Assembly (NCBI GenBank): GCA_016710285.1
Contig: JADJXR010000001.1
Span: 3,373,338 to 3,437,337 of the forward strand
DNA: 64,000 nucleotides
DNA from: Chlorobiota bacterium
GTDB taxonomy: Bacteria; Bacteroidota; Ignavibacteria; OLB7
Direction of reading: 5' to 3'
The notes below the pieces were generated by a model. That model worked only from the letters and a program-made list of their open reading frames with translations. It did not search any database and had not been told where the DNA came from. Positions within the stretch are counted from its first letter, which is position 1, and each line of letters begins with the position of its first letter. A program made the translations under genes and the position numbers. Shown one piece after another: positions 1 to 64,000 of this stretch.

Positions 1-2
1 CG

Positions 3-215
3 GAGCTGGAATTCCGGCTGGCCGGGCACAGCACCGTCACCGTGACGATCAGCGATGTGCAAGGCAAAACCGTGAACACGGTGATGCACCAACAGGAGAT
101 GGAGCCTGGGGAGCATCAACTCACCATTCCCACTGCGGGGCTTCCGATTGGAACCTATGTGGTGACGGTGGAAGCCAACGGCAGCCGCCAATCGCAATTG
201 CTGCGGGTGAGGTAG
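3..215 (+). CDS. C-terminal fragment of a secreted protein with a T9SS (Por) C-terminal sorting domain; partial at the window edge
   Basis: Frame 3 reads ...GTYVVTVEANGSRQSQLLRVR*, a typical type-A T9SS C-terminal domain ending in a basic residue. Not in the ORF track because the 5' end is missing. Confidence 0.6.
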   Translation, partial: ELEFRLAGHSTVTVTISDVQGKTVNTVMHQQEMEPGEHQLTIPTAGLPIGTYVVTVEANGSRQSQLLRVR

Positions 216-444
216 GGGGGTGAAGCTGGAATAGAAGGCGTTGGAAATGAATCGGCCACTATCAGAGCATCTCTGCGCTGGTAGTGGCCGATAGGTTATG
301 CAGGGTGAGGTGAATGAGGTTGAACGGAAAAGAGTGTGGGTGTTATTGATGCTTGCCCCCTGGCTTGCAAGATATATTTTTGAGCCAAGCAATACATGGC
401 GTACCGGCCTACAGGAATTTTATCACTGATAAACAAACACAACC

Positions 445-729
445 ATGGTGACTCTTCGGATTGAACATCGCATCTCAAATTATGAGGGATGGAAGCAAGC
501 GTTTGATAGCGACCCTATCAACAGAAAACGGTCCGGCGTCCGGCGTTTTAAAATTTACCGCCCGGTCAATGATGAATCCTATGTCATCATTGACCTTGAG
601 TTTGAAATTCTTGAGCAGGCACAAGCCGTAGAAACTGCCTTGCATAAAATATTCGGGAATATTGAGGGGAAGCTGATCTTTGGAGCAAAAACAACAATCC
701 TGAATATTGCTGAAGAAGCGGAGCTGTAA
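445..729 (+). CDS. hypothetical small protein (94 aa)
   Basis: Clean ATG ORF in an otherwise non-coding gap. No family recognised. Confidence 0.4.
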   Translation: MVTLRIEHRISNYEGWKQAFDSDPINRKRSGVRRFKIYRPVNDESYVIIDLEFEILEQAQAVETALHKIFGNIEGKLIFGAKTTILNIAEEAEL

Positions 730-755
730 GCCTGTTGAATTTGTGAGAGGGGAAA

Positions 756-782
756 AGCCGCCCCAGCTCAGCTAGGGCGGCT
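756..782 (-). terminator. hairpin downstream of rpe (AGCCGCCC-loop-GGGCGGCT), followed on the minus strand by TTTTCCCC
   Basis: 8-bp perfect stem read directly from the sequence. The T-run is short. Confidence 0.35.
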
Positions 783-808
783 GCTACCGAAGACTATCAT
801 TGGAGTGG

Positions 809-1516
809 CTATGCTGCGCAGGCTTCCCGCATTTGCTTCATGGTCAGAGTGGGGTTGGGGGTTCCAAAAATTCCTGAGCCGCTGACCACAACGTCAACGC
901 CGGAATCGTACACGGCGCGGATGTTGTCCAGTTTGATCCCGCCGTCGGCTTCCACCAAGCAATCGCTGCGCCCGCAGCTGGCAAGCATCTGGCGCAGCCG
1001 TTCGGCACGGCGGAAAAGCGTTGGGATAAACGCTTGCCCGCCAAACCCCGGCTCCACCGACATCAACAACACAAGATCAACGTAGGGGAGGATGTCCTCC
1101 AGCGTGCTGAGCGATGTCGCCGGATTGAGCGTCACCCCCGGGCGGCAGCCAAGCTGGCGGATGCGGTCAATCGTCCGGTGAAGGTGAAGCGCGGCCTCGA
1201 CGTGAACGGTGATGTACGTTGCGCCGGCGTGCGCAAAATCTTCCAGATAGCGGTCGGGGTCGCTTATCATCAGGTGGCAATCCAGCGGAAGCTCCGTCAC
1301 CTTCCGCAATGCCGCAATCACTGGCGGACCAATGGTGATGTTCGGCACAAAGTGGCCATCCATCACATCAACATGAAGGAAATCGGCACCGGCTTCTTCC
1401 AGCATCTGCACGTCTTCGCCCAATCGAGTGAAGTTGGCAGAAAGAAGGGAGGGGGCAAGGTAAAGTTTACGGGCTATGGACATGGCTGATGTTGATTCTG
1501 TTGGTTCTGGGATCAT
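809..1516 (-). CDS. rpe: ribulose-phosphate 3-epimerase
   Basis: Rpe motifs are present (APSLLSANF..., HVDVMDGHFVPN, SVEPGFGGQAF). The ATG at 1516 overlaps the Lon-like gene stop as ATGA; an alternative ATG lies at 1483. Confidence 0.9.
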   Translation of the reverse strand: MIPEPTESTSAMSIARKLYLAPSLLSANFTRLGEDVQMLEEAGADFLHVDVMDGHFVPNITIGPPVIAALRKVTELPLDCHLMISDPDRYLEDFAHAGATYITVHVEAALHLHRTIDRIRQLGCRPGVTLNPATSLSTLEDILPYVDLVLLMSVEPGFGGQAFIPTLFRRAERLRQMLASCGRSDCLVEADGGIKLDNIRAVYDSGVDVVVSGSGIFGTPNPTLTMKQMREACAA

Positions 1517-4091
1517 TCTTCTTCCTCTGCCGGAGTGTCAATCGCGCCGCTGCCATCGGGAAGTTCGGCAAGGAAGGAGGGCTGAGCCGATTCGTGGCCG
1601 CCGTAGCTCCGAAGGCTATCGGCCAGCTTGGCAAGGCGGCGTTGCACAAGGTGGTTGATGGTTCCGGCGGGATAGTTACCACGCGAGTTCGGTTCCCCTG
1701 CGGCAACGCCGGTAAGAATTTCAATCCCCTGGTCAATGGTGGTGACGGGGTAGATGTGGAACTTCCCGGCGGCAACGGCTTCCACCACTTCGTCGCGCAG
1801 CATCAGTTCGGGGATGTTCTGCACGGGGATCATCGCCCCTTGCGTTCCGGTTAGCCCACGCGCTTTGCAGACTTCGTAGAATCCCTCCACCTTCTCCTTC
1901 ACCCCGCCAATCGGTTGGATTTGTCCCCATTGATTCACCGACCCCGTCACCGCCAGGTCCTGCCGAATCGGCACGCCGCTCAGGGCCGAAAGCAGGGCGT
2001 AGATTTCGTGGAGGATGCGCTGTCGCCATCAACGCCGCCGTAGGATTGCTCGAAGACGATGTGGGCCGTCATCGAAAGGGGGCGTTGCTGCGCGAAGCGA
2101 TGCCGCAAAAAACCGGCGATAATCAGCATCCCTTTGTTGTGCAGGCTTCCGCTCATCCGCGCCTCGCGCTCGATGTTGATAATCCCATGCCCCCCAACGG
2201 CCACGGTTGCGGTGATCCGGCTGGGCTTCCCGAAACTGATCTGCCCAACGGAATAGACCGCAAGCCCGTTGATCTGGCCCACCATTCTTCCTTCGGTGTC
2301 AATCAGGAGCGATCCATCAATCATCCGCTCCATGATTTTTTCTTTCCACATGGATTGCCGCTCCACCATTTGCCGGATTGCTTTCTCAACATGGTAGCGG
2401 CCAACGATTTCGGCGGTGTCGCGCTCGGCCCAGAAACTTGCTTCGCGAAGCAAGTCGGCAATGTCGCTGAATCGAAGGGAGATTTTCCGCATATCCCCGG
2501 CTTTCTCCACCGCGTACTCCACCACTGCGGCAACGCCATCGGGATCGAAATGGAGCAGATGTTCTTCGTCCGAGAGTTTGCGGATGAACCGGGCGTACTC
2601 AATCAGGACCGTGTCGGTGCGGGCAATCTCGTAGTCGAATTCGGCACTGATCTTGAAGATTTTCCGGAAGTCTTCCTCCATCGAAAAAAGTGCTTGGTAC
2701 AGCCTGGGGTCGCCGATCATGATCACTTTCACATTCAGGTCAATCGCCTGCGGTTTCATGGCCACCCCTTGCGTGCTGGATTGCACGAAGCTCTCGAACG
2801 GCTGAATCTCCAGCTTTCGGTGAAGCAGCACCCGTTTCAGTGCTTTCCAAACACCAGGTTCGCTAAGCGCGTCGGCGGCGTTGATGATTAAATATCCACC
2901 ATCGGCGCGGAGGATTGCCCCGGCTTTAATCATCAGGAAATCGCTGACCCAAAACCCCTGCTGGGTTGGCACCCGCTCGATGGTTCCAAACAAGTTGAGA
3001 TAGGTGGGGGTGGTCTCGATGATAACCGGCGCGCCGGTGGTTCCGGCGTTGTCCAGCACCACGTTTACTTGATAGGTGCGGAGCGCGCCGTCGTCGCTTG
3101 CTGGCGGTTGTGCTTCGTCGTCGGTGCCCTGGGCGGCGGCTTCGGGCTGGGGTTGCTTGAACAGATCAAGGTTGTTCAGGATGTCGTTGCCCACCTCTTC
3201 AAGGTAAGCGATGACCGCCTCGAACGGAAACCGCATGGCTAAGTCGTCGAGCGTGGCCTCGATCAACAGCTTTGCCGAGGCGGCCTCGAAGTCGCCCAAC
3301 TCTTGCTGAAATTCTTGCGAGAGCTTCATGCCGTTGCGGGCAAGCTGGTACAGGTCGCGGTGGCGGCGGGTGTAGTTTTCGCCGATTGCGCGCGCTTGCT
3401 CGGCGGTGATTGCGTTCTCCTTCACCAGCTGGTCCAGCGCGGCAATCGGATACGCTTTCCCGTTGATAACCGGAAGAATTTCCGGCTGGACGGCTCCATT
3501 GCCGGCCTTCACCTGGCCCAGGGTGAATCCATCGGGGCGGAGTTCCTCCTCGAATGCCCGCAGCAGTTGTTGTTCGCGCTGCTGGAATTCTTCGATGATC
3601 TTCGTGCGTCCGGTGCGGAACGTCTCTTCTTCAAACATCTTCGGTATCCGCCCTTGCAGGAAGCTGATGGCGTCGTGCATGGCGCGTTGGAACGGCGCGG
3701 CTTTCCCTTTTGGGAACTTCAGCAGCGTGGGTTGGTCGGGGTCGTGGAAGTTGTTGACGTAGGCGTAATCGTGGGGAATCTGGCCGTTTGGGGTGATGCG
3801 TTCCAGAATGCTTTTGATGGTTGTCAGCCGTCCGGTTCCGCTAAGGCCACTCACAAAAATGTTGTAGCCGGGGCTGGCGATTTCTGCCCCCATTGTCAGC
3901 GCGTCCAATGCCCGTTGCTGGCCAATGATCCCGTTCAGCGGGTCAACATGGGCGGTGCTGGGGAAGGGGAATGCGGTGGAATCGGCATACCACCGAAGCG
4001 ATTTCACCGGAAGGGACGGGTGCGTTGGGGCCGGAAGAAGCCGCGCAGATTTGGAAGAAGCGGAATCGGTGGAAGCCGGAGTTTTGTTCAT
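1513..4091 (-). pseudogene. Lon-like ATP-dependent S16 protease (YcbZ/LonC-like), interrupted by a -1 frameshift near position 2007
   Basis: The 703-aa N-terminal ORF ends ...SYGGVDGDSASSTKSTPCFRP*. The Lon_C continuation (V)[31 protein letters not shown]... is in another frame as ORF 1513..1974. Inserting one G after ACG restores ...[26 protein letters not shown].... Confidence 0.8.
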
Positions 4092-4259
4092 GCTGGGCTG
4101 CTTGAATGATGTGGGCCGCCAAGATAGGGAATCCGTGGGATACAGTATCTGAACACTCTCTCAACACTCTCTGATTGGTTCGCGTTGGTGGTTTCCCCTA
4201 CCTTTGCGGAAGTTCGTTGTGCCGAAGGCACATTGGTATGATCTGAGCGAATTATCCAC

Positions 4260-5684
4260 ATGGCAACTACTTCACAAACCACTGTTTCCCTGGAGACCAT
4301 CGTCTCGCTGGCAAAACGCCGCGGGTTCATTTTTCAATCATCGGAAATCTACGGCGGGCTGAACGGCTGCTGGGATTACGGGCCGCTTGGGGTGGAACTC
4401 CTTCGCAATATCAAAGAGTCATGGTGGCGGGCAATGACCTACCGCGACGACATCGAGGGGATTGACGCGGCAATCCTGATGCACCCCCGTGTTTGGGAGG
4501 CCAGCGGCCACGTCCAAAGTTTCAGCGACCCGATGATTGACAACAAAATCTCCAAAAAACGCTACCGCGCCGATCACTTGATCGAGGGGGAGATTGAGAA
4601 GCTGCGGAAGAAAGGGCGCACCGAGCAGGCCGATGTGCTGGAAGCAAAGCTCAACGCGGCCATGGACCCGGGGGATTTCTACAAGATCATCACCGAGCAC
4701 CAAATCCAGGACCCGGAAACCGGCCAGGCGGAGTGGACCGAAGTGCGCCAGTTCAACCTGATGTTCAAAACGCACATCGGCCCGTTGGAGGAAAGCTCGT
4801 CGGCGGTGTACTTGCGCCCGGAAACGGCCCAGGGGATTTTTGTGAATTTCACGAACGTGCTGCAATCTTCCCGCCAGAAAGTTCCCTTCGGGATTGCCCA
4901 GATTGGGAAATCGTTCCGGAATGAGATCAACACCAAAAACTTCCTGTTCCGCACCCGCGAGTTCGAGCAGATGGAGATGCAGTTCTTCGTGAAGCCTGGC
5001 GAGGATGCCAAGTGGTACGACTACTGGCGCGAACAACGCTGGAACTGGTTCCGCGATCTGGGAATGCAGATGGAGCGGCTGCGGATGAAACCGCACGAAA
5101 AACTTGCCCACTACGCCCGCGCTGCCGTTGATATCGAGTATCAGTTCCCGTTTGGATGGGGGGAGTTGGAAGGAATCCACAACCGCAGCGACTTCGACTT
5201 GGGGCGGCATACCGAGTATTCTGGCAAAAAGCTGGAGTATTTCGACCAAGTCGCCAACGAACGCTACACCCCGTTCGTGATTGAAACCGCTGTTGGTGCC
5301 TCACGGTCCACCATGGCCTTCCTTTGCGATGCCTATGCCGAGGAGGAAGTAAACGGCGAAAAACGGAATGTTTTGCGGTTCCATCCAAAGCTGGCTCCGT
5401 ACAAAGTGGCGGTCTTCCCTCTAGTTAATAGGGATGGAATGCAGGAATTCGCCCAGAAACTGTATGGAGATTTGCAGCGGTCGTTCAAGGCGTTCTACGA
5501 CGACTCCGGCGCGGTGGGCCGCCGCTACCGCCGCCAAGATGAAGCCGGAACCCCTTTCTGCGTCACCATTGACGGCCAAACGCTGGAAGACGGAACCGTC
5601 ACCATCCGCCACCGCGACACCATGCAGCAGGAGCGGATCCCGGCGGAAGGGGTTGGCAGCTACGTGGGGCAGCGGATAGCGTAA
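4260..5684 (+). CDS. glyQS: glycine--tRNA ligase (alpha2-type class II)
   Basis: Full-length similarity to dimeric GlyRS (FQSSEIYGGLNGCWDYGPLG, class II motifs FRNEI, anticodon-binding C-terminus). Confidence 0.95.
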   Translation: MATTSQTTVSLETIVSLAKRRGFIFQSSEIYGGLNGCWDYGPLGVELLRNIKESWWRAMTYRDDIEGIDAAILMHPRVWEASGHVQSFSDPMIDNKISKKRYRADHLIEGEIEKLRKKGRTEQADVLEAKLNAAMDPGDFYKIITEHQIQDPETGQAEWTEVRQFNLMFKTHIGPLEESSSAVYLRPETAQGIFVNFTNVLQSSRQKVPFGIAQIGKSFRNEINTKNFLFRTREFEQMEMQFFVKPGEDAKWYDYWREQRWNWFRDLGMQMERLRMKPHEKLAHYARAAVDIEYQFPFGWGELEGIHNRSDFDLGRHTEYSGKKLEYFDQVANERYTPFVIETAVGASRSTMAFLCDAYAEEEVNGEKRNVLRFHPKLAPYKVAVFPLVNRDGMQEFAQKLYGDLQRSFKAFYDDSGAVGRRYRRQDEAGTPFCVTIDGQTLEDGTVTIRHRDTMQQERIPAEGVGSYVGQRIA

Positions 5685-5724
5685 CGGCGGGGAAATCTTA
5701 AAAAAAGCAGATTCCGCAACAGAT

Positions 5725-5756
5725 AGGCCAAATTTCACAAGCGTGAGGTTTGGCCT
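5725..5756 (+). terminator. hairpin AGGCCAAA-N16-TTTGGCCT downstream of glyQS
   Basis: 8-bp perfect stem seen in the sequence. The downstream tract is T-rich but not a clean T-run. The GTG at 5743 used by the ORF track lies inside this hairpin. Confidence 0.3.
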
Positions 5757-5997
5757 TCTGCTATCTGATTTATTGCAAGATGGAGCCGACGGGGTAAAAA
5801 AATGGAGGAGAAGGCGGATAGATTATGGGGGACTCCTGTCCTATGTGAGGCAGAATAAATGCCTTGAACGGAACAACAGAGCGTCAAGGATGAAGATTTT
5901 TTTTGAAGAGACAGGGGAAATGAAAAAAATTTTCTTGCTTTGTCTTGGAAATCCCTTATTATTGCTCCCCGATTCACAGCTGACCAATCTACGTATC

Positions 5998-7233
5998 ATG
6001 GCACGTCATCGAACCGGCAAAATCAGCGAGAGTGTTTACCTACTGCGCCAGATGGAAGAACGCCATCGTGGCCAGCCAGCCGAGGAGCGGGTTCGTGCCT
6101 TGCGGATGTTGAAAGAAGACCCCAACCTATCGGTGCAACAGCTTGCTGTGGAGATGGACTGCTCCGAACGGACGATCCGCCGCTGGTGGGCACTCTACCA
6201 AAAAGGGGGATTGGAGGCTGTAGTCCAGGAAAAAGTGAAATCCACGGCGGTGGTCGCGAAGTTGGGGGATGAGAAAGTTGCCGAGCTTGGCCAGAAACTG
6301 GCACGCCGGGAACTGACCAGTTTGGCCGAAGTGCAGGGGTGGCTGAAGTCGGAATGTAATCTCGATTATAGTATCCCTGGCGTCTGGCATCTTGTACGCC
6401 GCACCTTCAAAGTTGAGCGCTCTTGGGCTCCTCGCACGGACGCACACGGCTGGCAAGGTGGCGGTGCCGATGGACTGGTTCCGGCAAAAATAGTCCGTTT
6501 TTTGAATTCTTTGCCGCTGCTGGGGGAAACACGGGATCGCATCCTCATTTTTAGAAGCGCGCTCCAAGAACTTTTCCCAGAGATTGATCGGGTGGTTATC
6601 AATGTGAATACTTCGTTTGATCTCCAAAACCCGGAAACTTATTCTGGTGGAGTGTCTATTACCCAAGCAATCAATGTTGAGGAGCAGAGAACAGGCGTTG
6701 TCGTTACAAGCTTTTCTTCCGACGACAACGTGGAGCAGCTGATTCAAGCAATGCGAGGGCAGGGGTATCCCCTGGATGATTTCCATGCTCCCAGCTATAT
6801 CAACTTTAGTTTTGGCAACGACGGGTATATCGGGACGATTTTCCTTTTCCGGGTAATAGAAAAACCAGCGATTTCTTCCGAAACTCTCAGCGTTTTTGCT
6901 TCTTTGGATTCGTTCTTCCAGTTCATGCTTTTCGATTTAGTGGCGCATCATAGGGCCACTAAACCGGTGGACGTTGCCTTCTCGGCAGCATTAAAACAGC
7001 TATCGGTGGAGAGCAAGCTGACGCTACAGGAGCGGAAGGTGGTGATCCATCAGTTGCTGGGGGGATCCTATAAGGAGATAGCGGATCTGCTGGATATCTC
7101 GGTTGCTACCCTGAAAAAGCATATCACGAGCATCCATACAAAAACCGGGACCCGCAGCCAGGGGGAGCTTTTCGCGAAGTACTTCACGCCGCGGCTTACT
7201 CCGGTTCTGACGATGCTGAACGAAACTCTGTGA
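5998..7233 (+). CDS. LuxR-family transcriptional regulator with an N-terminal IS630-transposase-like HTH domain
   Basis: The C-terminus LTLQERKVVIHQLLGGSYKEIADLLDISVATLKKHITSIHTKTG is a GerE/LuxR HTH. The N-terminus (LRMLKEDPNLSVQQLAVEMDCSERTIRRWWALYQKGG ... LAEVQGWLKSECNLDYSIPGVWHLVRRTFKVERSW) resembles the IS630 transposase DNA-binding region. The start is uncertain (ATG at 5890, 5920 or 5998). Confidence 0.7.
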   Translation: MARHRTGKISESVYLLRQMEERHRGQPAEERVRALRMLKEDPNLSVQQLAVEMDCSERTIRRWWALYQKGGLEAVVQEKVKSTAVVAKLGDEKVAELGQKLARRELTSLAEVQGWLKSECNLDYSIPGVWHLVRRTFKVERSWAPRTDAHGWQGGGADGLVPAKIVRFLNSLPLLGETRDRILIFRSALQELFPEIDRVVINVNTSFDLQNPETYSGGVSITQAINVEEQRTGVVVTSFSSDDNVEQLIQAMRGQGYPLDDFHAPSYINFSFGNDGYIGTIFLFRVIEKPAISSETLSVFASLDSFFQFMLFDLVAHHRATKPVDVAFSAALKQLSVESKLTLQERKVVIHQLLGGSYKEIADLLDISVATLKKHITSIHTKTGTRSQGELFAKYFTPRLTPVLTMLNETL

Positions 7234-7443
7234 TAGGATGGCGGTGACAGAACCGCGGTGATAACAGCTCTTTGACAATCGAAATTCTGCGCAAGCCCTT
7301 ACTACAAAAGTAGTATTGGTAAGGGGGCTTCAAGACGGCCATATTTGCAGCCGTGATTCCGACACGAGTTCAACAAGCTCGGCCAACAACACAGGAATCA
7401 CTATTCTGCATCCAGCAACCAAAAACCGTCTTAGAGAGAAGCC

Positions 7444-8160
7444 ATGAAGTTTGCAACCTTGTTCTCAACAGCCTTGATCGCCCTGATGCTCACCGTATCA
7501 GCTTCCGCACAGCAGGGATTGGAACATCCAACCGAACAAGGTGCACAGCTTGTTGGCACGTATCCTGTATCGCTCAACTTGCCAAAGGTTGAGACTAAAA
7601 AAGGAACGGATGTTGTTACTAATATCTTAGTCTGGGCGACTGGCAATGGACAGAAGGAGCTTCAGATGAACCCAGCGATTCAGGTTACTGGCGACAGCGG
7701 TTCATCGGTCATTGATCTTCTTCCAACCTCGGCACTGTACGGGATGCTTTCGCAGGCAGCGGTAAGCAAGGCGGTAGCGCTTGGGTATATCCAGCCTTCC
7801 ACCGAAGGGCAGAACGTTCCGGTTTACCGCCCGAACTACGCAGCACGCACCGGAAGCGGAAACAGCACCCAATTTGCGATGTGCGGCGATGGAAGCTGGG
7901 GCGTTGCTAACTACAACGTGTTGTTCCCGGTTGCCGGAACAGTGGTGGTAAACCTTGACGACACGGAGTTCCAGACTGAGTTCGTAAATGGAAACTGCCA
8001 AAGCACCTTTACGGAGCCAGTGCAAAGCAACATCAGCACCGGTGGAAGCACGATTAGCAGCGGCAGCAGCATTATTAGCGGCCGTGCAGCGTTAGCAAAA
8101 AGTGCCAAGCTGGATCGGATCCGTGAGAGAATTCGCGCACGCCGCGCTGCAGTTCGCTAA
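7444..8160 (+). CDS. exported hypothetical protein (signal peptide, Ser/Thr/Gly-rich, basic C-terminal tail)
   Basis: The N-terminal MKFATLFSTALIALMLTVSASAQQ is a signal peptide. No family recognised. Confidence 0.6.
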   Translation: MKFATLFSTALIALMLTVSASAQQGLEHPTEQGAQLVGTYPVSLNLPKVETKKGTDVVTNILVWATGNGQKELQMNPAIQVTGDSGSSVIDLLPTSALYGMLSQAAVSKAVALGYIQPSTEGQNVPVYRPNYAARTGSGNSTQFAMCGDGSWGVANYNVLFPVAGTVVVNLDDTEFQTEFVNGNCQSTFTEPVQSNISTGGSTISSGSSIISGRAALAKSAKLDRIRERIRARRAAVR

Positions 8161-8194
8161 TAGAGAGTTTTTTATCAACGAATGAGTAGCTCCC

Positions 8195-8695
8195 ATGAAT
8201 TCCATCCGAATATCCGCTTGTTCGCTGCTTGCCCTCTGCATGATTACTCTTGCAGGGATGGCGCAGCCGAACAACACAGGCAAAGGAAAGCAGGTTTCGA
8301 TCTCGACAAATGGTGGTTATAGTATGGTTTCCGACGACGGAGGAAACACGTGGAGGGTGGTTGACAACGCAATGGCCGAGCAATTACGCGACGACTTGGG
8401 GCGGCAGCTTCAAGGGCTAACAACCGGCGCGATGATTGGCCGAACAAAAGTTCGGTTAGATAGAAGTTCGGCGATTGCCACAGTAACGTTCCAAGCCCCC
8501 TCCGCCGGCATCGTAACGTTAACGCTGCATGATATTCAAGGGGTGGAGGTTCTTCGCCAGGAGATGGAGATAGCAGAAGGGGGTGAGCAACTCACCGCCC
8601 TGGATGTTGCCCAGCTAAAAACAGGAACGTACGTCCTAAGAATCAACAGCAGCAACGTGATGATTGGCGGCGGAAAAATTGTGATTTCGCGATAA
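8195..8695 (+). CDS. small secreted protein with a T9SS C-terminal sorting domain
   Basis: Signal peptide and a C-terminal ...LKTGTYVLRINSSNVMIGGGKIVISR, which resembles a T9SS C-terminal domain. Confidence 0.65.
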   Translation: MNSIRISACSLLALCMITLAGMAQPNNTGKGKQVSISTNGGYSMVSDDGGNTWRVVDNAMAEQLRDDLGRQLQGLTTGAMIGRTKVRLDRSSAIATVTFQAPSAGIVTLTLHDIQGVEVLRQEMEIAEGGEQLTALDVAQLKTGTYVLRINSSNVMIGGGKIVISR

Positions 8696-9077
8696 CGTAG
8701 ATTTCTTAATAGCCAGATTTTTCTTTGACATACCAGCACATTGCGTTTACGTGCTAATAATCGGAGCGCCCGAACGGCATAGGTTAGCTAACAGTGTTCA
8801 CCACGGCCGTTAGTTAATGCTTCGCTGCAGAGCATATCGCCTTCCTCTGGCGAGATGACTGTACCTTGGCTCTGCACTGGACTTTGAATCCTTCCTCTAC
8901 ACAACAACGGGGTTCAAAAAGCCTGGCAAACCGATGACAAAGCAACGGAACGCAAACCGGCTTATATGGCTCTTTTTCTTAAATGCCTGTAAGCCTTTCA
9001 GCCGAGATTCCCAGTGGAAAGCTTGCCTGTACCTCCGCAAGATACCATCGGAAATACGACGCTGAACAACCATCAAT

Positions 9078-9170
9078 GGGGTGACGGCCGAACCTGAAGT
9101 TCCTCAAAAAAACCTGCTCTGTACCTTCAGCAGTTTTTAGGGCAAGGCCGTCACCCCAGATGTTTTTTCT
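9078..9170 (+). terminator. long GC-rich hairpin (GGGGTGACGGCC ... GGCCGTCACCCC, inner CTGAAG/CTTCAG) followed by TGTTTTTTCT; terminator-like 3' end of a possible non-coding transcript
   Basis: 12-bp perfect outer stem at 9078-9089 and 9146-9157, then a T6 run at 9163-9168. It lies in a 620-nt gap with no convincing ORF. Confidence 0.4.
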
Positions 9171-9319
9171 CACCGCCATAATTCCACACCGCCATAGCTT
9201 TGCTACCTCCGCGACTCTCATCTTGATCGGGTTCCGTATTTCAGCAATAATGAAGAAGCACTTTGGGGTTACATTGCTCATGTAGTCTGCACCCGTTCAT
9301 TTATTGGGGACAACAGAAC

Positions 9320-10228
9320 ATGAGCAACACCAAATGGCACTCTGCTATTGCTGCACTCCTATTGCTCCTTCCTGCCGCAGCAGTATTGCCGCAAAGCAAA
9401 GAAGCATCGAAAGACCGCGCCAACGAATATTTCCAACAAGGTGCCTGGGAACAGGCGGCCACGGAGTATCAGGCACTTCTCACCGTTGATCCACAATTCC
9501 GGCAAGGATGGTTTCGGTTAGGTTATGCACAGCATAGCCTGGGGAATTTTGCTGCCGCCGCCACCGCCTACCAAAAAGCAATCGAGCTTGGCGCGCCGCC
9601 AATTGCCCACTATAATCTTGCGTGTTCCTACTCCCGGCAAGGCGAACAGGAATTGGCATTAGCCACGCTGGAGAAAGCACTCAACAATGGCTACACCCAG
9701 CAAACTTCTCTGGCAAGCGATCCAGACTTTGCATCGCTGGTGAGTAATCCGCGATTGAAAGAATTAGACCAGAAAATGCTGCTTGCCGCGCTGCCATGCC
9801 AGCACGATCCACGGTATCGGGAATTTGATTTTTGGATTGGCGAATGGGATGTGTTCAACACCGCTGGGCAGAAAGTGGGAACCAATAGTGTTCAACAAAT
9901 ATTGGGGAGTTGTGTGCTGCTGGAAAATTGGAGCAGTGCATCCGGCTCGCAGGGGAAGAGCTTTAACACCTTTAATCGCTCAACGGGAAAATGGCAACAA
10001 ACATGGGTTGACGATCAAGGAACCGTGCTTGAGCTTGCCGGAAATTTGAAGGGAGCAGTGCTGAGTTTTGAGGGAACCACCCGCGACACTGCCGGAAAAG
10101 AAACCTACCACCGTCTGACATTTACCTCGATTGACCCAAACACCGTACGCCAGTTATGGGAGCAATCTTCCGACAAAGGGGCAACGTGGAGTTCAGTTTT
10201 TGATGGAAAATATGTGAGGAAAAAATAG
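9320..10228 (+). CDS. TPR-repeat exported protein
   Basis: Signal peptide MSNTKWHSAIAALLLLLPAAAV. TPR-like helices (YFQQGAWEQAATEYQALL..., LGYAQHSLGNFAAAATAYQKAIEL). The ORF track start at 9263 is a TTG. Confidence 0.75.
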   Translation: MSNTKWHSAIAALLLLLPAAAVLPQSKEASKDRANEYFQQGAWEQAATEYQALLTVDPQFRQGWFRLGYAQHSLGNFAAAATAYQKAIELGAPPIAHYNLACSYSRQGEQELALATLEKALNNGYTQQTSLASDPDFASLVSNPRLKELDQKMLLAALPCQHDPRYREFDFWIGEWDVFNTAGQKVGTNSVQQILGSCVLLENWSSASGSQGKSFNTFNRSTGKWQQTWVDDQGTVLELAGNLKGAVLSFEGTTRDTAGKETYHRLTFTSIDPNTVRQLWEQSSDKGATWSSVFDGKYVRKK

Positions 10229-10690
10229 CAAAAACGAAGAAGCATAATCGCGATTTTTCCCTTGCGCTCGCCTCGGCAGCTCGCGTATCTTCGTGCAAGG
10301 TATGATAATCCTTCGTCAGCTTGTTCGCATTGCTCAACCCTGATGAATTCCCGTACCGAATCAACGTTCCTTCCCTGCTCGGCAACGTTGAAATTCTTTG
10401 AGGTCTCTTTTTTCTAAAGATCGAGGTAGAAAAAAGGGTAATACCTGAAAACCCTCGTGAGCAGTATCGGTTGTTTACCCATATCAGCCGATCATTCGGC
10501 CCAAGTTCGTCCGCCATCTCGCCGTTCTTTTCTTTTCGCAAGAAACCGTTGCGCATTTGCGCAAACCGTTCCACGCTCTCGTTCCCTTGCTCGCAAAGGG
10601 GGAATGCGGATGGTGATTCTAAAGCAACCAACGGGCACACGCCAGGCTGCTGTTCGTTCGCACGTTTCGTTCACAACAACTGTATAACCC

Positions 10691-11053
10691 ATGCGCACTC
10701 TTCTGGTTTTTACCGCACTGTTGTTCCTGCTGCCACCGCTTGTTGAAGCCTACCATGTTGGCGAAAAACCGAGACCTGCACCCCCCAGCGATGCAGGGAA
10801 GCCGCAGATTCTCCGGGTTTCACAAACGGAGTTGGAGTTTGGATCCGCTGTGGCCGGCCCGGTCGCCTTGCGGGTTAGCGATGTGCGCGGCAACCTTCTA
10901 TCAAACAACGGACGGTACGTTACCGAGGCCGAGCCAATCAACGGCAAAGGGCGGTTCGTGCTAAATCTGGATAACCTGAGGAGTGGGGTGTATTTCATCG
11001 TCCTGAGCAACAGCGCAGGGGTTTCGTCGAGAGGGGTGCTTGAGGTGAAATAG
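10691..11053 (+). CDS. small secreted protein with a T9SS C-terminal sorting domain
   Basis: Signal peptide and C-terminal ...NLRSGVYFIVLSNSAGVSSRGVLEVK. Confidence 0.65.
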   Translation: MRTLLVFTALLFLLPPLVEAYHVGEKPRPAPPSDAGKPQILRVSQTELEFGSAVAGPVALRVSDVRGNLLSNNGRYVTEAEPINGKGRFVLNLDNLRSGVYFIVLSNSAGVSSRGVLEVK

Positions 11054-11310
11054 CGAAAAATGGGAAAAGAGCCAGAAAGAAACAATTAGGAAGGCCGAAC
11101 CGCAGGATGAGACAACCACAAACCATAGAACAACAGGAGGCTTGATGAGACCACCGTAAGCACGACGCTTCATTGCAAACCAGCAATAGGATTGCTGGAA
11201 GTACTACCACATACTTAGCAACTCCGAATCGAACAGCAGTGGCCTCTGATCGGGGCCACCGAAACAGAAGCACGACGCAAAGGTATCATAAACCTAAAAC
11301 AAACAAACAG

Positions 11311-12159
11311 ATGAAAAATCTTTTGACAGCGGCACTCTGTGCCATCAGCCTGATAACCGCCCTAACAACAACCGCCAACGCGCAATGTCCAGATCCAAAT
11401 CTTGGTGTTGAACCGCAATGCCAGCCGGCTCCGGCATGGGTTGCCAAGCGGGCAATTCTGAAACTCTCGGAACACTGTTTTGTGGAGATTGATTACTGCG
11501 AGCAGTGGGTGTGTCGTGGAATCGCAGGATTATCACGGAGCCGGATTTCCATAAGCACATTAAGATTCTTCGACGATGTCGGTGGAACAGGAACTGGAGT
11601 TGGTTGCTACCTTGATGCCATTCTTCCAGAGGGAACATTTAGTGATGAGCGGCAAATGAATGAGATGCTTGGAACAATCCTGCAAAAAATGGTAGAGCAA
11701 GGGGTAGTACTTAGCGATGGCCCACCCAAACCATGCTCTGAAAATCCAACGGATATGCTTTTCGAAATTGTGACTTCACCATGCTATAATGTTGGATATT
11801 GGTTCGGTACCGTTGATAATCACTTGGTTGGAGGTGGAAGTGGTCAGGGAGAAGGTGCACTATACTATCATTTCTGTAGTGGCACTTATAGCTGTAGGCG
11901 AAATTGGCGATTCTGCACACAGCCAGATGGTTCAATCAAAAAAGATTTGGTTAGTGTGAATCCTTTACCAAATCCCCTTCCGTGGGAAGATCCGCTTTGC
12001 CCTGAATCTCAACCTCCTGCTTTCCCTGCTAATGGGATTGTTGCAGGAACAGGGATTGTTGCAGGGCAATCATATAACCTATCGATGACAGGATTTATTC
12101 CGTGGACTGAGGAATCGCAATGCTGGTCGAATTGCTTGTGGACCCCAATTACTCCATAA
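11311..12159 (+). CDS. Cys-rich secreted hypothetical protein
   Basis: MKNLLTAALCAISLITALTTTANAQC signal peptide and many Cys. GC (about 50%) is lower than the flanks. The ORF track start at 11173 is upstream of the likely ATG at 11311. Confidence 0.6.
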   Translation: MKNLLTAALCAISLITALTTTANAQCPDPNLGVEPQCQPAPAWVAKRAILKLSEHCFVEIDYCEQWVCRGIAGLSRSRISISTLRFFDDVGGTGTGVGCYLDAILPEGTFSDERQMNEMLGTILQKMVEQGVVLSDGPPKPCSENPTDMLFEIVTSPCYNVGYWFGTVDNHLVGGGSGQGEGALYYHFCSGTYSCRRNWRFCTQPDGSIKKDLVSVNPLPNPLPWEDPLCPESQPPAFPANGIVAGTGIVAGQSYNLSMTGFIPWTEESQCWSNCLWTPITP

Positions 12160-12174
12160 GAATGAAAAACAGAA

Positions 12175-12203
12175 TAAGGCGGATAATACGATTATCCGCC
12201 TTA
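12175..12203. promoter_or_regulatory. perfect 29-nt palindrome TAAGGCGGATAAT-ACG-ATTATCCGCCTTA between the Cys-rich gene and the AT-rich delta-60 gene
   Basis: 13-bp perfect inverted repeat read directly. No T-run on the plus strand; T-rich only on the minus side. Confidence 0.4.
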
Positions 12204-12242
12204 CTCTAAAAAAATATCACAGCAAATTCAAGGAGTAAAGAC

Positions 12243-14759
12243 ATGAGTACGAAACTCTTAATGCTATTATTGATAGCATCAGTAAGCACAGCAATAGCAC
12301 AACATCTTACACCAATTCCATCATCTAATATTATTGCATTTAATGATGCTCCATTAACCGCAATTCCAATAGATGGATCATTGCTAGTAGGAGGACGATT
12401 TTTAAAATGTGCACCATATAACACTGGAATTGCCACTGTTGATCCGGTATCTGGGAAGATGTTAAATGATATCAGGTTTGATAATGGAGGGAGTCTTGTC
12501 GTATCCGATAGCGGAGGTGGGTATTATCTATTAGTAGGGGCTACCCCACCAGTGAAGTACGGTACTTCAATCCTGAAGAGGATACAATCCGATGGAAAGG
12601 TCCTGTATAGCGTCCCCCTGTTTGTTAATGGAATTGATCGTTTTTCTGGAACGATTGAATGTATGGCCGCAAAAGGAGATACTGTCTATTTAGGTGGTAG
12701 GTTCTCAACAATCAATGGCATTCCAAGAAATTCCATTGCAGCAATTGAAGCGAGTTCCGGTACAATACTGGACTTTAACCCAACTGTAGATAGCAATGTA
12801 CAAAGCATGGTGATATATGGAAATGATATTGTTATTGGCGGATTGTTTGATACCGTGTTGGGTCAGCCGAGAACTGCTCTGGCAAGAATTAATCGCTATC
12901 AAGGAGTGTTGCATGATTGGCCAATAATGCCAACGGCATTAATGCGAACAAAGTTTAATGATCTAATTCATGGTTATAATCGTTTAGTCATTAGCAAAGG
13001 TATACTATATACAATCCGAGGGGCTATTGATCTATCTACAGGAATATCAACCTCATGGAAGCCAGTGCCAGAAAATATTCCGTTAGCACCATATCCTATT
13101 CCACAGATTGTAGATGTTGATGTAAGCGCAGGTCGTATAATCGTTGTTGGTGAATTTACTGGAATCAATGGAAGAAAGCGCAATGGTATTGCTGTTTTCG
13201 ATGAAAAAACAGGTGAATTAACAGAGACGGATCCCAATAAAAACTGGTTAGACCATTATTCATTCCTATCGGCAAATTATTCTAGTGTGCAATGTGTTGG
13301 CTCAATTGCCTATATTGGGGGGATGGATAATTTTATTGGAAGAAAATCTATAGATGGACTAGCCGCGTGTGACATCCTAACTGGAGAAATACAAGAATGG
13401 GAAGTCGCATGCCTTCGACAAAAACCAGGTGCGCAGTACCCTAGTAAAGTAATATATGCTGATCAGAAGCGTGTTTTTGTCCTCGGTTCCCTTGGTTCGA
13501 TTGGTCACCAAATCGTTTCGCGTAATGGCTTTGTAGAATTGTCGAATTCAGGTGATAGAATTCTAGAATGGAATCCTAACTTCAGGAAATATGTGCGACA
13601 ACATTATAGCGATACGGTTGTGCAAATTTCATCAATTCTGATAATCGGTAATATTATTTATATAGGGGGTAATTTCGATTCAGTTAATGGTGTCGCAAGA
13701 AAAAATCTGTGCGCATTTGAACGCACAACCCGCAGCTTACTCCCATGGAACCCTGTAGTGCAAGGACAAATAATAAATGCTATGGCCTATGATAACAGTA
13801 CATTGTATATCGCTGGAAAATTCGATTCTATAAATGGAACAGAGCAACGTTTTGTAGGAGCTATTGATGCTGTAACAGGGGCAATAAAGCGGATAAATAT
13901 AAAAGTAGATACTATAGTTAATTTAATATCCATTCATGATGAACGGTTGTATATCGCCGGAGAATTTAAAGTGGTTAATGATAAAGAACGAAATGGTTTC
14001 GCGGTAATAGATATTCAAAATGGTACTCTTCTGCAAGAAGGGCCAATGCTACCAGCATTAGCTTCAGTTACTGCAATGCTAATATCAGATTCTATTGTGT
14101 ATTTATCTGGTACTCGATTGGGGGCTGAAGTGACACCAATAACAAACCCCATTGGTGGAAGAATGGCATTAGCAGGGTATAACCGTATCACAGGTGCAGT
14201 GCGATGGCAGCCAAATTATCCTATCCCAACGAACGTCAAGGCATCATCTCTAGTGCTGCATCATGGTCTATTATATGCTGGCGCGTTGATGCGCAATAGT
14301 GATAATAGCGGTAAATCATATATAACTACTACAGGGATATTCCAATATGATCCAGTAACAGGAGCAGAGATAGGAAGAACACTAAGCTCTAATACTCCAA
14401 TTATATTATCAATAGTTAATGATACGATTTTTGCAGCTGGACATTTTGATGGAGAAAATGGATGGTCAGGAATGGAGTTTTTTGCTAGATATGACCCTCG
14501 TCAAAATCTTGAAACTAATATTGTAGAAAATTATAAGAACCATTCTCTACACATATGGCCAAACCCAGCAAATAGCTTCATTGAGGTAAATAATGCTGGT
14601 ATGAAGTCAGCCACATTGAGAATCATAAATACTCATGGAGATGTTCTTGAGGAATACGACCTTGCAAAAACGAAATTGGTAGATGTTGGACATCTACCAA
14701 TAGGACAATATATAGCTCAAGTTGGTGTGTACAGCACGAAGTTCACAATATGTAGATAA
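12243..14759 (+). CDS. delta-60-repeat (DUF5122-like beta-propeller) secreted protein with a T9SS C-terminal domain; AT-rich
   Basis: Repeated GGxFxxVNGxxRNxIAAxDxxTGxLxxWNP modules. C-terminal ...HIWPNPANSFIEVNN...IAQVGVYSTKFTICR resembles a T9SS sorting domain. GC is about 37% against about 60% in the flanks. Confidence 0.8.
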   Translation: MSTKLLMLLLIASVSTAIAQHLTPIPSSNIIAFNDAPLTAIPIDGSLLVGGRFLKCAPYNTGIATVDPVSGKMLNDIRFDNGGSLVVSDSGGGYYLLVGATPPVKYGTSILKRIQSDGKVLYSVPLFVNGIDRFSGTIECMAAKGDTVYLGGRFSTINGIPRNSIAAIEASSGTILDFNPTVDSNVQSMVIYGNDIVIGGLFDTVLGQPRTALARINRYQGVLHDWPIMPTALMRTKFNDLIHGYNRLVISKGILYTIRGAIDLSTGISTSWKPVPENIPLAPYPIPQIVDVDVSAGRIIVVGEFTGINGRKRNGIAVFDEKTGELTETDPNKNWLDHYSFLSANYSSVQCVGSIAYIGGMDNFIGRKSIDGLAACDILTGEIQEWEVACLRQKPGAQYPSKVIYADQKRVFVLGSLGSIGHQIVSRNGFVELSNSGDRILEWNPNFRKYVRQHYSDTVVQISSILIIGNIIYIGGNFDSVNGVARKNLCAFERTTRSLLPWNPVVQGQIINAMAYDNSTLYIAGKFDSINGTEQRFVGAIDAVTGAIKRINIKVDTIVNLISIHDERLYIAGEFKVVNDKERNGFAVIDIQNGTLLQEGPMLPALASVTAMLISDSIVYLSGTRLGAEVTPITNPIGGRMALAGYNRITGAVRWQPNYPIPTNVKASSLVLHHGLLYAGALMRNSDNSGKSYITTTGIFQYDPVTGAEIGRTLSSNTPIILSIVNDTIFAAGHFDGENGWSGMEFFARYDPRQNLETNIVENYKNHSLHIWPNPANSFIEVNNAGMKSATLRIINTHGDVLEEYDLAKTKLVDVGHLPIGQYIAQVGVYSTKFTICR

Positions 14760-14776
14760 GGGAATAACACAACAAC

Positions 14777-14808
14777 CATCCGGCAGGTAAGCATTTACCT
14801 GCCGGATG
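14777..14808. terminator. perfect 14-bp hairpin CATCCGGCAGGTAA-GCAT-TTACCTGCCGGATG between the two delta-60 paralogs
   Basis: Read directly. No U-tract, so intrinsic-terminator function is uncertain. Confidence 0.35.
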
Positions 14809-14840
14809 CTCTAACCCATTCACGAAAAACCACAACTACA

Positions 14841-17420
14841 ATGAACGCTACAACTTCCATGTCTCGCCCACTTTTGCTCCTTCTGCTCCTCGCGTTCTTT
14901 TCCCCCGCAATGGCGCAGCAATGGGAAGTCCAGCCACTGCTCCCAGCTCCCGATAATGGAGTCTTGGATGTCGCGAAAATTCATGATCGCCTGATTTTTG
15001 CAGGGAAATTCACCGAGCTTGCCCGATGGAACGGAGGAACCGCACTGTTCGATCTCCACACCGCACAACCCAATCCTCGCTTCTTCTTCCCACGAAATGT
15101 CGAAGCTGCCATCCCGTACAACGGTGGTTGGTTGGTCTATATCCAAGATAGCGCGCTCCTCGGTAGAAATTATGGAACACTCCAGTGGCTTGGTGCAGAT
15201 GGGAACGTAAAACAGAAAATACCCCTGAAATTTAAAGACTCAGGACATGGAGCCAGTGGGATCAACACAATGGCTGCCGATGGAGATACTCTTTATGTTG
15301 CTGGTGGATTTTTTTCTATGAATGACCTAGAACGTGAATATGCCGCAGCACTCCGGATATCTACCGGAGAAATCCTGCAGTGGAAACCACGGGTCAATAA
15401 TTCTATACACTCCATAGTGGTGTCGAATACCGCAGTCTTTATGAGCGGGCTTTTCGACACAGTCTCTGGCAGCTATCAGAAGCGGATAGCACGGGTCTCG
15501 AAAGGCCAGGGTGAGTTGCAGCCGTGGCCGAAACCGATACCAGATCGGTTGACAAATCACTTTTCATTTTATATCAACAAAAAAATACTCTTATGGAAAG
15601 ACCAATTATTCACTGTCAATGGAAGCATGAACATAGAGACGGCAGAGGAAGGGATATGGAAACCATCTCCACTATTATTGGAGAAGCCAGGCCATCCGTT
15701 TTTTATTGCTGACATGACGATAGTGGGTGGGGTGATTTATACGGTTGGTTTTTTTTCATCAATGAACGATGAGCCGCGTAACGGCATGGCAGCATTTTCC
15801 GCAGAGAGCGGCAAGGTGTTGCCCTGGAACCCCAACAAGGGGTGGCAGCCAACAGCGGACAGAGTTGTCCCAACATTATATTTTATCCAGGTTGTGGATA
15901 CGATTGCGTATTGCGCAGGCAGTATCAATAATATCGGGGGCATCCCGGTTCGGGGGATTGGGGCAGTTGCAACCACCACGGGCCAATTGCTCCCCTGGAA
16001 TCCAAGCGTCTCCAACTATACAAGGATTAATAGAAATAGCATCATAGACCTTGTATCACCTGGTTTTCTTGGTGCATCGGAGGACGGAGTGTTAATGGCG
16101 ATCAGCGGAATCGGTACAATCGGCCAACCGCTGACGGCACGATCCGGAATTGCTGAGGTTGACCTCCGCACAGGAGCACTCTCGCCGTGGGACCCGGGCT
16201 TCCGCAGCCGGATGGATCCGGATAGTTTCTATCTGACCTATACGCACATCCATGCGTTGGCACTTCAAGGCTCAACCCTCTATGTTGGGGGTGTCTTCGA
16301 TTCCGTTGGTGGCGTTCCCCGCTCGCGGCTCTGCGCCTTCGATGCCACCACCCACGAACTCCTCCCCTGGAACCCATCGGTCGTCAATGGTGAGTATCCC
16401 GACAGCGTGATCCAGGGATATTGTTGCCACCCCCAAGCGATCTACATCATGGGAACCTTCGACAGCATCGGCGGGGTGGCGCAGAGGTATATCGCCGCAG
16501 TGGACCCGCAGAGCGGAGCGCTGCTGCCGTTTCAAGCAAACCCGAACCGCCCGGTAGCGGCAATGGCCTACAGCGATGGCCGGCTGTATGTTGGCGGGCT
16601 TTTCAGCACCATTGGTGGGAAGCCTCGGAACGGTTTTGCGGTGCTGGATGGGGTCAGTGGCGAGGCATTGGAGGAGGGACCGATGTTCCCGCCGCGTGCC
16701 ACGGTGCAATCGCTGGCGGTGGGCGACACGCTGGTCTATGTATCGGGGATTCGGTTAGGGAAGGAGGTGACGCCGATGATCCGTCCGATTATTGGAGATG
16801 GGAATGGTTTTGGGGGATACGACCGGACAAGCGGGGAGCTACGGTGGTTGCCGAAGTATCCAGTGCCAACGAACACCGGAGCCGCCCGTTTGGAGCTATC
16901 GCCGCGTGGGTTGATGGTCTCGGGGTTGTTTAGTCGGAAGCCATATCAATCCTTGCCTGGGCAGTGGGATTCCTCGAACAACGGGATGATGCGATTGGAC
17001 GCAAGAAGCGGGGAGGTAAAGGGTGAGTGGCCATTGATTGGGGGATCGAATTTTATTGAATGGTCAGATACGTTGCTGATCTGGGAAGAGTCTCCAGACG
17101 AGCAGCAGGGGATACGGATACCGTATTTAGCATTGCTAACGAACGAGCAGTCGAGCGGGGTTGTTGTTGGGCGGGTTGCAATGGAGGGTTCGGGGGAGTT
17201 GCGTGCCTACCCGAACCCATCGAGTGGTCGTGTTCGAGTGGAGTGTGAAGGAGGATGTGAAGGGAAGGAGTTGGAAGTGGTGAACCAGTACGGAGAGCGG
17301 GTGATGCAGCAGGGATTTGGCGAAGGCGGCGAGTGTGTGTTGGACCTTGGCGGCCTAAGCAATGGAGTCTATCTGGTTCGCATCGGAACCCGCAGCGCGA
17401 CGATTGTGGTGCAGAGGTAG
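14841..17420 (+). CDS. delta-60-repeat beta-propeller secreted protein with a T9SS C-terminal domain; GC-rich paralog
   Basis: Same repeat architecture as 12243..14759 (…LLPWNPSV…GGxFxSxGG). C-terminal ...LSNGVYLVRIGTRSATIVVQR. Confidence 0.8.
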   Translation: MNATTSMSRPLLLLLLLAFFSPAMAQQWEVQPLLPAPDNGVLDVAKIHDRLIFAGKFTELARWNGGTALFDLHTAQPNPRFFFPRNVEAAIPYNGGWLVYIQDSALLGRNYGTLQWLGADGNVKQKIPLKFKDSGHGASGINTMAADGDTLYVAGGFFSMNDLEREYAAALRISTGEILQWKPRVNNSIHSIVVSNTAVFMSGLFDTVSGSYQKRIARVSKGQGELQPWPKPIPDRLTNHFSFYINKKILLWKDQLFTVNGSMNIETAEEGIWKPSPLLLEKPGHPFFIADMTIVGGVIYTVGFFSSMNDEPRNGMAAFSAESGKVLPWNPNKGWQPTADRVVPTLYFIQVVDTIAYCAGSINNIGGIPVRGIGAVATTTGQLLPWNPSVSNYTRINRNSIIDLVSPGFLGASEDGVLMAISGIGTIGQPLTARSGIAEVDLRTGALSPWDPGFRSRMDPDSFYLTYTHIHALALQGSTLYVGGVFDSVGGVPRSRLCAFDATTHELLPWNPSVVNGEYPDSVIQGYCCHPQAIYIMGTFDSIGGVAQRYIAAVDPQSGALLPFQANPNRPVAAMAYSDGRLYVGGLFSTIGGKPRNGFAVLDGVSGEALEEGPMFPPRATVQSLAVGDTLVYVSGIRLGKEVTPMIRPIIGDGNGFGGYDRTSGELRWLPKYPVPTNTGAARLELSPRGLMVSGLFSRKPYQSLPGQWDSSNNGMMRLDARSGEVKGEWPLIGGSNFIEWSDTLLIWEESPDEQQGIRIPYLALLTNEQSSGVVVGRVAMEGSGELRAYPNPSSGRVRVECEGGCEGKELEVVNQYGERVMQQGFGEGGECVLDLGGLSNGVYLVRIGTRSATIVVQR

Positions 17421-17443
17421 CGAGGTGGTTGGCTGATCCTTCC

Positions 17444-17488
17444 TAAAAAAACAACAGCGTCCCACAACACTTTTGCTTGTGTTGTGGG
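17444..17488 (-). terminator. Rho-independent terminator of the ABC exporter operon (CCCACAACAC-N8-GTGTTGTGGG plus T7 on the minus strand)
   Basis: 10-bp perfect stem. A7 on the plus strand at 17444-17450 reads as T7 on the minus strand directly after the hairpin. Confidence 0.6.
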
Positions 17489-17523
17489 ACGCTTGGTTAT
17501 CGCGCACTTTTCCGGAGGTTTTT

Positions 17524-19299
17524 CTACGAGGCTCCTTCTTCCTCGGCCAGCTCACCATACCACAATCCTTGCATCTCATCGCTGCTTGCCAGCAGTTCAT
17601 CCAACGTCCCCTGCGATTCTATCTTCCCCTCCTTCAACAGGATGATGTGGTCAGCACGTTGCAGTGCGGCGCGGCGGTGCGAGGCCACAAGGCAGGTTGC
17701 TTCCCGTTGCTGGAAAATCTGCTCCCACAAGGTGCGTTCGGTCTCCACATCCAGCGCGCTGGAAAGGTCGTCGAAGACGTACAGTTCCGGTTGCAGCGCA
17801 AACATCCGCGCTGCGGCTGTCCGCTGCATCTGGCCGCCGGAGAGCTTCACGCCGCGTGGCCCGATGGTGCTTTGCAGGCCATGCTCCAGCAGCCGGATAT
17901 CATGCTCCATCACCGCAAGGTGCAACGCTTCGGCCACTTGGTCGGCGGGCATTGGTTGGCCCAGGGTGATATTGTCCAGCAGGGTATCGCTGAACAGCCG
18001 TGGGGTCTGCGGCGTGTAGGCCGTTCGCGGCGGCGACATGAAGGTGGCGGGGTCCATCACCAACTTCCCGTTCCAGTAGATTTCCCCCGTGTCGCGAGGG
18101 AGCAATCCCAGCAGGACTTTCAGCAAGGTGGTTTTCCCCGCGCCAATCCGCCCCGTGATAACCGTGAACGATCCCCGCCGCACCCGTAGCGAAACATCTG
18201 CAATCCCACGCTCGGTGCCCGGGTGGTGATAGCCCAGCCCAACCCCTTCCAGCGTGTAGAGTTTGTGCCGCGTGCCACGGGTGATCCGCGGGACCTCCGG
18301 CAGCGTATCGTGCAGATACACCGGCGCGTGCTCCATCAGTTTTTGCTGCGGCGCGTTTTGCAGAAGGTCGTTCATCCGCTCCACCGAAACCCCAGCGCGG
18401 CGATACTCGGAGATCATGTTCCCCACAAACCTCATGCTTCCGCTGATGCGCCCCATGTAGATCACGAACAGCGCAAAATCGCCCACGGTGAAGGACCCGG
18501 TTCGCATCGCTTCGCTGGCCAGCAGCAGCACAATGCCAATCCCGATGTTCGCCATATTTTCGTTCACGCTGTTGATTAACTCACGCCCCAACGTATCCTT
18601 CAGCGCCGCGCCGCGCCGCTGCTCGTTCAGCTTGCTGAAATGGCTCATCATCCGCTCCTCCGCCGCCGAAACCTTCACGGTCCCGACGGCATTGAACGTC
18701 TCGCCAATAAACGAAGTCACCCGCCCGGTTGCTTCGCGGTGTGCGCGGCGGTACTTCCTCATGCGGCCCCCCATGCGGTAGCTGAAGTAGCTGATAACCG
18801 CCAGCGGAGCCAACGCCACCAGCGTCATTTCCGGGGCGATGTTCGCCATGATGATAACGCTGATGACCAGCGAGACAAGAAACCCGCTGGCATCCGTCCC
18901 CGATTCCACCAGGTGCATCACGTCCTCAACGTCGTCGCGGAAACGGTTGACGGCCTCGCTGGGTGAGTCCTTCAGCCGGCGTGACCCCGGCCCCTGGACC
19001 AGCCACTCCAGCATATTCCGGCGCATCAACGCCTCGATGGTATAAAGGAAGGTTGACCAAGCGTGGATTCCAACCCGCATCACCCCAAGCCGCGCTCCGG
19101 TTGTCACCACCAGCAAGGCAAGCAGCGTCCACAATCCAAACTCGGCGGAAGCCTTCCCGCTTAGCGTGTCGAAAATCGCTTTGGTGATAAGCCCCAAGAA
19201 GATTGGGGCACTGTGAAATAGCCCCCAGCAAAGGCAGTTCAGCGCGAACAGCCAGGGCCGGTAGCGGATAAACCCAATGATGTATGTTCCGGTTGTCAT
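17524..19299 (-). CDS. ABC transporter ATP-binding/permease protein (type I exporter, heterodimer partner)
   Basis: Six-TM N-terminus, Walker [12 protein letters not shown], signature LSGGQMQR, Walker [13 protein letters not shown]. Its start ATG overlaps the upstream gene stop (ATGA). Confidence 0.9.
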
Positions 19300-21038
19300 G
19301 CTAACTCCTGTTCTAATCCGGTTTGAAGCAGTTGGTAGTATCGTGATGTCGTGTCCATCTCCAGCAGCTCGCGCTTGCCATGCTCGCGCACGTGTCCATC
19401 TTCAAGAATCATGATCTCATCGGCGCGGGCCACGGTCGAGAGGCGGTGGGCGATGATGATTGCCGTGCGGTTCTGCGTCAGCCGCGCCATTGCCCCTTCC
19501 AGAAGCTGCTCGGTTGCGCGGTCCATCTTTGATGATGGCTCGTCAAGAATCACCAATCCGGGGTCGCGAAGGAACAGCCGCGCAAAGCTGAGCAACTGCG
19601 CTTCCCCCGCCGAAAACCCGCCGCCACCGGTTGCCAGCACCGTATCCAGCCCATCGCTGAAACGGCCAAACCAGTTACGCAGCCCAAGCAGGTCCGCCAC
19701 CTCCCAGATTCTGCTGTCGGGGATGGAGTCGTCGAACCACGTAAGGTTTTGGCGAAGCGTGGCATGGAACAACTGCACATCCTGCGTCACCATTCCGATG
19801 CCGCTGCGAAGGTCGCGCTGGCGAACGTCGCGAAGGTCGTTCCCGTCAATCAGCACCGCGCCCGAGGTTGGGTCGTACAGCCGGAAGAGCAATCGGGTCA
19901 GCGTGGATTTCCCGCTTCCGGTTCGCCCCAGCAGCCCCACCACCGTCCCCGGCTTCAGCGTGAAGTTGATCCCTTTCAGGACCGGGCGTTGGCCGTAGGC
20001 AAAGGTGAGGTTATGGAAGCGGACCTCCATCGCTCCGTTGTGGGGAAGTGGCAAATGGCCATCCTTCATGCTGGCGCGTTCCCTCATCATCTCCTCCACG
20101 CGGCCCACCGCTGCGCCGGCCTTCTGCAGGTCCTGCATCTGGTGGGTGATCTGCTCGATTGGCGTGCGGAGCAGATCGGTGTATTGGAAGATCAGATAGA
20201 CCGTGCCGATCATAATGGTTCCCCCCTGGAACAGCCAGATTCCAAGCCCCAGCGCAAGCACGTCGCCAATGGCGAACAGGCCCATCACCGCCACCCACAT
20301 CACCGAGCGTTTCAGCCAGGCGTTTTTTCCGGTTCGGGCAACGCCCCCCATCACTTGGTGGAAGCGGCGCATGGTGTAGGATCCGCCACCGTTTGCGCGG
20401 ATGTCGTCAATGCCGGCAAGGCGTTCTTCAAGGAATCCGTACAGATCCGCGCTGGCTTGGCGTTCCTGGGCCGAGGCCGCCACCGCGTAATCGCGAAGGC
20501 TGTTCAGCACCAGCGCGGCGCAAATGGTGAAGGCGGTCAGAGCCGCGCCAACAATCGGGTCCTCGCGGAAGAGCATCACCAGCGCGCCCACCAGCAGCAG
20601 CGCGCTTCCCAGAACCTTTACCACGAATTGGGAGAAGAAGTTGGAAAGGGCGGTGATGTCGCCATCAATCCGCTCGATCATTTCGCCCGGGGTGCGTTCG
20701 TTGTGGTATCCCATGTCAAGCCGCAGGGCGTGCTCGGCCATGTCTTGGCGCAGCATGTTGGTGGCGCGCCAGCCCACATCGGCCCCCACGTAGGTGGCCA
20801 GCATGGAAAGCCCTTGCGTGCCAATCGCGGCGGCAAGGAATAGGAGGGCGGTGATAACCAGTTCGGTCCCATCCCCTCCGGTTTGAACGGTATTGATAAA
20901 GTGCCGCAGGATTTGCGGATTCAGCAGCTGAAGTCCGATTCCGGCAAGTAGCAGCAGGAACAGCGCGGCGGCTTTTTTCCATTGCGGCCGCAAGTACTTC
21001 AGGAAAATGTCAGCATATCGCCGTAGTGAAATCTTCAT
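19296..21038 (-). CDS. ABC transporter ATP-binding/permease protein (type I exporter, heterodimer partner)
   Basis: Walker [11 protein letters not shown], signature FSAGEAQLL, Walker [10 protein letters not shown]. The likely start is MKISLRRY at 21038; the ORF track begins further upstream. Confidence 0.9.
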
Positions 21039-21858
21039 GGAACGTCTCTCTTTCTCCAGATGTTGGTGTGATGAAAAACAGCGGAGTCGCGTGCGAAGCA
21101 ATGGCACAGCCCGTGCCGTAGTGTCACGCGATGGTCAACCTGGGCAACGTGTGATGCCGGTTGCGATGGTACTCTGGTTCCGTCAGTCGGTTAAAAAAAG
21201 AGCGGCGTATGTTGGGCGGCGAATGCTCAAGCAGAAGCAGGTATGCCAGAAGGCAACGTCCGCAGCGAAGGGCTGGTGTTCTGCGGCAGGTGTAGCGTGG
21301 GAAGAAGCGGGGTGGTGCTGCGGATTGCAGCGAATACAACGCTTCTGTGGCCTGCGTAGAACAGCCCCCAGCGCGTTGTAGCCAAATGGGAAAACGGGTC
21401 TTCCGATGAACTTACGCCCTGAGCGCCATAACCGAATTGCGTGGTCGCGATGCGAATGCGGTGGTAATGATGGTAAATAACATGGCAACAGCCTCCTTAT
21501 GGTTTGAACGTATGACTCGCCCCGGCTCATGGCGCACCTTGCACCCGCCCCGGCAGCGTGATGTTGCCCCAAACACAAAAATCAGGCCAAAGTTTCCGGG
21601 GGAGGTTTTTACTGATTGTTCGGCAAGCTATAAGCCTGTGCAGCTGGTTGTACATTTGCGGCCTCTTTGTACATTGGGGTGGTTCTTCATCGAACCATTG
21701 TCAGAGTCGGCATCTCAGGGTGCCCGCAAGAACATCACACATCACGCTGACCAAGCCCGACACCTATCGAACGTAGCGCACAGGCAATCACGCAAAAGAC
21801 TGGGATATGTTCGTGGGGAGTCTGAATGTATAGGGTACGGTAGATAAATTCAAATCAA

Positions 21859-23733
21859 ATGATGAACAACACAACACTAACCACTGGGAAGAAATACATC
21901 AAGGATATTTTTAGTGCTGAACAGTTTTTTAATATTCCAGAATATCAACGACCTTATGTCTGGGGGGATGAACAAATTAGTGCATTCCTTGAAGATGTAA
22001 GCAAGGCAATGGAAACTGACAGCAATAAAGAGTATTTCCTTGGCTGCATGATTTGGAACACTCGACAAGAAAGAGCGAGTAGAAATATTGAGTATGTATA
22101 TCAAGATATTTTAGACGGGCAGCAACGATTCATTACTTTATTTTTATTACATGGAGTTATTAGGGACATTTCGATCGAAGTTAAGCTTCAAGAGAATGTT
22201 CAAAAACGGCTTATTCAAGAGGCAGATGATTATAATAATATTCCTGCACGAAATAGAATTGAATTTGAAATACGAGACGATAAAGACTTTTTAGATAATT
22301 ATGTTATTAATTTAGGAGGCACTCTCAAGGTTAACGAAATTGAAGACGTTATCAATAGTCCAAAATCTGGTGCTTCAATAAAAAATATGGCATCAGGGAT
22401 TTTAATAATGAAAAAATGGTGGATTTATAAATTTAGTGAAAATCAAGGAAGTGAGGAAAAATATTTGGCCGATTTCTATAAATATCTTTCAACTAAAGTA
22501 CTTGCACTTTACTTAGCTACACCAAACAATCTAGATGATGCTTATAATTTATTTACTGTGTTAAACAGCAGAGGGCTCCAACTGCAGGTAAGTGATATTT
22601 TAAGAGCACAAAATCTGAGAGTAATCGAGAATGATGAATTGAGAAAGCTATACGCTTCAAAATGGTCTGATTTCGAAAATTCAATTGCGGCTCCTTACAA
22701 AGGATTCGATGATTTTCTTTGGTCACTGGTGTTTATTAAGATGAAATATCGTAGCGATGACAACAAAAGTTTGACTAAAGCATTTGAGTTTATGTTCAAA
22801 CGCAACATGCTCACAAAGGGGACGGACACTCTTGACTATGTCGGTAAGTATTTGAAGCACTATGAAGCCATCACTAACGGTAGTATAACGAACAGAGAAA
22901 GTCTAAACCTTTTTAGTAATCTAAATTTTATTCTTTCAAGTGTTTATGGTAGTCAATATATCACTCCTCTCATGCATTATCGTGAATGCTTTGGTGATAC
23001 AAGAATTGTCGAATTCTTAATCAAAATTGACAATCTGTTTTCGATTGGCTGGTTGTTGGGTCGCAGGCAGTCGTCAACAAGAACTTTTATTATCCTTCGT
23101 AAAATTGAATCATATTCTGATTTGGTGAAAAAGAAAGAATTAACGATAGACGAAGCGGTCGAAGATTTGCTCAATGATCCATGCTTACAATATGATTTTT
23201 ATGATGATGAAATTTCCTCAGATAAACCAATTGATATTGATGATTTTGCTATTCTACTTAACACCGAAAAATGGGGGAGCTTTTCCGGTACAAGAATCAA
23301 CAAGACAAGATACTTACTGTTAAAAATGGATTTGATTATGGGTAATCCATCAACTATTCTGCAATACAACAAAGATTCATCTTCTATTGAGCATTTGATG
23401 CCACAGAAAATTGAGGGGACACAATGGACTGTTCATCCAGCAAAACATAAAGAGTGGGTTCATAGATTGGGCAACCTTGTACTTATTGATAAAAACAAAA
23501 ATTCATCATTAAGTAATAAGCTGTTCAATGAGAAAAAAACAAAATATCATGGAGCAATTGAAACAAGAGCCAATACGAATTTCATTTTTATTGCTAATCT
23601 GAATTGGGACATTGATGCAATTAAAGCAAACCAAGAACGAACAATAGACCTGTTGATGCAATACTATAAAGGCAATAGTCTGAAATCCTTTCTGCAAATC
23701 AAAAAAAATATAAACTCTACTGTGTTATTATAA
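21859..23733 (+). CDS. GmrSD-family type IV (modification-dependent) restriction endonuclease, DUF262 plus DUF1524
   Basis: N-terminal DUF262/ParB-like motifs (FNIPEYQRPYVWGDEQ, ILDGQQRFITLFLL). C-terminal DUF1524/His-Me finger-like (IEHLMPQK...W...HRLGNLVLIDKNKN). GC is about 33%. Confidence 0.85.
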   Translation: MMNNTTLTTGKKYIKDIFSAEQFFNIPEYQRPYVWGDEQISAFLEDVSKAMETDSNKEYFLGCMIWNTRQERASRNIEYVYQDILDGQQRFITLFLLHGVIRDISIEVKLQENVQKRLIQEADDYNNIPARNRIEFEIRDDKDFLDNYVINLGGTLKVNEIEDVINSPKSGASIKNMASGILIMKKWWIYKFSENQGSEEKYLADFYKYLSTKVLALYLATPNNLDDAYNLFTVLNSRGLQLQVSDILRAQNLRVIENDELRKLYASKWSDFENSIAAPYKGFDDFLWSLVFIKMKYRSDDNKSLTKAFEFMFKRNMLTKGTDTLDYVGKYLKHYEAITNGSITNRESLNLFSNLNFILSSVYGSQYITPLMHYRECFGDTRIVEFLIKIDNLFSIGWLLGRRQSSTRTFIILRKIESYSDLVKKKELTIDEAVEDLLNDPCLQYDFYDDEISSDKPIDIDDFAILLNTEKWGSFSGTRINKTRYLLLKMDLIMGNPSTILQYNKDSSSIEHLMPQKIEGTQWTVHPAKHKEWVHRLGNLVLIDKNKNSSLSNKLFNEKKTKYHGAIETRANTNFIFIANLNWDIDAIKANQERTIDLLMQYYKGNSLKSFLQIKKNINSTVLL

Positions 23734-23809
23734 TTACTACCTCACCTTACGCAAGACCAAGCGGTATCTGGGAAATTGGGCATCCATGGCGTTCCATCAA
23801 GAATGCTCG

Positions 23810-24346
23810 TTACTCATGCTGAACCCTGTTGCAGTAAGGGCGAAACCGCTCCCTCATCCGAAACCGCTTCCCGATTTCCTCGCCAACGCTCATTAAGCAA
23901 CGGGTTTCTTCTTCGGTGAACTCATGCTCGGCTGGTTTGGCTATTCCAAGCGTGCCAAGCAGTTCTCCGTCCAGCATGATCGGAACGGTGATGGAGCCTT
24001 CCACCCCGGTCTCCCGCGCCGATGGTTTTGCAACGCCCGAGGCATCGGTCTGCAGGTTGCAGACCTGCACCGGAGCGCGCCGCTCGGCAGCAAGCCCGGC
24101 CATCCCTTTTCCGATGGGGATGGCTGACACTTTCTGCAGCAACATCGGGGGAATCCCAATCTCCGCCTCCAATCGCAAAAGGTTCGCCAGCTGGTCAAGG
24201 CGATGGATGGAGCCAACCACGCCCCCATATTCCTGAAGCACAAGCTCCAGCACGTTGCGGAGTTGGCGATCGGCGGGAAGGTCCGCTGTGAAGGCTGCGT
24301 GAACCGATTCCAGAAGCTCGGCGCAGCGTAGTTGTTTGGTGTCCAT
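23810..24346 (-). CDS. GAF domain-containing protein
   Basis: GAF-like core (VGSIHRLD...ITVPIMLDGELLGTLGIAKP). ATG at 24346 is assumed; the ORF track uses a GTG at 24439, 3 nt after the upstream gene stop. Confidence 0.65.
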   Translation of the reverse strand: MDTKQLRCAELLESVHAAFTADLPADRQLRNVLELVLQEYGGVVGSIHRLDQLANLLRLEAEIGIPPMLLQKVSAIPIGKGMAGLAAERRAPVQVCNLQTDASGVAKPSARETGVEGSITVPIMLDGELLGTLGIAKPAEHEFTEEETRCLMSVGEEIGKRFRMRERFRPYCNRVQHE

Positions 24347-24442
24347 GTCGGTAACGGTTGATTGGTTGATCGTTGCTGATTTCTGGCAAACTCTGCCAGT
24401 GAGGTTGAGCAATGGCTCAGCGTCTCCGCTCCCGGCCACGCA

Positions 24443-26089
24443 TCATGGCTGAATCACCACAAACCGGGATCCATCAAAGATGATGGAGCGATGCCGCTTC
24501 CGGCTTGGAAGCGGAGCGGTGATCGCGCTTGGCTGGCCACTTTCCGAAACGCGGTTAATGGTAACGGTCCCGCTTCCTGCATCGGTCTCCACCTGCGCGG
24601 CCATTCGTCCGTTGTCCGCCTGGAGGGCGTTTCCCCCCAGCAAAAAATATCCGCCATCATCGGCAGAAAGATGGATGTTTCCCCGGGCAGAGTCGTAGCG
24701 GTAACTGATGCGCGACGGGTAGCGGTCGGCCACAAATCTTCCCCATGTTCCCACCACAAGGCTATCGTTCCCCAATGCCCGTTGCAGTGTTTTCTGGAAC
24801 CCAAGATGAAACACCGGAACCGTTTGGATACGGGCAAGCAAGGATGCAACGTAGATCGTGTCGGCCCCGCTGCTGCCGCGAAGGTCACGGCGAAGCTGGA
24901 CCACCAGCGAATCGGCAATGCGGCTTGCAAAAATCCACTGGGCGGTGGCAAGCAGAAGCACCACGGCGTACAGCAGGGCAACGCCCCCGGCCAGCGCGGC
25001 GCGCAATCGCCAGCGGTGCGGGGCAAGCTGGCCAATCGCCCACGCAAGCCCAATGCTGAACCCCACCGAGGGGATGTAGAGATACCACCGCATCATCAAC
25101 CGCGAAACGGGAAGGAGGGAAAGAAGCACCCACGCAGCCGGAAGCAGCAACGGAAGAAGCCGCCCCCGATTCCGCCACGCGGCCCACGCAGCGGCAGCGG
25201 CCACAATGGCCCCGCCCCCGGCGACCGCTGTTGGATGCGCGGCCAGCAATCCTTGCAACTGATAAAGCCCCGTTGGAATAACCAGCGCAGCAAGGAACAT
25301 CCCCAAGTTGCGGGCAAGGTGCAGGATGTTGGTATCGGTGTGGGGGCCGTTTCCGCCGAACAGCATATTGTTCTCCAGCAGCAGCCAGCGCGCCGCCACA
25401 ACGCCAGCGGCAAGAAGGAAGAATGGAGCGACGATCCGAAAAGTCCGATTCGGCTGCCACCGAACCCCTTGCTTACGGTCAACCCACCACGCCACCGGGA
25501 CAAGAATGAGCGGAAGGGAAAAGGCCATCTCCTTGGAAAGAAGTGCCAGCAACATCAGCAGCAACGCCAAGCATTGATCCCTCCATTTGTTGCTTCTGGC
25601 ATATGTGGTCAGGCTGCAGACCGAGCCAAGATAGAAGACAGCGCAAAGCAAATCGGTGCGGCCCGGAATCCAAAGGATGGAGGTTTCGTGGACCGGAAGC
25701 AGCCCAAAAAAAAGCGCGGCAGCAAACGGAACAAAGGGGGCGCCGAACCACCGCTCCGCCAACCGAAACACCAACCCCGTGGCCAGAAGATGAAGCAGCA
25801 GATTCGTCAGCCGGAAGCCGACGGGGTTCCAGCCCCACAGCCAAAAATCCACCGCGCTGGAAAGCTCGCTTAGCGGGCGGTAGTAATCCTCGGTGATCCC
25901 CGCGCTTGTCAGCAGCCGCAGCGGGTCGGGGGCGTTGTCGCGGAAGAAGAGGCTGATATAGGCCGCGTCGTCGTTGATAAACCCAATCCAGAGCATCGGC
26001 AGAAGCAGCAACGCCGTGGCCCCAATCACGACCGCAAGCTGCACGGAGCGATGTTGCAGGAAAGGGGGAGCGATCGAGCGGATGGCCAT
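24443..26089 (-). CDS. GT-C superfamily membrane glycosyltransferase (ArnT/PMT-like)
   Basis: Polytopic membrane protein with the periplasmic-loop DD motif (FINDDAAY) typical of GT-C enzymes, and a C-terminal soluble domain. Confidence 0.65.
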   Translation of the reverse strand: MAIRSIAPPFLQHRSVQLAVVIGATALLLLPMLWIGFINDDAAYISLFFRDNAPDPLRLLTSAGITEDYYRPLSELSSAVDFWLWGWNPVGFRLTNLLLHLLATGLVFRLAERWFGAPFVPFAAALFFGLLPVHETSILWIPGRTDLLCAVFYLGSVCSLTTYARSNKWRDQCLALLLMLLALLSKEMAFSLPLILVPVAWWVDRKQGVRWQPNRTFRIVAPFFLLAAGVVAARWLLLENNMLFGGNGPHTDTNILHLARNLGMFLAALVIPTGLYQLQGLLAAHPTAVAGGGAIVAAAAAWAAWRNRGRLLPLLLPAAWVLLSLLPVSRLMMRWYLYIPSVGFSIGLAWAIGQLAPHRWRLRAALAGGVALLYAVVLLLATAQWIFASRIADSLVVQLRRDLRGSSGADTIYVASLLARIQTVPVFHLGFQKTLQRALGNDSLVVGTWGRFVADRYPSRISYRYDSARGNIHLSADDGGYFLLGGNALQADNGRMAAQVETDAGSGTVTINRVSESGQPSAITAPLPSRKRHRSIIFDGSRFVVIQP

Positions 26090-26214
26090 GCGGAAAATCA
26101 GCGGGAAAATGTGCGTTGGCTTAAAAATCCAGTAGCAAGCAATCGGTTCCGGGGCGTAAATTCATCCCCGTTGTAGGATTGAAAGAACTGATCGAGAGGA
26201 CGTAGCTTCTACCC

Positions 26215-28440
26215 ATGAGCAAAGTAAGAACCGGAGGCGGTTTTGCCTCCATTGGATACACAATTCAAAAAGCGTTTGCGGCCGACGGCGGGCCGATAGA
26301 GTTTTGGCGGCGAATGAAATCGCGTAACGCCTGCAAGACCTGTGCCTACGGAATGGGAGGGCAGCGTGGCGGGATGACCAACGAGGCGGGCCAGTTCCCG
26401 GAGTTCTGCAAAAAAAGCGTCCAGGCAATGGCCGCCGATATGCAGCCCCCAATCGCCCCCGATTTCTTCAACCAATACTCCGTTTCCGAACTTGCCAAGC
26501 TAAGCCCGCGCCAGCTGGAGAATCTGGGCCGCCTTTCCTATCCGATCATCCATCGTGCGGGTGAGGACCGCTACTGCCGGTTGGAGTGGGAGGAAGCGTT
26601 TGGGCTGATTGCCGGGGCGATGAAAGGGACCGATCCTTCCCGCTCCTTTTTTTATTCATCGGGAAGAAGCAGCAACGAGGCCGCGTTCCTGCTGCAATGG
26701 TTGGCGCGGGTGTATGGGACCAACAACGTCAACAACTGCTCGTTCTACTGCCACCAAGCCAGCGGCGTTGGGTTGGCGCGGAGTATCGGGTCGGGGACGG
26801 CAACCGTCACGTTGGAGGATGTTGAGCATTCCGATTTTGTGCTGCTGATTGGCGCAAACCCGGCAAGCAACCACCCCCGGCTTATCACAACGCTGGTGGG
26901 AATTCGGGCACGCGGAGGGAAAGTGGTGGTGGTGAACCCGCTGCGGGAGACCGGGTTGGAGCGTTTCAACGTTCCATCGCGGGTTGGTTCGCTGCTGTTT
27001 GGCTCGCAGGTGAACGACCTCTACATCCAGCCACGAATCGGCGGCGACATCCCTTTTCTGAAAGGAGTCCTCAAGGCTGTTATTGCATTTTCGGAAACCA
27101 ACACTGAGTTCATCGAACGCTACACCAGCGGCTGGGAAGAACTGGCCGCGTCGCTGCGGGAAGAATCGCTGGAAGATTTGGCTGCCAATGCCGGGGTGAG
27201 TGTGGGGTTGATCCAGAGCGTCGCGAAAATGTACGCCAGCGCCAACAACGCCGTTTTTATGTGGGCCATGGGGATCACCCACCACGAGCATGGGGCCGAC
27301 AACGTGCTGGCCATTGCCAACCTTGCGCTTGCACGCGGCATGGTGGGCCGCCGGAACGCAGGCTTGATGCCAATCCGTGGCCACTCGAACGTGCAAGGAA
27401 TCGGCTCAGTCGGGTTCGCCCCCGACCTGAAAGAAGGATTCTTGAAAGCGATGGAGGAATTGTACGGGCTTCCCTTGCCACGCGGAAAAGGGATGGACTC
27501 CATCCGCTCGCTTCACGCCGCCGGGCGCGATGAAATTGATGTGGCGATTCTTCTTGGCGGCAACTTCTACGCCGCAAGCCCCGACCTTGCCTACGCCGGG
27601 CGTGCGCTGGGCCGCATTCGCCACTGCGTCACCATCAGCACAAAGCTGAATCAAGGCCATGTTTGCGTTGCGCCGCAGCGGGAAGGGGGGTGGGCAATCG
27701 TGCTGCCAACCGTTGTGCGCGATGAAGAGATGCAGGCCACCACGCAGGAGAGCATGTTCAGTTTTGTTCGCCTGTCCGATGGCGGGATGCGCAGGCCGTT
27801 GGGGGACCTCCGTTCGGAAGTGGAGATTATCACCACCATTGGCGGCCATTTGCTTCCCGATGGGCCGATTGATTTCCGCGCGCTGCGGAACCACGATGCC
27901 GTGCGGCGGGTGATGGCCCAAGTGGTTCCGGGATACGACAAGGTTGCGGAGATTGGCCGCACCAAACATGAGTTCCATGTGAAAGATCGCGTGCGCCACC
28001 ATCCAGAGTTTCCGTTTCCCGACGGGCGTGCGCGGTTCGTTGCGGTCCCCACACCCCCCGACGACCGCAGCCCCGGCCAGCTCCGCTTGATGACCATCCG
28101 TTCGGAGGGGCAATTCAACACGGTGGTGTATGAAGAACATGATCGTTACCGCAATCAACCGGCGCGGGATGTTATCTTGCTCCATCCCCACGATATGGGG
28201 CGGTTGGGGATAGCCGAAGGGGAGCGCATCACCGTGGTTTCGGCCACCGGAGCAATGCCAAACATCATGGCCGTGGCGTTCTCCATCGCCGAAGGATGCG
28301 CGGCCATGTACTATCCCGAGGCAAACGTCCTGGTCCCAACTTCTGTAGATTCCGCCAGCGGTACTCCGGCATTCAAAAACGTGCTGGTGACGCTGGTGCC
28401 AAGCCAAAGCGGAACCGAGCACAAACCGCAAACCTGGTAA
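26215..28440 (+). CDS. FdhF/YdeP-family molybdopterin oxidoreductase alpha subunit
   Basis: Cys cluster CKTCAYGMGG. FYSSGRSSNEAAFLLQ...CSFYCHQASGVGL and the MGITHHEHG region match YdeP-type formate-dehydrogenase-like enzymes. Confidence 0.9.
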   Translation: MSKVRTGGGFASIGYTIQKAFAADGGPIEFWRRMKSRNACKTCAYGMGGQRGGMTNEAGQFPEFCKKSVQAMAADMQPPIAPDFFNQYSVSELAKLSPRQLENLGRLSYPIIHRAGEDRYCRLEWEEAFGLIAGAMKGTDPSRSFFYSSGRSSNEAAFLLQWLARVYGTNNVNNCSFYCHQASGVGLARSIGSGTATVTLEDVEHSDFVLLIGANPASNHPRLITTLVGIRARGGKVVVVNPLRETGLERFNVPSRVGSLLFGSQVNDLYIQPRIGGDIPFLKGVLKAVIAFSETNTEFIERYTSGWEELAASLREESLEDLAANAGVSVGLIQSVAKMYASANNAVFMWAMGITHHEHGADNVLAIANLALARGMVGRRNAGLMPIRGHSNVQGIGSVGFAPDLKEGFLKAMEELYGLPLPRGKGMDSIRSLHAAGRDEIDVAILLGGNFYAASPDLAYAGRALGRIRHCVTISTKLNQGHVCVAPQREGGWAIVLPTVVRDEEMQATTQESMFSFVRLSDGGMRRPLGDLRSEVEIITTIGGHLLPDGPIDFRALRNHDAVRRVMAQVVPGYDKVAEIGRTKHEFHVKDRVRHHPEFPFPDGRARFVAVPTPPDDRSPGQLRLMTIRSEGQFNTVVYEEHDRYRNQPARDVILLHPHDMGRLGIAEGERITVVSATGAMPNIMAVAFSIAEGCAAMYYPEANVLVPTSVDSASGTPAFKNVLVTLVPSQSGTEHKPQTW

Positions 28441-28475
28441 GCGGCCAAAACGCTGCGCAACAATTCCGGCCAACT

Positions 28476-29852
28476 ATGAAACCCTTGATTTACGTTGTTG
28501 ACGACGACCACAGCGTTCGCCGCCTGATGGAGCATTGGTTGAAGACCAAATGGGAATACACCATCCAGCTGTTCACCAGCGGGGAGCAATGCCTTGACGC
28601 GTTGGACGCAGGCCCCGACCTTGTTATCCTGGATGTGATGCTTCCCGGAATGAGCGGGGTGGAGACATTGCGGGAAATTCGCAAACGCGACGCTGATCTT
28701 CCGGTGGTCATGCTTTCGGCACAGGGGCAAATTGATGTTGTGGTGGAGACCATCAAGCTGGGAGCAATGGATTATTTCCCCAAAACCATTGACCTGAATA
28801 AACTAGAGCTGGCGGTTCGCAACGCTTTGGAGATGCACTCGCTAAAACGTGAGCTTCATCAACTTCGCGACAGCGTTGCCGAGACCGGTAGTTTTGAGAA
28901 TATCATTGCCTCGGCAGGGCCAATGGAAAATGTGCTGAAGCTGGTGCATAAAGCAAAAAACAGTGATATATCAGTGCTAATCCAGGGGGAAAGTGGAACG
29001 GGAAAAGAGTTGATTGCGCGGGCAATCCATTTTAATGGAAAGCGGAAAAACGGCCCTTTTATTGCTGTCAATTGTGCCGCAATTCCGCGAGACCTGATTG
29101 AGAGCGAAATGTTCGGCCATGAAAAAGGGGCATTTACGGGAGCGGTGGCGCGGAAGATTGGGAAATTCGAGCAAGCCAATGGTGGCACTATTTTTCTTGA
29201 TGAGATTGGGGAGTTGGATATGAACCTGCAAGCCAAATTGCTGCGGGCAATCCAGCAAAAACAGTTCGAGCGTGTTGGCGGGATCGAGGTGCTAACCAGC
29301 GATACGCGCATCGTCTCGGCAACCAACCGCGATTTGGTTAAGGCCAGCCAAAACAAAGAATTCCGGGAAGACTTATACTACCGCCTGGCCTCGTTCCCCA
29401 TTATGCTCCCTCCGCTTCGCGAACGCAGGGCCGACGTGATGCTATTGGCCGAGCATTTTCTGAAAACATACAGCAAGCGTGAAGGGAAAGCAATCCGAAC
29501 AATCTCCCGGAAAGCAATTAAAATGCTGTATGATTACCCCTGGCCCGGCAACGTCCGCGAACTTGAAAGCGCGATAGAGCGGGCGATACTGCTCTGCGAA
29601 GATGATATGATTACCGAAGGAGATTTGCCCCTTGCCGTGCGTGCATTTAGCGAAGGAGCAAGCGTTGCCGTTCCGATGGACTCAGTCTTCGAAAATCAAA
29701 GCATGATTATCCCTCTGGAAACATTAAAGGAGCAGGCGGTGAAGCATGCCTTAAAAGTCACCGAAGGGAATATCCTTGAAGCCGCAAAAAAACTTCGCAT
29801 AAGCCGCTCGACGATGTATGAGATGATAAAAAAATATGACGTGCGGGTGTAA
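28476..29852 (+). CDS. sigma-54-dependent response regulator (NtrC family: receiver + AAA+ + Fis-type HTH)
   Basis: Receiver domain (VVDDDHSV...DVMLPGMSG). AAA+ domain with GESGTGKE and GAFTGA. C-terminal HTH. No adjacent histidine kinase. Confidence 0.9.
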   Translation: MKPLIYVVDDDHSVRRLMEHWLKTKWEYTIQLFTSGEQCLDALDAGPDLVILDVMLPGMSGVETLREIRKRDADLPVVMLSAQGQIDVVVETIKLGAMDYFPKTIDLNKLELAVRNALEMHSLKRELHQLRDSVAETGSFENIIASAGPMENVLKLVHKAKNSDISVLIQGESGTGKELIARAIHFNGKRKNGPFIAVNCAAIPRDLIESEMFGHEKGAFTGAVARKIGKFEQANGGTIFLDEIGELDMNLQAKLLRAIQQKQFERVGGIEVLTSDTRIVSATNRDLVKASQNKEFREDLYYRLASFPIMLPPLRERRADVMLLAEHFLKTYSKREGKAIRTISRKAIKMLYDYPWPGNVRELESAIERAILLCEDDMITEGDLPLAVRAFSEGASVAVPMDSVFENQSMIIPLETLKEQAVKHALKVTEGNILEAAKKLRISRSTMYEMIKKYDVRV

Positions 29853-29902
29853 AAGCGATCATTCTTTCAGCAAGTAGAACCGTACCACAATCGCAATCCC
29901 CA

Positions 29903-30667
29903 GTGTACTCCATCCGGTTATTTCTCTTCATACTTATTGCCTTCGCAATGGCTGGATGCGGGAAGCCCTCCGGCCCACCGCAGCTTCTTGATGCGGTGCT
30001 GTGCCGCGCCGTTGGCGCAGATGGAACCCCAGGCAATCCCACCAAAGAATTTTCATCAACCGACTCCGCCATTCGGTGCGTGCTGGTTTTTCAGCAAAGC
30101 GAAAGTGCTGCAAAAATTCAGGGGAAATGGAGTGTGGCCCGCGTCCCAGGAATACAAAGCGGAAAGGTGATTGGCGAAGTAACGGTATCGGCTGCGCCCA
30201 ACAGCAAATATGTTGATTTATCCCTGCGACCAACGTCGCCACTGCCGGCGGGGAATTATCAGCTGGAAATTTTCATTGACCCTGATAAGAAAAAAACTCC
30301 GCAACCCAACCAAACCCTGACGTTCAAAGTGATTTCCAAAGGGGCGCAAATTTCCAACGCGTTCCTTTCGACAGATCCGCAGGGGAAGGAGCGGAGTGAT
30401 AGTTTTTCGCTCAATACTTCAGCAATTTACGCCCACCTTCGGCTGGCTGACGTTCCCCCAAAAACAACATTAACCGCAAGCTGGGTCCAGGATGGCAATG
30501 GCGAAATTGACCGCGTGCCAATCGTTCTTCGGCGCGGCGAGGAATCGGTGGTGTTTGCCCTAACATTGGAAAATGGATTGACCGCCGGAAATTATCACGT
30601 AGTATTTTTCTTCAATAATCAAACAACCCCGGCCCTTACTGTTCCGTTCCGTTCGGTGGGGGAGTAA
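29903..30667 (+). CDS. hypothetical lipoprotein
   Basis: The GTG start gives MYSIRLFLFILIAFAMAGCGKP (a lipobox). The first in-frame ATG would remove the signal peptide. Confidence 0.55.
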   Translation: MYSIRLFLFILIAFAMAGCGKPSGPPQLLDAVLCRAVGADGTPGNPTKEFSSTDSAIRCVLVFQQSESAAKIQGKWSVARVPGIQSGKVIGEVTVSAAPNSKYVDLSLRPTSPLPAGNYQLEIFIDPDKKKTPQPNQTLTFKVISKGAQISNAFLSTDPQGKERSDSFSLNTSAIYAHLRLADVPPKTTLTASWVQDGNGEIDRVPIVLRRGEESVVFALTLENGLTAGNYHVVFFFNNQTTPALTVPFRSVGE

Positions 30668-30670
30668 TAG

Positions 30671-31489
30671 ATGAACGGAAAATCGCCACACCGCACGTTC
30701 CATGCCACTGAAATTGGGGTGATTGCAACGCGCTATCGTCGTAAATCGGAGGCACCGCGCCAACCTACTCTTGCAGAAACACCCGATGAAGGAATTATCA
30801 CCCTCCATGAAGGTGCAAATTTCGAGCAAGCCTTGCGCGACCTTCAGGGGTTTGAATTTATTTGGGTGATTTTTTGGTTCGATCAGTCCAGCGGTTGGCG
30901 GCCCACGGTGCTTCCGCCACGTGGCGGATTAACGCGGCGCGGGGTTTTTTCCACCCGTTCCCCGCATCGCCCAAATCCAATCGGATTATCGCTTCTCCGA
31001 TTGTTGGAAATTCGTGGCCGCACCCTTCGCGTTGCTTCCCCCGACCTTCTGGACGGAACGCCAATTCTTGATATTAAGCCGTATCTACCTTCCATCGAGG
31101 CGCACCCGGCTGCCGCCGAAGGGTGGCTGGAAACTCTGGATGATGACCTGCGTGCCGATCCACTGTTCACCGTTGAATGGAGCCTGCTATCCGCCCAACA
31201 ACGGGAATTTTTAGAGCAGGAATGCGAAGTTGATTTCTCCGCCGCTGTTGCCTTGCTTCGGCGCGCACCCCACCCGCATCCTTACCGCCGGATTAAGCAG
31301 ATTTCTGAGCATGGATATGAGTTGGCCGTGCGCTCCTGGCGGCTGAAATTTACCTGGCAGGGAATGGAAATTGTGATCGAGGAAATCGCCAGCGGTTATT
31401 CGCCGGCGGCGATTTCCGATCCGGCCCGGGCCGGGACGCTCCATCAGGAATCGGCGCACCGTGCCTTCCATCAGCGTTGGGGGAAGTAG
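30671..31489 (+). CDS. trmO: tRNA (N6-threonylcarbamoyladenosine(37)-N6)-methyltransferase TrmO (TsaA/YaeB family)
   Basis: TsaA motifs (FEFIWVIFWFD, RSPHRPNPIGLS, ILDIKPYLP) plus the C-terminal extension domain. Confidence 0.85.
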   Translation: MNGKSPHRTFHATEIGVIATRYRRKSEAPRQPTLAETPDEGIITLHEGANFEQALRDLQGFEFIWVIFWFDQSSGWRPTVLPPRGGLTRRGVFSTRSPHRPNPIGLSLLRLLEIRGRTLRVASPDLLDGTPILDIKPYLPSIEAHPAAAEGWLETLDDDLRADPLFTVEWSLLSAQQREFLEQECEVDFSAAVALLRRAPHPHPYRRIKQISEHGYELAVRSWRLKFTWQGMEIVIEEIASGYSPAAISDPARAGTLHQESAHRAFHQRWGK

Positions 31490-32178
31490 TCGGGAAACAG
31501 CGTGGCGAACTCTTCGGGAATTGGCGCGGAGATGGTGGCCGGCGGGTAGCCATCAATCGTGGGAAGGGTGATTGAGGAAGCATGGAGCATCAGCCGATGG
31601 ATTCCAAGTTGTTGCCGGAACATCGCGGTGTGCCGCCCGTCGCCGTAGATTGTGTCGCCGATAATCGGATGGCGCAGGTGCGCAAGGTGCCGGCGAATCT
31701 GGTGGTTCCGCCCGGTTAATGGAGTAAGTGACAGCAGCGTGTAGCGTGCCGTGGCGTACCGGCCAACGGGAATCGGAAGCTCGATGCGGGCAAGGGGAGT
31801 GAAATGGGTGATGGCCTGGGCCGGCGTGCCATGCTTCTCCTCGGCAATCGGGTGGTCAATCGTCCCTTCTTCGTGCAGATGCCCGCGCGCCACTGCGGTG
31901 TAGGTTTTTAGTACGTTGCGGCTGGCAAAAGCCTCCGCAAGGATTTTTGCCGACTCGCGCCCCCGGGCAAACAGCAGCACACCGCTGGTGGCGCGGTCCA
32001 GCCGGTGAACGGGATAGACCCATTCCCCCAATCGGTCCCGCAGCACCGACATGCACGTCCGTTTGTCGGTGGCCAGTGCCGAGGGGACGGTGAGCAAGCC
32101 ACACGGCTTGTTGACGGCCACATAGGCCCCGTTTTCAGCAAGAATTTCTAGATGATGCTGTTGATGTTCTTCCATCAT
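31471..32178 (-). CDS. truC: tRNA pseudouridine(65) synthase TruC (RluA family)
   Basis: HRLDRATSGVLLFA catalytic motif. The ...TGRNHQIRRHLAHLRHPIIGD... block matches TruC. The 3' end overlaps trmO by 19 nt (convergent). Confidence 0.85.
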   Translation of the reverse strand: MMEEHQQHHLEILAENGAYVAVNKPCGLLTVPSALATDKRTCMSVLRDRLGEWVYPVHRLDRATSGVLLFARGRESAKILAEAFASRNVLKTYTAVARGHLHEEGTIDHPIAEEKHGTPAQAITHFTPLARIELPIPVGRYATARYTLLSLTPLTGRNHQIRRHLAHLRHPIIGDTIYGDGRHTAMFRQQLGIHRLMLHASSITLPTIDGYPPATISAPIPEEFATLFPDYFPQR

Positions 32179-32247
32179 TGCCTCGGAAATATGATCCCTG
32201 TTCCAAACAAACCAACAACCAATAAACGACGGAGAAGAGAACTAACG

Positions 32248-32883
32248 ATGAAACAACCATTTGGCTTGATTGCCGCAGCCTTGATGATGATTGCCACCGC
32301 TGCCGCCCAAACCGTTCCTGCGCCACCGGCAGGCGTTACGCGACCCAGGTACGTTTTCCACGTCACCCAGGCGGGGGTGCAGCTTGGCGACATTGTGATT
32401 GAGCTGTTTCCCGACGTTGCGCCAAAGCATTGCGCAAATTTCGACAGCCTTGTTGCCGCAAAATTCTACGATGGGACAGCGTTCCACCGTGTGATCCCTG
32501 GCTTTATGATTCAGGGGGGAGGGATGAACTCCAAGAACCCGAACGCGCCGCGCAACACGTGGGGGATTAGCGATCCTTCGCAGCGGAAGATCCCGGCCGA
32601 GTTCAACAAAATCTCGCACGTCCGTGGCATCCTTTCCGCCGCCCGCACCGCCGACCCCAACAGCGCGGCATCGCAGTTCTTCATCTGCGTGGCCAATGCC
32701 CCCCACCTTGACGGCCAATATACCGTCTATGGGCAGGTGGTGACAGGGTTGGAGGTGGTTGATAAAATCGTCAACGCCCAAAGGGATAACACCGATAACC
32801 CGCTCCAGCGGATTGATATGAAGGTCGAGAAGCTGGTCCAAAAAACGGTGCGCGGGAAGAACGCCCCGAAAAAAACTAACTGA
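32248..32883 (+). CDS. periplasmic cyclophilin-type peptidyl-prolyl cis-trans isomerase
   Basis: Signal peptide then the cyclophilin core (FHRVIPGFMIQGGG...SAARTADPNSAASQFFIC). Confidence 0.9.
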   Translation: MKQPFGLIAAALMMIATAAAQTVPAPPAGVTRPRYVFHVTQAGVQLGDIVIELFPDVAPKHCANFDSLVAAKFYDGTAFHRVIPGFMIQGGGMNSKNPNAPRNTWGISDPSQRKIPAEFNKISHVRGILSAARTADPNSAASQFFICVANAPHLDGQYTVYGQVVTGLEVVDKIVNAQRDNTDNPLQRIDMKVEKLVQKTVRGKNAPKKTN

Positions 32884-32952
32884 GCAAACCGCCCGGCAGC
32901 CGCTGGCCAGTTCCTTCGGCTTCCACGATGGTGAGCTTGCTCATGCTTTCTC

Positions 32953-32993
32953 AATCTGCCGTGGCACGCACAACGCCACGGCAGATTTTTTTT
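32953..32993 (+). terminator. Rho-independent terminator (ATCTGCCGTGGC-N9-GCCACGGCAGAT plus T9)
   Basis: 12-bp perfect stem followed by TTTTTTTTT, directly downstream of the cyclophilin gene. Confidence 0.85.
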
Positions 32994-33177
32994 TGGGGGG
33001 GGTGAGAACTTTCGCCCCTATCGTTGTCTTTATGATGGTAGGATTGAGCGCCGAACACGGTTTGCGGCCGGGGCGAAGCTGCCAAGATGGTAATGGTGAC
33101 AGTGGGAGAGCAGGGAAAATCATCAATTGCCACCCATTATCGGAAAGCGGCTCCGTTTCTGCCCAACCGAAATCCAA

Positions 33178-33215
33178 CAAGGGGAACCAACGCTGGTTCC
33201 CCTTGTTTCGTTTTG
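33178..33215 (+). terminator. second terminator-like hairpin (CAAGGGGAACCA-ACGC-TGGTTCCCCTTG plus TTTCGTTTTG)
   Basis: 12-bp perfect stem and a T-rich tail about 185 nt after the first terminator, with no ORF in between. Confidence 0.55.
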
Positions 33216-33334
33216 CCCCCCTTGCTTCCGTGCGGATGCTGCGGCGTGGCTCACCAATTCTCCTCACCAATTTTCTCCACCACTTGACAACCGAACATCA
33301 CATTGCCTATCTTTGCTTTTAAGTACGCTTAACA

Positions 33335-34039
33335 ATGAATCTTAACCTGACCACAGAAGATTATCTCCGCTCGCTGTACAAGCTGGAAAGCCGGGATCTG
33401 AAAGCCACGAACGCCGCATTGGCAAAGGAGCTGAACGTCACCTCGGCAGCGGTCACCGATATGCTGCGGAAGCTGGACGAGCTTGGGCTGGTCAGCTACC
33501 AGAAGTACAAAGGGGTGGCGCTGACGAAATCTGGGCTGGCGATTGCCACGCGCATCACCCGCCGGCATCGGTTGTGGGAGGTGTTCCTGATCCAGCACTT
33601 GCACTTTGCCTGGGATGAAGTCCACGACCTTGCCGACCAGCTGGAGCATATCCGCTCCGATGAGCTTACCGAGCGTTTAGATGAGTTCCTGGGCCACCCC
33701 CAGCACGATCCCCACGGCGACCCCATTCCCACCCGCGATGGAGTGGTCCCCGTCCGCATCCTGACCCCGATTGGCCAGCTTCAGCCCGGGGAGGAGGGGA
33801 CGGTGCAGCGGGTAAGCGACGAGTTCCCAGAACTGCTTCGCTACGCGGTGATGGTGGGGCTTTCGCTTGGTTCCCACATCAAGGCGATTGAGCGGATTCA
33901 GTTCGACGGCTCGGTGCGGCTGGTGGCCGATGGGCGCGAATCCGTTATCTCCGCCAAACTGGCCGAAAGCGTTTTTGTGGAGCTGGTTCCAGGAAGCTCG
34001 GTACGCCAAGCCAAGAAGAAATCAGGGGGGAAGAAGTGA
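33335..34039 (+). CDS. DtxR/MntR-family metal-dependent transcriptional repressor with a C-terminal FeoA/SH3-like domain
   Basis: DtxR N-terminal HTH (EDYLRSLYKLES...), metal-binding region (RRHRLWEVFLIQHL...DEVHDLADQLEHI), C-terminal SH3-like domain. Confidence 0.85.
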   Translation: MNLNLTTEDYLRSLYKLESRDLKATNAALAKELNVTSAAVTDMLRKLDELGLVSYQKYKGVALTKSGLAIATRITRRHRLWEVFLIQHLHFAWDEVHDLADQLEHIRSDELTERLDEFLGHPQHDPHGDPIPTRDGVVPVRILTPIGQLQPGEEGTVQRVSDEFPELLRYAVMVGLSLGSHIKAIERIQFDGSVRLVADGRESVISAKLAESVFVELVPGSSVRQAKKKSGGKK

Positions 34040-34506
34040 AAAAACGGGTGCTGTTTTTGGACGATGACCACCGCCGGATCGCGACCTTCCGCGAGCAAGT
34101 GATGCGGAATGAGTTCGAACTCACCGTGGTGGAAACCGCCCACGAGTGTATCGAGGCCTTGGCCAACCGGCAATTCGACCTCGTTCTGCTGGACCACGAT
34201 TTGGGGGGGGAGACCTTTGTTGACAGCAGCCGCGAGGATACGGGAATGGAGGTGGTGCGGTGGATTGGGGCAAAGGGATTGCCCGCCGGAGCCTTCATCG
34301 TCCACACGATGAACCCCGTGGCCGCCACAACCATGTACTTCCAGCTTCAGCAATGGGGGCATCGCGTGGAGCAGGCTCCATTTGGTTCAAGCCGATTTTA
34401 CGGGGCACTTGAGGAGCTGCTTGAAGTCCGCGCCCGCCGCACCAAGCAACGGAAATCGCTGCTGGTTCGGCTAAGGGAGTATTTCCGCTCCATTCGCTTT
34501 AAGTAG
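34036..34506 (+). CDS. stand-alone CheY-like receiver domain protein (orphan response-regulator receiver)
   Basis: LFLDDDHRR and LVLLDHDLGG acidic pockets, with a later T. The GTG start overlaps the dtxR stop (GTGA). No output domain. Confidence 0.55.
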   Translation: MKKRVLFLDDDHRRIATFREQVMRNEFELTVVETAHECIEALANRQFDLVLLDHDLGGETFVDSSREDTGMEVVRWIGAKGLPAGAFIVHTMNPVAATTMYFQLQQWGHRVEQAPFGSSRFYGALEELLEVRARRTKQRKSLLVRLREYFRSIRFK

Positions 34507-34554
34507 GAACGGGCTGGGCTTTGGGTCAGCAGAAATCATAATCCAATATCAACA

Positions 34555-35478
34555 ATGAAACTCAAGATTCTCCTTCTCCTTGCCGTTCTTCTGTTTGCCG
34601 GATGTGGCGGCGGAAGCGATAGCCCGCAGCCAAAAAAACTTCGGATCGTCACCACCACCGGCATGATTGAAGATGCGGTTCGGAACATCGTTGGCGACGA
34701 CTCCGCTGCCGCCACCATCACCGCCTTGATGGGACCCGGCGTGGATCCCCACCTCTACAAGGCTTCCCAGCAAGACCTCTCGCTCCTGACCGAGGCTGAT
34801 ATCATCTTCTATAACGGGCTGCACCTTGAAGGAAAAATGGTGGAAGTGCTGCAGAAACTTGCCCGCACAAAACCAGTGGTGGCCGTGGCCGACGGCGTGG
34901 ACCCCGCAAAACTTCGCACCCCGCCCGAGTTCAACGGCAACCACGACCCCCACATCTGGTTCGACGTGAAGTTGTGGGAGGGAGGGGTCCGGAAGATTGC
35001 CCAGACGCTGCAGGCCCAGGATACGGCCAACGCAGCGCGCTACCGCCAGCACGCCGAACGCTACGTGCGGCAGCTGGACTCGCTGGACCGGTGGGTGCGG
35101 GACCATATCGCCACCATCCCCAACGAAGGCCGGGTGCTGATAACCGCCCACGATGCCTTTGGATACTTCGGCCAAGCCTACGGCATCGAGGTGCGCGGCC
35201 TGCAAGGAATCAGCACCGTGAGTGAGTACGGGCTGGCCGATGTTCAGGCGTTGGTTGAGATGATTGCAAGCCGGAACATCAAGGCCGTGTTCGTGGAATC
35301 AAGCGTTCCGCGCCGTTCAATTGAAGCTGTAGTTGAGGGGGTGAAGGCCAAAGGGAAGAACGTGACGATTGGCGGCCAGCTTTTCTCCGATGCCATGGGG
35401 GCCAAAGGGACCCCAGAAGGGACGTACATCGGCATGGTTTCCGCCAACGTCAACACCATCGTCAACGCGCTGAAATAA
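34555..35478 (+). CDS. metal ABC transporter substrate-binding lipoprotein (cluster 9 / TroA-MntC-ZnuA family)
   Basis: Lipobox LLFAGCGG and the TroA fold pattern (LRIVTTTGMIED, DPHLY, DPHIWFD, AHDAFGYF). Confidence 0.9.
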   Translation: MKLKILLLLAVLLFAGCGGGSDSPQPKKLRIVTTTGMIEDAVRNIVGDDSAAATITALMGPGVDPHLYKASQQDLSLLTEADIIFYNGLHLEGKMVEVLQKLARTKPVVAVADGVDPAKLRTPPEFNGNHDPHIWFDVKLWEGGVRKIAQTLQAQDTANAARYRQHAERYVRQLDSLDRWVRDHIATIPNEGRVLITAHDAFGYFGQAYGIEVRGLQGISTVSEYGLADVQALVEMIASRNIKAVFVESSVPRRSIEAVVEGVKAKGKNVTIGGQLFSDAMGAKGTPEGTYIGMVSANVNTIVNALK

Positions 35479-35491
35479 TGGAGATGGATTA

Positions 35492-36340
35492 ATGGAGATG
35501 GATGGAATGGAGAATGGCATGAAGAACGGAAAAGAACATAGGCCGGAAGGAGTGGAATCGCCAGGAATTTCCCCGCTGGAAGTTCACGACCTCACCGTCA
35601 GCTACAACCGCCGGCCCGTGCTGTGGGACATTGATTTCACCGTGCCGGAGGGGAAGCTGATTGCGGTGGTGGGGCCGAACGGAGCGGGGAAATCAACGCT
35701 GATTAAAGCCGCAATGGGGCTGATCCCATCGGCCAGTGGTTACGTCCGGTTTTTTGGGCAGGGCCTTGCCGAAGCCCGCCAGCGTGTGGCCTACGTCCCG
35801 CAGCGGACCTCGGTGGATTGGGATTTCCCCACCGACGCGCTGGACGTTGTGCTGATGGGCCGCTACGGGCGGTTGCGGTTGTTCCAACGCCCCCGCCGTG
35901 CCGACGTTGAAGCCGCCCACGAAGCGTTGAACAAAGTGGGGATGCAGCAGTTCGCCAACCGGCAGATTTCGCAGCTTTCCGGTGGGCAGCAGCAGCGGGT
36001 GTTCCTTGCCCGCGCGCTTGCCCAGGATGCGGACCTGTACCTGATGGATGAGCCGTTCGCCGGGGTGGATGCCGCCACCGAGGCCGCCATTGTTGAGCTT
36101 CTTCGCCAGATGCGCGCCCTGGGGAAAACCGTCATCGTTGTTCACCACGACCTGCAAACCGTCCAAGATTACTTCGATTGGGCACTGCTGCTGAATATGC
36201 GGCTGATTGCCTTTGGCCCAATGGAGCAAGCCTTCACCAACCAGCTTCTGCAAAAAACCTACGGCGGGCGGCTGAACCTTCTGACAGAAGTTGCGGACCT
36301 GATACGCCACGAACAACGGAAGGAGCGGGACCCGCTATGA
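35492..36340 (+). CDS. metal ABC transporter ATP-binding protein
   Basis: Walker A GPNGAGKST, signature LSGGQQQRV, Walker B LYLMDEPFAGVD. The start is uncertain because several ATGs fall inside a short tandem repeat. Confidence 0.85.
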   Translation: MEMDGMENGMKNGKEHRPEGVESPGISPLEVHDLTVSYNRRPVLWDIDFTVPEGKLIAVVGPNGAGKSTLIKAAMGLIPSASGYVRFFGQGLAEARQRVAYVPQRTSVDWDFPTDALDVVLMGRYGRLRLFQRPRRADVEAAHEALNKVGMQQFANRQISQLSGGQQQRVFLARALAQDADLYLMDEPFAGVDAATEAAIVELLRQMRALGKTVIVVHHDLQTVQDYFDWALLLNMRLIAFGPMEQAFTNQLLQKTYGGRLNLLTEVADLIRHEQRKERDPL

Positions 36341-37632
36341 GCGAATCCGACCTTCTGGATTTCTTCCTGCTTCGCCAACACAACATCCGCGTGGTGGTGT
36401 TGGGGACGATGCTGCTGGGGATTGGCTCAGCGGCCATTGGCTGCTACGCCTTTCTTCGCAAACGCTCGCTGGTGGGCGATGCCGTTGCCCATGCCGCGCT
36501 CCCCGGGGTTGCGGTTGCGTTCATGCTGACCGGGGTGAAAAACCCGGCGGTGATTCTGGTTGGCGCGGCCATTGCCGGGTGGCTTAGCATGGTGGCAATG
36601 GACCTGATTGTCCGCCGCTCCAAAATCCGCGAGGATGCCGCAATCGGGATCGTCCTTAGCGTCTTTTTCGGCCTGGGAATCTTGCTGCTGACGCGGATTC
36701 AAAAAAGCGGATCGGCGGATCAAGCCGGGCTGGATAAATTCCTATTCGGCCAGGCCGCATCGCTGGTGACGGGGGATGTGGTGGTGTTCGGCGCGGTCAG
36801 TTTGGGGCTGGTGGTGGGGATTGTGTTGCTCCACAAGGAGTTCAAATCCATCTCGTTCGATGCTGACTTTGCCCGCTCGATCGGCCTTCCGGTGCGCGGG
36901 CTGGAGCTTGCCATGACCACGATGCTGGTCCTTGCCGTGGTTGTTGGAATCCAAGCCGTTGGGGTGGTGCTGATGGCCGCCATGCTGATTACCCCCGCCG
37001 CCGCCGCACGCTACTGGACCGACCGCCTGACGGTGATGCTGCTTTTGGCCGGAATCTTCGGCGCGGCGGCCGGCTACGGCGGGGCCTTTGTCAGCTACGT
37101 TGCGCCGCGAATGCCCACCGGCCCCTGGATCGTCACCGCTGGAACGCTCATCTTCCTTCTGTCGCTGCTTGCTGCCCCGCGCCGTGGGGTGATTGCCCGG
37201 GTCCTGCGTAACCGCCGCAATAGCCGCAAAACGTTGGAGGAGAATATCCTGAAAACCTTGTATCAGCTTGGCGAGGAGCCTGGGGGGATGTTCCGCCTTC
37301 ACACCGCCGCCGACGTTGCGCGCCGCCGCCGAATCCCGGAATCCCAGGCACTTCGTGGGCTGGGGGTGCTGCGCCGTAGCGGGTTTATCCAGCGGACCGA
37401 AAACGGATGGAAACTGACCCAAGAAGGGGAGAAGCAAGGGCGCAGAGTGACGCGGCTTCATCGCCTGTGGGAGGTGTATCTGACCGAGCACGTCAGCATT
37501 GCCCCGGACCATGTTCACGACGATGCCGAGTCAATCGAGCATGTGCTTACCCCCGAGCTGGAAGCTGAGTTAGAGGCCGTGCTGAACCGCCCCGCCAACG
37601 ACCCCCACCAACGCGCAATTCCATATCAATAA
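36337..37632 (+). CDS. metal ABC transporter permease fused to a C-terminal DtxR-family repressor domain (YtgCR-like)
   Basis: ABC-3 permease TM core, then a C-terminal 140 aa (ENILKTLYQLGEE...RLHRLWEVYLTEHVSIAPDHVHDDAESIEHVL...NDPHQRAIP) that aligns with the HTH and metal-binding regions of DtxR and of the dtxR gene at 33335. The start overlaps the ATPase stop (ATGA). Confidence 0.85.
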   Translation: MSESDLLDFFLLRQHNIRVVVLGTMLLGIGSAAIGCYAFLRKRSLVGDAVAHAALPGVAVAFMLTGVKNPAVILVGAAIAGWLSMVAMDLIVRRSKIREDAAIGIVLSVFFGLGILLLTRIQKSGSADQAGLDKFLFGQAASLVTGDVVVFGAVSLGLVVGIVLLHKEFKSISFDADFARSIGLPVRGLELAMTTMLVLAVVVGIQAVGVVLMAAMLITPAAAARYWTDRLTVMLLLAGIFGAAAGYGGAFVSYVAPRMPTGPWIVTAGTLIFLLSLLAAPRRGVIARVLRNRRNSRKTLEENILKTLYQLGEEPGGMFRLHTAADVARRRRIPESQALRGLGVLRRSGFIQRTENGWKLTQEGEKQGRRVTRLHRLWEVYLTEHVSIAPDHVHDDAESIEHVLTPELEAELEAVLNRPANDPHQRAIPYQ

Positions 37633-37642
37633 CCAAATACCG

Positions 37643-38455
37643 ATGGCCCAGAAACCACTCTCCATTCTCGGCTTGCTGATGGTGGCATCGGCAACCACTT
37701 TTTCCCAAGAGATGGCAACCGACCGCCCCGACCAGACGGAATCGTCGTGGGTGATACCGAAGGGATTTCTTCAGATTGAAACGGGCCTAAGCATTGGCCG
37801 CCACACGCCCCCCCAGATTTCCGGCCAAGCTGCCCTGACGCTGCAGAACCTGAATCTTGCTTCCACGCTTGTTCGCGTTGGCGTGCTGGAGCGGCTGGAG
37901 CTTCGGTTGGAAGGGGGGTATCGGGTGGAGCGGTCGGAAGCAACGCAAAGCGTGGGGCCGATTGAAGAATCAGTTGTGGAATCGCTGGAAGGAATGGACG
38001 CAGTTGCCGTTGGGGTGAAAGTCGGAATCGCCGAGGAAGATGGCCCGCTTCCAGAAACATCGCTGATCCTTCACACCACGCTCCCCGTTGGCGATTCTCC
38101 GTTCGGCCCCAGCTACGTTCTCCCCGATTTCCGTTTCACCCTTAGCCACTCGCTGGGGAAGTCACTCAGCTTGGGGTACAACATCGGTGCCGAGTGGGGC
38201 GATGCCGGAAACCCTCCCGACGGCATTTACACGCTGGTGGTTGGGAGCGATCTTGCCGAAACCATTGGCGGGTTTGTTGAGCTGTTCGGGACGCTTTCGC
38301 CTGGGGGACCGCCGCAGCATACGCTGGATGGAGGGCTGACCTGGGCCGCAAGCGATGACGTGCAGCTGGATGCCTCGGCAGGAATCGGCCTGACCGAATC
38401 GGTCGAGGATTTTTTCGCCAGTGCAGGGGTCTCCTTCCGGCTGAGTGCCTGGTAG
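37643..38455 (+). CDS. putative outer-membrane beta-barrel protein (MetA-pathway/transporter-like family)
   Basis: Signal peptide, alternating amphipathic beta-strand pattern, C-terminal ...GVSFRLSAW (aromatic terminal residue). Confidence 0.55.
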   Translation: MAQKPLSILGLLMVASATTFSQEMATDRPDQTESSWVIPKGFLQIETGLSIGRHTPPQISGQAALTLQNLNLASTLVRVGVLERLELRLEGGYRVERSEATQSVGPIEESVVESLEGMDAVAVGVKVGIAEEDGPLPETSLILHTTLPVGDSPFGPSYVLPDFRFTLSHSLGKSLSLGYNIGAEWGDAGNPPDGIYTLVVGSDLAETIGGFVELFGTLSPGGPPQHTLDGGLTWAASDDVQLDASAGIGLTESVEDFFASAGVSFRLSAW

Positions 38456-38610
38456 CCGCCCCGACCTTCGTCGGAATGACCGCCCCGACCTTCGTCGGGG
38501 TAGCCGAAGGTCTTTAGCCTTCGGTGTCTTCTTTCTAGAAATGACTGGGCCCCGACGGAGGTCGGGGCCGCTACCCCGTCTGTTATCAACCCCGTCGGGG
38601 GTCGAAACTG
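38452..38610. repeat. cluster of GC-rich palindromic repeat elements (CCCCGACCTTCGTCGG twice, CCGAAGGTCTTTAGCCTTCGG, CCCCGACGGAGGTCGGGG)
   Basis: Direct and inverted repeats read directly. A related copy lies at 54135-54270 and a shorter one at 44284-44313. Confidence 0.55.
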
Positions 38611-38641
38611 CTTCCCTTCTAACTCTATTTTGGTTTCCATC

Positions 38642-39559
38642 ATGGACCTCAACGCATTCTGGATTATTCTTACTGGCGCGCTGGCGGCGGGGGCTTGCGC
38701 GTTGGTGGGATCGTTTTTGGTGCTGCGGAAAATGGCGATGCTGGGGGATGCGATTAGCCACGCCGTGCTTCCCGGGATTGCCATTGCCTTTTTCCTGACC
38801 GGAAGCCGCGCGCCGTTGCCGATGCTGATTGGCGCGGGGGTGCTGGGGGTTGCCGCCTCGGTGATGATCGAGGCGCTTCACCGCAGCGGAAAATTGCAGC
38901 AGGATGCCTCGATTGGCATCACCTTCACGTGGCTGTTTGCTGTTGGGGTGATCCTGATCTCACTCTTTGCCGGCGCGGTGGACCTGGACCAGGATTGCGT
39001 GCTGTATGGTGAGATTGCCTACGTCCCGCTGGACCTGATCACCACCGGAAGCGGCGCAAGCCTTGGGCCGCGTGCGGTGTGGGTGGTGGGTGGAATCTTC
39101 CTGCTGAACCTTGTGTTTGTGGTGGCGTTCTTCCGGCGGCTGACCATCGTCTCGTTCGACCCCGCGCTGGCCGCCTCGCTTGGGATTTCCACCGCGCTGT
39201 GGCACTACGCGTTGATGGGGATGGTCTCGCTTACCACCGTTGCTTCGTTCGAGTCGGTGGGGGCAATTTTGGTGGTGGCAATGTTGATTGCCCCGGCGGC
39301 CACCGCCTACCTTCTTACCGAGCGATTGAAACGAATGCTTGTTCTTTCGGTGGCTTCGGGGGTTCTTTCGGCGGTTGGTGGATACTATCTTGCAGCACTT
39401 CTTGATGGATCGGTTGCCGGAGCAATGGCAGTGGTTGCCGGGGTGCAGTTTGCGCTGGCGGCGATTGCAAGCCGATGGTGGGCGATAAAGGAGCAGAAAT
39501 CCGCGGCGCGAAGCCATTTGCCCGAAATCGGAGAACAGCTGCCAGCGGCTGGCGGATAA
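38642..39559 (+). CDS. metal ABC transporter permease (second ABC-3 permease)
   Basis: ABC-3 permease TM pattern (GDAISHAVLPGIAIAF...). ATG at 38642 (MDLNAFW) is taken; the ORF track uses a TTG at 38630. Confidence 0.85.
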   Translation: MDLNAFWIILTGALAAGACALVGSFLVLRKMAMLGDAISHAVLPGIAIAFFLTGSRAPLPMLIGAGVLGVAASVMIEALHRSGKLQQDASIGITFTWLFAVGVILISLFAGAVDLDQDCVLYGEIAYVPLDLITTGSGASLGPRAVWVVGGIFLLNLVFVVAFFRRLTIVSFDPALAASLGISTALWHYALMGMVSLTTVASFESVGAILVVAMLIAPAATAYLLTERLKRMLVLSVASGVLSAVGGYYLAALLDGSVAGAMAVVAGVQFALAAIASRWWAIKEQKSAARSHLPEIGEQLPAAGG

Positions 39560-39684
39560 GGATTGGCGGGGAATGTTGGATGTGAAAGCAAGTGTGGTGG
39601 GACCCGTCTGCATCGTTACCCATTTGCCAAGCAAGCCATCATCAAGACGGTTCCTTGCACAATCAATATCAACGCGCTACTCCC

Positions 39685-40254
39685 ATGAAAAAAGCCTTGA
39701 AGTGGATCGGCATTGGCCTGCTTGCTGCCTTCGTCATCATTCAATTCTTCCGTCCCGAACGCGAAAACCCGGCCAGCATTGCCGGCCAAAGCATCTGGGC
39801 CGATCCCACAATGACCCCAAAAGTGGAGCAGATACTGCGCCGCTCCTGCAACGATTGCCACTCCAACGAAACCGTCTGGCCCTGGTACAGCAACATCGCC
39901 CCTGTCTCCTGGCTTGTGGCGCATGATGTGGAAGAAGGGCGGAAGCATCTCAACTTCTCCACGTGGCTTACCCGCCCCGCCGAAAAACGGGAGCATAAGT
40001 TGGAGGAGATTGCCGAAGAAGTTCAGAAACGGGAGATGCCGCTGCCGATCTATCTTATCACCCACGGCGACGCAGCACTGAGCAACGAAGACGTAGCGGC
40101 CCTGAAAGAATGGAGCGATTATGCCCGCCGCCAACTAACCGCTCCACCCGCGCCAAGCCCAACAACAGCCGACTCGGGGGCAATCCCAGAAAAAAGTGCC
40201 GAGCTGAAGAAAATGGAAGAGAAGCGGGAGTTTATCCCCGAGCATCACCGCTAA
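39685..40254 (+). CDS. heme-binding domain-containing membrane-anchored protein
   Basis: N-terminal TM helix and a CNDCHS...W motif with a conserved Trp-rich segment (PF14376-like). Confidence 0.6.
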
Positions 40255-40303
40255 AGCGGGTGGATGTTTCCTTGATGTTACGCGGTTGTTCTCCAAATAT
40301 TCA

Positions 40304-41011
40304 ATGCCTACACAAACCCTTGTTATCGCGATTGACGGGCCAGCCGCCAGTGGGAAAAGCACCACTGCGCGGCTGGTTGCCGAACGGCTTGGCTACACCT
40401 ACATTGACACCGGCGCAATGTACCGCGCCGTGACGTTGGCGGCGCTCCGCCGGGGCCTGGACCCATCCGATGAAGCCGCCGTTAGTGCCCTTGCCAACGC
40501 ACTCCAGATTGCCTTTGTGCGCAACCCCGGCACCGGAAACCTGCAGACGCTGCTTGATGGCGAAGATGTCTCGCAGGAAATTCGCACCCCCCAGGTGACG
40601 CGGAACGTCTCGCTGGTAAGCAGCTATGCCGGCGTGCGTGGGCCGGTTGTGGCGTTGCAGCAACGGATGGGGGAGCAAGGTGGGGTGGTGATGGATGGCC
40701 GCGACATCGGGACCGTGGTCTTCCCAAACGCCGATCTGAAAATTTTTATGGTGGCCAATTTGGACGCACGCGCCGCGCGCCGCCATGTTGAACTGCAACA
40801 CCAGGGGACCGCGATTGGGCTGGATAATCTTGCCAACGAACTTGCCGAACGGGACCGCCAAGACAGCACCCGCCACCACAGCCCACTCCGCAAAGCCGAT
40901 GACGCGGTGGAGATTGATACTTCGGGGCTGACGATTGAGGAGCAGGTGGAGAAAGTGCTGGCGTTGGTTGCAAGCCGGCAAGCCCAGCACCAGCAGAACG
41001 AACATCAGTAA
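40304..41011 (+). CDS. cmk: cytidylate kinase
   Basis: [14 protein letters not shown]-loop. [10 protein letters not shown] matches Cmk. The ORF track start is a TTG at 40286. Confidence 0.9.
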
Positions 41012-41037
41012 AACCACCGCCACCTTCTTGTGAAGCC

Positions 41038-41397
41038 ATGACCTTCGACACCTTCCGCAGCTACTGCTTGGCCAAGCCGCACACGGACGAAAGTATGCCG
41101 TTCGATAACCAAACGCTGGTGTTCAAGGTTGCCGGGAAGATGTTCGCCCTTGCCAGCACCGATAGCTTGCCGTTGAGCGTGAACCTAAAATGCAAGCCAG
41201 AGCTGGCGTTGGACCTGCGCGAGCGGTACGAATCTGTCCGCCCGGGTTATCACATGAACAAAAAGCATTGGAACACAGTGGTGATGAATGGCGAAATTCC
41301 CACCCGTGAAATCCGCCAAATGATTGACCACTCCTACGATTTAGTGGTTTCCGGATTGCCGCAAAAGGTCCGCAAGGAGCTTTTCCCCCCGCAGTAA
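41038..41397 (+). CDS. MmcQ/YjbR-family DNA-binding protein
   Basis: Length and pattern (SYCLAKPHTDESMPFDNQTLVFKVAGKMFALA...KHWNTV) typical of the YjbR family. Confidence 0.65.
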   Translation: MTFDTFRSYCLAKPHTDESMPFDNQTLVFKVAGKMFALASTDSLPLSVNLKCKPELALDLRERYESVRPGYHMNKKHWNTVVMNGEIPTREIRQMIDHSYDLVVSGLPQKVRKELFPPQ

Positions 41398-41529
41398 CCG
41401 GTCCTGCCCGCTTCCGCCCGATGGGCAGTTCGCACTTGGTTCGGAAAAATCTGTTGGATTCTTTCCGCGCCGTTGTATCTTCGGCCCCGGTGCTTCAACT
41501 GTCCCATTCTTCCGAATCCCTGCCAACCT

Positions 41530-42978
41530 ATGAACGTCTGCTTCGTTGCTTCCGAAGTCGTCCCCTACGCAAAAACCGGCGGCCTTGCCGATGTCTCCGG
41601 TGCCCTTCCAAAATATCTGGCGCGCTACGGCTGCGATGTCCGCGTCTTCCTTCCGCTGTACAACATGGTGGAGACGCAGAAATACAACCTGCGTCCCGTG
41701 GATTCGATGCAGCGGATCGGGCTGCAATTTGGCGGGCGTTGGATCCATTTCTCGGTGTGGGGGGGGATGCTTCCCGACAGCAACGCCAGGGTCTTCCTGA
41801 TTGATTGCCCCGAACTGTACCACCGTGGCTCGGTCTATACCGACTCCGCCGACGAATACCTCCGTTTCGCGCTTCTTTCCAAAGCTGCCATCGAGTGCTG
41901 CCAGCGGATGGGGTTCGCCCCCGACATCATGCACTGCAACGACTGGCAAACCGGGCTTATCCCGCTGATGCTGAAAACCTTGTACTCCTGGGATCGCCTG
42001 TTCAGCCGCACCCGCACGGTGCTGACGTTGCACAACGTGGCCTACCAAGGGGTGTTTTCCGCAAGCACGATTGATGTTGTGGGGATGGGGGAGTACCGCC
42101 TCCGGTTCGACAACGACGACCTTCGCTACGGCATCGTCAATTGGATGAAAACGGGGATTTTCTACGCCGATGCCATCACCACGGTCAGCAAAACCTACGC
42201 CAAGGAGATCAGAACAGCAGAAGGGGGGGCGGGGCTGGATCACTTCCTGCGGCAGCGTGGCGGGGCGGTGGTCGGGATCGTCAACGGGGTGGATTACAAC
42301 GAATGGAGCCCCGAGAAAGACACGTTCATCAAATACAACTACTCCATCAACGACCTGAGCGGGAAAGAAGCCAGCAAGCAGGACCTTCTGCACCGGGTGA
42401 ACCTTACGTACGACCCCCAGGCTCCGGTCCTCGGGATCGTCTCGCGGCTGACCGACCAAAAAGGGTTCGATCTGATGTTCGACACGATTGACCAAGTGCT
42501 TTCGCGGCGGAACATCCGGCTGGTGGTGTTGGGAAGCGGGGATGAGCGATATGAGAAATTTTTCAGCGGGGTCCAAGCTCGCCACCGGGGGAAGGTCTGC
42601 TACTACAAGGGATACAGTAACGAACTGGCGCATTTGATTGAGGCCGGAGCGGATATTTTCCTGATGCCTTCACGGTTCGAGCCGTGCGGACTCAACCAGA
42701 TTTACAGCCTTCGCTACGGCACGGTTCCGGTGGTTCGGAAAACCGGCGGCCTTGCCGATACCGTCCAGCAGTTCGACCCAACCACCGGAAACGGCACGGG
42801 GTTCGTCTTCCGGCGGTTCTCACCGAAGGAGCTTTACTGGGCCATTGAGTTCGCAATCCACACGTGGCACAACCGCCCGGTGTGGCGGCAAATCATGCGG
42901 AATGGCATGAAGAAGAACTATTCGTGGGAGGCACAGGTGCAGCAGTACCTGCGGCTATATCTGCGATTGACATCATAG
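41530..42978 (+). CDS. glgA: glycogen synthase (GT5)
   Basis: MNVCFVASEVVPYAKTGGLADV N-terminal motif. Full-length GlgA architecture. Confidence 0.9.
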   Translation: MNVCFVASEVVPYAKTGGLADVSGALPKYLARYGCDVRVFLPLYNMVETQKYNLRPVDSMQRIGLQFGGRWIHFSVWGGMLPDSNARVFLIDCPELYHRGSVYTDSADEYLRFALLSKAAIECCQRMGFAPDIMHCNDWQTGLIPLMLKTLYSWDRLFSRTRTVLTLHNVAYQGVFSASTIDVVGMGEYRLRFDNDDLRYGIVNWMKTGIFYADAITTVSKTYAKEIRTAEGGAGLDHFLRQRGGAVVGIVNGVDYNEWSPEKDTFIKYNYSINDLSGKEASKQDLLHRVNLTYDPQAPVLGIVSRLTDQKGFDLMFDTIDQVLSRRNIRLVVLGSGDERYEKFFSGVQARHRGKVCYYKGYSNELAHLIEAGADIFLMPSRFEPCGLNQIYSLRYGTVPVVRKTGGLADTVQQFDPTTGNGTGFVFRRFSPKELYWAIEFAIHTWHNRPVWRQIMRNGMKKNYSWEAQVQQYLRLYLRLTS

Positions 42979-42996
42979 TTACCGACATCCTAACGA

Positions 42997-44253
42997 ATGC
43001 CCAACCCATTGTCGCAGCTTGGCGCAAGGGTTCGCGAACTTGCACACGAAGTAAGGGAACTATTGCGCTGGCGGCATTTCTCTGGACGATCAACCGACAG
43101 AATGAACAAACTGAAAACATACGAGCAGCAACTGGTAGATCTGCATGACATTGAGGACAAAGCCGAGCGGGAAAAGAAAGCAGCGGCGTTGTATGCTACC
43201 ATAAAGCGGGAGTGCGGAACCCCAATGGCATTGGAAGGCCGGGCGCATTTCTTTTTCTATGGCGATGCCAGCCATGTCATGCTGGCAGGGGATTGGACCT
43301 ACTGGCAAATGGCGGTTCCGTTCGAGCGTGTTGCCGAAACCAAGCTGTTCCAGGCGGTGATAGAGTTCCCCCGCACGGCGCGGCTTCAGTACAAATTGGT
43401 GGTGGATGGAAACTGGATTCTTGATCCCGGAAACACCCACACTTCTGCCGAAGGGTTCGGCGTGAACTCCGAATTCTGGATGGATGAGTACGAAGACCGC
43501 TCCTTCCTAACGCCCCCCCCAGGCAGCAAAACATTGCAGCGGGGAACCATCACCCGCCACAGCCTGCATAGCGAGGCGTTGCATGAGGATCGCGAGTTCT
43601 TCCTGTTCACCCCCCACAACGCCCCTGCCGATCCGCTGGTGGAGCACCAGTTGCTGATGGTTCACGATGGTGGGGAAGCGATCAGTATCGGGCGATTCCA
43701 TTATATCCTGGACCATCTGATGGCGGCCGGGAAGCTCCCTTCAACCTGCGCAATTTTTATCCCCCCTCACAATCGCCACACGGAGTACGCGCTCAACAAA
43801 AACTACGAGCGGTTCTGCGCGGAAGAAGTGATGTCGAAAGCGGTGGAAATCTGGAAAGAACGTGGCGTAACCATCAGCCAGGACCCGCAGGACCGCTGCG
43901 TTACGGGGGCTTCGCTTGGCGGGCTGCTTGCCACGCAAACCGCGCTTGACTTCCCCAAACAGCTTGGTGCGGTAATCGCCCAAAGCCCTGCCTACTGGGT
44001 GACCCGTGGCGCAATCTTCCGCCCGTCGGCCTTGAAAAACGCGCCCGACATCTTGTTCGTTCTGCAAACCGGAACCGTTTGCGATGCCCGTGAGCTAACC
44101 CGCATCATGTACGCACGATTGCGAAACGTTGGCGCAGAAACCACGTGCTTGGAGTACGTCCAGGGCCACACGTGGGGGAACTGGCGCACCAACCTTGCCG
44201 ATGGATTGCTGGCATGGCAACGCCTGAAAAATGTGGTTCTGGAACACGGGTAA
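42997..44253 (+). CDS. esterase-family alpha/beta hydrolase with an N-terminal glycogen-binding (CBM48/E-set-like) domain
   Basis: The N-terminal beta-sandwich region (FFFYGDASHVMLAGDWTYW...) precedes a putative-esterase fold (GASLGGLLA nucleophile elbow). It follows glgA. Confidence 0.65.
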   Translation: MPNPLSQLGARVRELAHEVRELLRWRHFSGRSTDRMNKLKTYEQQLVDLHDIEDKAEREKKAAALYATIKRECGTPMALEGRAHFFFYGDASHVMLAGDWTYWQMAVPFERVAETKLFQAVIEFPRTARLQYKLVVDGNWILDPGNTHTSAEGFGVNSEFWMDEYEDRSFLTPPPGSKTLQRGTITRHSLHSEALHEDREFFLFTPHNAPADPLVEHQLLMVHDGGEAISIGRFHYILDHLMAAGKLPSTCAIFIPPHNRHTEYALNKNYERFCAEEVMSKAVEIWKERGVTISQDPQDRCVTGASLGGLLATQTALDFPKQLGAVIAQSPAYWVTRGAIFRPSALKNAPDILFVLQTGTVCDARELTRIMYARLRNVGAETTCLEYVQGHTWGNWRTNLADGLLAWQRLKNVVLEHG

Positions 44254-44283
44254 CGGCCAAAAACAGAAGAGATATTTGAGAAC

Positions 44284-44313
44284 GGTAGCGGCCCCGACGT
44301 AGCCGGGGCTGCC
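44284..44313. repeat. short copy of the GC-rich palindromic repeat family (GGTAGCGGCCCCGACGTAGCCGGGGCTGCC)
   Basis: Shares the GGTAGC(C/G)GCCCCGAC start and the CCCCGAC/…CGGGG palindrome with the 38452 element. Confidence 0.3.
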
Positions 44314-44395
44314 TCCATTTCCCGCAAAAAATTCAGCACGTTGTTCGTGCTTCCTTCCAACTTCACACATCAACCTCCATTAACCGAGGAATCTT

Positions 44396-45580
44396 ATGGA
44401 TAACCGTCCTGCAGTACTCTGTGTCGTGGGCGCGCTGTTCGGGCGCCCGTTCCTGATTGAAGCAAAACGGCTTGGCTGGCGAGTTTTTTTGCTAACCGAG
44501 GAGAAATATTTGAAGGAAGCCTGGCCGCGAGAATCCATTGATGATATCTACGCCGTCCCCGATTTATTCGACGAGAAAGTTGTTCGCAACGTGGTCTGCT
44601 ATCTGATGCGGACGCAGAAATTCGACAAAATTGTTGGGCTTGGCGAGTTCGACATCGAGGTGGCCGCTGCTTTGCGCGAACACACCCGTATCCCAGGAAT
44701 GGGGGAGACCACGGCGCGGTATTTCCGCGATAAATTGGCCATGCGGAAAAAAGCGGAGGAGGAAGGAATCCCTGTTCCAGAATTCACCCGAATTTTGAAC
44801 CACGACGAAATTCGTGAGTATTTCCAGAACACCACCGGGCCATGGATGCTGAAGCCACGAATGGGCGCTTCGGCGATGAAGATCACAAAAATCTTCAACC
44901 CAGATGAAATTTGGCCAAAGCTGAACGAGCTTGGCGATAAGCAATCCCATTATTTGCTGGAGCGTTTTATCCCCGGCGACCTGTACCACGTTGATTCGCT
45001 GGTATCGGATGATAAAGTGGTGTTTGCAAGCTGCTCAAAATATGGCATGCCAATGCTGGACCTGAACACCTCCGGCGGCATTTTCACTTCTCGAATGTTG
45101 GAAAAAGGGAGCGAAGACGAAAAAGCGTTGCAGGCAGTCAACAAAAAAGTGATAAAAGGGTTGGGGCTGAAATGGGGATGCACTCATATTGAGTACATCA
45201 AGGGGAAGGATGATGGAAAATTCTACTTCCTTGAAGCGGGTGCGCGCGTTGGCGGTGCAAGAATCCCCGATATTATCTGGCACTCCACCGGAATTTGCTT
45301 GTGGCACGAATGGGCAAAAATTGAATTGCTGCCAAAAGGAGAGAAGTATAAACTGCCAACGCCCAACAAAGAATACGGAGCCGGAATCTTCACGCTGGCA
45401 CGCCAAGAAGAACCGAACATGGCCGCCTACACCGATCCCGAAGTGGCGTGGATCCAGAAGAAAAAACATTACGCTGGAATGATCCTGAAATCGCCCGATC
45501 CCAAGCGGTTGGAGGAAATCCTTGCAATGTATTATCCCCGGTTTGCGCAAGATTTCTTGGCGCACGTGCCAATGGCGTAA
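44396..45580 (+). CDS. ATP-grasp domain protein (carboxylate-amine ligase family)
   Basis: ATP-grasp fold signatures (WMLKPRMGASAMKI, FIPGDLYHVDSL, EYIKG..GKFYFLEAGARVGG). Confidence 0.7.
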   Translation: MDNRPAVLCVVGALFGRPFLIEAKRLGWRVFLLTEEKYLKEAWPRESIDDIYAVPDLFDEKVVRNVVCYLMRTQKFDKIVGLGEFDIEVAAALREHTRIPGMGETTARYFRDKLAMRKKAEEEGIPVPEFTRILNHDEIREYFQNTTGPWMLKPRMGASAMKITKIFNPDEIWPKLNELGDKQSHYLLERFIPGDLYHVDSLVSDDKVVFASCSKYGMPMLDLNTSGGIFTSRMLEKGSEDEKALQAVNKKVIKGLGLKWGCTHIEYIKGKDDGKFYFLEAGARVGGARIPDIIWHSTGICLWHEWAKIELLPKGEKYKLPTPNKEYGAGIFTLARQEEPNMAAYTDPEVAWIQKKKHYAGMILKSPDPKRLEEILAMYYPRFAQDFLAHVPMA

Positions 45581-45592
45581 CGGCGCATCGCA

Positions 45593-45634
45593 GCTGGGTC
45601 GGAAAAAATACTTTCCGGCCCAGCGTTTTTTTTA
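45593..45634 (+). terminator. Rho-independent terminator (GCTGGGTCGGAAA-loop-TTTCCGGCCCAGC plus T8)
   Basis: 13-bp stem with one G·U pair, followed by TTTTTTTTT. The T-run overlaps the glcF stop on the opposite strand. Confidence 0.8.
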
Positions 45635-46888
45635 TTGGCCGAACTCCATCACCCAATCGGCAATGTGAACCACCCTAACACCGTTGGCCCCGGCAGCCGA
45701 AAGGCTTGCACGAATCTGCATGATGCACCCAATATTTGCCGCCACCACCACCGTTGCTTCGGTTGCAAGAATATTTTTTGCTTTCCGTGCGCCAAGCCGC
45801 TGCGCAAGCTCTGGCTGGGTGATGTTGTAGCTTCCCGCGCTGCCGCAACAAATATCTGCTTCGGGAAGCTCAACAAAGTTTTCGCCAAGAATGCTCCGCA
45901 GCAATGTGCGCGGCTGTTCGGCGATATTCTGCGCGTGACATAAATGGCAGGCATCGTGGTAGGTCGTGCGCGGGTGGTTCGTTGCCTTTTTGTTGAAATC
46001 ATCCGGCAGTTCGTGCAATATCTCCGTTACATCCCGCACCTTGCTGCTGAATTGTTCGGCGCGTGCGTGCCACTGCGGGTTGCCGTTGAATAATTGAGGA
46101 TATTCCTTCATCGTTGAGCCACACCCGGCGGCATGTACAAGAACAACATCAACCTCAGCGCGCTCAAAAAAAGCGATCATTGCTTGTGCGCGGGCTCTTG
46201 CCTGCTCCATATTTCCAGAGTGTGCATGAATTGCCCCGCAGCAGGCACTCCCCGAATCAGCAGTTATCTGATAGCCACACGCTTGCGCCGCCGAAATTGT
46301 GGCGCGATTTGTCTCAGGAAATAGCACGCTGGCAACGCATCCACCCATTATTCCTGTCGCAATTTTCTTTTCACGTACCCCTTGCCTGGTAATTTTTTCT
46401 GCCGTGTTATTGCTGGATTTTGGTGGGAGCAATGCAGCCATTGCGCGTAGTCGTTGCGGAAGCAATGCCATTCCCCCAATCCGCTGCATCCACCGTGCTG
46501 AAACGGTGGATAACCGCAACGCCGTTGGCGAAATAAGCAGCCGTTCCACCACGACGCGTTGCAGCAATCGTTTTGGCAGCGGCATGGTGCGGTGCTGGCG
46601 AATAATTTCGCGAGTTCTTTCTATCATCGCTCCATATTCCACTCCGCTTGGGCAAACCGCTTCGCAGGCACGGCAACCCAAACAGCGGTCAATGTGGTTG
46701 GCAATGCCATTGGTGAGCGGAAATCTGCCATCGTCCAATCCGCGCATTAAATGGATGCGCCCGCGCGGGGAATCGTTCTCGTTTCCCGTTTCTAAAAATG
46801 TTGGACACGCTTGCAAACATAGCCCGCAATGGATGCAAGCATCCGATTTTTCCCGATCAAGAAATGGCGGAATCGGGGCCGGATTCAT
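45632..46888 (-). CDS. glcF: glycolate oxidase iron-sulfur subunit
   Basis: Two 4Fe-4S ferredoxin motifs (CIHCGLCLQACP, CLGCRACEAVCP) plus C-terminal CCG domains. Confidence 0.85.
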   Translation of the reverse strand: MNPAPIPPFLDREKSDACIHCGLCLQACPTFLETGNENDSPRGRIHLMRGLDDGRFPLTNGIANHIDRCLGCRACEAVCPSGVEYGAMIERTREIIRQHRTMPLPKRLLQRVVVERLLISPTALRLSTVSARWMQRIGGMALLPQRLRAMAALLPPKSSNNTAEKITRQGVREKKIATGIMGGCVASVLFPETNRATISAAQACGYQITADSGSACCGAIHAHSGNMEQARARAQAMIAFFERAEVDVVLVHAAGCGSTMKEYPQLFNGNPQWHARAEQFSSKVRDVTEILHELPDDFNKKATNHPRTTYHDACHLCHAQNIAEQPRTLLRSILGENFVELPEADICCGSAGSYNITQPELAQRLGARKAKNILATEATVVVAANIGCIMQIRASLSAAGANGVRVVHIADWVMEFGQ

Positions 46889-47553
46889 GGCAGGGAATCT
46901 CCTTTCCGAAGCAGAAAAACTTTTTCCTGCAAGGCGGTTATTCCCCGCTCGCGCAGGTGTGCATTTCCCGACAAAACATCGGCAGTGTGGAGCAATTCAA
47001 CGTCCTTCCAATTGCTGAATAATTCCCGCACCTCGGCCTCTTCAAGCGAAAAAGGTGGTCCCGACATTTCGTGCTGCGGATACTCCACCGTTACCAGCAG
47101 CGTCTTGAACAATGGCGGATAGATGTTGTTGAAATGCTCAACGTATCGGCGGCGCATTTCTGGCGGGAAGGCGAACAACGCTGCACGGTCGAAACTGGCC
47201 GAAGTGCCGGCAAGGTGATCCTTGCGCAAGTGAAAAATATCGCCGCAAAGAATGGTGATTCCGTCCGATTCAAACCGCAAAAAACGGCCATTTTGCGATT
47301 CGGTGAACGCGAGTTCGTTCTCGGAAAAAAATGCTCGAACAGCAAGTTCGCTTAGCTCGACCCCAACCACGCAGAAGCCTTGATCGCGCAGATAGAGTAT
47401 GTCCAACGATTTGCCGCACATCGGCATAAACACCGAATTACCCAATTCCAGGCGCAAGGCGGGCAGATATTCCTTCAACAACGGATTTGCTTCGGACAGG
47501 TGAAATCCAATTTGATTTTTCCGCCACCGAGCTTCCCAAAATGATGGTTCCAT
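46885..47553 (-). CDS. tpm: thiopurine S-methyltransferase (TPMT family SAM-dependent methyltransferase)
   Basis: WEARWRKNQIGFH...VFMPMCGKSLDILYL...VVGVELSELAV matches the TPMT signature. Confidence 0.8.
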   Translation of the reverse strand: MEPSFWEARWRKNQIGFHLSEANPLLKEYLPALRLELGNSVFMPMCGKSLDILYLRDQGFCVVGVELSELAVRAFFSENELAFTESQNGRFLRFESDGITILCGDIFHLRKDHLAGTSASFDRAALFAFPPEMRRRYVEHFNNIYPPLFKTLLVTVEYPQHEMSGPPFSLEEAEVRELFSNWKDVELLHTADVLSGNAHLRERGITALQEKVFLLRKGDSLP

Positions 47554-47597
47554 GAGCGTGATTGTTTACGTGATATTTGCTGATCGTATTTCCGTTT

Positions 47598-48542
47598 CTA
47601 CTCTGTGTCTGAATTTCCAATGCGAAACACCCCAGCTGGGTCAAATTTCTGGACTAATCGTCGGAGAAGATTCGCGTTGGCGTTGGAGCTTTTTTGCCCC
47701 GCTGTTCCGTTGCGAAAAACTCCATTCCCGGCATGGGCAAGGATCGGGATGTTTGGCAGGGATGCAATCGCCGCGCATAATTGCGAGGGAAGAACGGAGT
47801 TCGCCCTATGTATTTCCGGAATTCTCTGAATTGCCGAATCAATATATCCGCCGTCGCATTCCCGAAATCGGCCGATGGAATCCAGAATATCCGCTTGCCA
47901 CGCCACATCCTCGCTTGCCCCCGCAAAACCGATAACAATATTCCAGCTTCCGGCATCGTTGCAGTTGTGCAGATCGAGCAATATTGGGGTGACGGGGGAT
48001 TGGAGTATTTGAGCGATGAAGGCATCCGCTTCGGAAAGGGTGCGAAATTCCCGCACGAACAATTTTTCGGATTCCGGCAACGGGCGCAGCTTGAAGGTGG
48101 CTTCAAGAATTATCCCGATTATTCCCTGGCTTCCAACAAACAGCTTGCAAAGGTCAAACCCCGCCACATTTTTCACGACCTGGCCTCCCGAGCGTATCAC
48201 CCGCCCATCCGGCAGCATCACGGTGATGCCGATACTCTGTTCCCGAATGGTTCCGTAGCCGTAGCGGCGCGAACCGCTTAGATTGCTGGAAATTATTTGC
48301 TCGATTGTTGGCGATGTTGTTGCCGGTGGGTCAATCGGAAGCCATTGCCGGTGCGGGGCCAGTGCCAACTGTAGTTCGGCCAACGTGACGTTCGATGAAA
48401 CCGTCACCGTTAGGTCGTCGGCACGGTGCAGGATGGAGCGGGGGAGCAGCGACAAATCCCAACCAACGATCTGCGCGCCGGTTGCTGCCGCGTTTCGCAA
48501 GCTGCTGGCAAGCTGTTCGATGGAAATTGGCTGCGGTATCAT
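47598..48542 (-). CDS. glcE: glycolate oxidase FAD-binding subunit
   Basis: FAD-binding PCMH-type domain (GTIREQSIGITVMLPDGRVIRSGGQVVKNVAGFDL). ATG at 48542 overlaps the glcD stop (ATGA); the ORF track start at 48578 is a TTG. Confidence 0.8.
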   Translation of the reverse strand: MIPQPISIEQLASSLRNAAATGAQIVGWDLSLLPRSILHRADDLTVTVSSNVTLAELQLALAPHRQWLPIDPPATTSPTIEQIISSNLSGSRRYGYGTIREQSIGITVMLPDGRVIRSGGQVVKNVAGFDLCKLFVGSQGIIGIILEATFKLRPLPESEKLFVREFRTLSEADAFIAQILQSPVTPILLDLHNCNDAGSWNIVIGFAGASEDVAWQADILDSIGRFRECDGGYIDSAIQRIPEIHRANSVLPSQLCAAIASLPNIPILAHAGNGVFRNGTAGQKSSNANANLLRRLVQKFDPAGVFRIGNSDTE

Positions 48543-49978
48543 GCGGGAATTTGCTTCCGTTGGAAAAAATCGGCGCAACGCATTGCGCCGGGGAACATTT
48601 TATGGGGGTTGCATCTCCCTTCGGGGTCGAACACCGTGCGGAGCATTCGCATGGCATCCAGGTCATCGGGGGTGAATTGCTCGGCCATAAAATCAATTTT
48701 CTCCACGCCGATTCCATGCTCGCCGGTGACGGTTCCGCCAAGCTGGATGCATTTCCGCAAGATTTCATGGCTGGCAGCGATTGCCTGCCGGATTTGCTCA
48801 GGGTTGCGTTCGTCGTACAAAATCAGCGGATGGAGGTTGCCATCGCCGGCATGGAAGACGTTCGGAATCTGCATCCCGTAGCGTTCGGCAACGGTGCTGA
48901 TAAACCGCATCATCTCCGGCAATTTGGACCGGGGGACAACGCCATCGTGGGTCATAAAATTGGGGCTGAGTTTGCCAACCGCGCCGAATGCGCGTTTGCG
49001 GCATTTCCACAGTTCGGCGCGTTCGTGCGGGGTGTTGGCTTGGCGGACTTTGCGCGCGCCGTTCCCCGTGCAGAAGGCGATTGCTTGCTCGGCTTGGCGG
49101 CGAAGCCCTGGGTGCAGGCCATCCAGCTCGATAATCAGCACCGCCCCGGCATCCAGCGGGAACCCGAATCGGTAGCGTTCCTCCACGGCTTGGATGATAA
49201 TGCCCTCCATCATCTCCAACGCTGCCGGCACGATTCCGCTGGCAATAATTTGGCTGACGGCGCGGCTTGCATCCTCGACGGTTTCAAAAATGGCAAGCAT
49301 GGTGCGGTACTCTTGGGGCAATCGCGTCAGCCGCAGCAATGCCCGCGTGACAATCCCAAACATCCCTTCGCTTCCGATTGCTGCGCCGCGCAGATCGGGG
49401 CCATCAACATCTTCGCCGCCATCTATCTCGGTTCCCAGCCAAACGATTTCTCCATCGGGCAGGACCATCTCGAATCCAAGGATATGGTTGGTGGTGACAC
49501 CATACTTCAGGGTGTGTGGGCCGCCGGAGTTGGTGGCGATGTTCCCGCCGATGGTGCAGGCCATTTGGCTGCTGGGGTCGGGGGCGTAATACAACCCAAA
49601 TTCTTGCGCGGCCCTTGTCACCCAGATGTTCACACACCCTGGCTCAACAACTGCGCGGCGGTTGCGTGGGTCCACCGAAAGGACACGGTTCATTCGGGTG
49701 GTGGCCATCACCACCCCGCCATCAACGGCCAGCACCGTTCCGCTGAGCGAGGTTCCGGCACCGCGAGGAATGATTGGAAGCCCGTGGTTTGCGCAGATGC
49801 GAACCACCGCCGCAACTTCTTCCGTTGTTGCCGGAAGCACCACTGCTTGCGGGGCGTTCCGCTCCAGCGTGTAGGCATCGCACTCATAAACGATCAGCTC
49901 GTCGGGCTGAACGATCACGTGCTCAGGACCGACAGCCGCCGCAAGTTGCCGAATAGCTTCAGTGGGGACCGGTTTCAT
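48539..49978 (-). CDS. glcD: glycolate oxidase subunit GlcD (FAD-linked oxidase)
   Basis: FAD-binding domain (IIPRGAGTSLSGG) and C-terminal FAD-oxidase domain (GTVTGEHGIGVEK). Confidence 0.9.
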   Translation of the reverse strand: MKPVPTEAIRQLAAAVGPEHVIVQPDELIVYECDAYTLERNAPQAVVLPATTEEVAAVVRICANHGLPIIPRGAGTSLSGTVLAVDGGVVMATTRMNRVLSVDPRNRRAVVEPGCVNIWVTRAAQEFGLYYAPDPSSQMACTIGGNIATNSGGPHTLKYGVTTNHILGFEMVLPDGEIVWLGTEIDGGEDVDGPDLRGAAIGSEGMFGIVTRALLRLTRLPQEYRTMLAIFETVEDASRAVSQIIASGIVPAALEMMEGIIIQAVEERYRFGFPLDAGAVLIIELDGLHPGLRRQAEQAIAFCTGNGARKVRQANTPHERAELWKCRKRAFGAVGKLSPNFMTHDGVVPRSKLPEMMRFISTVAERYGMQIPNVFHAGDGNLHPLILYDERNPEQIRQAIAASHEILRKCIQLGGTVTGEHGIGVEKIDFMAEQFTPDDLDAMRMLRTVFDPEGRCNPHKMFPGAMRCADFFQRKQIPA

Positions 49979-50128
49979 GGTGGGATGAAGTTAGGGGAAA
50001 TCAGCTGATGGAAAGGGGCGAACCTGCCGAATCCTACAAAGTTGGCCAGAAAGCTGACATGGCTCAGGAACGCCCAGCGTAGGCCTTGCTAAATTACAGG
50101 CATCAACTAATCCAGAAAGGAGTGTGCC

Positions 50129-51040
50129 ATGAAGATTATCATTGCCTACGACGGCTCGCAATGTTCACGCGATACGTTGGCTGAGTTAGACCGTGCAGGG
50201 CTTCCATCGGAGGGGGTGGAAGCGATGGTTGTAACCGTTGCCGAGATGGGGTTCTCGGCGGGAAAATTGGGGGCTGGCGTTTCCGCCGGACGGATGCAGC
50301 AGGCAATGGAGCTTGCACACTCCACAGCCAAGGAAGCGGCGGAATACTTGCGGCAACGCTTTCCGGCATGGACCGTGGAAACCGAGGAGTCGGGAGGGTC
50401 GCCGACTGGGGCCATTATTCACTGCTCGCGCCGGTGGAATGCTGATCTTATCATCATCGGTTCACACGGGCGTTCGTTGCTTGGCAGAATGTTTATGGGG
50501 AGCGTTTCGCAATCGGTGATGTCGGAAGCGGATTGCTCGGTGCGGGTTGCCCGTGGGCGCGCATCGTTTAGCAAGGAAACTCGATTGCTTCTTGCTGTTG
50601 ATGGTTCTTCTCATTCATTAGATGTTGCCGCTGCGGTTACTTCACGGAAATGGAGGGTTGGGACCGAAGCACGGGTTATTGCTGCTGTCGAACCGATCTT
50701 TGAAGCCATGGCTCCCCCGGTTGTTCCCGAAATTTCGGTGTGGGACGCTACGGAAGGATTATCCACCGAAGCCCATCTGCAACGCACCGTGGAGGTGCTC
50801 CAACAGCGATTGCAGCAAGCCGGGCTGGTGGCCTCGGCAGTGGTTGGATATGAGGATCCAAAACAGATGATCCTTCAAGAAGCGGAGGGGTGGGGGGCTG
50901 ATTGCATCTTTATGGGTGCGCGAGGGCTGAACCCGATAGACCGATTGCTGCTGGGGAGCGTCTCGCGTGCGGTTGTTCCCCGTGCACATTGCAGCGTGGA
51001 GGTGGTGCGGAAACGGGCAACGGCGGCCTTGCTTGTGTAA
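50129..51040 (+). CDS. tandem-domain universal stress protein (UspA family)
   Basis: Two Usp domains, each ending in the ...GSHGRS...G.GSVS..V....C.V.VVR pattern. Confidence 0.85.
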
Positions 51041-51061
51041 CACTACAACAGGATCAACAGA

Positions 51062-51856
51062 ATGAAAATCTTAATCGCCTATGATGGTTCGGCAGATGCC
51101 GAACGTGCTATTGCCGGATTACAACGAGCAGGGCTTCCTACCGAAGCCGAAGCAATCATCATTTCTGTTATTGAGCCATGGCACAACGCTCCAGAATTTG
51201 ATTGCACACTGCAAGCACTTCCAATGCTTCAACAAGCCTTCCCAAAATGGGAAGCACACGCTGAACTTCGTCGTGGCACGCCTTCCCGTGAGGTCCTTTT
51301 ATTCGCCCAAGAATGGAAGCCCGATCTGATTGTTCTTGGTTCACAGGGGCTTTCGCGGCGGCCCGATTTGGCGATTGGAAGCGTCTCGCAGCAAATCCTG
51401 ACAGCAGCGGCAACATCGGTTCGGGTTGTTAAAGGCGAGGTTCGCGATAGTGATTATCCCGTGCGGTTGTTGCTTGCGGTTGATGGCTCGCCTGATAGTG
51501 AGCATGGGGTGCAATCCTTGCTGGAACGAACATGGCCAGAATCCACAAAAGTCTGGATTGTAACCGCTGTTTCTGGTGGATACTCAATGGAAGAAATAGA
51601 AAGCGAACGCCAGGCTGCAATGGAATTGCATGAGCGTATTGGGAAGAAATTGCAGCAGGCTGGGCTATCCTATACATCTATCATTGGCATGGGGGATCCG
51701 CGTAGCGTGATCCTTTCCGAAGCAGAAGCATGGGAAGTTGATTGCATCGTTATCGGTGCCCGTAGCATGACCCCTTACCAACGGACGTTACTGGGAAGTG
51801 TCTCGGCAGCGGTGGCCGCGCGTTCACGATGCACGGTTGAAGTGAGCCGTTTATGA
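51062..51856 (+). CDS. tandem-domain universal stress protein (UspA family), paralog of the previous gene
   Basis: Same architecture. The N-terminus MKILIAYDGSADAERAIAGLQRAGLP parallels the upstream paralog. Confidence 0.85.
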   Translation: MKILIAYDGSADAERAIAGLQRAGLPTEAEAIIISVIEPWHNAPEFDCTLQALPMLQQAFPKWEAHAELRRGTPSREVLLFAQEWKPDLIVLGSQGLSRRPDLAIGSVSQQILTAAATSVRVVKGEVRDSDYPVRLLLAVDGSPDSEHGVQSLLERTWPESTKVWIVTAVSGGYSMEEIESERQAAMELHERIGKKLQQAGLSYTSIIGMGDPRSVILSEAEAWEVDCIVIGARSMTPYQRTLLGSVSAAVAARSRCTVEVSRL

Positions 51857-51984
51857 GCACGCACGTACGGGGAAACGCAGCGTGTAACATTCGCCTGTAG
51901 CTTCCGTTGTTCCCCGCGCCACCGCGACGTTCGGTGGTGCAATCAGTTTTCCAAATAACATCAAGACCCACCAACGGAACAACC

Positions 51985-52554
51985 ATGGATAACTTCAACA
52001 TCACCATCAACGACGACGATACCCCGCAAGGGAACAACCAGAACAACCGCCAATCGAACCAGGACGAGCCAACGTTCGATGCCTTCCGCAAAAACATTGC
52101 GGACCAGCTGAAAAAAGCTGCCGAGGAAGTGGAACGCGTCACCACACAATGGAAAACCGGAAGCTGGCCAAGCGTCCGCACGCGAATCAACGAGCTTTGG
52201 AAAGGATTGGCGGAGAACGAAACCGGAAGCTGGAGCCCGCAGATTGAAATCCGTGAAGAACCAAACGCCTACGTTATCTACCTTGATGCCCCGGGGATGC
52301 AGCGTGGCGATGTGGAAGTTGAAATCAGCGACGACGCGCTGATCCTGAAAGGGGAGCGGAAGATGGAACCAACGGAAGAAGGGAAGCGAATTTTGATGAC
52401 CGAACGGGGCTACGGGGCGTTCGCCCGCACGCTTCCGCTGCCGGAGGATGCCAACCGCGAGGAGGTTTCGGCAACGTTCAAGGAAGGGGTGTTGGAGATT
52501 CGTTTTGGGCGGGTTCAGGTCCAGAAAAATCGCCGGATTATTGACGTTCAGTAG
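51985..52554 (+). CDS. Hsp20/alpha-crystallin family small heat shock protein
   Basis: Alpha-crystallin domain (PQIEIREEPNAYVIYLDAPGMQRGDVEVEI...GVLEIRF). Start ATG at 51985 (MDNFNI). Confidence 0.85.
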   Translation: MDNFNITINDDDTPQGNNQNNRQSNQDEPTFDAFRKNIADQLKKAAEEVERVTTQWKTGSWPSVRTRINELWKGLAENETGSWSPQIEIREEPNAYVIYLDAPGMQRGDVEVEISDDALILKGERKMEPTEEGKRILMTERGYGAFARTLPLPEDANREEVSATFKEGVLEIRFGRVQVQKNRRIIDVQ

Positions 52555-52599
52555 CGGAGCAAGGGGGATGGGAGGGGAGCGGAAAAGAGAACGATAACC

Positions 52600-52640
52600 T
52601 GTGGGGGCATGGCACGCCATGTCCCCACAAGTGTTTTCAC
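52600..52640 (+). terminator. hairpin TGTGGGGGCATGG-CACG-CCATGTCCCCACA followed by AGTGTTTTC
   Basis: 13-bp stem with one mismatch downstream of hsp20 and about 85 nt upstream of mgtE. The U-tract is weak. Confidence 0.45.
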
Positions 52641-52723
52641 GGTAATCGTTGTTTCCCCGTTATCTTGCGCCCCGTTACTCCCTTCATTACTGTCCATGCC
52701 CATCGCTTACTCAGCGCAGCCTG

Positions 52724-54103
52724 ATGATTGAAAAACTCCTTCGACCGGAACTGCAAGATTTAATCGCCGTTGGGGATTTCGAGACCTTCCGCGACATCAT
52801 CGAAGATTGGGAGCCGGCGGACTTTGCCGCCCTTGTTGATGATCTTTCCGAAGGGGAGCAGCTGGCCGTTTTCCGCAACATTGATAACGAGGTGGCGGCG
52901 GCAATGTTTGCCCACCTTGATCTGCCGCAGCAGTACCAGCTGGTTACCGAACTCCCCTACGATAACGTCCGCAACATCCTGAACGCGATGTCGCCGGACG
53001 ACCGCACCGCCTTGCTGGAAGGGCTTCCCGACGAGACTGCCGAGAAGCTGATGCGGATGCTGACCCGCGAGGAACGCACCGTTGCCGAAACGCTCCTTTC
53101 CTACCCCGAGAACAGCGTTGGCCGCCTGATGACCCCGGACTTCCTTGCCATGAAGCCGGACTGGGCCGTTCGGCAAGTGCTGGATTACATCCGCCGCCAA
53201 GCAAAGGATATCGAGACGCTGGATTGGATCTACGTGGTTGACGACGACAACCGCTTGATTGATGACATCCGCATCCACGAATTCCTGGTCGCGCCGCTCT
53301 ATGCCACCGTCCGCTCCATCATGGATAACCAGTACGTCCAGCTGTCGGTGATGGATGACCAAGAATCGGCCATCGAGAGCTTCCGCAAGTACGACCGCAC
53401 CGTGCTTCCCGTTGTGGACCAGCAAGGGGTGATGGTCGGCATCGTCACCGTTGACGACGTGCTGGACGTGGTGGAGGAAGAAGCCACCGAGGACATCCAA
53501 AAGTTCGGCGGACAGGAAGCGTTGGACGAGCCGTACATTGACACCCCCATGCTCCGGCTTGTGCAAAAGCGGGCAACATGGCTGGTGGTCCTGTTCGTGG
53601 GGGAGATGATGACCGCCACGGCCATGCAATATTTTGAGGATGAGCTGGCCCGCGCAATCGTCCTTGCCTCGTTCGTTCCGCTGATTATCTCTAGCGGCGG
53701 AAACTCCGGCTCGCAGGCCGCAACCTTGATTATCCGTGCGCTGGCGTTGGGCGAGGTCCGGCTGCGCGATTGGTGGATGGTGATGCGGCGCGAGCTGTTC
53801 AGCGGCGCGATGCTGGGGCTGATTCTTGGCATCATCGGTTTTTGCCGGATTGCTGTCTGGCACACGGTGTTCGATTTTTACCCGGAGCATTGGTTCCTGC
53901 TTGGGCTGACGGTTGCCCTGTCGCTGATCTGCATCGTGCTGTTTGGGACGCTGACCGGCTCCATGCTTCCGTTCATCCTGAAACGCCTAGGGCTTGACCC
54001 CGCCACCTCGTCGGCTCCGTTCGTGGCGACGTTGGTGGACGTCACCGGGCTGGTGGTCTACTTCTCCATCGCCCTGATGATCTTGCACGGAACAATGCTC
54101 TGA
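52724..54103 (+). CDS. mgtE: magnesium transporter MgtE
   Basis: N-terminal domain, tandem CBS domains and C-terminal TM domain with PLIISSGGNSGSQAA. Confidence 0.9.
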   Translation: MIEKLLRPELQDLIAVGDFETFRDIIEDWEPADFAALVDDLSEGEQLAVFRNIDNEVAAAMFAHLDLPQQYQLVTELPYDNVRNILNAMSPDDRTALLEGLPDETAEKLMRMLTREERTVAETLLSYPENSVGRLMTPDFLAMKPDWAVRQVLDYIRRQAKDIETLDWIYVVDDDNRLIDDIRIHEFLVAPLYATVRSIMDNQYVQLSVMDDQESAIESFRKYDRTVLPVVDQQGVMVGIVTVDDVLDVVEEEATEDIQKFGGQEALDEPYIDTPMLRLVQKRATWLVVLFVGEMMTATAMQYFEDELARAIVLASFVPLIISSGGNSGSQAATLIIRALALGEVRLRDWWMVMRRELFSGAMLGLILGIIGFCRIAVWHTVFDFYPEHWFLLGLTVALSLICIVLFGTLTGSMLPFILKRLGLDPATSSAPFVATLVDVTGLVVYFSIALMILHGTML

Positions 54104-54134
54104 AAAAAACGGCCGCCGTGATTGAATTGGGATT

Positions 54135-54270
54135 GATAAAAGGTCGTTATCCTTTGGCCGACCGAACGGTAGCCGTCCCGACCTTCGTCGGGATTTATAA
54201 AAGGTCTTTAGCCTTCGGCGCCTCACTCCTCAAAAAAGACTTGGCTCCGACAAAATCGGGGCGGCTGCCC
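54135..54270. repeat. second copy of the GC-rich palindromic repeat element (…GGTAGCCGTCCCGACCTTCGTCGGGA…AAGGTCTTTAGCCTTCGG…CTCCGACAAAATCGGGGCGGCTGCCC)
   Basis: Same order of sub-motifs as 38452-38610, plus a duplicated ATAAAAGGTC(G/T)TTA. Immediately upstream of the COG0523 GTPase gene. Confidence 0.55.
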
Positions 54271-54293
54271 ATTGGCAATTACCAAACTCCCCG

Positions 54294-55253
54294 ATGCTTC
54301 CGATTACCATCATCACCGGATTTCTTGGATCCGGCAAAACAACACTGCTGAACAACCTGCTTCGCACCGATCACGGGGTTCGGTTTGGCGTGATCCAGAA
54401 TGAGTTCAGCGATGTTGGGATTGATGCGGAACTGATGGTGCAGGTGGATGCCGACATCTACGAGCTGAACAACGGTTGCCTTTGCTGCACCTTGCAGGAT
54501 GACCTTCTGCGGGTGATAGATGACCTGTTGGAACGCCGCCACCGCCTAGACCACCTGCTGATTGAAACCACCGGCGTTGCCCTGCCCACATCCACCATTA
54601 TCTCACTCTTCAACCATCCAGAGTATGGGGAAACTTTCCGGCTGGATGGAGTGGTTGCCCTGGCCGATGCGCGCCACCTTCTGGGGCAGATTTCCACAAC
54701 CCAGGAAGCCGCCCAGCAGTTGGCCTATGCGGACCTGATCCTTCTCAATAAAATTGATCTTGTCACCCAGCCGGAGCTTGCGGCGGTTCGGGGGGCAATC
54801 CGTGCCATCAACCCGTTGGCGCAGATTCGGGAAACGGAGTGGGCCGCTGTGGAGAGCGATGCAGTGATTGCCGTGGGCGGGTTCGGGGCCGCAGAGTTGA
54901 TCCAGCAGGAGGGGGACCACGACCACAGCCATGACCAGGGCCACACGCATCAATCGCCGATTGGCGCGGTGGGGCTGGCGATTCCCGGGCAGATGAACCT
55001 TGTGGCGTTCGAGGCGTGGCTGGACCTGACGCTTGCCTTGAACCATGAAAACATCTTCCGAATGAAGGGGGTGCTGAATCTTCCCGGGGCGTTGCGGCGG
55101 TACGTTCTGCAAGGGGTGCACCGTTTATGGAGCGGTGAGTATGGGAACCAGTGGGGGGAATCCGAGCGCATCAACCGCCTGGTGTTCATCGGGAAAAATC
55201 TTGACGGCGAGCAATTGAAAGAAGGGGTGGAGGGGTGTTTGGTGGCGGAGTGA
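54294..55253 (+). CDS. CobW/COG0523-family GTPase (putative zinc metallochaperone)
   Basis: GxxGxGK(T) P-loop (ITGFLGSGKTTLL), CxCC motif (GCLCCT), His-rich stretch (EGDHDHSHDQGHTH). Confidence 0.85.
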   Translation: MLPITIITGFLGSGKTTLLNNLLRTDHGVRFGVIQNEFSDVGIDAELMVQVDADIYELNNGCLCCTLQDDLLRVIDDLLERRHRLDHLLIETTGVALPTSTIISLFNHPEYGETFRLDGVVALADARHLLGQISTTQEAAQQLAYADLILLNKIDLVTQPELAAVRGAIRAINPLAQIRETEWAAVESDAVIAVGGFGAAELIQQEGDHDHSHDQGHTHQSPIGAVGLAIPGQMNLVAFEAWLDLTLALNHENIFRMKGVLNLPGALRRYVLQGVHRLWSGEYGNQWGESERINRLVFIGKNLDGEQLKEGVEGCLVAE

Positions 55254-55479
55254 AAGAAGCAGAGGGGGAGGGGGGGGGTGAGAGATGCCACAGAAAGCAC
55301 GAAAAAAGGCTGATCTGCGTCAGTGTTGCCGGCGCGGCGTGGGGCGTATGTTTATTGTAACTCTTGGGGAACCCGTCTCTGGTTCCTTCTTTGCGTAACT
55401 TGCTCGCCGCCGGAAACCGGCCCGAACTATCTGGGCGTAATCCAGCATCCAACCAGCAATCCTACCCGGAGCATCAGCG

Positions 55480-56466
55480 ATGTACGGAAACCTTTCCATT
55501 GTTGACACACCTGTCGGCCAGCAGACCGCCGCCGACGATCCCGAACTTCTTGCTGCCTTCGAGGCACGCATTGATCGTGGGGAAAAGATTGAGCCGCACG
55601 ATTGGATGCCGGCCGAGTATCGCCGCCAGCTTATCCGAATGATCGAGCAGCACGCCCATTCCGAAATCATCGGCGCATTGCCGGAAGGGACGTGGATTAC
55701 CCGCGCCCCGGGGTTCAAACGGAAAATGGCACTGATGGCAAAAGTGCAAGATGAAGTTGGCCACGCCCAGCTTCTCTACAGCGCAGCCGAAACACTAGGC
55801 AAGCCACGCGAAGCAATGATTGACGACCTGCTGAACGGCAAGTCCAAATATTCCAACGTCTTCAACTACCCGGCCGTCACCTGGGCCGACACCGCCGTGA
55901 TTGCTTGGCTGATTGATGCTGGGGCAATCATCAACCAGCACACCAACGCCAAAGGGAGCTACGGCCCCTACTGCCGCGCGCTTGATCGCATCTGCATCGA
56001 GGAGTCGTTCCACCTGAAGTATGGCTACGATAACGTCGTCACGCTTGCCACCGGAACGCCAACCCAGCGGGCCATGCTACAGGAAGCGCTCAACCGCTGG
56101 TGGCGGCCAATCATGCACTTCCATGGCCCCCCCGATAAGGTCTCGCAGCACACCGAAAAGCTGGTGCGGTGGAAGGTGAAAATGGCCACCAACGATGAGA
56201 TGCGCCAAGAGTTTTTGGAGACCTACGTCCCAAAAATCTGGGAACTGGGGCTGACGGTTCCGGACCCGAACCTTCGGAAGAACGAGGAGACCGGCCAGTG
56301 GGAATTCAGCGACCCCGATTGGGATGAGTTCAAGCGGGTAATCAACGGCAATGGCCCCTGCAATGCCGAGCGGCTTGCGGTTCGCCGAATGGCCGAAGAG
56401 CAAGGCCGCTGGGTTCGCCAAGCGCTTCGCAAACCCAACCATGCCTACGTTGCGCCGTTGGCGTAA
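55480..56466 (+). CDS. paaA: 1,2-phenylacetyl-CoA epoxidase subunit A
   Basis: Ferritin-like di-iron PaaA motifs ([12 protein letters not shown]..., [13 protein letters not shown]). Confidence 0.9.
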
Positions 56467-56592
56467 CTCCAACATCTACTCCGTACAACGTGCACGCGGC
56501 ACAGGGCGCATCTGCGCCAGGGGGGTTGGGGGAACCAGCCCTTTCTGTGCCGTTGCTTCCCTTTGGAAGAAGCCAACGAACAACCATCCAGC

Positions 56593-56994
56593 ATGACGAT
56601 TCAATCACTTGACCCTCGCATCACGCGAGCAGGCATTCCAGCAGAAGATTCCAGGCCATTGGAGCCAAAAGAAAATCTTGACCAGTTCGAGACCTGGGAG
56701 GTGTTCCACCAGCAGAAGCGGGGGGCGCATCCTGAGCACGTCGGTTCGCTTCACGCGCCCAATGCGGAGCTTGCGTTGGTGATGGCGAAGGAGCAATATG
56801 CCCGCCGGTTCAAGTGCGTTGGAATCTGGGTGGTCCGCACCGCCGACATCCTTACGTTAAGCACCGAGGACGAGGACATCTTCGTCACCAACGCCGAAAA
56901 GAAATACCGCGATGCTGGTGGGTATCGCGTTGGCAATCGGGTAAGCGCGTTTAAGCAACAACAAGCACAAGCCAACACCGAGGGCGCAGCATGA
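56593..56994 (+). CDS. paaB: 1,2-phenylacetyl-CoA epoxidase subunit B
   Basis: PaaB pattern (WEVFHQQKRGAHPEHVGSLHAPNAELALVMAKEQYARR). ATG at 56593; the ORF track start is a TTG. Confidence 0.85.
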   Translation: MTIQSLDPRITRAGIPAEDSRPLEPKENLDQFETWEVFHQQKRGAHPEHVGSLHAPNAELALVMAKEQYARRFKCVGIWVVRTADILTLSTEDEDIFVTNAEKKYRDAGGYRVGNRVSAFKQQQAQANTEGAA

Positions 56995-57758
56995 ACGAAG
57001 CCGCAATCACCGACCTTCTTTTCCGATTGGCCGACGATGCCGTCATCATCGCCCATCGCAATTCCGAGTGGACCGGGCTTGGGCCAATCTTGGAGGAAGA
57101 CATCGCCTTCTCCTCCATCGCCCAAGATAAGCTGGGCCATGCCCAGGCACTCTACAACATCCTTCACACCAACTTCGGCCACCCCGATCCCGACACCATC
57201 GCTTTCACCCGGGATGAGGCGCAGTTCCGCTGCTGCCACCTTGTGGAGCTTCCCATCGGCGATTACGCCTTCAGCCTTGTGCGCCATTTCCTGTACGATG
57301 CTGCCGAGTGGGTTCGGTACGAGGCGTTGGAGTCATCCACGTTCCTCCCGTTGGCGCAGCTTGCGCGGAAGATCAAAGGGGAGATCAAGTATCACCTGTT
57401 CCATGCAAAAACATGGGTGGTGCAGCTTGGTGCGCAAGGGAACGAGGAAAGCCACGCCCGAATGCAGTCGGCATTGAACGAAACGTTTGCGCTGGCGTTG
57501 GGGATGTTCGAGCCGTCGGAGTTCGATTCCGAGCTTGCTTCCGGCGGGGTGTATCCGGGCGAGGCAGAGATACGGCAACGCTGGTTGGAGTTGATCTCCC
57601 CGGTGCTGCAACAAGCCACGTTGCAGCTTCCATCGCTGGAAGAACTTGACCACGCAACCGGCCACGGTGGAAGGAAAGGATACCACACCGAGCATCTTCA
57701 GCCGATGCTGAACGAGATGACGGAGGTGTACCGGATTGACCACACAGCCGAGTGGTAA
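56991..57758 (+). CDS. paaC: 1,2-phenylacetyl-CoA epoxidase subunit C
   Basis: Ferritin-like PaaC fold (DDAVIIAHRNSEWTGLGPILEEDIAFSSIAQDKLGHAQ). The start overlaps the paaB stop (ATGA). Confidence 0.85.
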   Translation: MNEAAITDLLFRLADDAVIIAHRNSEWTGLGPILEEDIAFSSIAQDKLGHAQALYNILHTNFGHPDPDTIAFTRDEAQFRCCHLVELPIGDYAFSLVRHFLYDAAEWVRYEALESSTFLPLAQLARKIKGEIKYHLFHAKTWVVQLGAQGNEESHARMQSALNETFALALGMFEPSEFDSELASGGVYPGEAEIRQRWLELISPVLQQATLQLPSLEELDHATGHGGRKGYHTEHLQPMLNEMTEVYRIDHTAEW

Positions 57759-57761
57759 ACA

Positions 57762-58244
57762 ATGCCAAGCGTTGATGAAATCTGGGAAGCGTTGAAATCG
57801 GTGAAGGACCCGGAGATTCCGACCATCTCGCTGGTTGATCTTGGGGTAATCACCGATGTTCGCTTGGATGATGCCGGAGTCCCCCACGTACGGATGACCC
57901 CAACGTTTGTGGGATGCCCGGCAATGGAGTATATGCAGCAGCAAGTTCGGGAACGATTGCTGGAGCTTGGCTTCCCAACCAGCGATGTGCGGATGACGTT
58001 CGAGCAGGAATGGAACACCAACAAGATCACCGAAGAAGGGCTGCGGGCATTGAACCAACACGGGCTTGCAGCCCCGCCACGCTACGAAGGGGTCCTGGAG
58101 TTGGAGGTCCTGAACAACACCCCTTGCCCCTACTGCGGAAGCCACAACACCACGCTGCACTCACCCTTCGGCCCAACGCTCTGCCGTTCGCTTCACTACT
58201 GCAACAACTGCCGCCAAGCCTTCGAGGGGTTCAAGCCGGTGTAG
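57762..58244 (+). CDS. paaD: phenylacetate-CoA oxygenase subunit PaaD (DUF59/MIP18-like)
   Basis: N-terminal DUF59 (LKSVKDPEIPTISLVDLGVI) plus C-terminal Cys pairs (CPYCGS...CNNC). Confidence 0.8.
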   Translation: MPSVDEIWEALKSVKDPEIPTISLVDLGVITDVRLDDAGVPHVRMTPTFVGCPAMEYMQQQVRERLLELGFPTSDVRMTFEQEWNTNKITEEGLRALNQHGLAAPPRYEGVLELEVLNNTPCPYCGSHNTTLHSPFGPTLCRSLHYCNNCRQAFEGFKPV

Positions 58245-58304
58245 GGGTGGAGGGGGGAGGTCGTCTCAGTATCCGCGTGCGCGCGGAGCTTACGCTATCA
58301 GCCT

Positions 58305-59866
58305 TTACCCCCCACCCATCGCCCGATAAACCCCTTCCGCCACCCGCGTGCCGTCCATTGCGGCTGATACGATTCCGCCGGCGTAGCCTGCGCCTTCGCC
58401 GCAGGGGAAAAAATGGCTGATGTCGGGGTGTTGCAGCGTTTCGACGTTGCGGGGGATCCGCACCGGGGAGCTTGTTCGCGACTCGACCCCCACCAACACC
58501 GCTTCCTCGGTCACGTATCCAGGCATTGTTTTCCCGAAGGCCTGCAATCCTTGCTGCAACCGCTTGGCAAGCGTTGGCGGAAGCAGCGTGTGAAGCGGCG
58601 CGGAGGATAGCCCCGGCTTGTAGCTGCAATCGGGAAGGTTCGCCGAAAGGCGGCCAGCAAGGAAGTCGGTGAGCCGCTGCCCGGGGGCGCGCTGTTTTCC
58701 CCCGCCAGACTGCGCCGCCATTACCTCCACCGCTTTCTGGTACGCCATTCCTGCTAATTCGTGATGCTGGCCATATGGCTGAAGGTCTTCTTTCTCCACC
58801 GAGACAACCATCCCGGAGTTTGCAAAAGGGGAGTCGCGGCGGGAAAGGCTCATCCCATTTACCACGACTTCATCACCCTCGGTTGCCGAAGGCACAATGA
58901 ACCCTCCGGGGCACATACAGAAGGAGAAAACCCCGCGCTCGGAAATGGTGGTGGCCAGCCGATAACTGGCCGCTGGCAGCCGGTCATCGCGGAGCGGGCG
59001 GCGGTACTGAATCGAGTCAATCAGCGGCTGGGGATGCTCAATCCGCACCCCCATGGCGAACGGCTTTGCTTCAATCCGCACCCCGCGGGATTGCAGCAGC
59101 GTGAAGATGTCGCGGGCGGAGTGCCCGGTGGCCAGGATCACGGCATCACCCAAGTGTTCATCTCCATCGGCAGTGATAACCCCGCGAATCCTTTGTTCGG
59201 CCAGAACAATATCCACCACACGCTTCCCAAAATGGACCTCCCCTCCGGCATTGATGATGCTTTGCCGCATTGCCGCCACAACCTTCGGCAGTTTGTTCGA
59301 TCCGATGTGGGGATGCGCCTCGATCATAATCTCCGGCGGCGCGCCGTGGGCCACCAGCGTTTGCAGAACCGATTCAACGCTTCCCCGCTTGGTGGCGCGG
59401 GTGTAGAGTTTGCCGTCGGAGTAGGTTCCGGCTCCGCCTTCGCCAAAGCAGTAGTTGCTGTCGGGATTGACGATTCCGAAGCGTTGAATTCCCGCAAGGT
59501 CGCGGCGGCGTGCGCGAACGTCAAAGCCACGTTCCAGAAGGATTGGGCGAATGTTCAACTCAATCAACCGCAACGCCGCGAACAATCCCGCCGGACCCGA
59601 CCCCACGATAATCGCCCGATGCTTCCCCGTCACCTCACGGTAGTTTGGTGTGGGGAGCGGCTCCTCCGTTGCTGGTTCATCGGTGGTGACCTCCACCACC
59701 AACTGCACGCGAATGCTCCGTTGGCGTGCATCCAGCGACCGCCGGCGGACGCGAACCGCAGTGATGCGCTGTTCGGGAATGCCAAGCTGCGTGGCCGCAG
59801 CACGGTGGAGCGCGGCGGGGTCGTCGGCCTGCTCGAATGGAAGAACCAGTTCAAAAATCTGCTTCA
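58305..59866 (-). CDS. COG2509-family FAD-dependent oxidoreductase
   Basis: N-terminal ...LGIPEQRITAVRVRRRSLDARQRSIRVQLVVEV..., then the FAD-binding GSGPAGLFAA and CPGG/GEGAGYAGGI motifs. A GTG start at 59866 is inferred; the ORF track ATG at 59996 adds an unlikely 43-aa extension. Confidence 0.7.
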
Positions 59867-60118
59867 CGAAGCGTTGGAAATAGTGAGTTTGCAACCAAGT
59901 GTTGAATCCGCACAGCAAGCGAAAAAACTTGGGAACCAGCAAAAGGAAGATAGCTCTAAGCCGCCAGTTGCCGCAGCGACAGTGAGCAACGGACAATAGA
60001 TTGAGAAGTCAATGACCCCACTGCAACCAGTTACAGCAAACGCTGTCCGTCCGGCCAACGTATCATTCACCGGCTTGACGCAACGCAACAACAACACGTC
60101 CCGACAGGAACAAACACC

Positions 60119-60631
60119 ATGAACAAGCAGATGATTTTTCGCACCGCAGCCGCATCGCTGGTAGCAATCGCCGTTGCAATCGCCGCCCCATGGAGCCAGC
60201 CACTGAATGCACAGCCAGGGCATGGCGGCGGGAAAGGGCATGGAAAACAAATGGAGAAGATCATGGGCAAGCTGAACCTTACCGAACAGCAAAAAGCCCA
60301 GATCAAAACCCTCCGTGAGAATTTCAAGAAGGAACATGAGGCGGAGCTGACCCAGATTAAATCGCTCCGTGGCCAAATGAAAGACCTGAAAGGAAGCGGG
60401 GATAAGGCAAAAGCAACGGAACTCCGCAGCCAGATCAAAACCCAAATGGCAACGCTGAAAGAGGCACGCGAGAAACTCAAACAGCAGATTGTCGCGATCC
60501 TAACCCCAGAGCAGCAGCAACAGCTTGAGCAATTGAAGGCCGAGCGCAAGGAGCACCGCAAGGAGATGAAAGAAGGGCGTATGGGTCGCAAGCACAACGG
60601 CGTAACCGGCGAAGGAAAGAAACTAGAGTAA
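60119..60631 (+). CDS. Spy/CpxP-family periplasmic chaperone (LTXXQ motif protein)
   Basis: Signal peptide and repeated LTXXQ motifs (LNLTEQQKAQI, LTPEQQQQL). Lys/Glu-rich coiled coil. Confidence 0.75.
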   Translation: MNKQMIFRTAAASLVAIAVAIAAPWSQPLNAQPGHGGGKGHGKQMEKIMGKLNLTEQQKAQIKTLRENFKKEHEAELTQIKSLRGQMKDLKGSGDKAKATELRSQIKTQMATLKEAREKLKQQIVAILTPEQQQQLEQLKAERKEHRKEMKEGRMGRKHNGVTGEGKKLE

Positions 60632-60675
60632 AAAAAACTTAGAGCGGGTAAGTGCCATTACCCTGCCTTTCACAC

Positions 60676-60712
60676 AGCCCTGCTGAAGCCATTTCAGCAG
60701 GGCTTTTGCTTG
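60676..60712 (+). terminator. Rho-independent terminator (AGCCCTGCTGAA-GCCAT-TTCAGCAGGGCT plus TTTTGCTT)
   Basis: 12-bp perfect stem followed by a T-rich tract, directly after the Spy/CpxP-like gene. Confidence 0.7.
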
Positions 60713-60742
60713 AGGTTGCGGCCTTGCTCCCTATCTTTCGGC

Positions 60743-61558
60743 ATGACCGATGTTCCTCAATTGCCGGATGGCGTAGCACGCGGTTTTCACGACCGCAGGG
60801 TCCACCGCCATTTATCGCTTCGCAGTGCCGACGTTATCGGCGATGTCCATGGATGCTTCGATGAACTGGCTGAGCTTATCACCCAACTTGGCCATGCCGA
60901 ACTTCTTCGCAGCGATCTTCCGCCAGCACTGGCCGGCGCGAAGCCACGGCTGATGTTTGTTGGCGACATCGTGGACCGCGGCGATCAGATTGTGGAGACG
61001 GTCCGGTTGGTGGAGCGGCTTTGCCGTGGTGGCCACGCCCTGATGGTGATGGGGAACCACGATTACCGCTTCCTCCGCTGGCTGCATGGTCGCGATGTGG
61101 AGCCGCAGCATGGGTTGGAGATGAGCATCGAGCAATTCCGTCGGCTGCCCCACGACCAGTTCCAGCAATGGAGGTCCAAGCTGATTGAGTTCTTTGAATC
61201 GCTCCCGTGGGCCATTCGGTTCGATGGCGGAAGGGGGGTGGTGGTCCACGCAGCGTGGCACGCCGAGCTTCTGCACGATCACGTCAGCGAAGAGCATTTC
61301 CGCCGCTACGCGCTGCATGGGCCAGTCACCGGAAAAAAACGCCCGGATGGATTGCCCGACAGGATTGATTGGGCTTCGAAATATTCCGGACCCGAGTTTG
61401 TGGTTTTTGGCCACCAGGTCTATCCCGAGCCGTACCGCCAGCAGCACGCCATTGGCATTGACACCGGCTGCGTGTTTGGCGGCGCGCTGACGGGGCTGCG
61501 GTATCCCGCGATGGAGGCCATCAGTGTTCCAAGCAAGCGGGTCCGCTACAAGCGGTAG
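60743..61558 (+). CDS. PPP-family metallophosphoesterase (ApaH/PrpE-like diadenosine tetraphosphatase or Ser/Thr phosphatase)
   Basis: GDVHGCFDEL, GDIVDRG, GNHD and VVHAAW motifs. ATG at 60743; the ORF track start is a TTG inside the upstream terminator. Confidence 0.8.
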   Translation: MTDVPQLPDGVARGFHDRRVHRHLSLRSADVIGDVHGCFDELAELITQLGHAELLRSDLPPALAGAKPRLMFVGDIVDRGDQIVETVRLVERLCRGGHALMVMGNHDYRFLRWLHGRDVEPQHGLEMSIEQFRRLPHDQFQQWRSKLIEFFESLPWAIRFDGGRGVVVHAAWHAELLHDHVSEEHFRRYALHGPVTGKKRPDGLPDRIDWASKYSGPEFVVFGHQVYPEPYRQQHAIGIDTGCVFGGALTGLRYPAMEAISVPSKRVRYKR

Positions 61559-61606
61559 GTTCGGTGGTAATCGCGGGCTGCACGCTGCGGAAACTATCAA
61601 GTCAAG

Positions 61607-62368
61607 TTAGACGGTTGCCAAAAGATCATCCACCTTCACCGGGCCGCCCCAGGAAACGAAGCCTTCGCCATACTGCACGCCAATTTGGAACCCCAAGCGG
61701 CGCATCCGTGCCAGATAATACTCCATGAAATCGTTCCCCGAAATGAACGTTTGCGGGCCGTAGGATGGGTCCTCGGTGGTGCGTCCGGGGATTGAAAATT
61801 GGGACCCGTAAGCCGCCAGCGCATCAAGTTTCCGTTCGATAAACGGGCTAACATCCACCACAATGTCTGGGGTTCCTTCCCACGAATGGTCAAACATGAA
61901 CATCCGCGCAGGGCGGTGGGGCGTTTGCGGGATTCCTTCATGCTGGCTTGCAACGGCCACCAACCCAGCGTCGAAGTAGGCGTGGTGAACAATCCGGTGC
62001 GCCGCTTCATGGTCGGGGTGGCGGTCCTTCTCCCACGGGAACAGGATCACCTGCGGGCGGAAATGCCGGATGGTCCGCACCACGCTCAGGATGTTCTCCT
62101 GCGAAAGCGCGATGTTCCCATCGGGGATTCCAAGATTCCACCGGAAGCCCTCTTCGATCCCCAAAATGGAGTTCGCCGCCGCCGTCTCCTTCGCGCGCAA
62201 TTCACGCGACCCGCGCGACCCACGCTCGCCGGCGGTAAGGTCGCAAATCGCCACGCGATGCCCCTGCCCGATTGCTTTCATCACGGTCCCGGCAATGTGA
62301 AGTTCCACGTCGTCGGGGTGGGCGGTGATTGCAAGAATATCAGCTTGATGGCCTTCCAGTTGCGCCAT
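61607..62368 (-). CDS. PIG-L/LmbE-family N-acetylglucosaminyl deacetylase (BshB1-like)
   Basis: AHPDDVE motif and a downstream HPDHxxA zinc-binding motif. Confidence 0.8.
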   Translation of the reverse strand: MAQLEGHQADILAITAHPDDVELHIAGTVMKAIGQGHRVAICDLTAGERGSRGSRELRAKETAAANSILGIEEGFRWNLGIPDGNIALSQENILSVVRTIRHFRPQVILFPWEKDRHPDHEAAHRIVHHAYFDAGLVAVASQHEGIPQTPHRPARMFMFDHSWEGTPDIVVDVSPFIERKLDALAAYGSQFSIPGRTTEDPSYGPQTFISGNDFMEYYLARMRRLGFQIGVQYGEGFVSWGGPVKVDDLLATV

Positions 62369-62380
62369 TGGGTTGCTCCT

Positions 62381-63190
62381 TTATTGCTGCAGTTTCAGGG
62401 TGATGACGTTGCTGTGCGCCACCTGCTGGGAAGCGTTCAGCATCATTCCTGGCTCATCCATCACCGCAAGCTCGATGCTGACGGAGTCCTTCGCGCTGGT
62501 GGTGTGGACCGAACGCTGCGGCGCGGTTTGCAGCCATCCCAGCGTGGTGTGAACAACGTCATACCGAATCCCAACAACCGCGTGCAGCGATTCCTGGGGC
62601 CAGAACTTTGGCGTGCGGAGTGCCCGCGAGTAATCGGCGTAATATTTCGGGTTCAGGGTCTCGGTCAGGAGTGATTGGCTTGCCCATTTCGGGGTTCGGC
62701 ACAGCCATTCTTTGGGCACGACTCCGGTAAGCCGCACCTGCTTCCCCGCCGGAAGCCGATGGAACAGCAGCCGCGAATCGGTCCGTTCCAGCAGGTCCCC
62801 GTATTGGATTTGCCGGGCAATCCGCACCGGGTTTTCTTCATTCATCACAATCCAGGGGAACAGCCGGATGGTTCCCGAGTCCAGCTCGTGGGAAATGGGG
62901 ATATACTGGCTGCTGTCGCTGTTGTTGGCAATCACCAGCGGGACCCGCAGCTGGCCGCCACACTCTGCCGAAACTGTGTCCTGAAGGAACCGCACGGTCA
63001 GCCCATTCCCGGGCACGGTTGCCGGCTCGGTCCCGGGGAAATCGGTTACTTGATACCGAAGCGTTCGGCAGCAGACGTTCCCGTTATCGGTTGCCACGGC
63101 GTAGGAGACCACCGCCGGCGCGCCGCCGCCACAGGAGCAAAGCAAGGGAAGCAAAATCAGCAGAGCAGAAAGTTGGAAACGTTGGTTCAT
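62381..63190 (-). CDS. hypothetical lipoprotein
   Basis: From the ATG at 63190: MNQRFQLSALLILLPLLCSCGG (lipobox). The ORF track start further upstream adds an unlikely leader. Confidence 0.55.
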   Translation of the reverse strand: MNQRFQLSALLILLPLLCSCGGGAPAVVSYAVATDNGNVCCRTLRYQVTDFPGTEPATVPGNGLTVRFLQDTVSAECGGQLRVPLVIANNSDSSQYIPISHELDSGTIRLFPWIVMNEENPVRIARQIQYGDLLERTDSRLLFHRLPAGKQVRLTGVVPKEWLCRTPKWASQSLLTETLNPKYYADYSRALRTPKFWPQESLHAVVGIRYDVVHTTLGWLQTAPQRSVHTTSAKDSVSIELAVMDEPGMMLNASQQVAHSNVITLKLQQ

Positions 63191-63396
63191 GGGTTGGAAA
63201 TTGCGATGCATTGGTCCCACAATATGCGAAAACCAACAAGGGGAGCGAAGCCCCCGAACGTGCCGTTTCATTCTGTGGGAAAAGCCGCCGGCCCGTTGCA
63301 CACGTACCGTTTCTTCACGACCTTTGCCCGTTCATTGAATCCACAATGGAAGATCTATCAGAGTATCTATCACCACTCATTGTTGAGTTATCTACA

Positions 63397-64000
63397 ATGC
63401 CAAAACATTCACACCACACCCTTGAAGCCGTCCGCGAAGAGATCGTTCGGCTGCTGACTGAAGCTGCCCCGGACCACCTGAAGACCAACGAGCTTTCCAA
63501 AAAACTGGGAATCCCCGCAACCGCTCCCGATTACGAGCTGGTGCGCGAAGCGTTGGACCAGTTGACCGATGAAGGAACCATCACCCGTGGCGCGCGCCGC
63601 CGCTACCACCTTGCAATCCCCGACGTTGCCATTGAAGGGGAGCTGCAAATGGCCGGGCGCAACCGTTGGATAGTGATGCCAAGCAAGGGGATGGACACCC
63701 CAATCGAGATTGACCCCCGCAACACCTGGACCGCACTGCATGGCGATACCGTCCGCGTGAAGATCACCATCCCGGCCCGGTTTGGCGAACGCCCAGAAGG
63801 TGAGGTTGTTCGCGTGCTCCACCGCGCTGCCGACACCGTTGTTGGCACGTTGAAGCATGGGAAACGCACCTACTATCTGGAGCCGGACGACAAGAAAATC
63901 CACCGGGTAATCGGCATCTTCAAAAACCAGATTGGCGTGGCGAAAGTTGGGGAGAAGGTGCTGGTGAAACTGCGCGAATGGAACGACCCCTACGACGATC
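63397..64000 (+). CDS. rnr: ribonuclease R, N-terminal region (HTH plus cold-shock domains); 3' end lies outside the window
   Basis: Own translation from the ATG at 63397: MPKHSHHTLEAVREEIVRLL...ITRGARRRYHL...GDTVRVKI...GEVVRVLHRAADTVVGTL..., which matches the RNase R N-terminal architecture. Not in the ORF track because it has no stop in the window. Confidence 0.65.
   Translation, partial: MPKHSHHTLEAVREEIVRLLTEAAPDHLKTNELSKKLGIPATAPDYELVREALDQLTDEGTITRGARRRYHLAIPDVAIEGELQMAGRNRWIVMPSKGMDTPIEIDPRNTWTALHGDTVRVKITIPARFGERPEGEVVRVLHRAADTVVGTLKHGKRTYYLEPDDKKIHRVIGIFKNQIGVAKVGEKVLVKLREWNDPYDD

Follow-up and report, generated by a model that had tools for sequence, protein, structure and literature searches.

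In this study, we observed that a Lon-like S16 protease gene on the minus strand at 1513..4091 of the window (the whole 64-kb stretch of DNA analysed here) is interrupted by a one-base deletion, and that this deletion is private to a single assembly, which is Nanopore-based. In reality, the gene would be one intact 859-aa LonC-type protease gene, overlapping at its stop codon with the beginning of the ribulose-phosphate 3-epimerase gene. The split would then be a one-base consensus error in which GG collapsed to G at plus-strand position 2008, and which survived in a metagenome-assembled genome (MAG) built from ~15x Nanopore coverage and polished a single time with ~17x Illumina coverage. We put the probability that the split is such an error, left over in the consensus of a Nanopore MAG of low coverage, at about 0.85. 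A sequence-only reading of the same DNA had left the choice between a pseudogene and a sequencing or assembly error; the second alternative is favoured here, because the deletion is private, the gene is a single intact one in the other assemblies and in all 120 homologues listed, and other private homopolymer discrepancies are present in the same window.

As sequenced, the upstream open reading frame (1980..4091, minus strand) starts with an ATG at 4091 and encodes 703 aa. Its product ends in ...GGVDGDSASSTKSTPCFRP* and consists of the native residues 1-695 followed by eight out-of-frame residues (KSTPCFRP), with the stop located eight codons past ...GDSASST. An open -1 frame begins at 2028, ends with a stop at 1513 and encodes the remainder of the Lon_C protease domain. 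The downstream open reading frame as annotated (1513..1974, minus strand) has a GTG start and encodes 153 aa, corresponding to the native residues 707-859. Both fragments have been deposited as separate public proteins and coding sequences on a 4,352,953-bp contig, the upstream one as MBK8912125.1 (703 aa) and the downstream one as MBK8912124.1 (IPM61_12450; 153 aa). These entries were identified by protein cluster; exact look-ups gave no record for the 703-aa product or for the 859-aa product of 14841..17417.

When one base is inserted, a continuous protein of 859 aa is obtained. Thus, the earlier proposal that a single restored base yields a continuous protease was correct, apart from the length, which had been given as 860 aa. 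It had also been proposed that the missing base is a G after ACG. One base is indeed lost and the translation does not depend on which of the two is restored, but on the gene strand it is a C that is missing, from the Thr695 codon ACC. Seen from the plus strand, GG is reduced to G at 2008, by which TTTCGGTGG becomes TTTCGTGG. The missing-base site itself (2007..2009) reads C-G-T on the plus strand of the window and C-GG-T in all other assemblies, corresponding to AC-GAA versus ACC GAA on the gene strand. At the gap, the MAG GCA_019695125.1 reads TCC TCC ACC GAA ATC and the window TCCTCCAC-GAAATC. Within the protease domain, the break follows the catalytic Ser691 (codon 2019..2021, minus strand) by five residues and precedes the catalytic Lys734 (codon 1891..1893, minus strand) by 39. 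The Ser-Lys dyad is thereby divided between the two open reading frames, with the Ser upstream and the Lys downstream of the break, as the sequence-only reading had described.

The domain content of the two pieces is that of one protein cut in two. In Pfam, the upstream piece matches LonC_helical, AAA_32 and LonB_AAA-LID, and the match of the downstream piece alone is confined to the end of Lon_C (profile positions 128-200, E=1.5e-5). The restored protein gives a single Lon_C match over residues 674-790 (E=1.2e-10) that spans the junction 695/696, in agreement with the adjacency of the two fragments on the Lon_C profile that had been expected. LonC_helical (PF20437) covers residues 108-140 (E=7e-12). 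Among solved structures, the best match of the restored protein is LonC of Meiothermus taiwanensis (MtaLonC; 4fwd) with E=5e-80 over query residues 339-796. The alignment is free of gaps over 648-750 and places S691/K734 on S582/K625, so that Ser691 in the motif GDSASS aligns with Ser582 and Lys734 in VKEKVEG with Lys625 of MtaLonC.

Two insertions specific for LonC proteases have been defined (Liao et al., 2012; PMC3391209), and both are found in the restored protein. The first, CKARGLTG (residues 742-749; 1846..1869, minus strand), corresponds to the consensus CX3GLX(G/E), and the second, VVEAV (residues 769-773; 1774..1788, minus strand), to the consensus phi-X2-A-phi (PMC3391209). The AAA-like module is degenerate. 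According to the MtaLonC alignment, the Walker A-like motif GLSGTGRLT (3822..3848, minus strand) carries an Arg in place of the usual Lys, and the Walker B-like motif GGYLIINAAD (2871..2900, minus strand), which aligns with GGYLILDALS of MtaLonC, is devoid of the catalytic Glu. No transmembrane segment was predicted in the restored protein (maximum Kyte-Doolittle mean over 19 residues, 1.32). With a Ser-Lys dyad in Lon_C, both insertions, a degenerate AAA-like module and a helical domain, the gene has the features of an ordinary LonC-type Lon-like protease as judged from its sequence, and this assignment to the LonC subfamily refines the earlier S16 label.

MtaLonC, also named 'TTC1975 peptidase', is the closest solved structure (PDB 4fw9, 4fwd, 4fwh, 7euy, 8k8v and others). 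Both proteins share the Ser-Lys dyad, the two LonC insertions, a Walker B-like motif lacking the Glu, the Pfam domain LonC_helical and the absence of membrane segments. However, the N-terminal half of the restored protein matches MtaLonC weakly, and with 859 aa compared to 732 aa it is ~127 aa longer. The motifs of the AAA-like module also differ: the Walker A-like motif GLSGTGRLT contains an Arg, whereas GPPSLGKHE of MtaLonC contains a Lys, and in the Walker B-like motif the Asp is exchanged for an Asn (LIINA here, LILDA in MtaLonC). For MtaLonC, the role of a chaperone-protease that lacks ATPase activity has been described (PMC13069640; PMC3391209). By analogy, and in view of its degenerate motifs, the LonC-type protein of the window is probably ATP-independent, with a non-hydrolysing AAA-like module. 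Homology to MtaLonC would make it a soluble, ring-forming protease with a Ser691-Lys734 dyad, the substrates of which might be unfolded proteins and peptides, with no unfolding driven by ATP. Archaeal LonB, represented by the Lon protease of Thermococcus onnurineus (PDB 3k1j; TIGR00764), has AAA_32, LonB_AAA-LID and Lon_C in common with the restored protein, which matches 3k1j with E=2.9e-28. In contrast to archaeal LonB, the restored protein has no transmembrane insertion and its Walker motifs are degenerate. Its score against the LonB equivalog TIGR00764 is 129 bits, far below the cut-off of 516.6, and does not support an archaeal-type LonB.

Evidence for an intact gene comes from the comparison with other assemblies. 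The restored protein is 100% identical over all 859 residues to MBX7217102.1 from a Candidatus Kapabacteria MAG of the same species, which rules out a chance resemblance and supports the earlier description of the gene as that of a Lon-like S16 protease, broken by the deletion of one base. We compared the locus with 15 assemblies. Eleven of these encode the identical protein (two NCBI MAGs and nine Logan assemblies; L001-L011) and form, together with the original OLB7 MAG (GCA_001567195.1; L027), a strain group of 12 near-identical assemblies. Two others represent a CHB2-like strain with ~96.5% DNA identity (L016, L017), and the last one (L018) is a relative with a protein identity of 89%. The extra base at 2008 is present in all 15, and the deletion is therefore private to the assembly of the window. 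Among the matches listed, Lon_C is part of a single polypeptide in 120/120 homologues. These are 772-885 aa in length and contain all four Pfam domains, with the exception of one protein of 659 aa from a 2.7-kb contig, which lacks only the LonC_helical match. A natural two-gene arrangement, which would have counted against a split gene, was found in none of the relatives examined. A search for either allele in genome and metagenome contigs, and for the deletion allele alone in genome contigs, returned no match; since even the intact allele was missed, this result carries no weight.

The MAG GCA_019695125.1 (L001), which encodes MBX7217102.1, matches the window from 10547 to 1 with only three differences in 10.5 kb, all of them inside the Lon gene: synonymous substitutions at 2211 and 2205 and the one gap. 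At 2205..2211 (minus strand), the window reads ACC GCA ACC and the 12 near-identical assemblies ACT GCA ACG. On sequence grounds, both positions are to be taken as real synonymous polymorphism and not as errors, because they are synonymous and the state of the window is that of the distant relatives (L016-L018). For the same reasons, 2008, 2205 and 2211, which lie within 205 bp, do not form one cluster of errors.

A consensus from 15x R9-era Nanopore reads with one 17x short-read polish usually retains about one residual indel per 10-40 kb. The MAG that contains the window is Kalu_18-Q3-R12-55_MAXAC.169 (JADJXR000000000; Singleton et al., 2021; PMC8012365, Supplementary Data 3). In that study, it is assigned to Bacteroidota; Kapabacteria; OLB7; OLB7 sp001567195 in the GTDB taxonomy, with a coverage of 17.36 for Illumina and 14.94 for Nanopore and a polymorphic rate of 0.0011 (PMC8012365). 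Nanopore reads were assembled with CANU and the assembly was polished with Racon, two rounds of medaka v0.6.5 and one Illumina round of Racon (PMC8012365).

To place the deletion in the context of the assembly, the whole window was compared with every fetched locus for indels. Against the close comparators, the Lon deletion is the sole indel in 1-10.5 kb, and no indels were found in 27.6-64 kb. Between 14.8 and 26 kb, the window is contradicted at two sites 14 bp apart by the OLB7 MAG (L019) and by GCA_021404615.1, a CHB2-type MAG (L020). At 16415 the window has GGG where both have GG, and at 16429 it has C5 where both have C6. The two sites lie in a plus-strand gene for a T9SS-tail/DUF5122 protein (14841..17420) and form a compensating pair, which jointly turns VIQDIVATPQAIY, present in two independent assemblies, into VIQGYCCHPQAIY. 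Judged by this comparison, they probably represent two further errors of the consensus; a genuine frameshift with compensation is also conceivable at this position. Private homopolymer-length changes such as these are a classic Nanopore signature, and three private one-base indels per 64 kb fits the expected density of residual errors.

The same behaviour is seen in the OLB7 MAG, in which the Lon gene is annotated as pieces of 343 aa and 326 aa. This assembly is intact at 2008, and it has private indels at the positions equivalent to 2909 (CC to CCC) and 1880 (TT to T) of the window. Six further run-length indels were detected in 20.8 kb of the OLB7 MAG; four of these are located outside the divergent tract, and at these four the window is supported by the other MAGs. 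Since the three Lon break points in the two assemblies are each private and each located at a short run, they point to technique and not to biology. Run-length indels also split the molybdopterin oxidoreductase and ZnuA genes of the OLB7 MAG (L013, L019, L027). Other candidate indels in the window were discarded. The overlapping same-strand pairs of open reading frames at 17524/19296, 26215/28296 and 35492/36178 were considered as frameshifts and turned out to be separate genes in other assemblies. A BLAST gap at 27645 against three loci (L012, L014, L015) was treated as an artefact, because it is located at the alignment edge in a divergent tract and the gene there encodes 741 aa on both sides of the comparison.

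In general, the split resembles residual indels of CANU/medaka assemblies that mimic split genes: a private one-base change of the length of a short run, in one assembly from error-prone long reads at a modest coverage of 15x, with others nearby. We infer that the source reads would show GG at 2008. Several observations speak against a consensus error. Unlike in typical residual Nanopore indels, which are commonest in longer runs, the run at 2008 is just two bases long, and the error is deduced here from the comparison of assemblies and not from reads. Apart from the three sites, the assembly is very clean, as seen in 27.6-64 kb. Furthermore, a distinct haplotype is present 200 bp away (2205, 2211), and the strain is thus not simply identical to the others.

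The nearby haplotype and the shortness of the run lend modest support to a genuine and very recent frameshift in one wastewater-plant population of OLB7 sp001567195, that of Kalundborg, by which LonC would have been truncated five residues behind its catalytic Ser, lost its catalytic Lys and become a nascent pseudogene, while the other sampled populations remained intact. The deletion is present in the deposited sequence and is annotated by NCBI as two coding sequences. The population has its own haplotype nearby, which at 2205 and 2211 agrees with distant relatives and differs from the 12 near-identical assemblies. The loss of LonC, an accessory protease distinct from the housekeeping LonA, may be tolerated. 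Nevertheless, we consider a genuine mutation improbable. The deletion allele occurs in no other assembly examined, and a density of residual one-base indels close to the one observed, three in 64 kb, is expected from the technology and coverage of the assembly. In addition, there is no sign of further decay, as the protein sequences of the two fragments otherwise match that of the intact gene at 100% identity, although this is not decisive if the mutation is very recent.

A functional break, namely a programmed -1 ribosomal frameshift, transcriptional slippage or a naturally split two-piece protease, has in its favour that the downstream piece is read in the -1 frame and that a near-native protein would result from a shift placed precisely at ACG|AAA. 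Such recoding or a two-piece enzyme is nevertheless very unlikely, because the 52-nt overlap of the frames (1980..2031) contains neither an X XXY YYZ heptamer nor a run of at least four identical bases, because the frameshift is conserved in no relative among the assemblies and listed homologues described above, and because the compact protease domain is interrupted between the Ser and the Lys of its dyad.

Strain variation was also observed around the Lon gene and elsewhere in the window. In the intergenic region between the Lon and glyS genes (4141..4175), the window has 11 extra bases compared to the CHB2-like strain (L016, L017), located in a short direct repeat GAGAGTGTT...GAGAGTGTT. All nine Logan contigs with the Lon gene (9/9) end at 4974..4985, inside the glycyl-tRNA synthetase gene and near the polymorphic positions 4847 and 4850, which is probably due to the breakage of unitigs at sites of strain variation. 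Two contigs of short-read MAGs stop at 10541-10547, at the border of a region extending over ~10541..27641. This region harbors a GmrSD-type gene (21859..23733), the exact product of which was found only in OLB7/CHB2-type assemblies and two Logan assemblies. The gene may be part of a strain-variable island, or may lie beside a repeat that breaks short-read assemblies. Between 27774 and 31170, the window differs from GCA_019695125.1 and GCA_039810445.1 by 137 substitutions (~4%) and matches OLB7, and in the 33 kb after 31170 only two positions differ from these two assemblies. The stretch 27774..31170, which comprises the 3' end of the molybdopterin oxidoreductase gene, a sigma-54 response regulator gene and neighbours, looks like a strain-level recombination tract.

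At the downstream end, the Lon gene and the ribulose-phosphate 3-epimerase gene overlap in the sequence ATGA (1513..1516), in which the TGA of the former and the ATG of the latter are combined. This overlap suggests co-transcription of the two genes, which are possibly translationally coupled. A premature stop in the Lon gene, if real, could alter rpe expression. The deletion, if real, would represent the loss of an accessory protease in a single strain and would be of minor significance; the finding is ordinary whether it is read as a consensus error or as a genuine mutation. With a consensus error as the preferred reading, a single LonC-type protease should take the place of the two GenBank entries MBK8912125.1 ('AAA family ATPase') and MBK8912124.1 ('hypothetical protein'). 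In a broader sense, a gene that is split in a Nanopore MAG of low coverage should be compared with other assemblies before it is called a pseudogene.

Follow-up and report, generated by a model that had tools for sequence, protein, structure and literature searches.

Comparative sequence analysis points to a conserved, structured non-coding RNA of about 450 nt behind a T9SS-cargo cassette in uncultured Chlorobi bacteria

Positions 8722–9168 of the window, by which we mean the whole 64-kb stretch of DNA analysed, most likely encode a structured, non-coding plus-strand RNA about 450 nt long, as judged by comparison within a small clade of uncultured bacteria, namely the 'Chlorobi bacterium' genomes OLB7 and CHB2 together with related MAGs. 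The element is situated in a gap that extends from the stop codon (8693–8695) of a gene for a 166-aa protein with a weak Por_Secre_tail match to the ATG (9320) of a TPR/DUF1579 gene. A preliminary description of this DNA had singled out the gap (8696–9319) and its low GC content. The gap proved to be real, and its GC content (0.47–0.50) was indeed slightly below that of the flanks (0.51–0.57). On the upstream side, an HTH regulator, a 238-aa protein and the 166-aa T9SS-cargo protein are encoded in one operon of the same direction. The neighbourhood is rich in long gaps, and Shine-Dalgarno sequences were present in few genes near the locus, the majority having none. No literature was found under the name of the assembly or of the organism.

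Syntenic loci in related 'Chlorobi bacterium' species were reached via homologues of the upstream 238-aa protein, and the neighbouring proteins were 59–90% identical across these loci. The element was present in every syntenic locus of the related species, which amount to seven further distinct sequences (nhmmer E-values of 1e-56 to 1e-95). Conservation started at TTTGACAT and stopped with the U-run after the terminator stem. These boundaries were sharp and shared across loci, and the sequence just outside both ends could not be aligned. In the eight loci measured, which span the lineages, the element started 19–65 nt behind the final gene of a T9SS-cargo cassette, counted from its stop codon, so that its position directly downstream of the T9SS-cargo gene, as it had been described, recurred in the related loci. 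All 447 nt aligned with the window copy at 75–78% identity across related species, while the gene of the neighbouring 238-aa protein showed 67–73% nucleotide identity in the same comparison and the encoded proteins only 59–70% identity. At four-fold degenerate sites of the 166-aa gene, 28–38% of positions differed between related species. Within the OLB7/CHB2 clade, the element was conserved no better than these sites (4.1% divergence versus 4.6%). Synteny followed via the downstream TPR gene led only to near-identical strains and to homologues of about 65–70% identity without the element, which is why the element for a time looked clade-specific. An nhmmer search of GTDB species genomes picked via GlyRS (best 68% identical, the source species not being among them) did not find it.

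The alignment of the copies revealed a fold. In 11 distinct copies, which represent only about four deep lineages and hence a limited number of independent covariation events, a consensus of 93 base pairs was paired in 98.4% of cells. Compensatory changes occurred at 13 of the 93 pairs, compared with 0–1 when the 3′ partners were slid by 1–3 columns, and none of 500 column shuffles reached the observed values. Ten of the 13 compensatory pairs were located upstream of the terminator and three in its stem. Throughout the alignment, stems varied with compensation and loops remained invariant. Furthermore, the strand could be assigned: read as the minus strand, only 92.4% of cells were paired, since 67 G–U cells pair on the plus strand only, and the fold z-scores for 8720–9175 were –5.2 (plus) and –1.3 (minus). 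In a random-mutation control for the OLB7 clade, none of 200 random sets matched the preservation of folding energy by the real substitutions, a result obtained in one direction only and for both strands. The conserved unit of about 447 nt, its covariation, and the plus-strand pairing and U-tail are in good agreement with the earlier suggestion of a plus-strand RNA of roughly 440 nt or a structured 3′ UTR that ends at the hairpin; conservation and covariation in related genomes had been proposed as the check. The element thus combines compensatory base changes with the lack of a conserved ORF, as expected for structured non-coding RNAs in general.

According to the comparative model, the 5′ domain (8741–8955) is closed by four nested helices: P2 (8741–8748/8948–8955) with one covarying pair, P3 (8760–8764/8931–8935), which never varies, P4 (8768–8770/8925–8927) with two covarying pairs, and P5 (8776–8778/8921–8923), which likewise never varies. 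An outermost helix, P1, was ambiguous, as 9060–9064 can pair with either 8734–8738 or 8998–9002. The domain contains hairpin A (8783–8818), where three of the 12 pairs showed compensatory and three more one-sided G–U changes, followed by helix H (8821–8881; 8821–8833 with 8869–8881). When each lineage was folded on its own, helix H was recovered as the same helix in every lineage, with sequences differing on both strands. It encloses an inner hairpin (8837–8853) with the loop UUCCUCU, whose closing pair covaries, and an internal loop (8859–8866) that carries CUGUACCU. Hairpin C (8883–8918) displays the invariant CCUUCCUCUACA in its loop and one A–U to G–C change. Two central hairpins, D and E, were also recovered by the per-lineage folds. 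Hairpin D (8959–8995) was found in each lineage; both sides of its stem carry several changes, its bulges shift, and an inner pair changes from G–C to A–U. Its loop reads UCCUCC in relatives outside the OLB7/CHB2 clade. The lower stem of hairpin E (9003–9058) differs in sequence between lineages, while its apical helix CUUGC/GCAAG (9022–9026/9037–9041) is invariant and presents the loop CUGUACCUCC (9027–9036).

The 3′ domain (9071–9168, plus strand) is a branched hairpin resembling an intrinsic terminator, as indicated by both folding and covariation. The long hairpin with a 12-bp outer stem was found as reported, with the arms GGGGTGACGGCC (9078–9089) and GGCCGTCACCCC (9146–9157). Pairing of U9077 with A9158 extends the outer stem to 13 bp (9077–9089/9146–9158), and CAUC (9071–9074) and GAUG (9159–9162) add a further 4 bp. 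The stem is directly followed by TTTTTT (9163–9168), and a U-rich tail was present in every complete copy. No inverted repeat in the 64-kb window is longer than this hairpin, which had a minimum free energy of –43.6 kcal/mol (z = –4.2), and none of 200 shuffles folded as well. Three pairs of the outer stem covaried (C–G/U–A, A–U/G–U/G–C and G–C/G–U/A–U). The preliminary description had also proposed an inner CTGAAG/CTTCAG helix. Both hexamers do exist (9094–9099 and 9125–9130), but they do not form the conserved fold, as the comparative model pairs an A-run (9106–9112) with a U-run (9134–9138) and thereby places UCUGUACCUU in a loop. Like Rho-independent terminators, the domain consists of a G+C-rich stem and an immediate U-run downstream of a same-strand operon, and its stem underwent compensatory changes. 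Unlike them, it lacks a small apical loop of 3–8 nt, the size seen in the other terminators of the window, and instead has a conserved, branched interior of 56 nt with invariant loops; moreover, four fifths of the conserved unit lie upstream of it. A terminator scan with a loop limit of 8 reported nothing at 9071–9168, and inspection by eye revealed no canonical intrinsic terminator between the stop codon and the element. We also considered the hairpin as an integron attC site, but R″/R′ core sites were absent and no repeated hairpin followed other cassette genes on inspection.

These data bear on an alternative explanation, namely that the region is an ordinary spacer ending in the intrinsic terminator of the upstream operon and that its conservation reflects close relatedness only. 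Other gene ends in the window do carry terminators with long perfect stems, long gaps are frequent in the neighbourhood, and when only the OLB7/CHB2 clade is compared, divergence in the body of the element is similar to that at the four-fold sites of the 166-aa gene. However, a spacer would hardly be expected to align over 447 nt at an identity exceeding that of the 238-aa proteins and to become unalignable just outside its ends. Nor does a terminator explain the ten compensatory pairs upstream of it, or loops that stay constant while stems vary. We regard this explanation as improbable and as largely refuted by the alignment, the covariation and the per-lineage folds.

The structured RNA, in turn, could belong to the cassette operon as its 3′ end or have an sRNA gene of its own. 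It would be transcribed in the same direction as the operon of the HTH regulator, the 238-aa and the 166-aa protein. In the simplest scenario, the operon transcript would end with this RNA, which might then be processed to a stable form; alternatively, a separate non-canonical promoter may lie at the conserved TTGACA edge. The TTGACA (8725–8730) marks the 5′ edge of conservation and is preceded by A/T-rich, non-conserved sequence. It was unchanged in nine of 11 copies and replaced by CTGACA in L106 and L104. The promoter-like motif noted before was confirmed insofar as TTGACA (at 8725, 2 nt from the position of 8727 given previously) and TAATAAT (8755–8761) exist; yet the two are 24 nt apart, and as a spacer of 16–18 nt is needed they do not constitute a canonical sigma-70 promoter. 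Consistent with this spacing, a sigma-70 promoter scan paired the TTGACA at 8725 with no –10 element, and the hexamer 17 nt past it reads TACGTG, TATGTG or TCAAGT across copies. Promoters of the Bacteroidetes type are composed of a –33 TTTG and a –7 TAnnTTTG with about 19–21 nt between them. This arrangement was absent from 8600–9400, and TAnnTTTG was found at 12 sites on both strands of the 64-kb window, compared with an estimated 31 or so expected at random. From the sequence, the TTGACA could be either a –35 box that lacks a canonical –10, or the single-stranded 5′ end of the RNA. Transcription would end at the conserved branched hairpin and U-run (9071–9168), which would at the same time insulate the TPR gene with its own leader. 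The transcript would then fold into the multi-helix 5′ domain, the two central hairpins and the terminator domain.

Comparison with known RNA families revealed no relationship. A scan of 8300–9700 with Rfam 15 (4227 covariance models) at E ≤ 10 returned three noise matches only, the best of them to the plant miRNA model MIR842 (26.8 bits versus a cut-off of 85), and the whole 64-kb window gave no match at the Rfam gathering thresholds. Three relatives' loci, searched at E ≤ 1, yielded miRNA-type noise and an unrelated weak match elsewhere. The models tested included RNase P, tmRNA, SRP, 6S, Chlorobi-1, OLE, GOLLD, HEARO, ROOL and riboswitches, and ARAGORN detected neither tRNA nor tmRNA. Both the Rfam scan recommended beforehand and the earlier failure to recognise RNase P, tmRNA or SRP RNA motifs are therefore settled in the same sense. 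It is credible, as far as sequence can tell, that the element is a new lineage-restricted regulatory RNA outside any known family. It shares with OLE, GOLLD, HEARO, ROOL, raiA and the Chlorobi-1 motif the character of an orphan RNA of several hundred nucleotides, supported by covariation and confined to a narrow lineage, but none of the Rfam models matched the window copy or the three relatives, and the gene context differs.

The loops carry CUGUACCU and UUCCUC three times each, all in invariant columns that are unpaired in the consensus fold. At the DNA level, the three copies of CTGTACCT and the three copies of TTCCTC were each significant against shuffles (P < 0.001). The complement AGGTACAG had only one other occurrence in the window, at 36042 on the minus strand, and no complementary target of the loop motifs was found within the window. 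We infer that the invariant loops might serve as recognition sites for an RNA-binding protein or a purine-rich RNA, and such recognition would make the RNA a regulatory decoy or an antisense RNA. Protein-sponge RNAs such as CsrB/CsrC and RsmY/RsmZ expose repeated A(N)GGA motifs in their loops. The element resembles them in that several hairpins with variable stems display one short invariant unpaired motif and in ending at an intrinsic terminator. It differs in that its repeated motifs, CUGUACCU and UUCCUC, are pyrimidine-rich and not of the GGA type bound by CsrA, that each is present in no more than three copies, and in having no Rfam match. In RsaE/RoxS and RNAIII of Firmicutes, pyrimidine- or C-rich loops pair with ribosome-binding sites. 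The element likewise possesses multiple CU-rich loops, and its loop GUACCUCC, which is longer in relatives (GUACCUCCU), is similar to the anti-Shine-Dalgarno end of 16S rRNA; however, genes near it mostly lack Shine-Dalgarno sequences, the window offers no complementary target, and the element is much larger. A third group for comparison comprises sRNAs of 60–150 nt that derive from 3′ UTRs and share the mRNA terminator, as in enterobacterial CpxQ, SroC and DapZ. In analogy to these, the element directly follows a same-strand coding gene, 19–65 nt from the stop codon, shares its terminator by ending at the first intrinsic terminator downstream of the operon, and has no evident canonical promoter. 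In contrast to them, it is a multi-domain element of about 450 nt in a Bacteroidota/Chlorobiota host and bears no sequence or structural homology to them.

RNA-based regulation is almost unexplored in Chlorobi/Ignavibacteria-like lineages, which are abundant in wastewater and anammox reactors. These bacteria are believed to lack classical Hfq/CsrA systems. It is conceivable, though we put this forward tentatively, that the element is the first representative of a novel class of large (ca. 450 nt) bacterial non-coding RNAs and is genetically linked, in Chlorobi/Ignavibacteria-like bacteria, to a variable T9SS-cargo cassette. In that case, the six invariant pyrimidine-rich loops would titrate an RNA-binding protein (a candidate being an RRM-type chaperone that substitutes for Hfq or CsrA in this superphylum) or act as multiple antisense seeds. 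A single-copy element of about 450 nt with covarying helices, repeated invariant loops and a fixed position after the cassette offers a concrete, testable entry point, as this reading predicts a specific transcript, single-stranded recognition motifs and a binding partner to seek.

Instead of acting as RNA, the element might act at the DNA level, as a miniature mobile element, as a site at which the optional two-gene cassette recombines, or as a replication-related site. The presence or absence of a homologous two-gene cassette does map exactly to the 5′ edge of the element in two separate species clades, and a long inverted repeat is available. The element nevertheless occurs as a single copy, neither the window nor 1.3 Mb of relatives' loci containing another, contrary to the many dispersed copies of MITE or REP-type repeats, which could be rejected on these grounds. 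The hairpin arms recurred nowhere else in the 64-kb window, and of 241 million metagenome records only two, unrelated and of high GC, matched the arm pattern, while viral contigs gave no match. Phage and plasmid collections contained no match to the element, and two of its invariant 15-mers hit viral contigs by chance only. In the alignments, as inspected by eye, we noticed neither terminal inverted repeats nor target-site duplications at either end of the conserved unit. The G–U cells that pair on the plus strand only and a covariation pattern that is that of RNA further argue against a function in DNA, which we consider quite unlikely.

An RNA function might also be exerted in cis, with the element as a 5′ leader (riboswitch or attenuator) of the TPR-DUF1579 gene, an aptamer at 8760–9060 and the hairpin as expression platform. 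The layout would fit, as a structured region and a terminator are followed by a same-strand gene 150 nt downstream, and in the L006 structural variant the element keeps its TPR neighbour while the upstream gene changes. In related species, however, the element does not adjoin a TPR gene: in the loci with sequence beyond it (L104–L109, L112 and L113), the next gene is a convergent DUF2279 gene or an uncharacterised minus-strand gene, except in L107, which has an unrelated Ig-like gene there. Conversely, TPR homologues of about 65–70% identity lack the element, have a pirin gene upstream instead and retain only a leader of about 100 nt right after it. Synteny in the relatives, with no constant same-strand gene downstream, refutes the riboswitch or leader assignment, to which we give very little weight. 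The TPR-DUF1579 gene has a conserved promoter/5′ leader of its own (9207–9319, plus strand), separate from the RNA element. This is the sole stretch of the gap conserved upstream of those homologues, and a promoter scan detected in it a promoter-like TTGATC-17-AATAAT (9223–9251). The gap contained no trace of a pseudogene remnant of the pirin gene.

With the RNA reading retained, coding capacity remains to be considered. The only sizeable ORF within the element is a minus-strand ORF of 100 aa (8979–9281), which two NCBI MAGs list as a hypothetical protein, and the conservation could in principle be due to this ORF, or its 80-aa version from Met21, as a genuine gene for a small protein. An uninterrupted ORF is found in the window, L006, L020 and L021, and by our own count from the alignment the third codon position accounts for seven of its 12 variable sites. 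Yet an HMMER search of 1.84e9 representative proteins retrieved no match but itself, and neither Pfam nor NCBIfam gave a family match for any stop-free segment. Its codon-usage score was ambiguous to poor, and the conserved element does not cover its N-terminal third. Five independent assemblies of the CHB2 lineage have ATA in place of the ATG start and one inserted A that shifts the frame. In the relatives, single-base indels interrupt the ORF and stop-free stretches fall in different frames, so that no ORF is conserved in the element. A protein gene is thus hardly plausible, which upholds the initial impression that the gap holds no convincing ORF; the annotation of a 100-aa hypothetical protein there probably reflects a wrong call at the site of an RNA gene.

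Two plus-strand genes border the gap: upstream one (8195-8695) whose 166-aa product has a weak C-terminal sorting domain of the T9SS type, downstream one for a TPR/DUF1579 protein (ATG at 9320). The gap spans 624 nt and was identical in all exact-match records (MAGs under the name Chlorobi bacterium OLB7 or simply 'Chlorobi bacterium', together with many Logan contigs). The long terminator-like hairpin of the preliminary description was indeed present, with 12-nt arms at 9078-9089 and 9146-9157. Its stem is lengthened by U9077-A9158 plus CAUC 9071-9074 / GAUG 9159-9162 and is directly followed by six T (9163-9168). The hairpin (minimum free energy -43.6 kcal/mol, z = -4.2) is the longest inverted repeat of the 64-kb window, within which its arms do not occur again. 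Elsewhere in the window, at 17456-17493 (-), 12170-12208 (-), 14777-14808 (-) and 33176-33207 (+), hairpins whose long perfect stems of 14-18 bp enclose loops of 3-8 nt and precede T-rich tails suggest that strong intrinsic terminators are in use in this organism.

Related species were reached through homologues of the upstream 238-aa protein (59-69% identity), which led to syntenic loci that include Chlorobi bacterium MAG GCA_016788565.1, one MAG under the label Armatimonadetes, and contigs from ENA, JGI and Logan. All of these loci shared the gene order Lon, GlyRS, HTH regulator, 229-234-aa protein and 166-aa T9SS protein, some with an optional pair encoding 258-aa and 178-aa proteins. In every one, nhmmer detected a conserved element on the same strand (E 1e-56 to 1e-95), with a match spanning gap positions ~19-476 (window ~8714-9171). 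This RNA element (8722-9168, +) started 19-65 nt past the stop codon of the last cassette gene, whichever that was, and is fixed at the 3' end of the T9SS-cargo cassette. Conservation begins at TTTGACAT and stops after the U-run, the flanks beyond either end being unalignable. Mean identity was 83% across 11 distinct aligned copies, representing about four deep lineages. Relative to the window, the element was 75-78% identical at the nucleotide level, the 238-aa gene 67-73% and the 166-aa gene 83-86%, while 28-38% of the four-fold sites of the latter differed.

An RNAalifold consensus of the 11 copies comprised 93 pairs, 13 of them with compensatory double changes, and 98.4% of cells were paired. 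Sliding the 3' partners by 1-3 columns left 0-1 covarying pairs and 27-43% paired cells, and none of 500 column shuffles reached the observed values. The covarying pairs were located in helices P2 and P4, hairpins A, C and D, the inner hairpin of helix H and an inner helix of the terminator domain, whose outer stem covaries at three pairs (C-G/U-A, A-U/G-U/G-C and G-C/G-U/A-U). Three helices, namely H (8821-8833 / 8869-8881, +) and hairpins D (8959-8995, +) and E (9003-9058, +), were mis-registered by MAFFT; per-lineage folding restored them in all lineages, with sequences differing on both strands between lineages. For instance, helix H reads UUCG.CUGCAGAGC/GCUCUGCA.CUGGA in the window and UCCGGGGCAGGGU/GCUCUGUCCUGGA in the related locus L108. 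Because of 67 G-U cells, a minus-strand reading leaves 92.4% of cells paired, and the U-tails lie on the plus strand, which is the strand of the RNA. The related locus L112 has the 3' hairpin domain twice in tandem: a second copy, which has diverged, sits immediately after the first (3653-3741). In it the CUGUACCUU motif has decayed to CUGAAUACCCU, and a distinct terminator hairpin of simple form (AATGCCCGGC...GCCGGGCATT) comes next.

These observations bear on three other readings. The element is unlikely to be a repeat or mobile element acting at the DNA level: it is single-copy, the G-U pairs indicate RNA, the arm pattern matched metagenome contigs only by chance and viral contigs not at all, and phage and plasmid collections contained no match. 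The sharp boundaries, together with covariation in helices 5' of the terminator, refute a bare terminator preceded by neutral spacer. A 5' leader of the TPR gene is refuted by synteny, as in the related species the element does not adjoin that gene; wherever sequence extends beyond it, what follows is a DUF2279 gene in convergent orientation, a different gene on the minus strand or an unrelated Ig-like gene.

Synteny of the TPR gene itself reached only near-identical strains and homologues of ~65-70% identity. In the latter, the gene immediately 5' is a pirin gene, and of the gap only its final ~100 nt are kept (~9207-9308). These nucleotides probably serve as promoter and leader of the TPR gene itself and are a feature separate from the RNA element. 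The conserved leader (window 9207-9319; 1015-1116, 132-233, 382-451 and 170-252 in the homologous loci L017, L016, L019 and L018, respectively) contains the nearly invariant blocks ATCAGCAATAAYGAAGAAG, GGTGCTAC and TCTGCACCCG and allows a GGUGC/GCACC hairpin without covariation; it probably acts as a promoter, operator or 5' UTR signal.

The only sizeable ORF in the gap (8979-9281, -; 100 aa, or 80 aa from Met21) belonged to no Pfam or NCBIfam family and matched only itself among 1.84 billion representative proteins. In five independent assemblies of the sister lineage (Chlorobi bacterium CHB2; TPR protein 93% identical), ATA replaces the start codon of this ORF and the run at 9106-9112 carries an extra A. 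Its codon-usage score was intermediate between real genes and shadow ORFs. On all these grounds we rejected it as a gene, in line with the earlier view that the gap holds no convincing ORF. Its deposition as 'hypothetical protein' in two NCBI MAGs (IPM61_12480, MBK8912130.1, MBX7217097.1), overlapping the terminator domain, is probably a spurious gene call. Within the RNA element no reading frame was preserved across lineages; stop-free stretches vary in frame and position, and single-base indels are frequent. The gap matched no tRNA, tmRNA or Rfam family, and no Rfam model matched the window copy of the element or three relatives; the Rfam scan suggested initially agrees with the earlier failure to match RNase P, tmRNA or SRP RNA motifs.

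Two motifs, CTGTACCT (8859, 9027, 9119) and TTCCTC (8842, 8892, 9100), each occur three times (P < 0.001 versus shuffles). All six copies occupy invariant alignment columns and are unpaired in the consensus or per-lineage folds. Invariant loops on covarying stems are the pattern expected of loops recognised by a putative partner. Loop CUGUACCUCC, to which relatives add a U, is similar to the anti-Shine-Dalgarno end of 16S rRNA. Shine-Dalgarno sequences are, however, missing from most genes around the locus and no complementary site stands out within the window; the candidate partner may be a protein or a purine-rich RNA.

At the 5' end, TTGACA (8725-8730) and TAATAAT (8755-8761), previously regarded as promoter-like, did not hold up as a pair: they are 24 nt apart and were left unpaired by a sigma-70 scan, whose sole promoter-like site in the gap was TTGATC-17-AATAAT (9223-9251). 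If used, a promoter at TG-n-TAATAA (8752-8760) would put the first nucleotide of the RNA at about 8767, immediately 5' of P4. The outermost helix P1 pairs ambiguously, and P2 (8741-8748 / 8948-8955) keeps perfect complementarity in every copy but has a single covariation event.

The RNA element is single-copy, conserved, plus-strand and non-coding, with multiple helices, and ends in a conserved intrinsic-terminator-like hairpin. It may be transcribed by read-through from the cassette operon, as a structured and possibly processed 3' UTR, or alternatively its conserved 5' edge may supply a non-canonical promoter. A transcript ending at 9163-9168 would also insulate the TPR gene, and the folded RNA may work through its six invariant loops. 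Its position resembles that of 3'-UTR-derived sRNAs, its repeated loop motifs recall sponge RNAs of the CsrB/RsmZ type and sRNAs with C-rich loops, although the motifs themselves differ, and its size and orphan status recall large ncRNAs from comparative genomics. Given the differing motifs and the lack of an Rfam match, it belongs to none of these groups. It would best be classed as a new structured ncRNA family of bacteria whose known distribution is narrow.

Within the OLB7/CHB2 clade, the element diverged by 3.3% versus 9.1% at four-fold sites of five pooled flanking genes, the nearest gene alone giving only 4.6%. One compensatory pair was found, and fold z-scores for 8720-9175 were -5.2 (plus) versus -1.3 (minus), or -2.6 versus -0.2 with the hairpin excluded. 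In a random-mutation control, none of 200 random sets kept folding energy as well as the real substitutions in one direction, on both strands alike, but this did not hold in the reverse direction. These signals of constraint are hints, none of them decisive.

In each of the two species clades, some loci carry the optional homologous two-gene cassette and others lack it, exactly at the junction of the 166-aa gene with the RNA element (window 8695 to 8720; L006 1486-2823; also L020/L021 and L106-L110). In the variant loci L006, L020 and L021, the two additional genes lie 3' of the 166-aa gene and homology to the window restarts at ~8720, just upstream of TTGACA. The cassette, which encodes proteins of 256-258 aa and 177-178 aa, the latter with a lipoprotein-like N-terminus, is 67-79% identical between clades. 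Its presence or absence reflects either an old polymorphism or a hot spot of recombination at the 5' edge of the element. Another gap of ~460 nt lies 3' of the TPR gene (10229-10690), where some annotations place a 172-aa minus-strand ORF (10122-10640) without a Pfam match. The Lon-like protease and HTH/sigma-70-region-4 regulator (window ~5743-7233) form one gene in some assemblies and 2-3 pieces in others (L001 2193-4574 versus L002 2193-4772 and L003 2193-4574), suggesting frameshift or assembly differences among MAGs of one species.

Follow-up and report, generated by a model that had tools for sequence, protein, structure and literature searches.

HEC-06 defends E. coli by itself, and its defence requires the Q and R of the DGQQR motif together with the E and H residues of the nuclease domain (Payne et al. 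bioRxiv 10.1101/2024.01.29.577857). A Bacteroides homologue, HEC-06Bact, stops T-even phages, whereas the unmodified mutant T4-GT7 escapes it (PMC12366544). The logic of DndI is opposite to that of a type IV enzyme: host phosphorothioation (PT) protects self DNA and restrains DndI, which is co-transcribed with dndFGH beside dndBCDE (PMC11662687).

Here we describe a gene in a 64,000-nt stretch of DNA (the window, to which all positions refer) whose product is a predicted GmrSD-superfamily nuclease, nearer to HEC-06 and DndI than to canonical GmrSD/BrxU by sequence and modelled fold. Taking these together with the analogy to tested relatives, we consider it likely that this is a horizontally acquired, stand-alone defence gene of the HEC-06/DndI branch that carries out modification-dependent restriction. 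The features of the locus are as follows.

17524..21038, minus strand: two-gene heterodimeric ABC exporter operon (TM287/288 / BmrCD type), conserved left neighbour
21039..21603, minus strand: conserved leader/regulatory region of the ABC operon, outside the island (species comparison)
21412..21483, minus strand: conserved 23-codon uORF (MLFTIITTAFASRPRNSVMALRA) with AGGAGG before it (alignment)
21604..23848, no strand: whole 2245-nt segment absent from the sister species (blastn breakpoints)
21604..21835, no strand: left 232 nt of the insert, GC 0.51, identical in all strains (composition)
21836..23740, no strand: AT-rich core, GC 0.334, essentially the nuclease ORF alone (composition)
21859..23733, plus strand: GmrSD-superfamily (HEC-06/DndI-like) nuclease gene (Pfam, PADLOC, Foldseek)
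21898..22611, plus strand: DUF262 / GmrSD_N (ParB-like NTPase) domain, aa 14-251 (Pfam and motifs)
23281..23640, plus strand: DUF1524 / GmrSD_C His-Me finger nuclease domain, aa 475-594 (Pfam and motifs)
23741..23848, no strand: right 108 nt of the insert, GC 0.52 (composition and GAF comparison)
23810..24439, minus strand: GAF-domain gene, 3' end rewritten by the insertion, NCBI start 24412 (species comparison)

The nuclease gene and its arrival

The ORF at 21859..23733 (+) begins with ATG and encodes 624 residues, the stop codon being included in the coordinates. It is flanked, as had been noted from the sequence, by the minus-strand ABC exporter operon and the minus-strand GAF gene. The original prediction of a gene with about 33% GC in GC-rich surroundings was accurate: the ORF has a GC content of 33.5% (0.335) and a GC3 of 0.31, compared with 59-61% and 0.67-0.77 in the flanking genes and a mean GC of 0.558 in the window outside the ORF. 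Another AT-rich stretch lies at ~12.0-15.6 kb, so the nuclease gene is not the only compositional anomaly of the window.

Both Pfam models of the proposed DUF262-DUF1524 fusion match far above their gathering scores. GmrSD_N (PF03235) covers aa 14-251 with an E-value of 2.6e-30 and 106.5 bits (cut-off 33.2), and GmrSD_C (PF07510) covers aa 475-594 with 5.7e-19 and 68.8 bits (cut-off 23); no NCBIfam model matches the protein. The motifs named in the prediction are in place. EYQRPYVW occupies aa 28-35 and DGQQR aa 86-90 (nt 22114-22128), and the C-terminal domain carries IEHLMP with E511-H512 (nt 23389-23394), HRLGNLVLID with H535 and N539, and further on N548 and N553. All four motifs, together with D86-R90, E511-H512, H535, N539, N548 and N553, show no change across 25 homologues with identities down to 58%. 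The protein consists of a DUF262 domain with DGQQR, a helical linker and a DUF1524 domain with E511-H512, N539 and N553. A pN of 0.10-0.13 versus a pS of 0.78-0.85 in the family comparison points to strong purifying selection on the family.

Recent acquisition, also proposed originally, is borne out by the comparison of strains. The insert shows no mismatches in 2206 nt between strains whose ABC genes differ by 37-46 mismatches per gene (~2.5%) and whose right flanks differ at 7 of 2147 nt; even at the lower right-flank rate, the Poisson probability of finding no mismatch in the insert is ~7e-4. The gene is also compositionally unameliorated (in this check, its GC3 was set against ~0.70-0.77 for the flanking genes). 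Either the insertion postdates the split of the sampled strains, or homologous recombination has carried it through them in a sweep.

It is an unlikely explanation of the same observations that the gene is a passenger of very recent arrival, neutral or silent, intact only through its recency and poorly or not expressed in a GC-rich host. In favour of this reading, upstream of the ATG there are only ~23 nt of AT-rich, donor-like DNA, a search before the ATG found no Shine-Dalgarno sequence, although nearby host genes do have one, and a scan of the upstream region found no sigma-70-like promoter. The codon usage is extremely foreign (GC3 of 0.31 versus ~0.7), and as variation within the species is zero, selection on the gene in this host is not demonstrable. 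However, the ORF is full length and retains every catalytic residue, and an insert that stays identical while the ABC genes and the right flank differ fits a sweep or recombination better than drift. Furthermore, the 232-nt upstream piece of the insert could hold a promoter of a type outside the sigma-70 scan; presumably, any promoter that drives the nuclease gene is located there.

Family placement and proposed mode of action

The architecture had been described as that of GmrSD/BrxU. This holds for the superfamily domain pair and the fold, but the nearest characterised relatives are HEC-06 and DndI. The best PADLOC family is HEC-06 (168 bits), followed by Orf5/DndI (139), SspE (80) and mREase_IV (43). 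The HEC-06 models (PDLC04155, 6e-50; PDLC04157, 7e-46; PDLC04154, 1e-39) come ahead of all Orf5 and SspE models, their best stretches covering chiefly the N-terminal half of the protein. The Orf5 models (5e-41) align across its full length. A sequence search of the PDB identified DndI (9jfl, 2.5e-18) and, weakly, SspE, with no BrxU match at E<0.01. In a Foldseek search with the AF2 model (pLDDT 77), the only matches at E<=0.001 were DndI (7.7e-14), SspE (2e-10) and BrxU (2.8e-5), with low TM-scores (0.28-0.47), as is expected of flexible multi-domain proteins.

Given that the nearest characterised relatives are HEC-06 and DndI rather than GmrSD/BrxU, we infer a type IV mode of action from the HEC-06 and HEC-06Bact experiments. 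By analogy with these tested family members, the nuclease would act alone as a modification-dependent restriction enzyme, in which NTP binding and hydrolysis by the DUF262 domain would govern the nuclease. It would cut incoming phage DNA with non-host base modifications, for example hypermodified cytosines, and spare host DNA.

By association, the neighbourhoods of the homologues suggest a role in defence. The closest homologues (83% aa identity) are found in low-GC Bacteroidota, some inside defence islands, with Panacibacter, Arcicella, Flavipsychrobacter and Chryseobacterium as the sources of the closest proteins. An 80%-identical homologue has Thoeris (ThsB/ThsA) on one side and a type I R-M system with AbiEii on the other, a 74% homologue adjoins an integrase and a HEPN protein, and others adjoin IS110 or Mrr. 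No neighbour is conserved across the six contexts (the window and five homologue loci), which would suit a stand-alone system.

It is improbable that the protein is instead a DndI/SspE-type effector, the DUF262 domain of which senses phosphorothioate as "self" while its nuclease nicks DNA without PT. DndI is the nearest solved relative by both sequence and fold, SspE ranks above BrxU, the Orf5 models align over the full length, and the tyrosine of the YQR motif, the PT-sensing Y25 of DndI (PMC11662687), aligns to the invariant Y29 here. This tyrosine is non-discriminating, however, since it is a general feature of DUF262, and the HEC-06 models score above Orf5. Such an effector would depend on modification genes of the dnd or ssp type located elsewhere in its genome; neither dnd nor ssp genes were found among the window neighbours or in the five homologue loci. 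DndI harms cells without PT, so that a lone gene of this kind would be difficult to pass from phylum to phylum; the orthologous group nevertheless moves as a lone gene.

Boundaries of the insert and the leader of the ABC exporter

The segment can be delimited to the nucleotide. In a sister species (L005), the same flanks enclose an unrelated 269-nt spacer in place of the 2245 nt of the window, which agrees with the proposal that the nuclease gene is a recent arrival at the ABC-to-GAF junction. The blastn breakpoints are at 21601 and 23849 for L005, at 21603 for L006 and at 23849 for a third species (L065). The polarity of the change follows from the GAF gene. Its ancestral end, RMRELG(G), is common to L005 and L065 and has become RMRERFRPYCNRVQHE in the window; as these two species, serving as outgroups, share the C-terminus that is broken here, the change is an insertion. 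The insert cost the GAF gene its last two codons and stop, and positions 23810-23848 of the insert now code for 12 new C-terminal residues and a stop. The comparison shows that the segment at 21604-23848 took the place of a short spacer separating the GAF gene from the ABC leader and overwrote the end of the GAF gene. Because the new C-terminus comes from the insert, an exact-match look-up of the GAF protein favours island-bearing alleles, and strains with an empty site are invisible to it.

Within the insert, the AT-rich core consists of the nuclease ORF with ~20 nt upstream and 7 nt downstream, and DNA homology to Bacteroidota loci is confined to 21852/21862-23705. Comparison places the ultimate origin of the AT-rich ORF in a low-GC lineage of Bacteroidota type. 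The true donor is unsampled, since even the best match at the DNA level reaches only 77% identity, with saturation at synonymous sites. When the intermediate-GC flanks of the insert were aligned locally with L006, L065 and the spacer of L005, their similarity did not exceed that of shuffled sequences. A metagenome DNA scan with the left flank found no match, and with it no immediate donor, and a scan of viral contigs found no relatives of the nuclease and hence no sign of a phage vector.

The suggestion that the gene might be a remnant of a larger defence island was not borne out, as the neighbours have no defence matches, pseudogene remnants or integrase. Flanking repeats, a search for which had been suggested originally, did not materialize: a search of the insert ends for att/TSD or terminal inverted repeats gave only repeats of chance size, the sole repeat at the right breakpoint being a 13-nt imperfect direct repeat that straddles it. 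There is no tRNA in the window and no integrase or transposase among the window neighbours. As neither an integrase nor an att repeat or IS is involved, the segment probably arrived by illegitimate or flank-mediated recombination.

It is very improbable that the gene is ancestral here and was lost from the sister species by deletion, or that it is a chimera produced in assembly or binning: the short spacer is indeed seen in one sister species only and the lineage is sparsely sampled, but the GAF C-terminus of two outgroup species gives the polarity of an insertion, the composition is unameliorated with the nearest relatives in Bacteroidota, and six or more independent assemblies or samples, including a 4.35-Mb contig, have identical junctions, so that the insert is not an assembly artefact.

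The ~750 nt upstream of the gene had been taken as non-coding island DNA. This view has to be revised for ~565 nt of it, which are the conserved leader of the ABC operon and contain a uORF; the rest belongs to the insert. The ABC gene more likely starts at ATG 21038 than at GTG 21107, since NCBI calls a 580-aa product, and its distance to the nuclease gene then becomes ~820 nt. The leader (21039-21603) has ~85% identity to its counterparts in L005 and L006, the indels do not come in multiples of three, and its conservation ends sharply at 21603. In the same two sequences, the uORF shows an in-frame 3-nt indel and synonymous changes, and its stop is kept. The leader also contains a minus-strand ORF of 131 aa (21183..21578), which we do not regard as a gene: compared with the window and L006, its frame is shifted in L005 (21% against 64% identity), and the lengths of the indels are again no multiples of three. 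An Rfam search of 20.5-24.5 kb at a permissive threshold gave a chance-level match only (Dicty Class I RNA, E 0.66), and the upstream region is therefore without a known RNA family. In a consensus folding of the leader from three sequences, only 3 of 145 pairs were preserved by changes on both sides in one sequence or more, with an unfavourable covariation term. A metagenome DNA scan with the invariant 5' block of the leader found no match and no further variants of the junction, and a deeper relative with a 43% p548 orthologue shows no synteny.

In L065, other AT-rich cargo occupies the same spot, namely a SUKH/SMI1_KNR4 immunity-like gene, a YARHG protein and an uncharacterised gene. A broader reading, which we hold to be possible but doubtful, is that the junction of the GAF 3' end and the ABC leader is an integrase-free, lineage-specific hotspot that repeatedly captures AT-rich foreign cargo, combined with two further proposals. 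First, the nuclease may belong to an uncharacterised, Bacteroidota-centred clade between HEC-06 and DndI, the trigger of which could be something besides the known cytosine hypermodifications or phosphorothioate. Second, the 565-nt leader and the 23-codon uORF within it may act as a ribosome-dependent attenuator, not described before, that controls a BmrCD-like multidrug exporter outside Firmicutes.

In our preferred reading, a stand-alone defence gene acquired by transfer, the locus presents a clean and well-bounded but ordinary case of one defence gene that crossed lineages into a genome of very different composition. The strengths of the case are breakpoints known to the nucleotide, a polarity set by two outgroup species and the absence of divergence between strains that differ elsewhere. 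It brings no new concept to the study of GmrSD enzymes, but it shows that HEC-06/DndI-like GmrSD nucleases move as lone genes among Bacteroidota-related bacteria of engineered and environmental microbiomes. Its practical value lies in a candidate type IV enzyme, with a possible insertion hotspot and the uORF-bearing leader of the ABC exporter as side leads.

Comparison with known systems

The window nuclease resembles HEC-06 in being a single DUF262-linker-DUF1524 protein, in its best PADLOC family (6e-50), in carrying the DGQQR and (E)H motifs proven essential in HEC-06, and in not having the RLFDS motif of BrxU. One of its homologues lies directly upstream of a type I R-M system, which recalls the embedded contexts of HEC-06. 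In contrast, E. coli HEC-06, of which the first 399 aa were compared, is only 23% identical over the N-terminal 240 aa, and the window gene is solitary in a GC-rich "Chlorobi" MAG rather than embedded in Hma or R-M.

DndI (PADLOC "Orf5"; PDB 9JFL; PMC11662687) is the closest solved structure by sequence (2.5e-18) and fold (7.7e-14), and aligns over its full length of ~600 aa in the same three-part layout. However, its identity to the window nuclease is ~18%, and dnd genes are absent beside the window gene and its close homologues. SspE (PDB 6JIV/7DRS) shares DUF262 and DUF1524 and a significant fold match (2e-10), but is a protein of ~770 aa linked to sspABCD, with weak and partial sequence matches.

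BrxU / Eco94GmrSD (PDB 7P9K/7P9M) has the same Pfam domain pair and the type IV, modification-dependent logic that is proposed here, by analogy, for the window nuclease. It differs in sequence (HEC-05/BrxU is 23% identical, E 3e-4), is the weakest of the significant fold matches (2.8e-5), and no BREX genes lie near the window nuclease, in which the RLFDS nucleotide-binding motif that follows the QR motif of BrxU is replaced by AFLED.

Composition and setting of the nuclease gene

The observation of an AT-rich gene at this locus was confirmed and its interpretation as an acquired defence gene is supported, with three refinements. Among characterised proteins, the enzyme is closest to HEC-06 and DndI; the DNA upstream is mostly the leader of the neighbouring ABC exporter operon; and there is no evidence for the larger, decayed defence island that had been suggested as a possible origin.

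Features of the locus and its surroundings
21859..23733, plus strand: nuclease ORF, ATG-initiated, 624 codons
21483..21412, minus strand: small ORF (uORF) in the ABC leader, 23/24 codons, MLFTIITTAFASRPRNSVMALRA, preceded by AGGAGG
24443-26089, minus strand: p548, 548 aa, whose 42-43% homologues carry PMT_2 (glycosyltransferase family 39-like)
12243..14759: beta-propeller protein with a T9SS C-terminal sorting domain, 838 aa, GC3 0.27
14841..17420: beta-propeller protein with a T9SS C-terminal sorting domain, its 5' part within the second AT-rich stretch

In sliding 400-nt windows, GC content drops from 0.53-0.64 to 0.31-0.37 across the nuclease ORF and is back at 0.59 by 23800. The gene has a GC of 0.335 and a GC3 of 0.31, whereas the flanking ABC, GAF, p548 and molybdopterin genes have values of 0.59-0.61 and 0.67-0.77, which bears out the predicted contrast. 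The AT-rich core (21836-23740, 40-nt resolution) extends beyond the ORF by ~20 nt on the upstream side and 7 nt on the downstream side. The flanks are also as predicted: a two-gene ABC exporter operon and a GAF-domain gene, both on the minus strand. The locus is not a chimera, since the identical protein and junctions were found again in independent assemblies (GCA_001567195.1, GCA_021404615.1, several Logan/ENA runs and a 4.35-Mb contig). The Por_Secre_tail proteins present in the window fit a Bacteroidota-related lineage.

A second AT-rich stretch (GC 0.39-0.42) lies at 12000-15600. The p548 region shows a strong AT skew of 0.35-0.50; no Pfam match was found for p548 itself, and its orthologues of >69% identity occur in only a handful of contigs.

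Insertion, source and age

When a genome collection was scanned with the neighbouring ABC protein, two species with 89% identical orthologues came up. In the sister species L005, the gene order is p548-GAF-[269 nt]-leader-ABC, and the nuclease gene is missing from the junction. Homology of the window to L005 covers 29854..23849 and 21601..17541, so that 2247 window nt (21602-23848, with 21604-23848 adopted as the boundary) stand unaligned opposite the 269-nt spacer. In the other of the two species, L006, the left homology breaks off at the corresponding position, 21603, and is followed by housekeeping genes. A third, L065 (p548 69% identical), loses it at the same right point, 23849, beyond which (L065:2365-5575) 3 kb at 25-37% GC directly follow the GAF stop codon and encode three proteins, one of YARHG type, one of SMI1_KNR4 (SUKH immunity-like) type and one unknown, of 206 aa. 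L005 and L065 have a common GAF ending, ...RMRELG(G)*, whereas the window GAF diverges directly after ...RMRE and then reads RFRPYCNRVQHE*; therefore, the window state is derived. DNA was inserted or replaced here, and this gave the GAF protein a new C-terminus. The spacer, the derived GAF end and the composition all support acquisition of the gene. The different AT-rich cargo of L065 at the same junction suggests that the GAF 3' end is a recurrent insertion hotspot, a side lead of this analysis together with the conserved uORF-bearing leader.

An imperfect 13-nt direct repeat at 23841-23871 (CGAAACCGCTCCC / CGAAACCGCTTCC, 18 nt apart; KRFR...ERFR in the GAF frame) spans the right breakpoint 23848/23849; it may reflect microhomology that served the insertion or be due to chance. 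In a sister population, all four contigs examined (L061-L064, out of 18 carrying the p548 orthologue P0122) end 57 nt past that orthologue, just before the expected GAF start. The pattern resembles a systematic break in assembly and is consistent with strain-level heterogeneity at the locus.

The insert is a mosaic in which the AT-rich ORF sits between 232 nt at GC 0.51 on its left and 108 nt at GC 0.52 on its right; no likeness of these two flanks to the sister loci was found. At the DNA level, the nearest Bacteroidota loci match by only 74-77% and only within the ORF, and the gene has 33-34% GC in every host compared; the true donor is therefore unsampled. A search for flanking repeats and an integrase was negative: no tRNA, integrase, att/TSD or inverted repeats were found in the window or at the insert boundaries and neighbours, and the nuclease was not found in viral contigs. 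In the left insert flank, TTGTACATT, which holds the palindrome TGTACA, occurs twice at a distance of 20 nt (21640-21680); the two copies may form an operator/promoter element for the nuclease gene or the divergent ABC operon.

The claim of a recent arrival gained support from a comparison of the window with two other MAGs/assemblies of the same species. The ABC genes carry 37-46 mismatches each (97.4-97.8% identity), the leader 2/565, GAF 3/630 and p548 4/1517, whereas segment 21604-23809 has 0/2206. At the low right-flank rate, ~7 would be expected there (calculated Poisson P ~7e-4). The insert is either younger than the strain divergence or has spread via homologous recombination through its flanks. 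In the GCA_001567195.1 MAG (L001:7437-10000), single-base gaps relative to the window split the ABC gene calls into fragments of 329 and 466 aa; these gaps are probably assembly indels, not pseudogenisation.

The ABC leader

The ~750 nt upstream of the nuclease gene had been described as non-coding, GC-rich DNA. Most of it (21039-21603, minus strand, 565 nt) is ~85% conserved in L005 and L006 and is therefore part of the ABC operon and not of the island, with indels disrupting any long reading frame. Nor is it wholly non-coding, as the uORF inside is conserved: the L005/L006 alignment shows a 3-nt indel that keeps the frame, synonymous changes and a retained stop. Leader conservation starts sharply, at the invariant block CCCCGGAAACTTTGGCCTRATTTTTGTGTTTGGGG. 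Homology to L005 and L006 also stops at ~17541, so variable DNA brackets the ABC operon on both sides. The NCBI product, with 580 aa, points to the ATG at 21038 as the probable ABC start. The exporter belongs to the TM287/288 / BmrCD type. Since a leader peptide governs BmrCD through transcription attenuation (PMC4191407), comparable control is plausible here; the leader and uORF may form an attenuator like that of BmrB-BmrCD. The leader had no match in Rfam, and its structure comparison comprised three sequences, too few to test a structure.

Relatives and likely action of the nuclease

The predicted GmrSD-like DUF262 + DUF1524 architecture was recovered (Pfam GmrSD_N, 2.6e-30, aa 14-251; GmrSD_C, 5.7e-19, aa 475-594). 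However, the nearest characterised relatives are not of the GmrSD/BrxU type. PADLOC ranks HEC-06 first (6e-50), followed by Orf5 (5e-41), SspE (3e-23) and mREase_IV (7e-12). Some Orf5 models align end to end; judging by the paper reporting the 9JFL structure (PMC11662687), Orf5 is most likely DndI. No NCBIfam model was found. The PDB sequence search placed DndI (9JFL) on top (2.5e-18), with SspE weak and BrxU not among the matches at E<0.01. PDB matches of an AlphaFold2 model (25 homologues as input, pLDDT 77) were limited to DndI (7.7e-14), SspE (2e-10) and BrxU (2.8e-5). BLASTP gave 23% identity to the tested E. coli HEC-06 (2e-10; first 399 residues only) and 23% to HEC-05/BrxU (3e-4).

The motifs quoted in the original prediction proved invariant among homologues down to 58% identity: EYQRPYVW (28-35) and DGQQR (86-90), as are the LNSRG block and, in the nuclease domain, E511-H512, H535, N539, N548 and N553. 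In contrast, the RLFDS motif of BrxU is not conserved, the aligned segment being AFLED. The protein is thus a genuine member of the GmrSD superfamily and groups with HEC-06/DndI, not with GmrSD/BrxU. The family is under strong purifying selection (pN 0.10-0.13 vs saturated pS). Genomic context supports a defence role: the 80% homologue is flanked by Thoeris on one side and by a type I R-M system with AbiEii on the other, the 74% homologue adjoins an integrase and a HEPN protein, and others adjoin IS110 copies or Mrr.

Judging from HEC-06 and its Bacteroides homologue, the enzyme would most likely be an NTP-gated His-Me nuclease whose cutting of phage DNA depends on foreign base modifications. 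Alternatively, it might follow the DndI/SspE logic, in which host phosphorothioate (PT) marks self DNA. The structural ranking, with DndI and SspE ahead of BrxU, is in favour of this, but DndI is harmful without PT, no dnd/ssp genes were found alongside the nuclease gene or, in five further genomes, alongside close homologues, and the clade travels as a lone gene. The preferred, modification-dependent action has its model in HEC-06, which on its own guards E. coli against phage and is inactive once the DGQQR Q/R or nuclease E/H residues are mutated (bioRxiv 10.1101/2024.01.29.577857), and in the Bacteroides homologue, which restricts T-even phages and spares T4-GT7, whose cytosines are unmodified (PMC12366544).

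Follow-up and report, generated by a model that had tools for sequence, protein, structure and literature searches.

A Tro/Ytg-type metal import operon with a receiver-like gene overlapping its DtxR/MntR-family repressor gene in a Kapabacteria-like bacterium

Genes and layout of the locus

The locus described here is an Mn/Fe/Zn import operon of the known Tro/Ytg type, carried by an uncultured Kapabacteria-like bacterium and lying in a 64-kb stretch of DNA that we analyzed as a whole (the window). The ORF list, Pfam and NCBIfam place all eight named genes (8/8) on the forward strand, at the coordinates that a preliminary description of this DNA had reported (Table 1). The importer parts are a TroA-like lipoprotein, an ATPase, a permease::DtxR-like fusion and a second permease, and the locus also encodes an outer-membrane barrel, a CxxCH protein and a three-domain DtxR/MntR repressor. 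The set of one ATPase and two ABC-3 permease genes is that of cluster A-I metal ABC importers (Pfam). The preliminary description had read the locus as one for metal uptake with two regulators, and Pfam found both DtxR-type domains. The sole unusual feature of the operon is a small receiver-like gene, here called cREC after its family, locked onto the repressor gene.

Most spacings between the genes are tight (–4, 48, 13, –4 and 10 nt), and there are larger spacers of 186 nt (before the second permease) and 125 nt. The cREC GTG start overlaps the dtxR TGA (GTGA), just as first described, the ATG of the fusion permease overlaps the ATPase stop codon, and the barrel gene starts 10 nt after the fusion permease. 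Because of these spacings, and because the operon head holds the only operator-like palindrome of the window, it is plausible from the sequence that the whole unit is transcribed from one regulated head promoter; the apparent operon of the preliminary description is plausible on the same grounds.

Table 1. Coordinates of genes and sequence features, as positions in the window
Feature	Coordinates	Strand	Evidence
Sigma-70-like promoter, TTGACA-18 nt-TATCTT	33284..33313	+	Consensus scan, 10/12 matches
Candidate DtxR-family operator, palindrome TTAAGTACGCTTAA (TTARG-N4-CYTAA)	33319..33332		Pattern scan
Stand-alone three-domain DtxR/MntR-family repressor, dtxR	33335..34039	+	Pfam: Fe_dep_repress 2.3e-16, Fe_dep_repr_C 1.1e-30, FeoA 4.5e-12
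Stand-alone cREC-type receiver-fold protein, 156 aa	34036..34506	+	PF20274, AF2 model, Foldseek
TroA-like cluster A-I substrate-binding lipoprotein	34555..35478	+	ZnuA family (PF01297) 4.1e-78
ABC transporter ATPase	35492..36340	+	ABC_tran 8.2e-31
ABC-3 permease fused to two-domain DtxR-like module, YtgC-YtgR-like	36337..37632	+	Pfam: ABC-3 1.9e-65 (residues 16–278), Fe_dep_repr_C 2.1e-22 (361–429)
Outer-membrane beta-barrel, PF13557	37643..38455	+	Pfam 3.3e-21
Composite hairpin repeat block, REP-like	38451..38600		Direct and inverted repeats
Second ABC-3 permease, TroD/YtgD-like partner	38642..39559	+	ABC-3 6.2e-53
Membrane-anchored Haem_bd (PF14376) protein, CNDCH motif	39685..40254	+	Pfam 1.1e-45
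Second hairpin repeat unit, outside the locus	54165..54225		Between mgtE-like and cobW-like genes

The importer, its two permeases and the repeat block

The substrate-binding lipoprotein carries an LFAGC lipobox, and its closest solved relative is Treponema pallidum TroA (1toa, 1.7e-83). Its DPH, DPH, AHD and SD motifs align with the motifs of TroA, and we take these residues to be the His/His/His/Asp metal ligands. TroA itself is not known to be metal-specific. The top NCBIfam matches of the ATPase are Mn/Fe and MntA ATPases. The metal carried is most likely Mn2+, with Fe2+ or Zn2+ less probable. In two related loci (L007 and L009), dtxR-cREC is followed by an Nramp::Usp gene, not an ABC system (Nramp domains were scanned in L007), and Mn or Fe is therefore indicated. 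Zinc AztC was the top NCBIfam match, albeit under its cut-off, and weighs against a settled metal identity.

The second permease and the permease half of the fusion share ~35% identity. The preliminary description had called this split permease atypical. The arrangement itself is present, two permease genes being parted by an outer-membrane gene and a repeat, but what it encodes is a normal two-permease heterodimer of the TroC/TroD or YtgC/YtgD kind whose two genes have taken in an accessory gene. At least eight related loci keep this order, and the gaps measure 2–40 nt in those where repeats are lacking. Like T. pallidum TroABCD-TroR, to which the binding protein already points, the system pairs its two ABC-3 permeases with an ATPase, and its short DtxR-type regulator likewise lacks an SH3 domain. 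It differs in that this regulator forms one protein with the first permease, an extra three-domain DtxR gene and the cREC gene lead the operon, and an outer-membrane barrel gene lies between the permease genes.

The barrel has a signal peptide and the C-terminal end ...FRLSAW, and its gene fills the equivalent slot in eight related loci. MnoP, an outer-membrane channel of Bradyrhizobium japonicum, is reportedly co-regulated with an inner-membrane importer, and its likeness to the PF13557 barrel is one of functional analogy only. According to a work cited in PMC6011978, MnoP is a high-affinity Mn2+ importer. The Haem_bd gene most likely starts at the ATG at 39685, not at the ORF start at 39592; it closes the cluster in four related loci and directly follows cREC in another (L085).

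The hairpin block that separates the barrel gene from the second permease gene is a dispersed repeat specific to this lineage. Its motif is enriched relative to shuffles, and none of 200 shuffles equals its RNA fold of –94.4 kcal/mol (z = –7.9). In the closest relatives (L001 and L002) the orthologous spacers lack the block and contain different tandem repeats. REP elements can lie within operons, as between malE and malF in E. coli, and the block resembles them as a stable, dispersed, intergenic hairpin repeat between transporter-operon genes; unlike them, it has an unrelated sequence, only two copies in 64 kb and a putative effect on expression. A terminator-like hairpin with a T-rich tail (38503–38525) lies inside the block, in the 186-nt spacer, and the second permease could therefore be partly uncoupled. 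That the block goes further and terminates transcription after the barrel, leaving the second permease and the Haem_bd gene to a promoter of their own, is improbable: the hairpin, the very stable structure and the two long spacers would fit such a division, but we found 0 promoter-like sites and 0 second operators in 38530–38640, the barrel-to-permease gap is ~40 nt in repeat-free relatives (L085), and in this family a heterodimeric transporter needs its second permease.

The repressors and the candidate operator

The stand-alone repressor consists of a wHTH, a dimerization/metal domain and an FeoA/SH3-like domain. Among solved structures its best relatives are M. tuberculosis MntR (5zr4, 2.7e-47), SloR and ScaR, all Mn-responsive, to which it aligns across 197–211 residues. 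Its recognition helix is conserved among orthologs (invariant A39, V40, T41, M43, R45 and L47). Upstream of the gene, the palindrome TTAAG-N4-CTTAA follows the –10 element and precedes the dtxR ATG. The pattern TTARG-N4-CYTAA has a single match in the 64-kb window; it occurs exactly once per locus in 12 related loci, each time at the operon head, and 0 times in the other 75 loci scanned. In 13 related loci the –35/–10 architecture is likewise kept 5′ of the operon head. In L085 and L086 the gene order is permuted, with the substrate-binding protein gene first, and the palindrome is found ~29 nt 5′ of that gene; the candidate operator tracks the operon head in sequence despite the permuted order. 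As in DtxR/MntR-family repressors, a palindrome conserved in sequence lies over the promoter of dtxR itself.

The second DtxR-type module shares its ORF with the N-terminal ABC-3 permease and forms the C-terminus of the fusion as a DtxR-like wHTH and dimerization domain. Residues 301–430 align to MntR positions 10–142, and the closest PDB relative of this part is 8pvt (1.7e-15). Ten related loci keep the fusion, with a conservation of 0.81 in the dimer/metal domain versus 0.50 in the wHTH. Such a fusion is already known as Chlamydia YtgCR (PMC5599777). Chlamydia trachomatis YtgABCD has the same order of binding protein, ATPase, permease::DtxR-like domain and second permease (PMC5599777), and in YtgC-YtgR, as here, the C-terminal domain comprises a wHTH and a dimerization/metal domain. 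Unlike the present operon, YtgABCD has no separate DtxR, cREC or barrel, and the recognition helix of the fused domain is poorly conserved among the orthologs of our fusion, whose cleavage and DNA binding are putative.

The likeness raises a second reading of the regulation, in which the fused domain, proteolytically released as in Chlamydia YtgR, is the main operon repressor and the stand-alone DtxR controls other genes. We consider this unlikely. Among orthologs the fused domain differs greatly in its recognition-helix region whereas the operator is constant, and it is the stand-alone protein that conserves its recognition helix instead. In L007 and L009, moreover, the operator occurs with a stand-alone DtxR and with no fusion permease within the locus. 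Set against this are the architecture and operon order shared with ytgABCD, the retention of the wHTH and the strong conservation of the metal/dimerization domain.

The cREC protein and its place in the operon

The cREC product scores 68.3 bits against PF20274 (cREC_REC; cut-off 27, E 9.8e-19), a family present in 120 of 120 homologs among the matches listed, whereas its 25.4 bits against PF00072 (Response_reg) fall below the Pfam gathering cut-off of 30.2. The AF2 model (pLDDT 90.4) has a (beta-alpha)5 receiver fold, and the best 50 PDB matches in Foldseek were nearly all receiver domains (TM 0.6–0.78). We are confident of this predicted fold, and the stand-alone receiver of the preliminary description is borne out as a receiver-fold protein, with a basic C-terminal helix. 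In the homolog alignment D9, D10, D53, H54, D55, E59, H90 and N93 are invariant. D9, D10 and D53 (invariant in 28 homologs) align with CheY D12, D13 and D57, and T91, aligned with CheY T87, is Thr or Ser in 28/28 sequences. The Asp at the phospho-acceptor position, on which the preliminary description had staked its receiver, is conserved as D53. The Lys of CheY K109 is absent from cREC, which has Ala114 there, preceding a conserved Pro-Phe, and the position varies across homologs (A, G, T, V, I, R, S). The protein retains four of the five receiver signature residues, which counts against a reading without phosphorylation. After beta-3 there is a 16-residue invariant loop (including H54, D55, G57, G58, E59, S64, R66 and D68), suggestive of a specific active or ligand site.

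With the single-domain regulators CheY and DivK, cREC shares the (beta-alpha)5 fold, the acidic pair, the Asp ending beta-3 and the Thr after beta-4; it differs from them in the missing Lys, the invariant loop, the sub-cut-off PF00072 score and the lack of a kinase gene nearby. On this last point the preliminary description holds, as a crude motif scan for the histidine-kinase H-box returned 0 ORFs of at least 150 aa in the 64-kb window. The cREC family has been described only from RNA-repair and NAD+/ADP-ribose contexts, mostly in phages, with no reported kinase association (PMC7824862; PMC9503650). Its describers state that it was never linked to histidine kinases and is experimentally uncharacterized, a cyclic-phosphate phosphoesterase role being predicted only (PMC9503650). 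Like the described members, our protein passes the family cut-off and conserves the Asp residues, and the crude H-box scan of the 64-kb window showed no kinase partner for it; unlike them, it is chromosomal and coupled to a metal repressor. In place of RNA-repair or NAD+/ADP-ribose genes, its neighbors in Kapabacteria-like loci are dtxR and metal transporters, and the sole phage match to cREC is 29.6% identical.

Among related genomes, dtxR and cREC are adjacent in 12 of 15 Kapabacteria-like loci and also in L082–L088, and in most of these adjacent pairs the dtxR stop and cREC start overlap or lie at most 5 nt apart. In Kapabacteria-like genomes the pair precedes either an ABC importer or an Nramp gene. 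Four loci (L004, L005, L013 and L081) have cREC without dtxR or transporter, and an (unsupported) NJ tree places these apart from one another; cREC is lacking beside a close dtxR ortholog (L089) and in more distant two-regulator operons. Since each gene occurs without the other, the link between cREC and metal may be only regulatory, or accidental. Taken to its end, this would make cREC a resident neighborhood gene beside cmk, unrelated to metal homeostasis, around which the metal operon was assembled, with incidental co-transcription. It is near cmk in every Kapabacteria-like locus, even without dtxR and transporter (the order in L013 is carboxyltransferase, cREC, cmk, and L004 and L005 are similar); Planctomycetota homologs sit among housekeeping genes (dapB, a Cys-rich protein and an epimerase); and dtxR and transporter operons without cREC are common. 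We nevertheless find this account quite unlikely, as the stop/start overlap with dtxR is kept across lineages only 52–62% identical and the two genes remain adjacent where the transporter block has moved (L085) or given way to Nramp (L007 and L009).

The preliminary description had suggested phosphorylation input into the metal circuit, and an orphan two-component receiver, phosphorylated by a distant kinase or acetyl phosphate and signaling into the DtxR circuit, would fit the fold, the CheY-like residues, the weak Response_reg match and a tight coupling to dtxR as partner protein, but it is very improbable because the family is reported never to occur with histidine kinases, the Lys is missing and the Response_reg score is below cut-off, and the ligand-site-like loop, the absence of a kinase-like ORF from the window and the persistence of cREC in loci without dtxR argue against it too. 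A classical phosphorylation switch is thus probably not what cREC provides.

The joint reading that we favor, and on balance judge probable from sequence comparison, is an autoregulated Tro/Ytg-type divalent-metal import operon. With metal in sufficient supply, the stand-alone DtxR/MntR-type repressor would bind the palindrome and, given the position of this site after the –10 element and before the first start codon, silence the entire unit; under metal scarcity the operon would be expressed. Judging from family membership, metal would then cross the outer membrane via the barrel, be captured by the TroA-like lipoprotein and be pumped in by the ATPase-powered heterodimer of fusion permease and second permease, and the fused DtxR-like domain would sense cytosolic metal at the transporter, either being released as a YtgR-like repressor or directly throttling the pump. 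The hairpin block before the second permease would at most tune relative expression. Because cREC appears translationally coupled to dtxR, it would be made only at low metal, its supply being tied to metal status. Going by the phosphoesterase role predicted for the family, the likeliest identity of cREC is that of a small receiver-fold protein that catalyzes a reaction or binds a ligand.

The metal-uptake locus and its transporter

The locus is a well-formed metal-uptake operon of the Tro/Ytg type, ordinary apart from the pairing of dtxR with a receiver-like gene of the cREC family (PF20274) and the presence of two DtxR-type sensors. All eight genes of the preliminary description were found on the + strand where it had placed them, each with a strong family match, and its GTGA overlap, in which the GTG start of the cREC gene lies on the TGA of dtxR, was seen in the sequence.

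Features of the metal-uptake operon and of its promoter region (positions in the window)
Feature	Positions	Strand	Match or remark
Promoter TTGACA-18-TATCTT	33284-33313	+	promoter scan
Palindrome TTAAGTACGCTTAA	33319-33332	.	three bases before dtxR ATG
Three-domain DtxR/MntR-type regulator	33335-34039	+	Fe_dep_repress 2.3e-16, Fe_dep_repr_C 1.1e-30, FeoA 4.5e-12
Stand-alone receiver-like protein (cREC), 156 aa	34036-34506	+	cREC_REC, 68.3 bits
ZnuA/TroA-family lipoprotein	34555-35478	+	4.1e-78
ABC ATPase	35492-36340	+	ABC_tran 8.2e-31
ABC-3 permease with C-terminal DtxR-like module	36337-37632	+	ABC-3 1.9e-65, Fe_dep_repr_C 2.1e-22
PF13557 outer-membrane barrel	37643-38455	+	3.3e-21
Second ABC-3 permease	38642-39559	+	6.2e-53
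PF14376 Haem_bd protein, CNDCH motif	39685-40254 (most likely ATG)	+	1.1e-45

Treponema pallidum TroA (1toa, 1.7e-83) is the closest solved relative of the binding protein, and the two align in the motifs with the TroA ligand residues. From the binding-protein gene through the ATPase and the permease::DtxR-like fusion to the second permease, the genes follow the order of Chlamydia ytgABCD, in which YtgC carries a DtxR-like repressor, YtgR, that is cleaved off; such fusions have been reported from 11 phyla (PMC5599777). The two permease genes, whose separation had been considered atypical, therefore represent the usual heterodimer pair (TroC/TroD, YtgC/YtgD). We rejected the second permease as a stray duplicate because it is full length and keeps the same position across lineages. 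The nearest relatives of the stand-alone regulator are the Mn-responsive M. tuberculosis MntR, SloR and ScaR, and it has Asp at the DtxR Met10 and Cys102 positions, which we take to be a mark of Mn-type members. In two related loci (L007:9590-11509 and L009:5109-7019), the gene after dtxR-cREC codes for an Nramp transporter with a fused universal stress protein domain (Nramp::Usp) in place of the ABC importer, which again points to Mn2+ or Fe2+ as the imported metal, Zn2+ being possible too.

The barrel starts 2-10 nt after the fusion permease, and this slot between the permeases is shared by the window and loci L001, L002, L003, L006, L014, L082, L083 and L085. In other loci, the slot between the permeases holds a TonB-dependent receptor and a DinB_2 gene (L012:12993-15805) or a cupredoxin lipoprotein (L148:8320-8886), or is empty (L010, L135, L155). 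Since different lineages carry different genes at this position, the slot is a recurrent site of periplasmic and outer-membrane accessory genes. A DinB_2 gene, named by similarity to the L012 gene, also follows the barrel in L006 (13890-14400). By analogy with MnoP (PMC6011978), the barrel could plausibly serve as a metal channel. The PF13557 literature concerns aromatic-catabolism clusters only and hence gives no direct backing for such a role, and comparison of the barrel sequence with the PDB gave nothing meaningful.

The palindromic repeat block noted in the preliminary description (38451-38600) is real. It contains a ~24-nt unit, twice direct and once inverted, besides further hairpins, and as RNA it reaches -94.4 kcal/mol (z = -7.9 against shuffles). 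We rejected the idea that it is a conserved regulatory RNA, because the barrel-permease 2 spacer of the closest relatives, L001 and L002 (~90% protein identity), has unrelated tandem repeats instead of the hairpin block and because the unit recurs in the window (54165-54225, GGTAGCCGYCCCGACCTTCGTCGGG ... AAGGTCTTTAGCCTTCGG). The second copy has an mgtE-like gene (52649-54103) on one side and a cobW/COG0523-like GTPase gene (54294-55253) on the other. Comparison of these sequences suggests that the unit belongs to a dispersed REP-like family of the source genome; the barrel-to-permease spacer is a hypervariable repeat trap. The spacer repeats of L001 (13615-13830) and L002 (13545-13950) consist of GAAGGRT heptamers and of 14-mers, e.g. 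GGGGATCGGAGGTC. Given a terminator-like hairpin inside the block, it may also reduce the expression of permease 2.

Candidate operator and two DtxR-type regulators

A scan of the 64 kb window for TTARG-N4-CYTAA matched the palindrome before dtxR and no other site, and the promoter-palindrome module is also kept 5' of dtxR in related loci. This motif has one match in each of 12 of the 87 loci compared and none in the other 75. In L085 and L086 the gene order is permuted: the transporter block comes first (binding protein, ATPase, fusion permease, barrel, permease 2), ahead of dtxR, cREC and Haem_bd. There the module, with a perfect 16-bp palindrome, precedes the binding-protein gene by ~29 nt. 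The candidate operator thus goes with the operon head and not with dtxR itself, and internal genes have no second copy before them. The lone operator at the head, together with the tight intergenic spacings up to the barrel (-4, 48, 13, -4 and 10 nt), argues for a single metal-regulated transcription unit.

In L011, L012 and L015 (e.g. L012:8301-8314), the dtxR ATG lies inside the palindrome, only ~11 nt past the -10 element, which implies a leaderless or nearly leaderless dtxR mRNA. Two strong terminator-like hairpins with T-runs (~32951-32998 and 33176-33207) separate the PPIase gene from the dtxR promoter, and between them is a promoter-like site (33096-33123); the 32951-33207 region, which has no Rfam match, could give a small transcript of ~90 nt. 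An Rfam scan of 32000-41500 (E <= 1) returned a spurious miRNA match only, and neither a Mn riboswitch nor any other known RNA.

The fused DtxR-like domain consists of a wHTH and a dimerisation/metal domain, the SH3 domain being absent, and across 11 orthologs conservation is 0.81 in the metal/dimer part and 0.50 in the wHTH, with a recognition-helix region that is essentially unconstrained. In contrast, the recognition helix of the stand-alone repressor is kept (0.66 against 0.76), with A39, V40, T41, M43, R45 and L47 invariant, and the operator is also found in L007 and L009, loci without a fusion permease. On these grounds we assign the operator, as a prediction, to the stand-alone repressor. 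For the fused domain we infer one of two roles, that of a YtgR-like repressor set free from the permease or that of a sensor throttling transport in cis. The gene content of these loci shows that a putative Chlamydia-type permease-repressor fusion and a separate DtxR coexist in free-living bacteria of several lineages.

The receiver-like protein and its pairing with dtxR

The AlphaFold2 model of cREC is confident (pLDDT 90.4), and the structures most similar to it are receiver domains (TM 0.6-0.78, 12-23% identity). D9, D10, D53, H54, D55, G58, E59, H90 and N93 are invariant in 28 homologs, T91 is Thr or Ser throughout, and a 16-residue loop past beta-3 is highly conserved. Profile alignment to CheY places D9/D10 at D12/D13, D53 at the acceptor D57 and D55 at the D+2 position; the acidic pocket reported earlier is therefore real, and the Asp at the acceptor position is conserved rather than missing. 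The phosphorylation input proposed with it fares less well. The Lys that ends beta-5 of true receivers is Ala in the window protein and variable across the family, the protein scores 25.4 bits against Response_reg, under the Pfam cut-off of 30.2, and 68.3 against cREC_REC (cut-off 27), and no kinase link is reported (PMC9503650), so that a classical phosphorelay is the less likely reading. A crude motif scan of the 64 kb window found no ORF with an H-box. The cREC family is widespread, with a function that is predicted only. According to its definers, it never occurs together with histidine kinases, is uncharacterised and is known from RNA repair and NAD+ contexts only; they predict a cyclic-phosphate phosphoesterase that shares the receiver-type Asp active site (PMC7824862, PMC9503650). 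In the PDB, the cREC profile matched ordinary receivers over their N-terminal half only, with no solved cREC structure. A recent phage origin was rejected because a search for phage relatives gave a single weak match (29.6% identity).

The nearest homologs of cREC and the syntenic loci are in metagenome-assembled genomes labelled Candidatus Kapaibacterium, Chlorobiota or Bacteroidota. dtxR lies immediately 5' of cREC in 12 of 15 Kapabacteria-like loci of the genome collection, mostly with stop and start codons overlapping or <=5 nt apart, and in the window a purine-rich stretch just precedes the cREC GTG. The two genes stay paired despite a moved transporter block (L085-L087) or its replacement by Nramp (L007, L009). 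cREC occurs without dtxR, still near cmk, in L004, L005, L013 and L081, and the lone copies are scattered among dtxR-linked ones in a neighbour-joining tree without support values; their separate positions suggest that dtxR and the transporter were lost repeatedly while cREC was kept. Searching outward from dtxR, we found cREC downstream in 1 of 80 metagenomic relatives. The next gene after the dtxR ortholog of L089 (58% identical) is directly that of the binding protein, with no cREC, and more distant lineages (L105, L135, L148, L155, L159) have a stand-alone dtxR and a fusion-permease operon without cREC. Planctomycete homologs have housekeeping-gene surroundings, with a small Cys-rich protein gene just before cREC. 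This conserved protein of ~130 aa, found immediately 5' of cREC in L022 (8489-8938) and 29 other Planctomycetota loci, has no Pfam match, and an NAD-dependent epimerase/dehydratase gene usually follows cREC there.

Our reading of these gene neighbourhoods is that cREC is probably a lineage-specific accessory gene put under metal control, with a function independent of DtxR. That dtxR-cREC is a dedicated two-gene module of Kapabacteria in which cREC serves metal homeostasis without a histidine kinase seems doubtful to us. In such a module, cREC could be a metal-independent phosphoesterase induced for Mn sparing, a transition-metal-binding receiver that uses the invariant Asp/His pocket, or a protein that directly modulates DtxR or the transporter. 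A second reading, held with the same reserve, is that the DtxR-like domain of the permease acts as an in-cis metal sensor and not as a released repressor.

Significance of the dtxR-cREC pair

The new element is the Kapabacteria-specific dtxR-cREC pair, which would place this receiver variant in a metal-regulated context beyond those of its describers, and a conserved candidate operator can be defined computationally. cREC is a conserved and translationally coupled partner of a metal repressor, ahead of two kinds of Mn/Fe importer, and the pairing provides a concrete, testable setting for the function of an uncharacterised receiver variant. The coexistence of the fusion and a separate DtxR raises the question of a division of labour between two sensors. 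If any of the three roles proposed for cREC is true, the family would gain its first functional context beyond RNA repair and NAD+ conflict.
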